Assembly (NCBI GenBank): GCA_030141605.1
Contig: JAQGDQ010000135.1
Location: 248,001-312,000, forward strand
Origin: Tubiluchus corallicola
Lineage: Eukaryota > Animalia > Priapulida
Length of the DNA: 64,000 nucleotides
Direction: 5' to 3'
The position numbers were made by a program, and so were the translations under genes. Below the pieces are notes generated by a model. The model did not search any database and was not told the origin of the DNA. It worked only from the letters and a program-made list of their open reading frames with translations. The first letter of the stretch is position 1, and each line of letters opens with the position of its first letter. Of this stretch, positions 1 to 64,000 are shown one piece after another.

Positions 1-706
1 GCACGATGGTATAACGCCTTTCAAGATAGCCTATAGGAAGCTCGGAGCGGCTATCCTATTGGGGCATTTCGATTTTTAAAACATTATTCGACACTAGGCA
101 ACAGTTAACGTTTATCCCGATAAAGATTCTGCCAGTTGGTCCATACCTGCTTATGTAATAGTTTCTTTTTAGATTAAGTTCGCTTTGGGACCTTATTCGC
201 AGCATATCTGTGCTAAACGCTTTCTACGCTTTGCCCCCAACTGGCATCTGGTCCCACGTTCCCACTCAGAGCTTTACATTTCATAAAACAGTAAACACAT
301 GCATGATGTATAAATCTTTGGAATAGAACTGCATCGGGCAAAAATTCGAATAATTCCACTAATAACGGTATTTAAATTTAAGAAAACCACTCTTCTTTTA
401 ACTATCGATATCTACCACAAATAAATCAGGAACGCTATTACAACGACTGTGGCTATTTCAACAGCAGCAATGCCCAGCTTGTAAAGTGAAAAAGTAAAAG
501 ACTTTAACCTTCATTATAAAATGCAGTAGGCCTATTCTATTTTTACTGACAGAGCAGTCGACAATGTGCATAGATTACAAAACGGAATAATTCTGCTATA
601 ATTTTCATCGCAAAAGAGCGTTACATATAGGAAGACCCTGTGCATTGAAATTAGGAAGATCAAACCAAGATTATGAATAATTAATTAAGTAACCATGGAT
701 TATCTA

Positions 707-968
707 ACCTACCTATCAACCTACCTACCTACCTACCTACCTACCTACCTACCTATCTACCCACCTATCTACTACCTGCCTTTCTACCTACCTATCTACC
801 TACCTATCTACCTATCTACCCAGCTATCTGCTACCTGCCTTTCTACCTGCCTACCTACCTATCTACCTACCTACCTACCTACCTACCTACCCAGCTACTT
901 ATCTATCTACCTACCTACCCAGCTACCTACCTACACAGCTACCTACCCACCTACCTACCTACCTACCT
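707..968. repeat. (CTAC/CTAT)n microsatellite
   Basis: Directly visible tetranucleotide array; explains ORF 695..1042. Confidence 0.95.
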
Positions 969-1646
969 TCTTGCGACTTCATAAGATGTGCAATGTGGTG
1001 TGTAATAAATATGCACTTTCTCGGCCTTGTTTCGAGCGTTGATGCCCAGAGTATAAGATATATTAACTCATGCTTCCTGGGCAAATGGTTAGCGAGCATT
1101 CTGTGGTGTGTGTTTAAGTGGCGGAAAGTTAATCAACGCCAAAGTAAGTGAGCGGATGAATGATTGCTAGGTTAAATAATCGCTGTGGATGATCTCATTC
1201 ACCATACCGATTCTGATCGTTTCCTCACTGAGTGAGGATATTTTCAATTCAGAATGTGGCAGAGGAATCTTGTCCACCTCAGCACCCCTCGTTAAAGGAT
1301 CATCGTTGATAACAAGCTAGGTTCTGGTCTGACATAAACTGGTCTGACATCTAGCTTAAGAGGATCACGACTTTACAGAGGACCGAATTGTATAAAAATA
1401 CAGTAAAGTGCGTGAAGTGTCACACTTAATTAACAGACTTATAGATTCAATAATGTTTGGTATTTAAAGGATTACATAGTTTTATTCAGTCGAATATATA
1501 TATTGCTCTCTACGATTTTTGTACAGACGTTATGTTTTAACTTCTTACTTGCAAAATTAATTAAATGTTGTAGCAACAATTGATGCAAAGTTAACTTGTC
1601 CTATCTAAGTTTAATCTAAATTCTATGGGCCATTAAACTAACACTG

Positions 1647-1842
1647 TAAAGTTGCGTTTACCTAGCATCCGGAATGCGTATGAGTCATTCACCTGCGGAA
1701 TAGTGGCCTATTAAAAAATCAATAGGCAATAGCTACAGAAAAAAATGCACAACGCAGGTCTGATAAACGGGTCCGTTGAAAATTCTGCATCCGCATACGC
1801 ATAAAGCATACGCATTACGGATGCTTGGTAAACGCCACTTTA
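1647..1842. mobile_element. MITE family 1 (about 35-bp imperfect TIRs)
   Basis: TAAAGTTGCGTTTACCTAGCATCCGGAATGCGTATG ... CATACGCATTACGGATGCTTGGTAAACGCCACTTTA; related copies at about 4352-4488 and 18433-19382. Confidence 0.75.
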
Positions 1843-2000
1843 GAGTGAACCACCTAGTTTTTGTCACACTGTTAATAAAAAAAGAAACGAAAATTTGCTA
1901 ATCAGAAGAACCACGTTTTTTATTTACCATTTCGTAACCCAACTGTTCACGAATGCTAAAGATAGCAGATGGCAAACCTAGTTGTCCATTAGGAAAGTAA

Positions 2001-2039
<39 letters not shown>

Positions 2040-2619
2040 ATGAACAAATCTTAGTATAAACCAACCAATCTATTGTAAACCAAGTGAAAAAAAATCATAG
2101 AAATAATAGATAGCATAGCTGGGATTAGCTTGAATTGTACAAAATGGCTAAATGGGGTACAAATATTGAGAAAATTCATGATGTACAATTGCAATGTAAT
2201 ACATAGGTATAAATGTAAACAAAAACTCTCGTAGTATAAGTTGACGCCAATTTTTGTGTTCATTCGTAAAAACATTTATTTATATCTCGAAGAGTCGAAA
2301 GAGGAAATGTCTATTAATTTATTGTAAACGAAAACCAACATCTTCGAATTTGTTATTTTCCATATCTCACAGTTTATGCCATTCAACGACAGCCATAAAA
2401 TCAGAATATAAAAAATGTGAAAATCCACACAATTTTTTTCTTAATTTAATAGCCAGAGAAGGGCTGCTTGCGCCGCTAGGTCGTTTATATGTCGGTGTGT
2501 GCGTCCCTACAGTTGCATTCTTGCATGACAGTACTTGGCGACTTGAGCTTTGCATAACATTCATCACTGAAAGAAAAAAGAAACTTAGAAAATATTTTGA
2601 ATATTAACGTTTAATGTAC

Positions 2620-3200
2620 TGAATTAATTTCGATATGTACACGTATGGCATGAACAATATACCTTCAGCTCAGCTAAATTATTTCGACAGCTTAAAGACA
2701 TAGTGCAGGAACGATATATTTCAGTTTGGAAAAAGAGAATTGTTTGTTGATAAAATGAACACAAATATGGGAAAAGCTCAAAATAAAGTAGGACATATCG
2801 CACCTTCAAGAAGGAATATCGACTCGAAAACCATTTATCTCTTAGCCAGAAGGCACGCTATTACAAACTATACCAAATTTAGCTAAGAGCTTATAAATTG
2901 GCCATCGAATCTGGCCTGTACTGTAAACCTTACAAAATACCTGTGCGTGAGCGAATTTGTATTTATTGTGACCTTAAGCAAACCGAAGATGAAATGTGCT
3001 TAGTCATGAATTATCCACATTATCAAGAGGATAAATTGACACATTTTAATATTGAAAATTTGCTTATTGCTTTCTCCGCCAGAGCAAACGACAATAATAA
3101 ATTGTGTTTATCATGAGTAGTCAAAATATCGAGTTTTGCAAGATTATTTTAGTTTTTCTGGAATCAGCCTTTCATACTAGGAATCATTTATTGTCTGTGT
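2620..3200 (+). mobile_element. Decayed LINE 3' end (ORF2 C-terminal CCHC-like region)
   Basis: Broken frames RTYRTFKKEYRLENHL and LAIESGLY...RERICIYCDLKQTEDE. Confidence 0.7.
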
Positions 3201-3979
3201 AAAAACCTTGATACAATTGTGTAAAGAATTTAATACTCCTTACGTAACATTGTGGTGATATCTGTATGAATTAATTGTTACTGTTGTAAACGTGTAAAAC
3301 GTCTCTCACTGTTGATTTAATTTGTTTTCTATTTATTGCGAGCCCATTATTTGATGGTATTTAATAGTAATTCAATAAGCAAACATAGATACATCTGCTG
3401 ATTTTGTTTTCTACACAAATGTTTTGTTTGATTGAGTTTAAACCTTTATTTAATTAGTATGTGCTCTCACTAGTGCTCACTATTAGACCTTTTTCATTAG
3501 TCTCTCCTACGTTAATTCTATTCTTCCAAGCTTACATCAACATCGACAGATTATAAATAATTAGTTCCACTCTTTCGCCCACTTACGTAACATCAAGTTA
3601 CATAATTACTATTTTTGTTTCAATTTTATCCGAAAAATATTTTTTGTGATCGTCTACTCATCGAATTTGTATAACTGATGCGATTACCTTTACCCTCTGA
3701 AGGGCTTTAATATAGGTTTTTTTCTGCTGGCCATTCAGTATTTGAGTGATTACGTTTGTATTTATCACTAATGCATATTTGATTTTAAGGATCTCTTTAA
3801 ATGAAACGTTGTTTAAACTAAATTTGTTTAATATTTGTCGTACAATTTGTTAACATTGATCTAATCAAATCAGTTCAAATAAATCACATTTGAATTCATG
3901 AAAGAGGCAGTTTCTAGGAATCAACATGCTGTTTATTGCTTTTCGGCAGCAAACGCCATTGCCAATGCTAAATAGTGAG

Positions 3980-4124
3980 CCAAAATAAGTAATCAGAACG
4001 TTTACCACACTGCAATTACCAAGGGACAAATAACCATTACAAAATCAAGAAAGTGAAACTTAATTTGGTTTAAGTAATACTTTTTGTGCCTTGGTAATTA
4101 CAGTGTGGCAATTACTTATTTTGG
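3980..4124. mobile_element. Short foldback/MITE-like element
   Basis: CCAAAATAAGTAAT..CCACACTGCAATTACCAAGG..ACAAA mirrored by TTTGTGCCTTGGTAATTACAGTGTGG..ATTACTTATTTTGG. Confidence 0.6.
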
Positions 4125-4226
4125 TATTTAATTTTGTTCAATAGCTGTTTTGGCGTATTAAAGGTTCCTTTGCAATACCAAAAGCTGTTTGTACATTTGT
4201 ACTTATAGAATAATTTTCCAGGAGTT

Positions 4227-5870
4227 TTAGGCTGGTTTATTCACATAATGTGCATCAGTGCACTCTCTTCGTAGGTGACTGCAATTATCAGTAAATGATT
4301 CGTTGTTTAGCTATATGCCAGACTACGGTTGCTGTTTTTTTCAAGTTTGATTTAGCGGCGTTTACTAGACATCCGAAATGCGTTATCCACCTGCGGAACA
4401 GCTGCAGAAAAACGCTGGGCTGATAAGCGAGGTCATAAGAGAGAAGTGACATAAGACATACTCATTCCGGGTGTTTACTAAATGCTACAGTACCATGCCA
4501 CATAAGGAATTTTTTTAAGTAGATATACTTACGCTTTTCTGGAACAGGCATTTCTGTACAGCGTACAGACACCTTTTTTGTCTGGATAAACTAAACGACC
4601 ACAGGCGGGGCCACTGTTGCGACGACATCCGATTTGGCTTCGAATAAGTCGACAGATAAAGTTTTGCTGCACACGTTTACGTTTAGGTAATGGTTTTTCT
4701 GTTTCAGAAGTTGTTGTTTCATGTTTCGTAATTTTTGTTATAGGCCATGGTGTTGGAGTTGTTACTGTGGTAACTTTTTCGCCGCACGGACATTCTCCAT
4801 CGCACTGCTTTTTCATTTCCACGCCTGCAAAACAACTGATTACAAATACGCCGAAAACTTAGAAATTAACCTACACTGGCAGATACATTAATTTTGCAAA
4901 AAGAATATGTACCCAACGTAGCAGGCCCTATTTGCGTAGAACGTTGAGGTTAGACTTTGAGACCCAGTGGTATCGCTCCAATGCTTCATGTGAGTGGCCT
5001 GGGTTATACGCACTGGGTGGTATTATATGCAACCCATACGTAACCCAAGACTGTGTACGTCACACTACGAAGTGTGGCTGAAACAACTCTGCTAGCTCAA
5101 CTTAGAGGTGTATCCTTGATTATGATTCAGGCTACGGACATGTGCCACGAACTACCAAACAGGTATACAATTTTGACTGCACATTATTGTATACATAATC
5201 CAAACGATATCATTTTTAGCATTACCTTTAGCACTTAGTCTATATCATAAGTAATGTGCCTGTTGTTTAATATACTAATTAAAGAACAATGTACGCAGTT
5301 TAAACGCTGAATGATACTCACTGACATCAATGTATCCAGCACATAATAATGTGCACAGATTTGAGTAAGTTTTTTCATCTGTTCCACAAACAGGTTTGTA
5401 AATGGGACTACAGTAGCACGGTTCACTTTCTGGTGCTTTAAAGAAAAACAGTTTCATTATTAATGTATTAGTGAATGAAAACATGTTATCCTTGTTTGTG
5501 AAAGAAGTTTACTTTTTTATCCAATCAGCCGAGCAAATTTAAGCAAGCAATGGTAAGTGTGAAGTCGTATCTCTGTAGACCAAAAGAGCAAGGTGCCCAT
5601 ACAAACTACGCAATCACGTGTGTTATGCATAAAAATCCGTCTAGGAAATTCGAGCAACCTAACTGTGCTATTTGTAGTTACAAATGCAAATCGTAGAGTA
5701 CTCGAACTAAATATTTTTTGTTTTTAAAAACCTCTTTAGGTCCTAAACTTTTAAAAAAGAACTAGAACAAATATGTCTGTGTGACGTATATCATTACGTA
5801 TGTTTGACTTACTGTAAGGACGAACCGCTGCTATGGCTGGCATTAGTAGGACACACAGAACAAGCTTCAT
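4227..5870 (-). CDS. Secreted two-domain Kazal-type protease inhibitor, paralogue D (divergent, Thr/Pro-rich linker), about 171 aa
   Basis: Exons 5870-5813 (signal peptide MKLVLCVLLMPAIAAVRPY), 5435-5322 (PCYCSPIYKPVCGTDEKTYSNLCTLLC), 4824-4533 (CDGECPC, T/P-rich linker, second Cys domain), and probable 4278-4227 (HLRRECTDAHYVNKPA*). All GT-AG with phases 1,1,2 as in the paralogues. The last exon is the least certain. Confidence 0.75.
4352..4488. mobile_element. MITE family 1 copy (internally deleted) in Kazal D intron 3
   Basis: GCGTTTACTAGACATCCGAAATGCGT..CACCTGCGGAA..CATACTCATTCCGGGTG matches 1647-1842. Confidence 0.6.
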
Positions 5871-6850
5871 AGTGAATGTTATGCTGTAATAAAACATGTT
5901 TGAATAAATGCGCAGTGATATAAATTGTGACCTATAAATGTACAAAACGTTTTACATAAAAAACGGTTATTCGTCTAAATAATAGTCAGTGCTAGTGTAA
6001 CTTTAAAACTTACGCATACTATAATTCACTTCTCAACTATTACTGTACACGTCTGGAACAACATATTCTGAAGTATTAGTTTTAGAATACACTTAGCTAT
6101 AGGCAAGGTAGAGCAACAAGGGCCAGGAAATAATTTTGCACGCTCACCTTTCTTCAAAAATCCAATGAAAATGAATCAAGCTATCAAGCTACCAAAGGCA
6201 CTTTTTACGTACACGTCAAATTTCAAAACGACCCTTTAAAAGTCCTTTATAACTCTTACTCAATTTTCGTTGTCACATTAAAATGCTTAATTTATCAGGC
6301 AAGCAAACAACAGGGCTTTTATCTCAAACAGTACAATTGACTATAAATTTCTGTGAAAATAGCAATTCTGAAAATAATTTTGCTGCAATTCAACTTTCAA
6401 TGTGGTTTCAAGGTTTATAAAACCGTTCAAAAGTAAGGCAGCAAGGTAGCGGCAGAACCTTTACATATAAACAGACTGGCTATAGTATAGGCGGATGCCA
6501 AAATACATGTGTGTACACAGACCTATTCTTGCTGTAGTGTCTTTATCAGTCATCCCATTTTTAAGGGCTCTATGACGTTTCCTTGGCTTTTCATTTTACG
6601 ATAACATTAATAATAATAATAAGCTTTGTTTAAATGGATTCTGTTCGAGAGTCAGGCTACTGATTATTAATACACAAATGCACTGTGCACAAATGTAATT
6701 AAATTTCATCTGCTTTAGAGGTTTTCTGCCTTTCTAGGCGACTGTTTGCTACTTTTTTTATTATGGAATTAATGCGGCTTCAATAGAATTTAGAATGATA
6801 TGTTGGCACATACATACACATAAACAAATGACAAACGTCGACGAAACAAT

Positions 6851-9724
6851 TTACAAGATAAGATAATATGCACACACACACGCACGCACGCACGCACACA
6901 AACACACACACACACACAGACACACACACATACACGCACGAGCTATATAGCTATTAGGATGAGTTGTCTTTCTTGCATCACATTCAGCCCTAGAAACAGA
7001 AAAACACTGTGAATTATAAATAGAATTTTAATATTATAAATGTGAATATAAAGCATTACTTTAAAAATATTTGTTTTCATTGAAATTTGCACGGTGATGA
7101 TATCAAATTAAAATGCTGACTCAATTTTGCATTGATGTTTTCGGTATTATCAGTGGAACAAAATGTGTATTTTTCAATGCAGTAATGCTGATGATTTCAT
7201 TAATAAACCACACGGATACAGATTTGTATTTTTCTTGCTAGGGGAAGTATTCGCGGCGGAGTAGTAGCAAAAAACGCATATATTTACATTGCGCAATGTC
7301 GGGCTAAAATGAATTTCTGGAGTTGTCTGACAAATGAATTACATGACGTATTAGACCGTATAGGGCTACCTGAACATTTAATTTTAATTTAATTTATTTA
7401 ATTAATTTATAAATTTATTTAATTTAACATAAAAGTGCTACATAAAAATTAAAATTTACACTAAAAACTAAGAAATACTTTATGCACTATTAAAAAGAGC
7501 GACGAAAATTTACAAAAAGTATAATAAAAATATATACAGGATCTAAAAATACAGTTAAAAAAACCAGCGGTTACTACATCAATAAATCATGCCGTCTTCA
7601 AAATATTCTACTGTAAAATCGCAGATCAGTTTGGTGGTATACATAATTTGCTGACCTAGTCGTTCTTGTTCTTAAACTAGAGGCACTGTGACGCAACAGT
7701 ACTTTAAAACGTTTTACATTATTTTCTGCACATATTGTAGAATATGGCGTATCAGAAGCATACCATGTGAAAAACTTGTGAAGAGCAATGTTTTAAGTGG
7801 GGGCAGATCTTGGTTAAGCTGCATACTTTGATATTAACCTGTAAATTAATACAATATATGTTGCTACAGCAGGAAGGAAATTCGAACGAGTGTTAAAGCA
7901 CAAGAAAACCCTCCACTTACATAAAGCTTAAAAAATTCGTCTCGAAATTTTATATCACTTACCCACTACCTTTTCGTATGCATGGCTTGCATCGGCTGTA
8001 ACGCTGTATAAAACGTGTAAATTTAAACTCCCGCGATTACCGTTAGGCGCAGCCATTTTATTGGTAGGTCGTTTGAAACAAGTTTTGATAACGTTAAGTA
8101 AAGTTTGAAAAAATAATCAGAGCATTCATAGTAAACATGTTGCTAATTAAGTAAAATTTTAAACTACTGTATTTTGTCAATAAAATTGAAAATACGTTTT
8201 TGGCTAGTGAGTGGCGCACCCTGGAGGGTGAGTCAGCGACATTTTACCAATTGGCACAAACATTTTAAATTATTAGTCTAGTTAGATAAGTTTTTTCAGC
8301 AGGTAAGTGAATTGCTAAGTAATATAGATTTGCATGGAAATTTTTTGGGGCATAATTTAACATTGCCTTTTCTTCCCCTGATTTACGTGGCGTGGTGACG
8401 TCATGTAATGGCGCCGTCGGAACAGTATTGCGGGAGATTTAAAATGAAAACAAAAGAAAATTCCTTTCGACGCGAATAATACGATATGTGCATAGAATTG
8501 CTGTAAAGTAGTATAAATTTTAAGGCGAATTTTCTGAAAAATACTACAGGTGCTCCTTTTTTTGTTCTTTAATGCTGATATAAAAACAATAAGCAATGAA
8601 TATGATATGGGTAAAGCTGTTAATTAGTGACTGAGTGAAAGTAAGAAGTTTTCTGGCTTTGCTGTGAGCAAGTGTTCCCAGATGCAGTTTATCATATCTG
8701 TAAACAAAATCATTTTTGTCTCAGTTTGATCTCTGAAACATGCTTTCTTTTGCAAATCCACAACGTGCACAGTTCAGATGTCGTACCCTAGCAACCAGGT
8801 GAAGTCTTGAAAGCAAAAGTAAATAATAAGAAGGTCATGTTTACCTAGCTCTGACACATGGGTTCGAGTACGTCTTGCAAAAGAATTTGACATTGGATGT
8901 AATTAAGATACCGCAAACTGGTCTGTAAATGTGAGTACATTGTATGAAGCATTTTGGGGCAAGAGCACTCTCCGTTGCACTTTTATTCTGTAACTAAAGA
9001 TAGAACTTTGAAATAGTAGAAATATGATAGTCAGTACGAAAATGTAATTGTTAATTTGTTATTGTGCTGCCTGAGGATAAACTATAGTATTAGTTTTTGT
9101 AATGTCATGTTTTTTCATTGGTTTTTTAAACTGTAGTGTTTTTCGCTAGTGAAAATCAATATTTTAACGGCTTTTAAACCGCCTCCTTAATAGTCTTACG
9201 GATACGTATATAGTTTACTCAAATAATATTTTATAAACCAAAAAAGGATAAATACAACTCTCGAAGAAATTTAGTTGCCAAGCACATTGTAGCTCGCATT
9301 CATTTTCATATGTTTTTCCATCTGATGCACACACAGGATCATACATTATAAAGCAAACACACGGTTGAGGATAATACGCACTCTCCACTGTAATAAAAAT
9401 GCGCTTGTCAGAGAAAATGCAGTTATCTGGTCAGTCAGTCAGCAGCCAAAAGCACAGTTATAAAGTCTTTTGAAGCCTAGAGTCAGTGAGCGAGTCACTC
9501 CATCGATATGCCAATTCAATAAACAATGAGTTAATAGGCTAGGTGCAATTTGTCACATTCGCATTTTGAGGCTAGATGCACAAACTTGTCAAAATACTAA
9601 CATTTGGCATCAGAGTTGCAGCAATTCATTGATTTTTGTTTTCAGACATATCAAGTTTTGTTAAAACAACTAAAATAGTCATTAATATTACTGAAACTAG
9701 GCTGGTGCTTACCTACTTCTGCAT
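6851..9724 (-). pseudogene. Kazal inhibitor paralogue C, pseudogene
   Basis: Exon 1 (9724-9713) is reduced to ATG CAG AAG TAG. Exon 2 (9387-9256) is open (PCVCFIMYDPVCASDGKTYENECELQC). Exon 3 (8993-8845) has an in-frame TAA and a frameshift after CSCP. Exon 4 (6989-6851) runs into a (TG)n tract. Introns and upstream DNA resemble paralogue B. Confidence 0.85.
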
Positions 9725-10538
9725 GTTGTTTACGATGTAGCTGCTGTAAATGTTATTTAGTTTTCATCACACTCTTGGTCATGATTTAATATATACATCG
9801 TAGTTAAAGGTAACCGCAATCTGTTCAGGGGCAACTGTTTATATCAGATAATACCATTGTGGTGAACCGGAAATTATATGACGGAAGTCACGAATACGAG
9901 AAAGGATCGTAATTAGCAAGGAGCTGTAATTAGTAATAATTACAAATTGCCCTACAATATATAAGTTTATTAGTTATAAATAACTACATATAAATTAACA
10001 TATACATTTCAGTACCATTTATTTCATATTTTAAATTTCTTAAAAATGTAATTGACAACTTTTTTTTATTATAACGCAGTTGCTGCTCATTGTCAACTTT
10101 AGTTTTTCGTTATCGTTCAAGTTTATGAAATAATTGCCTGTGATATTGAATTAGAGAAACTTAGTCAATGATTTTTAATCTAAAATGTACAAAGAAAAAC
10201 GCCGAGTAAAAGCAATGTTTAACAATACACAACGTTATCATCAGAAATTAACAGTTTTAAGAACGCAAGATTAGCGGGACAGCATCATCACAGCAATTTT
10301 GGCACTTTCCTCAAGTTTGAAAAAATACTTGTAAATAAAAGATTAACATTTGGTGGACTTGTTACAATTACTTTTCAGTAAATGCGTTTCAGGAATATAT
10401 CAATTATAATAATATTGCATTAAAATACTATTTAAAGTAATATTAAAATAAGCTTATATAATGTAGTTATATCTTATACAATCGCAATAATTAATAATGA
10501 TAATAATAGTAACGTAACAGTACTCCAACAAAAACTGA

Positions 10539-13500
10539 CTATGGAGTAATAGCAATCGCTTTGTTACAATCACATGGTACTATTACGCTCTCAGGATGGA
10601 TGTCCCTTCTTGCTTCACATTCAGCCCTAGAAACAGAAAGAAGCAGATAATTATAAACAATTATATAAATAAAAATGTGAATACAAAACACTATTTTCAA
10701 TACAGTTGTGTTTATTGAAATGATCAAAATAAAATGCTGAGCCAGGCTTGCATTGATGTTTGTGGCTGCAGGTATTGTCAGAGGACTAAAATACGTGCCC
10801 TTTTCCAGTGTATTAAATAATTATTAATTAAAATGATTCCATTCCTAAAACCACACGGATGCAGACCTGTATTTCTCTTGACAGGGAAGATATTTGCTTT
10901 ATGGTTCGTGTTTGACGAGTTTGACCTTATAGAGTCACTTATTAATACTGTTATATATATATCCTGCAAGCAATGAGATCTGATCTATCATATATTATGT
11001 GGGTAAAACTGTTAATGAATAACTGTTTGCAAGAAATTTTTCTGACTTTGTTTTTAGCACAGATTCTCCGACTCGTTTTGTCATACACGTAAATTACATC
11101 ATTTTTATCTCACTTTAATATCTCTCATAAACGTTGCTGTGTGGCTTGCTTTGTAAATTCATAACACATACGCAGTTCAAGTGTCGTAACCTGACAATCA
11201 GATGAGGTGTTGAGAGCAGAAGTAAATCATATGAAAATCATACTTACACGTTTCTGACACACGAGTTCGAGTACTTCTTGCAGAAGGACCTGACATTTGG
11301 TGCAATTAAGAGACCGCAAACTGGTCTGTAAATGCGGGTACATGCTATGAGACACGTTTCGGGTTCCTGTGGCGCCACTGGGCAAGGGCATTCTCCTTTG
11401 CAGTTTTCTTCTATAACTAGAGAAAACGCTTTGAAAAAGCAGATATGTAAGGGGCAATAACTAGTCTAGTACGTAATGTATAGGTCATAAGGTTCGTTCA
11501 AACGTTAAGGACCTGCCTTAACCTAAAAATTATCTTTCTATTTTGTTCAAAATCAGCTTTGCGGTAATGTCCAAAGTCTAAAATTTCGTGGATAGGTACC
11601 ATCTCGGGGCACAAATTCTAGTTGCAATTTTTTATTTCTTATAAAATCTATAGATTATGCTTTTATATGGTGGACCTTGCTTATTGCTGGTACGGGTCAA
11701 TTTTTAGAACAAAACCCAAAAGCTGCTGAGCAATTCCTTGGCAAGGAAGAGGCTACGCAGCGTCGTATCCATGTGGGTGTTAAAGGTTTACTTTGTTTAG
11801 AATTATGCCATGGACCATTGTAACTAACTGCATTGTTGTAAAAAAAATTGAATGGCCCATCATGCGTGGCCCATCATCCTAAAAACTGTTCCATCTCAGA
11901 ATTACCAAAAACATATTTAGATATGCAGGTGTCTTCGCAAAACAAATAAAACAGCTTTACCCAGAGGACTAGAAATACTGTTTCCCTTGCAGGATTAAGC
12001 ATTAATGTCGTCTTTGATGTTTATAAAGACATGTCATTGTCAATCAAAAATGCAGAACCAGAGGTACAGACACAGGGATTAGGAACATTTAGACATTTTA
12101 AGATAATTACGTCAGTGTGACAATGATGACGACTGTCTTTATCAAAACCGGGATATTAATAACGATAGTGAAAATGATGACTGAGATAGCAAAAGTTTTT
12201 ACAGTATTGCATAGTGTTTGCTTTATTTTGTAGTTCAGACAGTAATTATTCTAAAAGTTATTAATTAAAATTTATTTAACTAATTAAAATTATCCATTAA
12301 TTGGCTAATTTAATTAAACCAATAAACTAATAATAATGTACTGCCTTTGTTGCGATATTGGATACATGCACTACATTTGTTGTCGTATTGTTTCTACAAA
12401 ATAATTTGCTATACTGAATAACAGCAGTAATCTTACTTCATGCTAAATCTTTTCTGGTAGTAAATAGTTTCTCTGCATTCCCAGTTGCTTAAAATTGTTT
12501 ATGTTCTAACACCAAATAAAACAATTTATCCTCTACTGAACTTAGAAGCAGAGATAAGAGTGAAATTTGAACACTGACAGCGGCCATTTTGAATTTCAAG
12601 ATTGCTGATTTTGCAAAATGAAAAGATAGATTTTTAGATTCTCTATATCTAACGATTCTAAAAAATATATAGTTCTGTAAATCTCCAAAAAAATTAAACG
12701 AAATACACAAGGAACAAGATCAAACGCGAATGTACTTCTTAATGACAAACATAGTGACAATAATTAATAGAAAATCACAATTAAAAACAGTAGAAAATAC
12801 GACATTTCACGTTATGTAGTTTATTTTAAAGTGAAATATTATTTTAAGCTTTGTTAGTCCACTTAAAAAATAAAGAATATATATATATTAGGGTGGAAGA
12901 AAAATGAAAAAGTCATGTTAATAATATAAAAGTTTCCCCAAAATTATTATTAGTACTTTAACGTGATTTTTTGTTTTTCTTGTGTCTGGTGATACACTAC
13001 ATAGTTGGTTCATCATGCTTTTTCATTGTTTTTTAATTGTTGGAATTTTCATTAAGAAAAGTTAATAATTCAACGGTTTTAAGCCGCGAGCCTTGGAGTC
13101 TTACGGCTACGTATAAAGTTTACTCATAGATAATTTTATAAAGCAAAAAAGGATATATACATCTTCCAAAGAAACTTGACCGCCGAGCACACTGTAGCTC
13201 GCATTCATTTCCATATGTCTTTCCATCTGTACCACACACAGGACTGTATATTTCAGGACAGGCACACGGTTGCGCACATTCCACTGTAACGAAAAAGTGT
13301 TTATTGCAAAATGTGCGGCGATTTGCCAAATCAGTTAGCTAGCCTGTGACCAGTTAGCCCGCCATTTAAATAAACAGCGAGTTGATGAGATACGCACTGT
13401 TTTCACATTGGCGTTTTGCATCTACTTCACATCTATGTCAAAATACTGTCAAAATAATATTGGATAATCAGAGTTATAACATTCAATGATTTTTACTTTT

Positions 13501-13625
13501 GATGCGCACTACGTTTTGCTGCTACAAATAAATTGTCATTAATATTATTGAAAAGTGAATTTGTACTTACCTACGTAAGCCAAGCATATAGCGGAAATAA
13601 ATACGTACACTTCAGTTTTATTCAT
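10539..13625 (-). CDS. Secreted two-domain Kazal-type protease inhibitor, paralogue B, 144 aa
   Basis: Exons 13625-13571 ([18 protein letters not shown]), 13283-13161 ([40 protein letters not shown]), 11416-11248 (CKGECPC...[32 protein letters not shown]), 10626-10539 ([28 protein letters not shown]). Open frame with GT-AG introns. Confidence 0.9.
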
Positions 13626-13689
13626 GTTGTTTACAACGTAGGTGCTGTAAATGTTATTTAGTTATTGTCACATTCTTGGTCTTGTCATG

Positions 13690-13820
13690 GGTTAATATAT
13701 ACGTTTTTCATACAGCATCGTAGTCGAGGGTAACCGCAAACTGTTCAAGCGTAGCTGTTTGCACCTGGTAACACCTTTGTAGTGAAACGGAAGCTACATG
13801 ACGGAAGTCACGAATACGAG
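13690..13820 (-). promoter_or_regulatory. Putative proximal promoter of Kazal B (TATA-like box and conserved GGAA-core motifs)
   Basis: TATATATT on the minus strand near 13694-13701; CGGAAG at 13788 and GGAAGTCACGAAT at 13803-13815, shared with paralogues A and C at similar spacing. Confidence 0.45.
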
Positions 13821-15303
13821 CAAGGATCGTCTTTACCACAGGAGGTAAAATGATTATTAGCTTTAATCGCGCAGTTGGAAAATAAGGCGTAGACAAGCCT
13901 TTTTAATCAAAACAACCCAAAACAAAGCTTCCTCATGATATTAAGCTGTATCAACTTGTGCGCGTAAGTGTCACTTTCCATTATGAGGGCCAGGTTTTTG
14001 TAAATCGCACTTTTTTGAAAAGTGGCATAATTTACTGAGTTATTGTAATGCATTCTTATCGTAGTAAACAGTCTTTATTTTAGTGAAATAATTTCGGGTG
14101 CATTTCTTTTTTGTATATAATTATGTAAACAGCGTGTCCTCTTGCATGTGTGTTTTTTGTAGTTATGTGCTTTGTTTTAAAAGTAGTTTCAGTAATATCA
14201 GTCTTATGTTTTAATGTGTAGTCTTAATGTCTTATATATATTTTATTCAGCTTATATGTGTGTATTTGTATGGATTTTAAGCCTGAAATAAAAGTGTGAA
14301 TTGAACTGAATTGAATTACTGGTACACCTTGCGTCATAGAGCTATCAGAAATTTGTTGAAACCGCTTACAGAAATGAGAAAGCTGCCTTGCTTAAAGACT
14401 ACATTCCTAAGTGTGATTGACTGAATAAGCCAATCTTGCCGATGATGATGATTATAATAATGATAATTGTGATAATAATAACAGCTAGTGATGACGACAC
14501 TCGTTTTTATATGTATTCTCAAAATTCTGTTTTTCGAAATTCTGTCCTAGGTACATCACCGCTTAATATTAATTATTAGGGTTAAAGCGTCCAGTGATAA
14601 GTAAAATGTTCGAATCACCAGTGATAAGTAGGCTGTTGTATGCGAATAATAACATAATTATTTTTTGTTTTTTTTAATTATATTTACTGCAGTCTGAAAA
14701 TGAATGTGTTGTTATTTATCAGAAAACTAATTGGAATCATAAACATTGGCAGTGCGAAGTAAACGAGTTGAATAAAGGGTTATGATTAAGAACCTGTGAA
14801 AGGTCAAGCAGGGAAGAAGCCTTTTACTGATATAAATTATCGTAATTTTGGTATTTTACATTTTACCTTAAAATATAACAAAACCTACCGTAATAATTAA
14901 ATATAATTAAGTTACATGGAGTCATATTAGCTGGATCAAACCATTAATAAACTTCATAACGATGTGTATGAAAGCTGATATAGTTATAAGTAAGTAAACT
15001 TTTTATTGCAAGCATTGCTCATGTAACAACATTCAGTGTACAATACAATAAAATACAATACAACACACAGTTAGTACACAATACAATACAATACAATACA
15101 GAACAGTACAGTACAGTACAGTACAGTACAGTACAGTACAGTACAGTTAAATTACATGTCATGTGATGACGGAACAATAGATCTTATTGATTATATGTAT
15201 AACAATCTCACAACATTTTCAGACCACTGTAAATTGTCAGCGTTGCTTAATGTGTGTAAACCCGTTGCGAACTTTCATGATTTTAAACGTAGTCTCGTAT
15301 ATG

Positions 15304-15798
15304 CAGGCCGTATTTCAGGGGTGGGGGTGGGTAAGTGATGATACTTCCCCGGGGCCTCACCCTCCAGGGGGGAGGCCTCGCGCCGAGGTAACATTTTTTT
15401 TGCTATTTGCAAACATACTGCCTCCTCTCTCTTCCTCTCTCCCCCTCTCTCTCTTGCCGCATGCGCACCATTTGCCTTGTGCGGCTCGGGGCCGATGTTC
15501 AGCTGCTTTCAATTTTGGAATTTCTAACATCCGCTTGAACGGAAGTGAGAGTACGGTATTGTATATATTGCAAAGATGTTGTTTTTGGTTTGACTATTGG
15601 ACAAGTATTAAGGACTGGTCTTGAGAATAAAGCAGTTTTTCTTTCAATTGTTCTTTCCTTTAACAACTGTATAACTCTGTATTTTCTCTTCGAAAATGCT
15701 TCTCCGGCATTCTAGGCCTATGCTTCTTCGCCCCCCCCCCTGAGGGGGCCTCACACGCCCCACTTCCCCGGGCATCGCTTAAGCTGAAATAGGCCCTG
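15304..15798. mobile_element. Non-autonomous hAT-type element
   Basis: TIRs CAGGCCGTATTTCAG / CTGAAATAGGCCCTG; perfect 8-bp TSD CGTATATG on both sides; GC-rich subterminal repeats. Confidence 0.85.
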
Positions 15799-15899
15799 CG
15801 TATATGAACATGCTGTTGTTTATAAATGGCGACCGGAATACAAAACAACTTTTAGTCAGGCCTTAGTAAATGCTCTAGCTGTACATTCTAATTTTTAAT

Positions 15900-17150
15900 A
15901 ACATAATTAAAGGCGGACGTAATGATGTTTGAAACTAACTTAGAATTAATTAATGCTATTTTCCAAAGTGCGCCTAAGAAATAGCAAAATAAAAATCATG
16001 GTACGACAAAGAATGTAAAACTAGTCACAGAACTCCCTCTCAACTGGCCAGAACTCTTTCAAAAAATCCAAATAATTACGCAGTTCACTCTACGTATCAT
16101 AAACTAAGAAAAGCGCATAAAAAGAAGAAAAAACAAAGCAAGCTAAGAATAAACTTTTATCTATTCTGGAAAACACTAGTCACGGCGACCTAAAAATGTT
16201 ATGGGAGACTTTAGAAAAAATTGACTTTAGAAAAAATTGACAAATTCTATTACTGACATGACAAAATTTTACAAATATTTCAAGGAGCTGATGTTTAAAA
16301 ATGAAAAATATCAATTATTTCAAAACACTTCGCATGTTAGAATTATTGAAAATTATGTATCAGAAACTAATCCAGCATCCTTTACTAAATTAGATTATCG
16401 AATTTGCGAAAATGAAGTCTGAGAAGCAATAATTTTTTTAAAAAAATAACAAGGCACCAATCAAAGTTGGAATAATAAACGAGATGATCAATAGCGGAAT
16501 TACATTACTAACACCAACATTACCTTTGTATTTTAATTCAGCTTATTCTTTCAGAAAATTTCCAAAAGCCTTGAGTGATTGTCTAATCACACATATATTG
16601 AAGAAAGGAGACCCAACAGATCCTTCAACTATAGAGGTATCTCTATTTTACATCATTTGGACTTTTCTCACATTTGGGAACAGCAAGGGGTCGGTCAAAC
16701 TAAACTTTTTTATATGCTTTAAAAGAGAAATTACAAACAAACAAACAATAAAATTAACTGGAAGGAATGTGTTGCAAAAGAAACTTGCAAAACTGGGGAA
16801 ACTAATAAACTACGAAACTATACGAAATTTAAGCAAGAATCTTCTTTTTATACATAATCATGTGCTAAGATCGAACTTACATAGAAAAACGCCGACATTG
16901 TATAACGAAGGTAATCGCATATGAACATTGAAATGAAGGAAAAATTGAAGATGAAATTCATTTTGTACTTGTATGTAGAAATTACAATGACGTAAGGTCA
17001 AATTTATTCAGTTCTATTACGAAAACTTTCCCTGTTTTTATTAATCTACCTATGGACCAAAAGTTTATTTTGCTGTTAAGAGGTAGTGGTTTTGAAATGA
17101 CAAATTTAGTGTCAAAATTCATTAATGAGTGTTTTATGAAACGAAATTAA
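15900..17150 (+). mobile_element. Decayed, internally deleted LINE ORF2
   Basis: Fragments WYDKEC, FPKALSDCLITHILKKGDPTDPS-NYRGISL (start of RT), then a C-terminal EDEIHF-like motif. Confidence 0.7.
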
Positions 17151-17954
17151 CAAAATTTAGCTTACCTGTTGTTTTAGCTAATAGTGTAGGATTTCCATTA
17201 TATATTATAATTCTAACGCATCTCTTTAAATGTAGTTTATCATTTTGTAAAATGTAATTCTAAAACTCGTTGTGTACTAAACTTTATAATATAACATAAC
17301 ATAACATAATATAATTGCAATAGTTCACCACTGCAAATACCGTTTATTATTATTATTATTATTATTATTGTGTTTTATTGTATTATTGTTGTGTATGACG
17401 ATTACACCCCATGTGCGGGGTTCTGTCTGTGAAGTTTTTTCGTTATAATGTTTGCATTGTTTATGTAATGTTTTGTAATAAATTGTCAATCGTCAATGAC
17501 TAAATTATAAAACCTTTTAAAGTGTAACTTTGTGTGTTTTAATATGTCATGGTTTAAATTAATTTCTGCTTCTGCTATTTTTAATCGTAACTTAATTTGA
17601 AATTTTATTGTACATAAAAATGTGTACTTTTTAGTTTGTAATATACCTGATGTAACTGAAAATTTTTCGAACAGTTAATATTAATAGCAATTTATTCTCA
17701 TTATTCTAACGCTTGATATTGTAATGTGTGATCTTAGTGATTAATTAACTTATTTAAAATTGTTTCTTTTAACTTTGCTAACTGCATGGACCATAATGGC
17801 AACGTAGTTCACATGCAAGTTTAATGCAACCATGTAAAAATAAATTTCTATCTAACTATCTACAAAGCATCATTATTATTTTTAGTAATAGATTTTTCCG
17901 GATATGCTGCGTATAATTAGTTTGTAAACACTAAAATATCGAGGTTTAATAAGG

Positions 17955-25628
<7,674 letters not shown>

Positions 25629-27084
25629 GTTTCTTGCACTCTAGGTTATCACGCCTGTAGTTTGTCGTATTGTGGCTCCTGTATAGAGGACTAGTAAACG
25701 TCTATAGCCAAACTGTTTATGCGCAACCTTGCCAATACTATTGTAAACCAAAGAACCGGAACTGCGTGTCCCAGAATACAAAATGACAAGCCTGTAGAAG
25801 TCACGAATTATGACTGTAGAAGCACGAATTTATCCGTTATGTGTTTTTCAAAACTGCGAATGGCGTGACAACGTGTGAGTGTCAATCGCAACTCTTTTTT
25901 TACTATTTTCTGTTTAATGTTTCTCGTCTTTGAGTTTTTGGATTAAGCCATGTTCCTGAAATGGAGAGAATAATAATGAGAGGCAGCAGTTGGTAAATGT
26001 GGTAAAACTGTGAACAAAAGTAATGCAGTCAAGTGGATACTTAATGCTCAGTGGCCTTGCATTAGTCGTTCAAAGTCAAAGGCTCATTTGTTTGGGCTCA
26101 CTTTAGAGTGTTAATAGCAATAGAATAAAATTAACATGACCACATAAAATAAACAAGTATGATAGAAAGGAAAAATATCTAGTGCACGTCAGTAAACTGG
26201 GTTTCTTCAAGTAAATTAGTGGGGCTGATAGGTCAAAATGTAAAACGTGGGTTCCCACCTTTGGCAGTCATTGTCGAGTTGTAGCGTAGTTTGAACCAAA
26301 AGCCCAAACCTCCCCAAACAGCACGTTGTTTTGCTTCCTGTAGCTATTACCTCTATCTCAGTATTAATTTAATTTTTGAGTGGTCGACGAATATTGAGCA
26401 ATACGTTCAGTGTTTTCATTCTATTGCAAAAGTGGCAGAAACACCTCAGCTGGTTCAGTGGCTCATCATAGAGGGTTATCCTTGAGAATGAACTAGGTTC
26501 CGGTCGCTGTGTTGGTTGCTGGATTTCAGCTCGCAGTGTGCACAATTATGTAAAAATCAACTTTTATTACATGCAAGTTCATATGTTATGTTTGGCTTCA
26601 CAAAATTAGTTTGGGGCTACACAGCCAAAATCACTATTCTACCATGGTGAAGTTTGAACACGCAGTGAAGCCATTCTTCGAAAAAGTTTATTTTTCAAAT
26701 AAGGAAACCAGGACAAGCGGATACAGAGTTATACCACGTTTATTTTAAATACAGTCTACACTGTAGCTAAAAAGTTAAAACAACTTATTTCTAAATACCG
26801 TCAGAAACAACCTATTTCTAAATGAAATCATTTTTTACAAACTGACTAGAAAAAGTCGCGTGATAGTGTATAATCAGTTGCATTATCAACTAGAAATTCG
26901 TTCATATAAAAAACGTGCATTTGAGTTTTTTATAGCATAATTTCAGTAGACAAAACAATTCTACAAAGGCGAGATGCTTATTTACATTCATAACACGCTA
27001 ATAAGAACCACATAAATAATAATTGTAGCTATAACACATGTGCTAAAACGAACATTGGAGATCAGTGGGCAAAAAATACAAGAG

Positions 27085-27193
27085 TAAAGTTTACAATTCC
27101 CACACAAAATAAAATAGTTCGTGATGCGGATTAAGAACTGCGTGGTTTGGTTAAAGTGCAAAAATTTAGATTGTGTAGGGAATTGTAAACTCC
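27085..27193. mobile_element. Hairpin element family 2, copy 1 (degenerate core)
   Basis: TAAAGTTTACAATTCCC ... GGGAATTGTAAACTCC. Confidence 0.7.
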
Positions 27194-28067
27194 TAAATTT
27201 GCAATAATTAAGAAATGCATTGCGGTACGCACTTCGTCAGACTAGCACTCTACTCATAAATTAATTCTTGTGTTTCAAGGCACAAAATATAAAATGACTG
27301 TGGCAATTTAAAATGACAAATTGTTGATTACCCTGGAATAATAGCGTCTTACTACTACTTCGCTTTGTTACACAGAAGAATGACTCACAGGTGCTATATG
27401 ACAGCATCTTATGGTGTACAGTTATGATTTTAACATCATTAGCAGCTCACTGAAAGTAGACGATGCCAACACGGATAAGGCCAGCTATGTGAACAGTGGC
27501 ATGCTGAAAACTCACCTCAGTGAAAAAACTGACTCCCTTGCAACTTCAGTTTAGCTGTTGTTGCATAGTAAGGGATGAGTCCTGGACTATTAGTCTATTT
27601 GCAGTCTCGGGACAACTATACCTTTTTAATCAGATACGGGTCCTATAGTTATTCTCGTTGTACTTTGTTTTATAAAAATTGTTTTATAGTAATTTTGTTT
27701 TATAATACTGCTTGTAGTGTACAAATGTGAGCTAATTTCACCTGCACACCGCACTGACAACTTGACTAGGTCCAACAGGTGCAAATGAACTAGGACAACG
27801 ACACCTCAACTGAGCTGGAAGATGTAAATGATGTAAGTATAAGATTCCTATACTGCTTTTTGTGGCCTTTGAAGTTCGACCTACATTAAACAGCTTCGGA
27901 TAGTTCTAGAACCCAGACAACTTTATCAGTTGTTTAATGAAACCATTTCACAAGAAGCAGACTTAATATGGACTCTTGGAACTGAATCGGTTTGGTATGG
28001 AAAAGTAGAGGACCCATCCCCAACCACCCAGGCTGTAAATAAGTAGTCTCCAATGTTGACGGTTAGC

Positions 28068-31000
28068 TTAGCATTGATTCCGATCTGCCTCGCAGAGTTT
28101 GTTGAATTCACGTAACAGATTCCCCACTTCATCTGCATGGTGCTGGGTCCAGTAAATGTTGGCACGCATCATATTAATCGCTTTAGACAAAGAGTTTGCG
28201 TACGTCTCGGATGCTGGATGTTTGCCAAAAACTTCCTCCAGCTAAAAAAAATATAGGCTACATTAGGATGGTGACTTATTTGCAAGCAAAACTGGCATAG
28301 TTTGCCAAGGAAAATATAGATAAAATGTTATACAGTTTTTTATTTGGTTACGATTTTTATTTGCAACCTCGCGGCACACGCACGACTTTGCCAAAACAAT
28401 GACGCCATTTTTTCTCGTTGTAAAATAATACCCATAATAATTTTACATGTAGTAATATAAATCAACTGAGAAAACCTGGAAGAGCATGACACATGGTGAA
28501 AAGAAAAGAACGGAAAATAAAATAAAACGGAACACAATAAAACAAAAATAAAATAAACAAAAAAGTGAATATATAACGTCAATTAAAAAACAGAGAAAAA
28601 ACTAATGGAATGCTTCGATACAACTTTTGTGTACATACCTGTTCTTTTTCTGTATTTGTATTTACACCTGATATGAAAACAGGTAAAATTTTGTCCATTG
28701 CCCATGGATTCGAGCCAAATCTGAAAAATAAGGTATTATATGACACAAGGTATAAAAATGAAACAAAACCGAAACTTCCTACTTTATATTAAGAAAAGAA
28801 ATTAGATTTGCACAAAAGTTGCCTTAGTTTCTAAGAGGATGAAGGTTATAATCATATCGTTTTGATATTATCCTTAAGATTTATCATTATTACTCTTTTG
28901 TTATGTATAATTATCACTAAACACACTGTATGTCTATCATTTTTGTATTTCACTTAACATAAAAATATACAAAAGTTTTAATGTCTTACACGTACATTAA
29001 TATACTCATAGATTAATTAAATTTGACACTTTTTACCTTTCCTGAATGACGTCCCAGTTTTGCATGAGAAAATAATAAGAAATAGTTCGGCTCAGCATGC
29101 TGTAGTCCATAGAAACGATGGCTCTTGAGAAATCGTGGTTGTGCAGGATAGTTCCATTCAGAGCAATGTTAAGATACCTGTGAGAGTAAAACCCGTCATT
29201 TGCAATTATTTTCTTAAATTGAGTTTGCTTTAGTTAGATTAGTGGATTTGGGAAGATTTTAGCAGGCGAAAAATACCCGTATTGCTGCTAACCGAGAGCC
29301 AACTTTTTTGCGTCTATCATTTTGATGTTTCACTTAACATAAAAATGTACAGAAGTTTCTAATATGTTAAACATAGACTAATATCCTCATTATGATTTGA
29401 TATGATTTTACTACGTTCGTTGGTTAAAAGTTAATGTAAATTCAAAGATATGCTTAGGGAGTTAAAATGGTATTTTAATTGCGTTTAAGGAACTTCTCTT
29501 AAATTGAGTTCAATCGAAACTGATATAATTCGAAATACACTTAAATTTACTCTTAAGGTTATGATAGCATAAATATGTAATTACTTATTGTTACTGTCTG
29601 ATCATTCCTGTAAGTCTGACCGTCATCATTAAGCTCATGGAGCAATAAAACATTTGTGATTGTCAGCAAAAACTCCATAGTTATAGATCGTAGAAATGAT
29701 CACAGACATCAACAGAGTTGAAAATTAGATTAATTCTAACTCTAAAATTCCTTTAGGCCGTTTAAGATTGTTTAATGACCATTTCATTTTTGCAGTAATT
29801 AGCCAAAGCATGAAACGCACTCACGGGTCAGTTTAAGCTTAGCGCACACAGATGTCAAATTCGTTGTTTTCTGTTTCACGTATTTTTCTGTCCTTGTGCT
29901 TTAAGTGTTAGCAAAAGCACGAGCTGAAATAAGTTGTCCGCTTTTGCCCTGAGTTTTGAACTAAGAGATATGAAAAATGATTGTGACTTCAGGCCTCGAT
30001 AGACTAACCTTTGCAACAGCCACGGTTCATTACTTGCCGCTAAGGCGGCATAAGCGGTGTGTCTGTCACCAGCTACTATGGAGGCTTGAGCGTAATCGAA
30101 CAGAAATTGCCAGGCATCTTCTCCGCCTTCTCTAACACCTGCCCTGTAGTAGAGTTCTCTAAAGTTTGCTGAAATACTGTAAAAGAAGAAAAGTGTTTCA
30201 GAACGTATAGGTACGTTACATGCAAGGTCACTAAACCAATGAATGAGCGACTAAATGAATAGCTGGCTGGTTTGTTGGTTGCATGCTGATTTCCTAGTTG
30301 ACTGAGGCACTAACTAACTCACTGTCTTAATTAAATTATTTGAAGAAATAGATATAAATGACTGACAAATTGATTAACGAAACAGTAAAATGAGTAATGT
30401 ATGAATGAATGAATGAACGAACGAACGAATGAATGGATGAATGAACGAGTGAATGAATGAATCATTATAGTGAACAAGTAAAATATAGATCATAAATAAC
30501 TGAACAAGTAAACAAATGAATGAACAAGCCAGAAGCTGAACAAATAGACAAACAAGCAAACAGATAAAAGAACAAGAAAGAACAATGACTGAAGACAATT
30601 GCGGAAACACTTATATATCTACAACATTTATATATACACAATCATTTTATCATCGTGCAAATTCGCATTTACAGCAGAACATTCATTCGTTTCTACAGCT
30701 CCATTTAACACATAAAAGAGAAGTAACTGATTGACATACAGTTTATCAGGGTCTCTCTTCCATTGCTCAAATAGATTGTTTGCATATTGTATTGCACTTT
30801 TGTCGTTATACTGAATTGCAGCATTGAGGATGTCAATCCGCAGCTCTCTGAAAAACGATAAATAAGCACTTCAATCAAGATGTGCCAGTCGTAGAGTTCT
30901 TGTTTGTTCTAAAACACGAGTTAATTTGGCTCCATCGGATACATAAGAATGTCCTAAAATACTTTAGGTGACATAAAAGTTTAGCAAAGTAAAATGCACG

Positions 31001-32005
31001 AAGTAAAAGAAAACCTTTGAGCAATAATAAAACTCTGCGCACTGTCTTGTACAATTTATTTGTTTTTAAACCTGTTGCATTAATTTCAGTTAAAACTTCT
31101 CCATGAGTACAATGAGCAAATTTCTCCATTTTTAAGGTGTTTTCAGTTTAAACCTGAACTTTTTTTATTTTAAATCTTGTGTCTGCCTTTGCTTGTTAGC
31201 AGCAACGGAATACTTATGAAACTCACTTAAGTTCGTAGTCTCCAGTTTCTGTCCACTTAAGCTCTTCTACAAGAGGAGAAATCTTGTTTAACATGTATTT
31301 CTGAAACAAAAATGTATGAGCCTTTATTTGAGTTTTACAAATGTTTTTTTGGTAGAGATGTTTTATCTTCGATAGATCTTCATTTTACTGCAGACGTTTC
31401 ACTTTTAACAGTTAAGACTTGAGCCGGTATTGATTAAGTATAAGCAGATTATGACTTCCATTTAGGAAGCTGAAATGCTTGTACATTTAGTGTTTCAGAA
31501 CCCGATGAACTGTCAACAGAAGCCTAAAAACAAATAATCAAAAGCAAGAAATCAATGTTTTTTGTATTGTTGTCCAGGTTTTTCTTTGAGCTGCCATACT
31601 ATCTTTTTACTCACCCAGTAAATTAAGGACAACGTTCATTCAGAGAGAACATTTTTTGGCTAAGAGCGAGCTAGATAGGGAGGTGTGGACTTTAAAATTT
31701 CAATTATAACTTTTTGAATACTTACGGTTTGGCTTGCCTCTGCGAACATTGATTTTACTATTAATATAATAATTTAATAAAATCAGAATAATTACTTGCA
31801 CTTCACCATAATTCATTCCTTTTGACAACATGTGCATGATGAACTTCATGTGGTGTAGAAAAACCTTCCACGGTCCCATGTTGCGTTCTTTATTTAAGTA
31901 CTTACACAACTTGAATGGTATCATATAGTCCAACTTTGATGCCCTAATAATAATAATAATGATAATAATAATAATGATAATAATAATAATAATAAAAACA
32001 ACAAT

Positions 32006-32044
<39 letters not shown>

Positions 32045-32071
32045 AATAATGATAATAATAATAAAAATAAT

Positions 32072-32110
<39 letters not shown>

Positions 32111-35100
32111 AATAATGATAATAATAATAACAATAATAACAACAACAACAACAACAACAACAACAATAACAATAATAAAAAAATAATAAGAAGAAAAACA
32201 ACAACAATAACAAAACAACAACAACAACAACAACAACAACAAGCATAATAATCATAATAACAGCACAACTATACAGAATAAAAATGCACATTCACGATGG
32301 GTTATATAACCAGTTAAAAACATTTAACTGTTGTTAGCAATCCTGTTAATCAGCATGATAACTTCCGATTTTTTTCCTTCTGGTGATTGGTATTACACTG
32401 TTTTGGTGTGCAAAGAGAATAGCTATTTGTTATCAATTTATTAAATCGCAAAATTTTGATATTAAACAGTCTACAGTGTTTCAAGTACTGAGTTGGGCAT
32501 TCATTTGTCACAACTGCAATTGACATAATTATATTTTACTAGCTTCAAATCGATTAGTTTCAAGATAGAGTCCAGGAACTAAGATGTATATCATAACTTT
32601 GAGACAGTGATTGAATTTAATTGATCTAAGATTTAGTTTAGTTGGCTTGTAGCCTTGGCTCTTTGAAGCCTTGCCCTGGGTTGGGTGGCAGAGTGGTTTA
32701 GATTTCGCGCAATCTTATGTTCGAGATTAACAGCTGCCAATGCCAAGGCATATACCTTACATTTTATTCGTTATTTGTGTGTTGCGTCGCTACCTGCATT
32801 GTTGTAAATGAAAGCCACCAGTGATAATGTTGTCCGTTAAATGAGCGACGGTAATTAAATCTTGTCATTTTTGTCCTCACTTTGCAGAATAAATCGGCAC
32901 CAATGGCAGTTTTGTCTTAAGATCTGCATTTTAACCTGAATGTAAATTCAGATTCTTACCAGAACAGTTCATTGGTATTACCTGGCAAGCATGAAGGCAC
33001 TATTAAGAAGAGCTAGACGTGTCGATCCATCTATGAGTGTATGATCAGTCTGCAGAACTTTGGCAAGAGTATGCCAGTTGTCCTCGTAGTAATTGACTAG
33101 GTAGTACCCGTTTGATCCAAAATTTCCAACAATCCAGAAATCGTCTGATGTGGATACCTTGGTTTCTACCTTCACTTCCGTACCACCTAAGTGCAACAGA
33201 AGTCCAAGCACATTTATTGCAAGTAAAGGTTGTCTATCCACAATGTAACTGCAAGATTATTTATTATTACGTTAAAATAGCACAGATTTTTTATTGTTTT
33301 GTTTGTTTGTTTATTTGTTTAGCGGGTGTTCTTGTTTTGTGTGTCATACTTTGTCTTGTTATTTCTTTTCCTCCAATTTGCTTTCCACATTTTATCTTTC
33401 ATCACCATTTACTTCATGGTAATCCTTTATGTGCCTGCTTTTATTTCCTTTACCCTTCTTTTAACTTTATTGTCATTCATTTGTGGGTTTGCTTTTCTTT
33501 CCTTGCTTTTTTCGCTTGCATGTCTGTTCGATTTTTCACTAATGGAGGTGTCCATTATTTTAGCAATGTTTTTGTTGGAGAAGCCCAGAAAAACATGGGC
33601 TATATTGAAAACTAATGCCGTAAAGGACTTTTTCTCTGAACTCTAACCTTTATCATATTCGGTGCTTCAGATTCTATAGGTCTATGAAATTTGATAGCAT
33701 TCGATGCAATTTTCGCAAAATTAGAAAAAAAGTAATGTTTTTTCGCGATTTTGATGGATTGTTATTTTAAATCCATTACAATGCATCTGTTTATTCGATC
33801 ATTTTGTCCTTCATCAATATGTTGAAAGATTCTCTCTTTTTATTAAATAAAGATAATTATGACTGCGCACACTAGAATAATTTTGACAATCTTTAAGATT
33901 AAGAAATACAATAATAAATGAACACAAGACAAACTGGAAAATACTTACTTTGGTCCAACCATTTTATTTGAGAAGACTTGCCAAGCTCAGATGTGGTGAA
34001 AGTAAAGGGTATTTCCCATTTGTAGCTATAAAATGGAAAATGCAAAATTAAACAAATAACTGTTTTAAAGTGAGTATATTTTAAGTGAAAAAACACTGTT
34101 TCCTTCAATATTAGCATCTGATGAATGCCTTTACTTACTGACATTGCCAGTAGATATAACAAACAGTAAGTAAAATCAGTCTCTGCTGTTTTGTTTGCAT
34201 GTATTAAAGTTAAACAAAGCGAACGATGTAAACACAATTCTTAAAAAAACACATTTTGATATATTGCTTAAATGATATATTTTAGTTGTTAGATGCATTT
34301 TGGTGCATTTTGTTACGAGCATTTTAACATTATCAAGTGATTACATTTTTGTATAACTAACCCCACTTGCAGTTTTTGAAATTATTTGTAATTGTTGTGA
34401 ATACACTGTTACCAATGTAAATTTATTATTGCTTCCAGAATTTAATCGCAAGTTCATGTTTGTTTAATATTACTAACTTGTAAGGACTTGTGGAATAGTC
34501 CGGTTCATCCTCCGGATTCAAAAGAAAATATTCTTGAGACAGTATCAAATCGCCGTTTGATGAATTGGTCACAGTTACCACGGGGTATCCCATCTGCTTT
34601 AACCAAGTATTCATAATATTTCCTACTGAACTTGGTAAACCATTGTCAACCGACTGCAAATAAAAGTTTAAAAGAAAAAACAATAAAAAGGCAAACTTTT
34701 CGGTTATGAAACTGAAACTTAAACATTCATACTTAAAAGGAAAAGTGTAAATGAAAGAATGAAATGACGAGTAAATAACAAGTGGATGAAAAAAATGAAG
34801 AAATGAGCAAACAAACAAACGAACAAACAAACAAATGAATAAATCTGTAAATTAATAAACAGATAAATAAATAAAGACGTCAGCGAATAATTAAATGAGT
34901 GAAAATGCATTGAATGAATGAGTTTATAAATAAATGAGGAAATGAATAAAAGCATGAGAGAACAAACAAAAAAACAAACAAATAAATAAATTAATTAAAC
35001 AAAAATTCAATGAATAATTTAGTGAGCGAAAAATTCATGTAGAATTGAAAGAATGAGTTTGTAAATAAATGAGGATATGAATGTAAACGAGGGAATGAAT

Positions 35101-38100
35101 GAATGAACGAACGAATGAGAGAAAAGTACGAAGGGAAACAGGAACAATGTGAAGGAATGAAATGAACATGAGAAGAAGGCACTGATAAAGGAATATTTAA
35201 TGCTTATTGGATGTATACCTCTTCAAGTGTGTTCCAAAGATCTTCCATTTTTGCATTACGGAACTGGTATTTCTTTATGTAATTCTGCAATTAAGAAAAA
35301 GTAAGCAACTATGATTTAGTTACTACTGCATCTTGTATTAGCAATATACTAGTTAACATTGTGATTTTTAGTATTTCACTACATTATTCAAGTAGCAATT
35401 ATATTAACATTTTATCTATTTGATACCTGCATCCCGTTTTTAAAGTTTTCTGCTCCCATGAAACTTGTCAACATCCTCAAAACATGGCTTCCCTAAAATA
35501 TCAAGTGACCACATGGAAAACATAATAAACATATACATAAAAACGTATAAGTGCTATAAGTGCAAAAAAGAAAGAAGTGTCGACAAATGAGGTATGCGAT
35601 TTTTTACCTTAGCATAACATTTTAAAAAGTGGGATATTAAATTTACGTATAAATTATATTAATAAAAAATTTTAAATATAGGATCGCATAAATTTAGTTC
35701 ATACAACTTTGAAAACTTGTGTTTAATTTATTTTCCACTAAAGAAATAATAAAGTCAGAATACTGTTTACAAATGCCATCTGTGTACTATATACATTCCA
35801 CATGCTTTTACAAATCAGTCAAATTTAGTCAGTTAACAACTTCATGTGATTGTAAAAACTACACTTCGTATGCTTATAATGAAAGCTTTTATGAACCAAA
35901 GACACCAAAATTTTAATCCAAGTTTTTGTAATGCTGCACAAAAACTATATTTATGTCTTTTACATTGACTGAGACCAAAGAAGATGCATATAGTCTATTC
36001 GTAATTAGTTACATCAGGGTTGGTTCCACTTGACAAATGGTTTATGCACCAAAGGAAGACTTGGCTTGTTCAATAGTAAGGCTTTCAAACTATAGACTCA
36101 GTCTAATGGCGGTTCAGTAAATATTATATATATATACATCTTTAAATTGCGTGTTGGACGCTTAGAAGTTGACCCATACTGGATATTTCGCATGTTATGA
36201 ACTTGAGGACTTGTCGATAAAGCATCTTTAGCGACTTAAATTAAACACCTAAATTTTTCTCTTTGAATGCATTGAACTGTGTGTTATGGACGCGTTGAGC
36301 GCATTGAATTGTGTATTTGGAACTTTAAATAAAGTGTATATGGCAATTCCTAAACTTGAAATTTCTAAATACGGCAATTTCTTAACGAAATATCTGGAAG
36401 CTAAGATTTTAAAATTGTCCTGGAGCGCCTCGAAAGCGCCTCTATTTTCGCCTCTAACAACTTGGTTTTGGCGTTATAAGTGCCCTAAATTAAGGCACCT
36501 CTAAATAATAGTTTTAGACACAAGAGAAACATGCAAGAACGTTTAATCTCTAAAACTTGCTCACCATTTCAGCACTTAAGAAGTCTAATTTTAAGGTTGG
36601 TTCATTAAGGCTTTCGTTATAACAATGCATGCAAACTTATTAAACAAATAACATCAGAGCAAACAATGCAGGATAATTTTATTTGGTTTAACTAAATTCT
36701 TCGTGCATAATCACCTTAATGTAGGCTATTTTGTCAAAATACTGTTCGATGGCAGACGAACTGTCGAAATTGAAATAGATGGGGTGAGATACTAACAATG
36801 CATCTTGATCTTGGACTAGGTTGCTCGATCTCCATGTATGCACTAATTGTTTATCAAACTAACAACAAAGACAAAATGCTCATGCGTTAAACTAGTCTTT
36901 CACAAAAAATATTAAATTGACAAAAAGAGAAAAAATAATTGGCTAAAGTTTACAATTCCCCACATACAAGAAATTAGTCGGTGAAGCGTATTAGGATTAT
37001 AGTTGGGATTAGGGTTAGGGTTAGGTTAGGGTTAAGGTATTTAAATTGTGTGGGGAACTGTAAATTCCTTCCTAGTAATTATGTCTGATAGCGAACGGCA
37101 ATTAAATGGTGATTCTCAAACGTAGTATACCGTGTGGTACGCCCATCGCTAGTACAAAATACAGCAATTTCTCTAACAAAGCGTATTAGGTTTGAGAAAT
37201 ACTTCTACCGATTCTAATTTTCTACTACGCGTATATTTAACCGTGAAGTATGTTGGGCTGTTCAAAAGCTTGTACAGCCTGTAAACCACGGGATATCACA
37301 TGCAATAATTGTTAAAGGTAAACTAGCTGTTGTTGTTTAAGCAGATGGCGACACTGGCACTGGCAACACTTTGCGCAAAACCAACGGCGCCATGCATTTA
37401 TAAGAACAAGGAGGGGACATAAGGTTGTACAACTAATATGTGTAAGGTGTTAGCATTTTGCAAAATAAGTGGTAATTGAGATTTTTCATGATGCACATGC
37501 TGAACTTGTTAACAACATCTCTAGGGTACAAAGCTACAAAAATCATCGCATCAAAGAATGCTCGTCATTCATTAAATGTGCACTTGACCACTGGTCACAC
37601 CTTCACGTAGGCAACAGTGTCGAAGTATTGCACGATTTCATCGGCGTGGCTGATCGGTACAGAGATGGGGTGAGAGGAGAGGAGCGCGTCGTCCTTTTCT
37701 ACGAAGACTGTAGCAAGAATTGACTCAGATACAGCTCGATCGAACTATAGTTAATGGCAAACACATTTATACTGCAATGTTTTTATTCTACAATACTATA
37801 TACATACACTACATAAGTGCATATACCAATTATACTAGATAACCCTAACTTTTAGCATAAACGGCATTAGTCACATTAAAATAAATTTGTATTTTAAAAG
37901 ATTATAGAATTCTACTATACTGTTATGACTATATTCCCTTGCTCATGTCTACAAACACAAGGGTATTCATAAGCCACCTTAACAAAATGAACCGGTGTTG
38001 TTAAAGCACCGTACGATGGAGGCCGTTAAACCTGTCCGTAAATGGTAAGTTTTGAAACTGCTTGCCTTTCAGCAGTGACAGCTTGCAGTTAAAATTTTAT

Positions 38101-41100
38101 TAAAAACATAATATAAAAAAATATATATCAAACTATATTTTCTTCCAATTTGTTCTCCACCGCTGCACAACTGTTCCATCATTATAATGAATATGCCATC
38201 AATATAATAATGAAAAAACTGGGAACACCAGTCTGATGAAAAACAGCATTTGGCTATTAAAGAAAAAAATTCAATAATATTGTTGCGGGGCTGAGCTTCG
38301 CTCTGTTTTGCGTTCAAACTTTTGACTCTCTCAATGACACAGACATGCGGCCTGTATGTTATTTCAAGTCTTGTTAAAGTAAAACACCCTCATAAATTTA
38401 AAATGTACTAATCTTACTGGAATGGAATACATAAATCCCTCGTTCTGATTGGTTGTAAATTCGAATACTCACCTGTTTTCACCTTCAAGTATATATAAAT
38501 ATAAATGCCGCATCCTGTATCTTTGAATTCGGTGGTTGCTGGTGCTTGCAACGCCAAACAGGACAAGCCTGCACCTGTTGTCCTAGGTGTTTCGGCGTAA
38601 TGCGTGGGAGTGGTAGGCCCTCAAGAGTAGACTGGTTTTCTGTATTTTTCATGTTTAGCCAGCTGTATGTTTCAGTTATGAGACGAGAACTTTATTTAAC
38701 AGTACATATCTAGTTTTTACAAAATTAGCAGGTTAGCTAAGTTTTTGGTCGGGCCTTGTACCGTTCTTTCTAAGCTGGTGAATGTGTCCCATGCTGGCTT
38801 GTTAGTTCTGTTTCAGGATGTCGATTTCGAACTCTCGCCCACCGATAGCACTGGTTCAAACCGTCAAGGGGTGATTGCTAAAACCTTGGCGGCGAGAACC
38901 CGACGGCGGAACAATATACTAGCTTAAAGTATTCTTCCTCGGTTTCAAATGAATGTCCTAAAAGACTTGAATTGAAAATTGTACACATGAACTTGCTATG
39001 CAGCAGTTTCACAAAAGCTGACAGCGCGCAGTTTTGCAGGTAGTACATCAAACTTTATAATTTCAAGAAAAACCAGAGGTCATATGGAAAACTGAGTGAG
39101 TTTCAGTAAAAGAGAAGCGTGTGACTAACTGAACATCAGAACTCGGCTCCGTTTATTTGGTCTGATTGACTAGATACGTATTCAGTTCCAGTAAGGCTCA
39201 CTGTGATGTCACACCGACAATAGATTTATAGTTCACGTATGAGCAAAAACACGCTAGGGACAATTTAAACATCTGAAATCTACGGGGTGCAATGAACCGT
39301 TATTTTCTCATCAATTTTTACAGAGACAATGAACCAAGACAAGCACTGAGAAAATGTCTGTGATGCTATGGTTACGGCTAAACTTACGGCTAAAATGCTG
39401 TAATCTGCAGCAACTAGACAGTCTGCTTGAAGATAGGTCATCGTGTACTTCGTGCTTTTATATGCAAAGAGAGTAATCTGCTGTGCTTTTGGTCTGACCA
39501 TTGCTGCTAAGAAACTGCTTTTTAAGGCGAATTGATGAAGTACTTACTTCATTAATTAGTTGAGTAAAATTACGAAAACAAAAAATCACCTGTACCGTGT
39601 AATTACTCTTACTATAGTGCAAAAGCACAGAAATCATTACTTTGCAGCTACGTCACGGGCTTCATCTCATTAAGTGATGTTTATGTAGGTATACGATGTG
39701 CAAATTACCGATGACCTACCACTTTCCAGTCTGGCCGAAGATTGTCCAAACACATGTACATGCCTAGCGTTGCAAATGCCTCGTTAAGCCAGAGGTCTGA
39801 CCACCATTCCATGGTCACTATATTGCCAAACCACTACAAAATAACATCATCAAAATTCGATTAGCGAAACCCTGTTTGTCAGCACTTCTATAAAGTGTTG
39901 ATGGAGTATAGAAATAGCCGCCCCTCTAACGCAATTGGGTTATTCTGCGTGGCTTCGCAAAGTAATGCATACTGGTTAATTAATAGAATCCCTTACGTAC
40001 CGTATTATTACATACACATAATAGAAAAATGCATAAAACAGTCGTAAAGTTTATCCACTAATTTGATTTTCAATTTTCTTTTTACATAATCGACTAACGA
40101 CGTTTATGTTGTGGTAATTCTTACTCAGTAATTGAGAATGAGTTCTCATTTGATGTTTTGCGTGTTTTCTCTGCTTGCTGTTATGCTGAATGATGCCTGA
40201 ATCTAAACTACTGCATGGCCAAATACGGAAAAGTGTGTAGTGCTTAGGCGTAAATGAAGATCTTTGCAGTAGACTTGTGAAGCTCAGTTTGATGCGACTA
40301 AAACTCTTACAAATCGTAGACTGCAACTATATTCTCATTTGGTTCCTGTTGTAACTGCTATTAATATTTAATACATTTTTAAAAATAACGAAGGACTTTA
40401 GAAACACCCCGTATTTTAGCAGCAATGGAGGCCTACAGTCAAGCCTGTTAAATAAAATTATTTAAGAAATCTGTCCCCTACATAATACTGGATGAATAAG
40501 TAGGGAAATACACGTTCAACTTTAGCGAATATTTTGAAACAAACTAGGACATAAGTAAATGTTAAGAGAACAAGTATAATTGTGTGACTTATCTAGAAAT
40601 TATAATACTCTAAAAAACTAAAAAACGCCCCTGTTTAGCATACTGATTTTATGCTTTCTCTGATATAATGATTTCTGTCAAGACAGTCAGAAGCGGCAAA
40701 CTAACGCAAAGGTGGACCTTGAACAGTTGAACTAGTTATTACTGACTCATTTTTGATTAAGCGTTAAAGCGAAAAAATTGCAACATGGTTTACCGTGTGC
40801 GCTATTTCGTGAGACATGACTTGTGCTATATAGTATTTATGTTTGTTGGAAGATATTTGTCCATCAATCAGCAAGGCGCTGGTTTCGTAGGTAACCAAAC
40901 CCCAGTTCTCCATGGCTTCCGCCCCCATATCCGGTATGGCTATGTGGTCTGCAATCATGAATGTGTATACAGAGCTTCATTATTTATTCTTAATGATACG
41001 TAATACATGTTTCTACACACAAACATGTTCTTCTTTTGCTTCTTTTGACAGGTATTTAATATACAATAGAGTTTGGTTACCCAAAAATTGTGCTTTAGAG

Positions 41101-44100
41101 TTAAAGCTGTAAAGCAAATTTATGACAAATTTAAAGTAATTATTTCAGTAATTATTGTATTAATTGCTACTGAAACCTGTTACAGAGTAGCTAAGATCAT
41201 TACCAGTTACTAACAGTAGGGTATTCAGCCATACTAAAAGATTTTGTCATCACTGAACGTACAAAATTGAAATTAGTTTACAGCGTTTTTCTCAAACGTT
41301 TCAGATTATTTTAGCGATTTAAACAAAAATATGTTAAATATTGATGAATTGGATACGAAAATAAGGCGTAAGAAGTTCAAAAGCACGTATGATGTCAAAT
41401 TTTAAAACAAAACAGCTGCAGTACTATGCCACTGATGCTTAGCTTTATAAGGGTTGGCTGTAATGGCCGACTTACCTGCCTTGGGAATTTGCTCAGGCAT
41501 ATCAAAAAATTCTGTAAAGTAGTTATAGATCTCTGGTGCAATCTTCTTGGCGTATTCAGTTTGATCTAGCCACTCCGAGGGAGCCCAAATGTTTATCTAA
41601 AATGCAGTAATGAAAGGCCTTGATTCGGCAAACCGAGCCAGACATATTGAATGGTATAGGATGATATTGGTATTGATATAGACTGAAACTGAACAAGATA
41701 GGGTCAAGGAATAAACCGTGACCAGTTTCGATTGCAGTAGCAGCATATAAAATGAAAGGAATTGTATATATTGAAATGTATACACAAATGAAAGAATGTA
41801 GTATGTACAGTAGTATATACAAATGAAATACATATTTAATGGTATAGGCTGGTCTTGACATCACATATTGAATGGGACACGAGATTAGTTGACCTCTGAC
41901 CCAAGGTTACTGGTCAATATGCGACCAACACTACATTTTACGTTTCCCATTGGAATATATTCTCGCCACTGAAGGCATCTTCAGCTCTAGAACAGGAGAA
42001 TCTAAAATATAGTGTTGATCATTAATTCTGCTAATTCCACTATGAGGAGTGCTACTGTTAGAAAAAGTGACCAAGTTCCGATTTCAAATAAGCAAATAGA
42101 ATTCCTAGATAATGAAACATGGTGAATTCAATGTAGCAAATATTACGAACTTTTAGACAACCGTTTATTGTCATTTCAATGTCAAATAATGGAGTGACAG
42201 ATTTCGTTAACCTGAAGTACATTTCCTAGGCTGAAGTCATCATTAAGATGCTTTATGCATACATTGTTTAGCAACTTCGAAAGCATACAAGAGGGTTTTG
42301 AAACTCACAGTATGGTCAATCAGAGGTGGGAAAACAACTCACAAGTATTCTTACCTTTGATTACCATATCATAAAACAAAGTTATCGAAATCTTTACTTT
42401 CTTTATGGTGTCAGAACCAATAATCAACTAGTTTCTTAATCTTAACAACCATTGATTTATTATCTTTCCCAGAAATTTGTACCACGAATGATTATTATTC
42501 ACTGTATTATTCACATATTTTTGCATTAATTAAAACAAGTAATAACAAGTACAATATTATTAATTAACAAGTACGTACCTGTAAATTATTGGGTCCGTTC
42601 GTTTCTACATGTTTGAAGTCATTGATGCTGACTGCAAATAGGTACAGAGACATGACTGGCGTCGTGTCGAAAATGTCCAAGATCCAACCATCTTCCATAG
42701 TAGCAGAATTGATCACTGGCATATTGGACAAACTGATGTACTCTGAAGAACACACAGTTGTACATTACTGACCAACCAGCCAAGTAGATTACTCATGGCT
42801 TGACTGACTGAGTGAATGAGCGACTAACTGGTTGCCTGACTTACTGGCTGATTAGGTGTTTAGTGACTTGTTCCCTTATAACTAATAAGCAGCTTGGGTG
42901 ATTGACTGCTTTGGTTACTGAATGAGAAAACGTTTATATGTTGTTGAATAATACACTCAAATCAACACTATTGCAGAACAAGCATTTACTACAATGATGG
43001 TGATGATGATGAAGGCTATGACTGTGATGGTCTGGCCACAAACCATCTCTGTAGTGTAATTTCTTGTAAGTTTTACCTTTTTTAAGTGCAGAACTGCCAC
43101 CTGTCACAAAACATCAATGGGTAAACAATTAATGATATTAATTTTGATCATGTATGTATATAAATTTAGGTGTGGGTAATTACAAATTGCAGTGTGTTGG
43201 AGCCCCATCTGTTAGCAGAAAAAGTTGTTTTAGTGTTGAGAGATATCGTAATCGAAATGGATATTGAAGTTGCATCACTTTTGTTTAGTCTTTCATTTAT
43301 CTTTTTTCGGATCAGGATTCTGATTGGACTACGACTGGCTGCCTTTTTTAATCAGAAATACTGCCCAAATACCTGCACTGAATGACCTGTGATGTGACCT
43401 CATTAGTCATTCTAACGTCTTGATCTTGTTCTGTATAGACGTATAAGTTTGTTCAGGGGCGTTGGCTTGGCAGACATCTTGAAATCGGCGAGAAGTAATA
43501 TTTTTGCTAAAGTTTAGTATAAACGAACCAAAGTAGTTCACACCATGTACTCATCGTGGTTCTAGTGAGCTATATGCTGTTTTAATTGTTGTGTTTGGGA
43601 CGAGTTGGAGTCCACTAAATTCAGATGACGGATGGTGACTGATGGAGGCCTACTTACGAGCGTCGAGTCTGTCCTGTGATTGGCTGGTCAACATACGTGA
43701 ATAGATGTTTTATGGTTGAGAAAGGGAGAACAAATCATTCTACACTAAAGGCAAAATGATTTCAGGATTTGTGGAGTCAAAGGCTGTGGCCTGACCGGAA
43801 CGTAGCTATTTTCCCATGATAATCTTTTTAATATAAAGCAGTAAGCTAGCTGGATATTTGTATACCTTCCCCCAGCAAGGTATTAATATTAGTTGTTAAT
43901 TTTTACGAGCTACATGGTAGTAGTAAGCAGACCAAAACTGTTGATGCTCATGCAGATTATATTTCTTTACCATATGAAACACAACGAAACCCTATTGATT
44001 TTCTTCTCGCCAACTCTCCTTATAACTGCTGATATTCCACTCACCTGGTTGATGTTCTATCTTAATGTTAAAAGTGGCTTTGTAACGCGGCTCGTCAAAG

Positions 44101-47017
44101 CAGGGGAACACAGTTCTTCCTGCCACGGCTTCCAATTGTGTGATGGCTAGATAGCTGTAGAAAAACAAGACAGAAAAAATTGTAAAATCAGACCCTTAAC
44201 TATGTTCCCTAATTTTACTTATATATATCTTATCCTATCAAAAACTTTTCTGTAAATTAACTTGAGTTTTTTCTGCAGTATTTTTTCGATTGTCATAGTT
44301 CTGAAGTGTTAAATTTTTGCAATATAAATATATAAACATTAAAATTCGCCAGAAAAAGGTAAGTTATTTAATTTAAAAGTTTCTTTTATTTAATAATAAC
44401 TATGAATTCTTTGTGTAATTATAATAATGCGTTAAAAAACTTCAATGTCTGTCAAGGTTATATGCTATATAGGCCTTTAACGAATGCGCGGTGTTTATAT
44501 CAGGAAAAACACAGTTAGTTTAAGGTCAGTGCTGCAGGGAACCAGTTCTGAGCTGCATTATGCTGATAACACTTACCACATGGATGACTGGTGTGTAGTA
44601 TCAATTTTCTAAGAACTGCAAAAACGGCATTCAGAATGTCGCAGATACACAAATCGTAAACTGCAGAAAAACTCAAATTGTTATCCAGATGCTGGGAACG
44701 TTGTAAAACGGCTGCTATCAGTAATTGGCAGCAGATTACAAAGTTGTGCAAAAGAAGCTAGAGTGCATTTGAAGCCGCGAAATTTTGTTATAATAAACGA
44801 AAGTGAGCTAACGTCGACAGGACGACGTAAAATCAATCATTTTGTTTGCAGCACATTTCCGTTATTTGCTGACACAGCAGTGTCACGTAATGTGCTAAAC
44901 TGATAAACTAACAGAAGCGAGAAAAAAAGGTGAAAGCAAGTAACTATAGCGAGGCAAATGTGTGGTATTGGCGTTAAAAATCTAATTCCGAATTCATTTT
45001 AAACCTTCAAAAGATTGATTCATTTTGAAGGGTGTTTCAGAAGTTTCTCACTAATTTAATTTCCATTTTCTTTTCCAGCTAATAGACCAAAGGAGCTCAT
45101 TCGTGGTAAACTGTTATTCAGTATTCACAAATTTTTTGAGTCTAAATTTGTGTTGAGATTTTCTTCTGATGACTCCAGAGTAAAACTGTAAAATATATTG
45201 CTGTACATACAAAATTGCTATAGTCGACTTATGAAGCCAAGTTTTATGAATTTACATCTCCGCTTTTGATTCAGCATGGCAGTAGATAAAGATGATGCAG
45301 AACTTCAGATTAAAAAAATTCTCAATTGTTGAGTAAAATGAACGCCGTTAATCGATTAGCTGAGAAGAAATTTGGGATAAAGTTTACAATTCCCCGCACT
45401 CAAGAAATTAGTTCGTGAAACGGATTAGGGTTAGTGTTAGGGTTAGGGTTTGCGTTAGGGTTAAGGTTGGGGTATTTAAACTGTATGGGGAATTGTAATC
45501 TCCTTCCGAAATTTGAAAATCAAGTCAGTGAGTGATTTCTGAAACACCATGTAACGATTATTGCCCATGACATTATGATTAGTATCTGACAGATAAAGTC
45601 GTTTGTATACTTGACGATGTACATAATTGTAAGCTAGATAGTAGGCCTATACTGTCAGGTGTTAAGATTATTACTCATAATTACAACGACACTCAAAGTG
45701 TCAAAGAGCCTTGGGAGAACACCCATGATTGGTGCTAGATGAATAATTGGTTTTCACTTGTTTTGCAAGTAACCCTTAGAGACAAAATGGCAGAAAAGAC
45801 TTAATGGATCTCGATGCAACCCACGGTAGCCACAAGAGAAATTTGTGAAGAAGAGTGTTTGAAAAAAGCCTCACCTGTTGCCAAAATGTTTACGATCACT
45901 ACTACTATCATTCTTAATATTACTATTTTTCTTACTACAACAACACATAGAAATAGCAGTAGTCATATAGATCTCATTGTTAACATCGAGTACTATAAAG
46001 AAAGAAAAAAGGTAATACTAAAGGCGGTAGCTAGAACAGTTCGCTGTCTGTGGTCTGTGGCATCTAATGAGGTTTCAGTTCAGCTGATATTATGAGCATG
46101 CAATGCAAAAAGCAATACCAAAGGCGCTAGAAAAAAATTTGTTGTCTCTGGCATCTCAGACCTCAGTTTGGTTGATATTAGAGCATGTAAAGCTACAATG
46201 AAAACAATTTTAGTAGTTTCTTAAGCCTATGTGCATCACTTCAATAGTCTTGTGTTACCTTCGGTAAATCTGTCCATTCTTTGTCTAGTCACAATTGGTA
46301 TAACAATCAAAATAATCCAAAGATTTACCTTTTTGTTCCGTCGGCTTTTTGGTATGAGCTTCTGTACAACCCAAACACGTCATCTAAAACGGCTGCCCCA
46401 AACTTCTGAAAGGTGATCAAGTACTCGACTCCTGCGTCTAACTTTTTGCCCATCTTCAGTACCACATAATGATTATTGGTGATGTAATCAGTACTATCAA
46501 TGCCGACTGTCTCATTGGGATTATTAGCAAGGGCCACTAAAATGTCTTCAGGGCTGATTTCAAGTCTGGCAGCATGAAGGATCACGTGACTTGTGGCTTT
46601 TACACATTTCACCAATATAATCACAGAACCATTAAATGTAAATGCTGACAAGTCCACCCTGAGTGTTAAATTGTAAACAGAGGGAACGATATCCCCTGGC
46701 AGTTGAGGAGCAGCCCATGGCAGGGAGGGGTCGATCGTGGTGCCGACTGATGTCGTGACCACATCACTAAGTTCCTCTTTTTCTTTTTCCTGCGTGTAAT
46801 GTTTCCTTGTTAGAGACCAAGTGATTAATCCACAAATGAGCAACAGCAGTAGCACTAGTAGCACCAGCAGAATGATCTTCTTGTTGGACACGTACTTCCC
46901 GCGGCGGCGCTCGTTGCGGAGGGAGATGTACGCCTCTTTGGCATTTTGGGCCGTCATCTGTTCGTCTTCGGCCTCCGATCCGAGGCCAGTTTCAGTCAGG
47001 TCGTACTTTTCCGACAT
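28068..47017 (-). CDS. M1-family zinc aminopeptidase (aminopeptidase N-like), type II membrane protein, 993 aa
   Basis: Exons: 47017-46329, 44154-44045, 42742-42579, 41596-41476, 40948-40794, 39833-39720, [37744-37601 or 36858-36715], 35492-35427, 35284-35219, 34653-34478, 34025-33949, 33186-32982, 31943-31796, 31300-31227, 30847-30740, 30176-30009, 29177-29037, 28720-28639, 28241-28068. Total 2982 nt with all phases consistent. N-terminal TM anchor, GLYRSSY, FPCFDEP, SNMP, (E)AMENWGL, HEIAH-x18-E, Y-x-KG, W-x-x-QMGYP. Confidence 0.93.
31945..32241. repeat. Compound (AAT)n/(AAC)n microsatellite
   Basis: Directly visible; abuts the exon 13 acceptor; explains several poly-I/V/L/C ORFs. Confidence 0.95.
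36715..36858 (-). CDS. Aminopeptidase alternative exon 7b (catalytic Tyr segment)
   Basis: ttgttag|[48 protein letters not shown]|gtgatt; 144 nt, phase 0-0. Confidence 0.88.
36944..37068. mobile_element. Hairpin element family 2, copy 2 (internal TTAGGG repeats)
   Basis: TAAAGTTTACAATTCCCCACA ...(TTAGGG)n... TGTGGGGAACTGTAAATTCC. Confidence 0.75.
37601..37744 (-). CDS. Aminopeptidase alternative exon 7a (catalytic Tyr segment)
   Basis: ctatag|[48 protein letters not shown]|gtgtga; 144 nt, phase 0-0. Confidence 0.88.
39720..39833 (-). CDS. Aminopeptidase exon 6 (third zinc ligand Glu)
   Basis: [38 protein letters not shown], 114 nt, phase 0-0. Confidence 0.95.
40794..40948 (-). CDS. Aminopeptidase exon 5 (EAMEN and HEIAH motifs)
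   Basis: [21 protein letters not shown]...VMSHEIAHT flanked by AG and GT. Confidence 0.95.
45378..45503. mobile_element. Hairpin element family 2, copy 3 (internal TTAGGG repeats)
   Basis: TAAAGTTTACAATTCCCC ...(TTAGGG)n... GGGGAATTGTAATCTCC. Confidence 0.75.
46329..47017 (-). CDS. Aminopeptidase first coding exon (cytoplasmic tail, TM helix, start of domain I)
   Basis: ORF MSEKYDL...[20 protein letters not shown]...[15 protein letters not shown]...GLYRSSY; donor at 46328; an upstream acceptor at 47171-47172 implies a non-coding 5' exon. Confidence 0.92.
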
Positions 47018-49449
47018 ACCCGGACGACGAGTTTCAGTTCAGGTACCTGACGTCATCGTACTAAATGTTTCGACAGCGGTTTTATCCTAGTTTATCAACA
47101 TTTGCCTGCAATTCTTTTTAGTTTCCTCGCTGTTATCTCCTTTCACCACAGTCGTCGTGGACGGCAACAACTGAAAATAAGACAAAGGATCTATGTGGTA
47201 ACACCATACTGCTAGCTACTAATTAGAAAATCGGGCAAACGTGGTTAAATTTTTGTGTGATGTGACCGCAGCTAAGATGTTGTAATGTTTAGTCAAACTT
47301 AAAGTACGGAGGCAAATGCAGTAATAGTGATTTATAGAAGCCACTAGAATTTTAAATTTAGAAGTTTTATTTAAATTTAATTTTAATTTTTATTTTAATT
47401 CAGTACACATAGAACTATGTTACATATATTTACAACACACAAAAATTGGTAAAACAGATTAAAAATTGCTAACTAAAAATCTAAAATGCACGTTAAAAAT
47501 ACCCTGCCTAAAATTTACAACTTAAAATCATCACATAATGTTTCGCTAGTTTTAAAAAACGGAGACTCAAATAAAAAATTAGTTTATAAAGCCAAAAATA
47601 GATTGTCATTTCTATTTGCAAAATACGATTTCGTATTCAACCACATAAATTTGTTCGTTTATATAATGGTACTTAACAATTAATAATTTGCATACTGGTT
47701 CAGTCTTAACAAGTCTTAATTACTAATAAGTTTACGAAACAAATAGGACGAATTTATATACAAAATATGTATAAATCTTGCTTATTTCTTTGTAAAATCA
47801 GACAAAAATAAGAGCGTCTAATTTCTAAGTGTTTTTTTTTAAATTGAAATCCAAGCGAAACGATGGCTAATCTGTCTAGCTGAGATTCGTTCAAGTATAT
47901 AGCCCTGTTACGCATTCTTGGGATTATTGTCGTCGTCGTTGTTGTTGTTGTTGTTGTTCTTGAACACTGTCAAAAATTGCTGTGTGCCGTCTATCTTATA
48001 CAACGTTCCAATGGTCCAAGCTATCTATAAATTCTTGTTCTCTTTGCGATGCCCCAGGACCTACTTTATTCTGACATTACTATTAAAGATGTTATTGTTG
48101 TGACATTAAACCGATTTCGTAACCTTTACTACAATCCGTCAATCCCCGCAAGGGCGGTTCACTCTCATTCATTGGTGCGCGCTCGTGTAATTACACCTGT
48201 TTAATTAGTAATATTTACTTGTTGGAAGCGTGATTACAGGTGTACGTCCAACCCTAGGGATTATGTTCGTATCGATGCAGAAAGATTGCCATAGAGCTGT
48301 TTAAATAACCGTTTTGTAGGCAAGTATGAGTCATCACAATAATTTTGCAGTTGCAGTTACTATGCTTTACGATAAACTGCAAATTGCAAGCGCGTTTAAA
48401 AAATGGACAAAAAAGCTTTACTGAATAAAGAGACGACACAAGACGCTTAACAACTGCAACGAAATTGCAAATTCATTCTCCGTTTAGGGGCCTTATCTGG
48501 CTAGTGGCTAGTTAAAGTTTGTGATAAACAGAACCGCCCAGGGCAAACACCGAAAAGGGAGGAGGGGTCCAATGCTTCCAGTGCTGAGTAACAGTGTAGA
48601 ATATAAAATGAAAGGTCTCTATCAGAATGAATGGTAATTAAATGGTATAAGTTGCACCCAGATTAGTTAACCTGTAATCCCACCACAAGAGGACAAAAAC
48701 CAAAATTTCAGGTCGTTGAGGCTATTCCTTTCAGTGTCTAGTAACAGCAGCTTGTAAAATTGCAAATGAAAGGTTGACCCCTCAACTAAAGCCCACATTG
48801 GTTGACCCGAGGTCACGGGCCAAACGTGACAAATCCCAATGTGAGTATCTCTCGTACTGTATCAAATGAAAGGATTCGATGAGACAGAATTTTAATGACC
48901 AGGGGCCAAAAAGTTAGAAATTCCGATTTCACTAAAGCGAGATGCAGTTCATAAGTAATCAAGCATAGTGAATTCAATGAAGACCATTAACGTTTCATGT
49001 TGTTGAGGACCGAATCAAAAATCAAGCCACAGCTGTGGATTACACAGGAATGGGTCCGAGCTATCTGTAATACATTCTTGTTTCATATTCAAATGCTGCC
49101 CGAACCTTAAGCTGTATATCAAATGACCAAGTCTAAGACGATTACAAAATGACATTAGTCTGGCTTATGGTCACAGATTAAGATTAGGCGTCTAGTTTTA
49201 CAATAGCTGTCCATTTCTTGAACCAAGAATAATCGCTGCACTAGAAGTCAAATATTGATGAACTCTCTGCATTTCGTGAAAATCTTTAAAATTAATTTGG
49301 TCAGAATGAAGAAACGAAATTGTGTTTTTAGTCATCATGCTTGATTTATGCTGAAGTCAGATAGATGAAAAACGTTTCTACACGTAAAAAACGACTGCTG
49401 TTGTCATTGCGTAGTCTTTCACCATCGCAATCTTCATTATTTTGGTCGT

Positions 49450-49590
49450 CCTCGTCACCAATGTCGTCATCATCGTCACCATCGACGTGATCAACGTCAT
49501 CATCATCATCATCATCATCATCGTTGTCGTCGTCATCATCATCATCATCATCATCACCAATCATCATCGTTATCATCGTCATCATCATGA
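49450..49590. repeat. (CAT)n microsatellite
   Basis: Directly visible. Confidence 0.9.
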
Positions 49591-50144
49591 ACCCGGTAAT
49601 ACACATGTGAATTTAGGCCACCAAGACTAAATCTCTTGTATTAGCCTGGTTTATAAATAAACATCCCGAAATAAAATTGATAAGATCGATGTTATGAGCT
49701 TTAGACAGGCTTTCTCTTTCGTAGGTGATGATGATGATGATGCTCCGTTAAACCTCTTATGCATCTACCGTGGAAGCTGAAAAACGAAATCTGTATTTTT
49801 CTACAGTCTCTGTCCCACGCTCCTGATGAAGCTGGATCAATATTATAGTAGGCAACTGATGATAGCTTGTTACACGTTCATTGTTCCTTTGCATGAAAAG
49901 CGCAATCATCAAAATACTAAATATAGCAAGGAAAATCTCTTGTTACTAAACTTTTGTACTGGAGAAAGAGTAATTATTGTTAGCGACCTGACCTGCTGTA
50001 GACTATGGCGAAAGTAAGATCTCACTTCCTTGTATTTCTTAGAATACACTGAATCTTTTACACTTTATAGACTTGGGTGACTATATACCTCGTTTTGTTC
50101 GGTTACTGCTCCTTCATTTATTCGTCTGTCATTCATTCTTTCAG

Positions 50145-50325
50145 CCATCCGTCCGTCCCTCCCTCCCTCCCTCCCTCCCTCCATCCATCCATCCATCCAT
50201 CCATCCATCCATCCATCCATCCATCCATCCATCCATCCATCGTTCATTCATTCATTCATCCATCCATTCATTTACTCATTTATTTATTCGTTCGTTTGTT
50301 CATTCATTCATTCATTCATTCATCC
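50145..50325. repeat. (CCCT/CCAT/TTCA)n microsatellite
   Basis: Directly visible. Confidence 0.9.
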
Positions 50326-50530
50326 ATGTCATATTACTTCGTATATTATCCATTTTTAAGTTCGTTTAGTCATGCATTTGCTTGCACCTTGTTTTATTTC
50401 TTTCTGTCTTTGTTTCATTTATTCGTTTATTTGCTTCTCTAAAATTTTACGAATTTAGGTGCATGTCCACGCATTTCCTCATTACTAAGATGAGGAAAGC
50501 ATTTTTCGCTCCAACGTCCCAAAGCAGTAA

Positions 50531-50858
50531 CTGTTGGCATGGCGCCAAGAAAGATTACAGACCGCCACGCGCGCGTATTACGTCGGTAAACACGTAAAAA
50601 TGCGGTTGTTTGTAATTCTTACTGGCAGTTATTGCGGGTAAGTTGCGGATATGTGCGTACTTTGTTTAGATTGCTAATTTACTGCTTAATCACAGCACAA
50701 CTGTAATCGCCCAAATGCTCTCAACCCTAATCCCAACCCAAGGCGATACTAAATTCGTTAATGCGGGCGTAATGTCCTGCTTAAACAGTCAACACAAGTT
50801 CACAAAACACTAAAACAATAACAGCAAAAGCCTCCGTTCTTTTTGGCTCCTTGCCAGT
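50531..50858. mobile_element. Putative MITE (imperfect 20-bp TIRs)
   Basis: TTGGCATGGCGCCAAGAAAG ... CTTTTTGGCTCCTTGCCAG; internal ACCCTAA-like stretch. Confidence 0.4.
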
Positions 50859-52376
50859 CATCTTGCCCAACAGGAAGCGCTAAATGAAGTATTTCAAATG
50901 ATAAGGCCTTGTTCACATGTATGCGACTGGAATCTGAGGTAACGAAATATACCGAAGATGATGTTGATCGGCACGGCCGGCATATATGGATATATCGGGC
51001 AGCAGAAAGTGTGGATCTATTGGCAGTTCACATCATGTTTTATTAATTTTTACTTAAAGGAGAAGAAAAGGAAATTTTAAAGCATGTCACAAAAAACTTA
51101 CTGTACAAAGTTATGTTGTTTAGCATTACGCTTAGCTGTTTAAGAGACATATGTAATTGGAAAGGAAAATTCTTAATAATTAAAAATATTTTGCCAAAAT
51201 TATGGTAAAAGTCGCTGCACCCCCATCCTAAAGTACACCACTGCCTCACCAAAAACACATTATTGATCTTACTGCTAATATAAAGTAATTTATACTATCG
51301 CTCTGTAGCAAAGAGTGTGCTACGATTGCTCTGATTATTTGTTCAACTTCACGCAATGTTATCTAAACTAGGTTCAAACGATTTATAATTAAAATGGTCA
51401 ATGGTCATTGCTAACATAGCTCTGTATGCAATAAGACAAGCACGGAAGTGATGCAAAATTTCAAGACGAATTTTTGAGCTTTATTTATGATGAGTATTTT
51501 CTCGTCCTTTAACAAAGAAACGCTGTGGCCCCACATTCCGGATACATGTGCATTGACATACGACTGACATTTTCCCGAGAAACCTGTATAAATCCTTGTA
51601 AGATTTTCTTTGTTTATTTTCTTTAGCAATATTTTTAAAATCTATGGATCTACTTCGTAGAACTTTGAACATGTGGAATTTTTGCATAGTTAATTGTTAA
51701 TGACTGATTATTTTACTTGATAGAAAATTCAAATCGAAAACATTTGGTTTATAAATACATATAAATAAAAGTACATATAAATAAAGAAATTTTTCTTGAC
51801 ATTTTATTGGCTATTTCAAGTGCTTTAGTACCTGTGAAAATTATCCCAGTTAATAAGTAAATTTAAAATTTTTATTGAATTCCCTGTCAACTAAAAGTCG
51901 CCTTACACTCTTTAGTCGATTATGCAAGTAATGCAACCTCCGGTGAATAGCTGCTCTATTTCGTACTACTTCCTCGCATGAGCTAATCAATATTAATTAG
52001 AACCTAATATCTCTGTGATAGGTGAACAAATATTTAAATAAATAACTTATTATTCATGCTTATAGCTAACTTTTTTATTATATAAATAATTTTTATGATG
52101 AGTTTTATTTAAAAATTGCTTGCAAACGGTTTCAAACGTGTCTTAGGGCAACGTTTTTGCTTTTTATGATGCTCCTATAAGGTTACAAGGACGTTAGCAT
52201 AATTAGTAATGAAGCGTTTAGCAAAAACTGCGGACTGCAAAGTAGTGGGTGTCGGATTCCACCATAAGCTAAATAAGTTGTAGTTTAAGTTTCAAAGTCT
52301 GAAGAGGCGTTTCACAACTGTGTTTCCTTTATTTTTATCTGGTACAGTTTGAGTTTTATATAATAAACAACAACAA

Positions 52377-52529
<153 letters not shown>

Positions 52530-55089
52530 TATAGACTTATTCGTTGCCTACACACAGCTCTCTCTTTGTCTACCCCCTCTCTCTCTTTCATCGATTTTTT
52601 ATATTCTTTATAAATACTCATTTTTACTTTTCCCACTTTGTGTCCTTTTCGGGAGTTCTTTCAGGGTTTGCCGACGTCACGTCCAAACTTTTCTACAAAT
52701 TTACATTACAGCTAAACAACACAATCTGAAAATTGTTTTTAAGTAATGTGCTAGACACTAATTCACCGTTGTTGTATGAGCAACGGGACGCTGCAGTAAT
52801 TACTATATGAGTACGTGAGAAATGGAAAACTTGATGAAGGACACCTGAGCACATATCCAGTTAGTTCCTGGGAGGCTGGGATCCTAACAAATCCACCAGT
52901 GCTCGCTATATTACATCTAATACAAGTGAATGCATGACCGTAACTTTTACTTTGTTAAGTAGGAAGAAAAATCTTAAGTAATGACTAGTTATATCTGTAT
53001 ACGCTAGCCTTAGGAACCAAAACCTGTTCCAGGTAAAAATAGATGCAAGACGGCTTAACCTGGATTTTCCTGGAACACCTGAGGCGAAGCGTCCTTATTT
53101 CATATGCAAACACAAATTACATCTACATTAGGTTTGAATAAGATACATGTATCATTACATTTTGCTCTAAATTTATCTCCTCAAAAAACTATTAGTGTGA
53201 GTATGTACTGTTACGCAAGTTTGTTTTTTTACAATCATAAATTGTGATCATTATTATTATAATGGTCGCAAAGCACATCTTGAATTCTGCACTAATGTCT
53301 GAATAAATTGAATAATTTAAATTGTTGTATTATTTTTAGATCCTTGAGGTCAGCACTATGTTGCTGAAATGCGTATCGGAGAAGTAAAACATAAGAGAAA
53401 TACGCTACATTCAAATTATTGATTAGAAAAAGAACATGTAAAACATTACATAGCTATAAAATTAAGTATCATCATTCTTTTGAAGTATTTTAAGATGGGC
53501 GATACATATATACATGTTTATACATGTGCTTACGAGTTTTTAACATTGTTTCGTCTTATGTGAAACAAATGAATCTACGCCTACGCACGTTATTCAAAAA
53601 ATTAATTATTGTCATTACTCAAATTATAGAAACTTCTTCTAGTTTAATGTAACGAGTAGTAATGAATGAAATAGCAAAGAACCGAATCCATCCAGTGCTC
53701 ATACATAGCTATAGCACCCTATGATTTGTATCGCTATGAAGTTACTATAGACCCTTATAATACACCTGCGTTCAATATACCTGCATTATATTGCCCAAGG
53801 CCAATTTCTGCTTACTTTAAACCATGAGATATTTAGCGAAGTAACAAATTAATGATAAATCACAGGTGTACTGGCTAGCAGTCTGTCTGTAATAACAAGT
53901 AACAACAACGAATTTGCATTATGCGTATACTATATTAAAATTATATTAGCTAGTATAAAAACTAGGGTAGTTATTTGAAGTTTAGGTCAGTCAAAAGCAT
54001 TTTTGAAGTTTTTAAAAAACTGTTTTATAAAAAAAATCTCTAATTGCAAATTCACGCTTTTTATAGGAATTAAACAAGTAAAAAATTGAGCCAAGTGATC
54101 AAAATGCAGATAAGATTTTAAAAAGCCAGCAATTCGTCGATTAAGATTTTCATTTACTAGGTCACACTTGTAAAACGTTAAGACTACAGAATGTTCCCAC
54201 TTACGGTGACTTACCTAACCACTTTGCGTTGATTTAACTTTTCTCTGCAAAAGAGAAGCAAGCATCCACGTCGTAGAAGTCCTTCTTGAAGTACATTTTA
54301 TAGAAATAAAATGTAAACCTAGACAAATTTTAATAAAATGGCGTTTCGACAGGCCAAGCACCGCTCAATACGTCTCACGCGGTTGTAGATCAGAAGCGAA
54401 GTGCTCGTGCGTTGAGTATCGACCGGGTAAAATTATCATAGCCGCCTTCTAACAAAGGAACACATTATAGTTGTGATGCATTATATAGCACCCCCGGAGA
54501 ACAAAGCCGTAAAATTGGCAGTGATATAAAAAATTTAGATACTCTGCCATGCGCCATCACTAAATGGCGTATATACACATGTGTGGAAAAAACGGAACAA
54601 AAGTAAAAGTTATTACTTCATTACATTAAAAATCAGAAGTTTAAGATGTTTTTCGTAATAGTTTATCCCAGTCGGTACTGACACTTTGTTTTCTAGTTCA
54701 GCTATTACTCATTCAGCTTAATTAAAACGCTTGGTAAAATGTGTGCGATTAAGAAAAATTAAGAAAAAAGAAAAAAAAAGAAAACCTTGTTAGAAGATGC
54801 ATCGCAAGTTTTTTTTTCATTTATACACTATACGTAAAGACTTTTGAATGGCAGTAATGTGATCTTGGCGAATACGTAGATTCTTTCAGTTTTTTTATTT
54901 GTTTTTTTAATAATGGTTTATTGTGTTATAGCGTGTTTTTATCAGCAGGTTGTATTAGCATTGCACTCTGTATGATTTTAGTATATATTTTTAATCATTT
55001 ATATTGCTTACAGTTAATGTCTGTTAATTGTCATTTTATTGTAAATACAAGTTTTTTAACTGCAATTCTTGTACGAAAATAAACCTTTT

Positions 55090-55205
55090 ATCTATCTGTC
55101 TGTCTGCTTGCCTGCCTGTCTACCTACCTATCTACCTGCCTGCCTGCCTGCCTACCTACCTACCTATCTGTCTGTCTATCTATCTGTCTACCCATCCATC
55201 CATCC
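55090..55205. repeat. (TCTG/CCTA/CCAT)n microsatellite
   Basis: Directly visible. Confidence 0.85.
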
Positions 55206-58200
55206 GACCGAAGTATAACAAATAACTTGGAGTATTTCGAACCAACAGAGAATAATAGTTGAACTATCGAAACATTTTGATTTTAAATAAAGAACTACGA
55301 GTGCAACATGCTTTGTTTTATTAGAATTTATTTTTACTTAAAACATCTAATCTGGAATAATCTAACGCTGTAATAATTATGCTATTGCCATGTTCATCAT
55401 AAATATGAGTACTTGTATAAAGGAAAAGACTGCATTACTGAATGTGGATGCGGCCATGCCAGATAAAGAAGCGTCAGATAAAGAAGAATTTATTAAAACA
55501 ACAGATAACAAAACAGTGCTTTAAAACGTGTTTCAAATTAATTACTATTTAGGAAACGTGAAAAAATTAGAGTTTAAGAAGGCTGAAACATATATTATTA
55601 TTTTACGATTCCAGAGCTTTGAGGCAATTTCTGCCAATTTTGAATTATTAATTAATTGTTGTGGAGATATTATCTGCTTACACTTACTGTTGACAATTTT
55701 CGTTCAGAAATGTGACAAATTGACTATTAAATTATAATATTAATAAATTAAATTATTAAACTATTAAATTAAATTATAAATTAACATAAATTATTCAGAA
55801 TGACCAGCATGGCAACATCAGAAAATACGTATAAAAAGTAAGTATTATTGATAGGTGTTGCACATACTACGGAACTAAAACTTGAATCACATGACTTAGG
55901 GTTAGGGCCATTTACACGGTGCGTTTTTGGCGCAAATGCATGCTTGTAAATAGGCCCTAAGTCTGGCTTCGTTAGTCTGAAAATTCAAAGACACAAAATG
56001 CGTGTAGTTTTATAAGCCAAATTTAAATTGCTTGACAGTGATACTGAATTAACTTCACTTATAGAAATATTTAACATCCTTCAATTTGCTGTAGCGGAGT
56101 AATGAAACTGTTCTACCACTAATCGAGAGTTTTTAGGACAAAAATTTCTATTTCATCAAAATTTTATCAATGAATTCTTTGATACTTTTGTTAACTCGTG
56201 GTTTAATAAATCATTGAATTAGTTTTATCGAACTAATTGAATTGATTTTTTTTTCGTTCTGTTTCTGCCCTTTGATTTGCTGGAATGGAATAAAATTACG
56301 TTGTTAGCGTAGCAAAAGCAGGCAAACTAGAACAATTAATCGAGATAATTATGCTCTAACCATCTGACTAATAGATTGGTTCACTATATTTAACAATTAT
56401 TATAGATTCAGCTGAAATCTTTCGTATGAACATGATTATATAAAAACAACTTGCACTGGCAGCAGCTGCAGCATTAAGAAATGTACAAAAAATGTAAAAT
56501 ACCATTGTTATTTCCAATTAGTTCTACCCAACAAATTGCACGTTTTTGCTTAATCTCAATAACTCCAGCCACTTATTTGCAGAGCAGGTTTTCGTTTTCT
56601 TGAACTTCCCAGATATTGATAATATATTCCTACGTTTTTTAACAAAGTCCGTTTTTTTATGACAAACCAAACTACGTAATCTTCAGTATTTCAATAACTA
56701 TATCCTAAATCTCCTACAGTGCATACTAGGAGAACAAATAGTTACTTTTACGTCCAACAGGTAGCAGCACAACTCCGTCCTAGAAAGTTCATTCAGCCTG
56801 AGCCGTTCCACGCCACAACAGTCTCATTACAGTGAGTATTGACAGCACGGTACAAGCAGTTAGTAAAATTGGGAGCTAGGCATCAGCACACCACAAACTG
56901 TTAGTTGAGAACTCGCTTTATATAGCTCAAAGTTAATATCGACAGACAAGACCATGCTTTTAAGGATCATTTCTATAGTATGTGTCGCAAGAGGTTCAGA
57001 CAAAACTGAACACCAGATCAAACCACGATGACGAGGTGGAGCCTTCCTCTCTGAGCGTGAAGCAGATTGTAGCTGTCGCTGCTTGCGGTGACTTGGCTGC
57101 GATCATTGATGACCGTTCTTTCTCTTCCTTTGTGGAGAGATGGAGGAGGGGAAGGCATTCCGAGTGGTTTCCTTTTTATAGAAATAAAAGTAAACCTAGA
57201 CAAATTTTATTACATTCTTGTCGCAACAGAATAAATGTGAGGACCAGCCCCGCACCTTACTTAAGTTAAATACATTTGTTTCCGGGAGTGGCTGTATAGT
57301 GTAGGTCAATGTTAAATAAATTTATAAGAGTGAGGTGAGCCCAAATGTCTGTTACAGACACCCAAGTCTTTACGTTTTCCGTAGGGACTAAAAGTAGCCT
57401 CTTGATAAATTTTTGAGAAAATACTGTGAAATTCTAGTGAAGATTTGTCATTAAGTCAATACTTTTTACAACAGTCAACAGTTTTAGAAAATATTATAAT
57501 TCCGTTTGTATGTATTTCAATAGTAGTACTTGGAGAATCGTTTTAATGTAAAGTGTAGTAATTCGATGCACGAGAAGGATTACAAAATCAATAAAGATTT
57601 AAATACCAGGCAGATGTCATTAATGAAGGCAAACAGTGATGTTCAAAATACACTAAAATGTCTTTGGGTTACTTGCTTGCAACGTAACTTAGTAAGAGCC
57701 AGTCTCGTTTTCATTGCTGTTCATGTAATAAGTTTTTAGTCAGCTTTATAATGTGGTGTCACAGTTTAGTGAACTCGCTTGTTAAATTCTTACCATTAAA
57801 CGGATTCTATGGCAACGCTAAATGACATGTCCAGGTAGTTGGGCAGAAAAAACGTAAAAAATTAATAATCAGTGCATGGCATTCCAGACTAGTTATAGCA
57901 CAAGAAAAGAAGCAAATGGGACAGAAAATGACAAAGGAGAGTATAGAAGGAAAAGAGAGAAGGGAGAGAGAAAAAGAGAATAAAAGTGAGAGAGCTTTGA
58001 TGGCGACGATAAAGTTGAATCCAGTCACTAAAGTAGAATAATGTTATTCGACCTTCAAAATATTGAAATACTACTGGCACTTAAATGCTACTGTACAGGC
58101 AATTCTGTTACATCAAAAAAATCTAAGAAATAAATTCATTCATGCAACTATAACTACTCTATATAAGTATTTTTAACAACTGCAAATTTTATTTTTGCAT

Positions 58201-58745
58201 ACGATAAAATCATCATAAGATACTAAAGTGAAAGTAATGACTGCTTTATACATACTATGTATAGACATTAACTAAACTGATGCTTGGTATTATTAAGAAC
58301 ACTTAAGATCAGATATGCAAACCATAATCTATTTATACAACAACGAAAAACTGCAATTTAGTAACTTCAAGTTATAATTAATACATAAATCATAATTGTT
58401 GTAAAAATATCTTACATAAAAATATTTTAAATTTTGTACATTAATGCTATAAAAATTTTGGGTATTTTGAAAAAGCACCACAAAATGAAAGAGAATTGCA
58501 AAAAGTATTTAATGACTAGAACACCGCACTACGCTGATTTGCTCCCACTGAAATTTACTGCAATCTACATGTTCTTGGAAATAAGCTTAATCTATTACAT
58601 AAAGCAAGAATAATAACATATTTCATACATCAAACACTGTTCAGCAATAAGAGATATATGCAAATGTAGCCATACAGCGTGGAAGCAAATTGAGCAAAGG
58701 GCCTTAATTTTGCAAATCTGTTTTCATTAGCTAATCATAGAAACG

Positions 58746-61700
58746 TCAAGGATAGTTGCATCGACATGACGGAGGATTACAGCAAGGCTGTGCAGCCTCC
58801 TGCTCAGCATCCTCATTTATTATAGGTGGAAGTGCTATCACACTGTTCTTGTGTTCTTTGATAAGTTCACTAATTTTCTCAAGCGTCTTTAAATGGGTAC
58901 TTGCATCCAAAGGAAACTTCTCGCCTGGGTCGACATCAATGTTATATATGACAGGCGGCTTATGCTCTGTTACACAGTCCCCTTCACAAGCGAAACACAA
59001 CGATGCTGTTTTGGGTTGAGGCACACCCTCGATGCATATGCTGGAGTTCAGATATGTGTCATACGTAGCAAAATCTTGAGTGTAAAAATGCACTTTAAAA
59101 CTGCCGTAGCGCACGGCCATTATGATGTCATGGCAATAAAAGAAAATAATCTCGTGGGGTGAAGTTTTGTTGTTGCTGAAAAGCACGCTGGTCAAACTCT
59201 TTCCTAAAAAGATATTATTAAGTAAATCATAATGAAAAATATTGCAATTCAATTGATCAGCATTGCTAGCCCTTATTTTAGATATAAGATATGTTAACTA
59301 ATGTGCAAAATGAACTATGATTGATTTTGCATAGCTTTAATAGCGACACTTACTAAAACTATATCGTCGATAAAATTATAATACAGGTATGTATGATGAA
59401 ACAATGCAAAAAGGCCGTGAACTGTTTTGCTACACTTCTTGATGTAGCCCAGCAACAGTGTGTAAATGCCAATCATGCATTCAAACGGATGCCTACTATT
59501 AGAATTAACAAGTTTCTGGTGGAACCAGAAACTAACTAGTAAACTATGTATAACTCGAATATCTCGGGACCGGAAAATTCGTTTGAGTAATGCGAGGGAA
59601 AGAGTTAGACAATGTTCGTAAGAAAACAAGACTGAGTCACTCATCAGCGTCGGACAATACACTGCAGCCCGTATTATTATCACTAGCATATTATTATTAT
59701 TATTATCATAATAATAGCATTTCTGCTGAAACTAGCAGTTAAAATCTTAATGTGGTACACATTTTCGCATAGGATTTCTCGCTTGCGAGGTTATTCAACA
59801 TAAGCAGCCTAATTTCAGTTACATTCTTATAAATTGTACCGAGAATTCGGTTTGCGTAAAGCGATAATTCGAGTTACAGATTTCAGAGTTACAGAGTTAT
59901 GCGATGTTTGGTAAATGAAAGGGAAAATCTATTCCACGAGATCTGTTTGAGATAAGCAAGAGTTCAAGTTATAACGGGTAGAGTTTCATGTAGTTTACTG
60001 TATTTACAAAGGCTGGTTCCTTAAGATGAGGCCCCAAAATGGCAAGTGTCTTGGTCATGAACACATATAAATAATTCTTCTTCAATGACAAAAATAGCCG
60101 AAGACATTTTGGCAGATGAAATTGCTTATAGGTCGTGTTAATTTGGCCCCACAGCTATCACTCTCACCCTAAGTGAAATTCAGCACCTCGTTACAAGCTG
60201 CCATTTTGGTAATAAGGCCTGACAAAAAATTTTCCTTACAGTGTTTCTTTGACTGTTATGATGATAAAAAACAATAAACTGTATGCAGAAATTAAAAAAA
60301 CTGCTATTACTGCTGCTATTTTGCTAGCTGTTTCCAGATAAAAATAACATGTCAGTTTAAAACTATATACTTGTAAGATTATAATAAAAATAACCATGTT
60401 TCAACCATTTCAAACAAAAGGTAATTACATGCACAAGTCGCATGACTGTTGTACGCAAGTAGCGAAACTGTGAAAAGGCTTATTAATTCAAGACTTTTGG
60501 GCCATTGGTACATATGGGAAAATACTGAATAAAGGTCAGACAATCAATCCTCACACAATTTGTGACACTGTTCCATGAAATACTGTAACTGATTTTGAAA
60601 CAAAATTTATACCAATATGACATCAATAGTAACATTTTTGCTTACCATCTAAGGTTATGTTTTGCGGTAGATCTGCACCAGCTAGTTCAAGCAAAGTTGG
60701 GAATATGTCCATGGTTGTAAGCACAGTACTAGAGACTTGTCTGGGTGCAATTTTAGACGGCCACCATGCCACGGCTGGCACACGAACACCGCCTTCCCAA
60801 GTTTGGTGCTTTGCACCCTGAAATGTGACAACAGAAACTTGACTATGCAAACAAATGAAAATGAGTAAGCACAGAAAAACGTTTTAGGTGAGTAGAACGA
60901 ACCTAACAATTTTTATGTTCTTGTTATGCAAACCGAAATTGTAGATTCAGAACCAAAATTATACAAAGACATATTGTATCTATTATTATATTTAATATAT
61001 TATAATTATTCTGCTTAGAAACACAAGATGAGCAGTTAAAAACAACATAGAATGTCTAATCAGCCAGAATCATAAATTTGTAAAAATAATCTCCCTAATC
61101 TCCCTCAAGAATAATTTTTATCATATGCAATGCGTTCTATACAAATAAATTAGATTCTAGTAACAAATTCTATTTATTCTTAGCTTAATCATCATTTTTA
61201 ATACTCTGCATTTGCATTAACAAGTGACAGTTCTAGTTTAAATTTTCCACCAAGACAACTCTTGCTTTTTTGAATGGCTATTATTGTGCTACAGTTATTA
61301 AAAATCCATAATGCATGGTTTCCATTCTTATCTTATTTTTTCCTTTAATTCAATTTGAGTTGTACCACACAGTACCACCTATTTTCTCTTTATCTTTCAC
61401 TGTCAATTACATTACCAATTTATAAAAAAACAAATTTGTTTAGTTCACACTGACATGCAGTACAACTTCAATTTGGTTACCCAAGTAGAGTTCACTGGTC
61501 TGATCCATGATTCAGGCTTAATTTTTCAAAATTTGCTATTTTTTTATTAAATTATTGAAAATGCTACAGCATACAGTATGTCCAACAATGCAAACATTTA
61601 TTTGCAATTTTTTTCCCGTTTAGGATGCCGAAGTGCCATAGTACCATGCATTTCCTCCATATTTTTCATAGGCATTTTTGTGGTTTAACTGTACAAGAGT

Positions 61701-63749
61701 CATAATTATAAACCTGAAAAAATTTTATATTTAAATTCATTCAGTACAGTCCTCTAGGGTTCCTTGGTTCTTAGGCAAATAAAGTTCAAATTTCGCAAAT
61801 GATTTCAATACAGATTAGTCCAAATGCAGTCGCTTGTCTCACCTTGAAAATGCCCGATGAACCTCCAGCTAGGCAGCACTCCTTCTGCGGCCCATGGTCA
61901 GATATAAACAACACGAGAGTGTTTTCTGCGAGCTTGAGTTCATTCAGTGTTCTGATGATCTCACCAATTGCCCACTGCATTTCTTGAACATTGTCACCAT
62001 ACTTTCCTAATTAAAAATAACGACAAAAAGATTTTTTCTATAACACGTTTGTCAGACTTTCTAGTCATCTAATACACTTCCGAAATATAAACGAATCATT
62101 TCAAAAGAATGACAATTTGCACAAGACTTAAAAGTTCATAGGTCAATACAATAAAGAAACATCTACCGATCTTGCAATTTTTCTGTTTCTTACACAAGAT
62201 TTAGACTTACCATTCAAAGAACTTCCTCTAAACCGAGGCATCACAGTAAGCTCAGTGTGCGTATGTGCCAGCGGAAAATAAAGAAAAAATGGCCCATTTT
62301 GACTCTTCTCAATGAACTCCTTGGCATCATCCACAAACCTGTCAGTCAGATTGTCAAAGTTTATTGGCTGCTGAATTATGGTGTCTCCTCGATATATAAA
62401 ACACATCAGAGGGTCAGGTTCTTCTACATAAACCTAAAAATTATCAAAAGTTTATGAAGTTCGGTATAAGAATTTTCTGACAAACCTCTCTATACTTTGG
62501 GACACCAGAAAAAGTTAGCATTACAGCGAGTTTGACATTATAACGAGTTGCATTAAAAATTACGTCTATGCAAATATAGTCATTTTGTTTTGCCAAAAAA
62601 TTGGGCGTTAAGCAAGGGGTTGGCATTATAAGGGGGGGAGGGGGCTATAACGAGATGTATGACTGTATATTCATAATGAAAATTGCAATTAATCTACTAT
62701 AATTAAAAGAGATGAAACACACACGGTAATTGATGTGATATATCAAAGGTCTTTTTTTCATGCTGTACAGTTAAGATCTTTCTTTCTTCATAACTGACCA
62801 AAGAATTTTCCCCAGTACCTAAATACTAATCAAAATACCCAGTTTCATGGGCTTTCGTAAGCAAGCTTAACTGTGAAACGCCTCCTCTTGGTCGAAAAGA
62901 AAAATCATTAGCCGTAAAACTGTTGCTAAAGACGGTTTATTGTGGCTGTGATGTCGAGTTTGCTATGAGGACCAATGTTTATCAGATGGGCACAGACTTA
63001 TACTACACTGTAGTTAGTTTGTTTATTGACATTAATAACACATGGCAAATATACTGTAAAATTAACAATCTTACAAGAAATGACCATTTTGTATGCTATA
63101 GAGTTAGAACGCATAACAAGCCAAATTTTATCTACTTTATCATTTAAAAAAATTCAAAACTTTGCAATGAAAAGTAATTTGTTGAGTCTATTAAATCAAA
63201 CATATTATTAAAGGATTGGTTTCTAAAATGTTTAGTAAGTTGACAATCTAACAATACATGTTCCTTATCTTGCATATCTCTGCCACATAAATAAAGCCTT
63301 TGATAATATGGAATTCTACTCCATCTATCAGTTTCCACTTTTAAAAGATGGGATGCCAATCTCATACATGAAGCTGCTATTCTGCAACATTCTAACAAGC
63401 AAAGATTTATAGTAGATAAAGTGTCGACAGACAATTAAAGATTAATCTTCCTGAGATAGTATTGCCTACGCTTTTGGTCTGACGCTTTTATTGTACATGT
63501 AAGTTCCATTTTTTCTTCCTTACAAAGTTAATATTTTATTATTCCATTAATACGTTGTTCTGGCCGCTTTTGAAAAAACAATATGACCTTACACAGCAGC
63601 TGCTAAATAAGGTTAAGTGCAAAGTAGAAAAACTACCCCATGTTGATCACAACTCCAAAAGTTTGTGAATGGTAATATTGTACCAACAAAATCAAATCCA
63701 TGTTTTGATGGTAAGAAAGTACCGTCTGTCGAATTATACTTGTTGATAC
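58746..63749 (-). CDS. ARS: Arylsulfatase (sea-urchin Ars / ARSA-like), 3' portion; 5' exons lie beyond the window
   Basis: Exons 63749-63637 ([23 protein letters not shown]), 62433-62211 ([12 protein letters not shown]), 62006-61843 (YGDNVQEM...FISDHGP), 60817-60646 ([14 protein letters not shown]...MDIFPTL), 59203-58746 ([11 protein letters not shown]...[12 protein letters not shown]...DPGE...[13 protein letters not shown]). Phases are consistent. Confidence 0.92.
63144..63530 (-). mobile_element. Decayed LINE 3' end in an arylsulfatase intron
   Basis: [37 protein letters not shown], a typical ORF2 C-terminus. Confidence 0.75.
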
Positions 63750-64000
63750 CTGCAATAAGTAATCATTAAAGCAAGGCAAAGCATAATGGTATTAACTTTT
63801 GTTTTGTGGACGTGAATAAACAGTTAGGCCTATTAAACGATACATTCTAATAAACTTAAGTTGTGCTTACTTAACAAGCCACATAGTGAATGAAAATTTA
63901 AGACAAGGGCTTATTTTGCATTTTGGTATTTGCACTGTATTGGGAATGGGGCCGGCCACAAAAAATTTGTTTCCGTCTTCCCTCATGAGCTCAAAAGATG

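What the first reader, a model, noticed from the sequence alone, without database searches (positions are those of the whole stretch)
36715..37744. Tandem duplicated, probably mutually exclusive exons swap the active-site Tyr segment of an M1 aminopeptidase
Seen: between exon 6 (..NEAFA..) and exon 8 (GSHVLRML) lie two paralogous exons, 7a (37744-37601) and 7b (36858-36715). Each is exactly 144 nt, phase 0-0, stop-free and flanked by AG/GT. They share only 19/48 residues, and these are the family-conserved ones (DALLxSHPI, IxQYFD, AYxK), so both appear to be under purifying selection. Known: this segment supplies the transition-state Tyr (human APN Tyr477, ERAP1 Tyr438) and the nearby pocket-lining Phe. 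Including both would duplicate a core part of the catalytic domain, and skipping both would remove the Tyr. Inference: one gene makes two ectopeptidase isoforms with different substrate-pocket surfaces by exon choice. I am not aware of this being described for APN-like genes, but cannot search to confirm.
Basis: partly seen in the sequence, partly recalled or inferred. Interest (0 to 1): 0.9.

Follow-up and report, generated by a model that had tools for sequence, protein, structure and literature searches.

The report
Twin active-site exons in aminopeptidase gene
An animal gene for a cell-surface peptide-trimming enzyme carries two old, well-kept versions of the exon that lines its substrate pocket, a pair also present in a penis worm, and it likely uses one at a time to make two enzymes predicted to prefer different substrates.

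Summary
Confirmed. A 993-aa aminopeptidase-N-like M1 gene (19 coding exons) holds two 144-nt, phase 0-0 copies of exon 7 (19/48 identical). A spliced contig joins 7a directly to exon 8, skipping 7b. No transcript with 7b was seen, but exons 5 and 6 were not covered either. The Priapulus caudatus orthologue carries the same pair in the same order. 7b is 69% identical to its counterpart, against 55% for the downstream protein, and a duplication private to this genome is rejected (p 0.0004). So both copies are old and under selection. The exon encodes the helix-4a substrate sensor and the catalytic Tyr. Tyr and Phe are kept in both copies, while the S1 residue matching IRAP Glu541 (V/A versus E/N) and the residue matching ERAP1 Asp435 (T/V versus K/R) differ by copy. 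Best reading: mutually exclusive splicing giving two enzymes (0.75); different specificity is inferred, not shown. Against: the Priapulus RefSeq model includes both copies. The mechanism is a known kind, but I found no paper on it for an M1 aminopeptidase. This scan earlier noted a different exon pair in puromycin-sensitive aminopeptidase, on other DNA.

The parts
28068..47017 (-). Aminopeptidase-N-like M1 ectopeptidase gene: 19 coding exons plus one alternative, 993 aa, N-terminal hydrophobic anchor (about residues 48-67)
   Evidence: gene model; Pfam Peptidase_M1_N and Peptidase_M1 on single exons; 10 of 10 listed X2 joints match model introns in length
40794..40948 (-). Exon 5: EAMEN (variant of the GAMEN motif) and HEIAH zinc motif
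39720..39833 (-). Exon 6: third zinc ligand (NEAFA); ends in phase 0
37601..37744 (-). Exon 7a: 144 nt, 48 aa (residues 452-499); seen spliced to exon 8
   Evidence: counterpart is P0005 residues 12-59 (26/48)
37631..37633 (-). 7a codon 38, Val (Ala in Priapulus): position of ERAP1 Arg430, IRAP Glu541, APN Ser469 in the S1 pocket
37616..37618 (-). 7a codon 43, Thr (Val in Priapulus): position of ERAP1 Asp435
37607..37609 (-). 7a codon 46: transition-state Tyr (ERAP1 Tyr438, APN Tyr477)
36859..37600 (-). 742-nt intron between the copies; holds a high-copy repeat at about 36940-37070
36715..36858 (-). Exon 7b: 144 nt, 48 aa; intact and conserved; no transcript seen
   Evidence: counterpart is P0005 residues 60-107 (33/48)
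36745..36747 (-). 7b codon 38, Glu (Asn in Priapulus): position of IRAP Glu541
36730..36732 (-). 7b codon 43, Lys (Arg in Priapulus): position of ERAP1 Asp435
36721..36723 (-). 7b codon 46: transition-state Tyr
35427..35492 (-). Exon 8 (starts GSHVLRML); phase-0 acceptor shared by 7a and 7b

Best explanation
The gene carries two tandem copies of its 144-nt exon 7 that arose once, before this animal's lineage split from Priapulus, and it likely splices them in one at a time, which would give two membrane aminopeptidases with the same zinc site and catalytic Tyr but a different helix-4a substrate-sensing segment, predicted to shift substrate preference. Shown: the pair, its age and conservation, and a transcript that joins 7a to exon 8. 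Inferred from conservation: that 7b is spliced in as a full substitute. Inferred from homology: form a has a small apolar S1 residue (Val/Ala) and a neutral residue at the ERAP1 Asp435 position, so it would favour neutral or hydrophobic N-terminal residues. Form b has a polar or acidic S1 residue (Glu/Asn) and a basic residue there (Lys/Arg), so it would tolerate polar or basic N-termini better and prefer acidic residues further along the peptide. Exclusivity is most likely set by splicing factors (inferred by elimination), because frame, intron length and RNA pairing do not enforce it.
For: (1) X2 contig joint 35491/37600 skips 2108 nt with canonical ends; its loose end is exon 8. (2) P0005, Priapulus caudatus XP_014663500.1, carries both copies in the same order. 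Identities are a-a' 26/48 and b-b' 33/48, against 248/454 for exons 8-19; 5 sites group a with a' and b with b', and 0 group a with b against a' with b'. (3) Exon tree of 22 rows: the four copies form one clade (99/99), b+b' 99/99, and 7a+7b is rejected (AU p 0.0004). All four are 48 aa; 41 lophotrochozoan orthologue segments are 44-46 aa. (4) b-b' identity 0.69 lies within the range of single-copy exon-7 orthologues at the same distance (mean 0.64, 5-95% 0.56-0.73, 210 pairs). (5) Each copy keeps both ends of the exon in both species, as a full substitute would. (6) The 4 listed X2 differences in 7a are all synonymous (4 of 6 differences were listed). (7) Positions 34-41 match ERAP1 helix 4a, described as a substrate sensor, and 43 matches Asp435, which contacts P2' and P4' (PMC8421391 passages). 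Position 38 is an S1 residue (PMC6222927 Table 5). IRAP E541R shifted selectivity towards ERAP1 (review PMC3342382).
Against: No transcript with 7b was seen. The only RNA evidence is one contig from one run that is about 6% divergent in exons (66/1121 nt) and whose RNA status is a tool guess. The Priapulus RefSeq model joins a and b in one protein. The a-a' pairing is weaker: 7a has 27/48 identity to b' and 26/48 to a'; a+a' is not a clade in the best tree, though not rejected (p 0.155); a'+b' is not rejected either (p 0.173); the bootstrap had not settled. Glu at position 38 is not conserved (Asn in Priapulus), and that position varies freely among orthologues (8 residue types in 41), so an IRAP-like basic preference is weak. 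One of 3 X1 differences in 7b changes a residue (Ser35 to Tyr). Only one other species with the pair was found.
Confidence: 0.75

Rival explanations
1. 7b is an optional cassette added after 7a, so the forms are a and a+b. The longer form has a 48-residue insertion, folds with one copy looped out, or acts as a regulatory or inactive variant.
For: The Priapulus RefSeq protein has a and b in tandem. Double inclusion is in frame (1041 aa, no stop). No steric, frame or RNA-pairing block was found.
Against: That model starts abruptly 11 residues before copy a and lacks everything upstream, so it looks like a partial prediction (inference). Both copies keep the whole motif set, including the Tyr, in both species, which a looped-out insert would not need. 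The tandem form scores lower against a single-exon orthologue (622 against 646 and 639 bits).
Confidence: 0.11
2. Both copies are used alternately, but the enzymes cut the same substrates; the swap tunes domain closure, stability or tissue expression instead.
For: Catalytic Tyr and pocket Phe are unchanged. Many b-specific conserved residues (K3, Q4, W9, R10, Q16, D17, F29, F31) lie upstream of helix 4a, partly in the stretch that in ERAP1 is helix 4 facing domain IV (mapping approximate because of a 3-residue insertion). In human events most changes are conservative (PMC9741552 abstract).
Against: Two substrate-contact positions (38, 43) differ in character between copies in both species. Lys or Arg at position 43 occurs in 0 of 41 single-copy orthologues.
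Confidence: 0.25
3. 7b is a relic that is no longer spliced in this species and is decaying.
For: No 7b transcript. 7b has a longer end branch than b' (0.39 against 0). One residue-changing difference between window and X1.
Against: 33/48 identity, no gaps, intact splice sites and no stop across about 0.93 substitutions per site of gene divergence. Loss would have to be very recent.
Confidence: 0.07
4. The pair is an assembly or annotation artefact, or a piece of a second gene.
For: None beyond the lack of a record spanning both exons.
Against: Run X1 holds both exons with their own flanking introns; Priapulus has the same pair in the same order; no other duplicated exon lies in the window.
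Confidence: 0.01

Closest known systems
Tandem duplicated exon substitutions (homologous mutually exclusive exons), e.g. human KHK and PKM, fly CG42249 (PMC8373072, PMC9741552, PMC7954323)
   Same: Two homologous internal exons of equal length and phase, old, key catalytic residue kept, variable residues near the functional site. In KHK the swapped region lies beside the ATP site with the catalytic Arg conserved.
   Different: Different enzyme family. ANPEP, ENPEP, ERAP1, ERAP2, LNPEP, TRHDE, NPEPPS, LVRN and RNPEP are absent from the human catalogue, where PKM and KHK were found. Psa and 'aminopeptidase' are absent from the fly list, where Dscam1 was found (CG-named genes not checked). Use of the second copy is not yet shown here.
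Specificity divergence among ERAP1, ERAP2 and IRAP (S1 residues Arg430, Gln447, Glu541; PMC6222927, PMC3342382)
   Same: The same S1 position varies while Phe and Tyr stay fixed.
   Different: There it is done by whole-gene paralogues; here it would be done by exon choice within one gene. The residues are Val/Ala versus Glu/Asn.
Lophotrochozoan APN-like / glutamyl-aminopeptidase-like orthologue group (Lingula P0003, Capitella P0014, Lineus P0017)
   Same: Same orthologue group by quick tree (SH-aLRT 99); 37-39% identity to its closest members.
   Different: Their protein models have one 44-46-aa exon-7 segment and GAMEN. Lineus RefSeq isoforms X1 and X2 instead differ in a 47-residue block of domain IV that matches exon 17 here. 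Their genomic DNA was not checked for hidden copies.
Either/or exon pair in animal puromycin-sensitive aminopeptidase
   Same: An M1 aminopeptidase with duplicated alternative exons at the active site.
   Different: Here the spacer is 742 nt.

Membership tests
Tandem-duplicated mutually exclusive exons | Two adjacent homologous exons of compatible length and phase with their own splice sites | tested here: met
Tandem-duplicated mutually exclusive exons | Transcript with the first copy alone | tested here: met
   7a-exon 8 joint skipping 7b, one contig in one run; the exon 6-7a joint itself was not covered
Tandem-duplicated mutually exclusive exons | Transcript with the second copy alone | tested here: inconclusive
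   no X2 contig on 7b, but none on exons 5-6 either; no 7b-bearing protein found
Tandem-duplicated mutually exclusive exons | Joint inclusion and joint skipping rare | tested here: inconclusive
   no such joint among those listed (7 joints not shown); the Priapulus prediction includes both
Tandem-duplicated mutually exclusive exons | Both copies conserved across species | tested here: met
   (one other species)
Steric or frame-enforced exclusivity | Very short spacer, distant branch point, or frame shift on double inclusion | tested here: not met
   spacer 742 nt; several AGs within 60 nt of the 7b acceptor; double inclusion and double skipping are in frame
RNA-pairing (docking/selector) exclusivity | Competing intronic base-pairings above chance and conserved | tested here: inconclusive
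   top stem score 40 against 33-40 in 25 shuffles; 10 stems scoring 30 or more against 3-17; conservation could not be tested
M1 zinc aminopeptidases | HEXXH-18X-E zinc motif | tested here: met
   HEIAH and NEAFA
M1 zinc aminopeptidases | GXMEN exopeptidase motif | tested here: inconclusive
   XAMEN core present, but Glu replaces Gly (EAMEN); 0 of 139 motif matches in fetched homologues have Glu (135 Gly, 4 Ala)
M1 zinc aminopeptidases | Peptidase_M1_N, Peptidase_M1 and ERAP1_C domains | tested here: met
   Pfam hits on window exons and on P0005; end-to-end match to Lingula APN
M1 zinc aminopeptidases | Aminopeptidase activity | not testable with these tools
   needs an assay

The most novel reading that the evidence does not exclude
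One ectopeptidase gene switches its substrate specificity by swapping the whole helix-4a substrate sensor through exon choice, a natural version of the IRAP Glu541 swap kept since an early priapulid-lineage ancestor; and M1 aminopeptidases have independently evolved either/or exons at several pocket-shaping places (this exon, the Lineus domain-IV exon, the reported PSA pair).
Probability: 0.4. Interest if true: 0.62.

Novelty: new member of a known kind. Interest (0 to 1): 0.45.

Why it matters
Known M1 aminopeptidases diversify their substrate pockets by gene duplication. A gene that does so by exon choice would supply two natural enzymes identical except for helix 4, helix 4a and the start of helix 5. 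That is a clean test of how this segment sets specificity and couples domain closure to catalysis, a question studied in human ERAP1 and IRAP. It also points to a probable error in the Priapulus RefSeq model and suggests that such exon pairs are missed in invertebrate M1 genes.

Tried and rejected
No whole genome was held, so paralogues in this organism were not searched. The run search listed no holder on record as RNA; X2 came in by species label. The lack of X2 cover on 7b is no evidence, since exons 5-6 also lack cover. Contig depths were not used. The 7a contig ends 2 nt inside the exon's 5' end, so it gives no exon 6 joint. A search for longer proteins holding 7b found none among 2 candidates, a weak search. 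The metagenome scan with 7b gave 2 loci; L001 is a chance match antisense to an unrelated ORF; L002 gave the same match and was not opened. P0004 is a repeat protein and a false hit. RNA stems did not exceed shuffles. The hairpin in the 7a-7b intron belongs to a high-copy repeat, so it is unlikely to be the ancient switch. 7a and 7b donors and pyrimidine tracts are not clearly weaker than those of the other exons, judged by eye. No structure was predicted: the only single-frame protein with these exons (P0005) lacks the zinc helix. Paper searches for a description of this pair or of either/or exons in an M1 aminopeptidase showed none, judged from listings. The supplements of PMC7954323 were uninformative because the positive control CG42249 was absent too; its event list may bear on novelty. 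Zervoudi 2011 and the Drosophila either/or exon catalogue of 2013 were not held. A search for the laeverin motif variant found nothing. The careful gene tree did not finish; the quick tree is quoted, and 6 of 32 outgroup candidates were dropped for lack of an anchor.

Full report
Observation. They share 19/48 residues and 73/144 nt, and 9 of the 19 shared residues use different codons, so the duplication is old. The similarity is far beyond chance: score 92 against a maximum of 29 in 100,000 shuffles.

The gene. I built a model of 19 coding exons from 47017 to 28068 on the minus strand. With either copy it gives 993 residues without internal stops (two earlier attempts had wrong boundaries). 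It has an N-terminal hydrophobic anchor, HEIAH and NEAFA zinc ligands and M1 domains. It aligns end to end with Lingula aminopeptidase N at 36.7%. Exon 7 is residues 452-499. No third copy and no other duplicated exon was found in the window. Including both copies or neither keeps the frame, so nonsense-mediated decay cannot enforce a choice.

Transcript evidence. Two public runs were offered. X1 behaves as DNA and holds both exons with their flanks; it has no difference in 7a and three in 7b, two synonymous and one Ser to Tyr. X2 is marked as a guess at RNA, but all 10 of its listed joints skip exactly the length of a model intron (15 joints listed, 7 more not shown). One of them joins 7a to exon 8 across 2108 nt, skipping 7b, and the loose end is exon 8. 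So constitutive inclusion of both copies is excluded for this transcript. The 4 listed differences in 7a are synonymous (4 of 6). No X2 contig lies on 7b, but none lies on exons 5 or 6 either, so this says nothing. X2 is about 6% divergent in exons: one contig, one run.

Conservation. A search of 1.84 billion representatives with 7a gave 6 hits. One, P0005, has two copies in tandem and is Priapulus caudatus XP_014663500.1. On the region downstream of exon 7, the window gene and P0005 form a clade (SH-aLRT 100, path 0.93) inside an orthologue group with lophotrochozoan genes (99; quick tree, 28 rows). The animal is therefore probably a priapulid relative; this is inference from one gene. Identities are a-a' 26/48, b-b' 33/48, a-b' 27/48, b-a' 19/48, and 248/454 for exons 8-19. 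In an exon tree with 18 of the 41 orthologue segments, the four copies group together (99/99), b with b' (99/99), and a window-specific duplication is rejected (p 0.0004). The grouping a+a' is not in the best tree but is not rejected (p 0.155), a'+b' is not rejected either (p 0.173), and the bootstrap had not settled. All four copies are 48 aa, against 44-46 in 41 orthologues (41 of 43 extracted), which fits one duplication after the split from lophotrochozoans. At this distance single-copy exon-7 orthologues average 0.64 identity (5-95% 0.56-0.73); b-b' is 0.69 and a-a' 0.54. 7b is thus kept like a working exon.

What the exon encodes. Ungapped alignment puts exon positions 18-47 on ERAP1 410-439: position 46 is Tyr438, 41 is Phe433, 38 is Arg430, 43 is Asp435, and 34-41 is helix 4a. 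PMC8421391 (passages read) describes residues 426-433 as a substrate sensor that couples domain closure to placement of Tyr438, and Asp435 as contacting P2' and P4' of a peptide mimic. PMC6222927 (passages and Table 5) lists APN S469/F472/Y477, ERAP1 R430/F433/Y438 and IRAP E541/F544/Y549 as S1 residues. The review PMC3342382 (passage) reports that IRAP E541R gave an ERAP1-like profile; the primary paper was not held. Tyr and Phe are the same in all four copies. Position 38 is Val/Ala in a and Glu/Asn in b; position 43 is Thr/Val in a and Lys/Arg in b. Among 41 single-copy orthologues none has Glu or Asn at 38 and none has Lys or Arg at 43. Caution: Glu itself is not conserved, and position 38 is naturally variable.

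How it likely works. Shown: two conserved full copies, and a transcript with a alone. Inferred: transcripts with b alone (about 0.8), rare joint inclusion, and two enzymes with different preferences (about 0.65 if both are made). The spacer is 742 nt with no long AG-free zone, and no RNA pairing exceeds shuffles, so regulation by splicing factors, perhaps by tissue or stage, is the default reading.

Rivals. The Priapulus model joins both copies, which keeps an a+b form open (0.11). That model is truncated upstream, and full conservation of both copies fits substitution better. A decaying relic (0.07) needs very recent loss. An artefact is nearly excluded by X1 and Priapulus.

Comparison and novelty. 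Homologous either/or exons near functional sites are a described class (PMC9741552: abstract, passages and supplement searched; PMC8373072: supplement searched; PMC7954323: passages). No M1 aminopeptidase named in my searches is in the human catalogue, and Psa is not in the fly list. Six paper searches (listings only) showed no description of such a pair in an M1 aminopeptidase; subscription journals were not searchable. This scan earlier noted a different pair in puromycin-sensitive aminopeptidase (unchecked AI notes), and nothing on this sequence or genome. The Lineus orthologue has annotated isoforms that differ in a domain-IV block.

Verdict. Real, old and probably functional. A new member of a known kind, with a precise and testable prediction. 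Interest 0.45.

Noticed in passing
window 40919-40905 (-): The exopeptidase motif reads EAMEN, not GAMEN; 0 of 139 motif matches in fetched homologues have Glu there. The Gly is listed in the S1 and S1' subsites of APN. One base separates it from Gly; X1 covers the place with 1 difference in 747 nt at an unlisted position. NEAFA for NEGFA is also rare (1 of 139).
   Followed up: partly
P0017 and P0129, residues 891-937 (Lineus longissimus RefSeq X2 and X1): The orthologous gene has two annotated isoforms of equal length that differ at 28 positions in one 47-residue block of domain IV, matching exon 17 here: probably an independent either/or exon pair. The window has one copy of that exon.
   Followed up: partly
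P0005 (Priapulus caudatus XP_014663500.1): The RefSeq model lacks the N-terminal half and joins both copies; probably a mis-prediction of the either/or pair.
   Followed up: partly
window about 36940-37070, similar stretch near 45380-45500: High-copy repeat with 16-nt inverted arms around a short tandem run, about 80 nt upstream of the 7b acceptor; depth in X1 up to about 2600. Probably a small transposon.
   Followed up: no
window about 4500-25600 (-): Several small exons with Kazal protease-inhibitor domains (3 of 3 Kazal-like exons tested hit Pfam) and repeated cysteine-rich exons, next to the aminopeptidase; looks like a tandem gene array.
   Followed up: no
window about 58750-62430 (-): Arylsulfatase gene exons upstream of the aminopeptidase.
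   Followed up: no
window about 16400-17150 (+) and 18900-21700 (-): Broken reading frames that look like reverse-transcriptase pieces of a LINE element (judged by eye, label recalled).
   Followed up: no
runs X1 and X2: X2 differs from the window by about 6% in exons, X1 by about 1-2% including introns, although they share a species label: a distant population or a cryptic species.
   Followed up: no
P0010 (Tegillarca) and P0006 (unnamed): P0010 repeats a multi-exon block that includes exon 7 almost identically, probably an assembly duplicate; P0006 has three short exon-7-like repeats.
   Followed up: no
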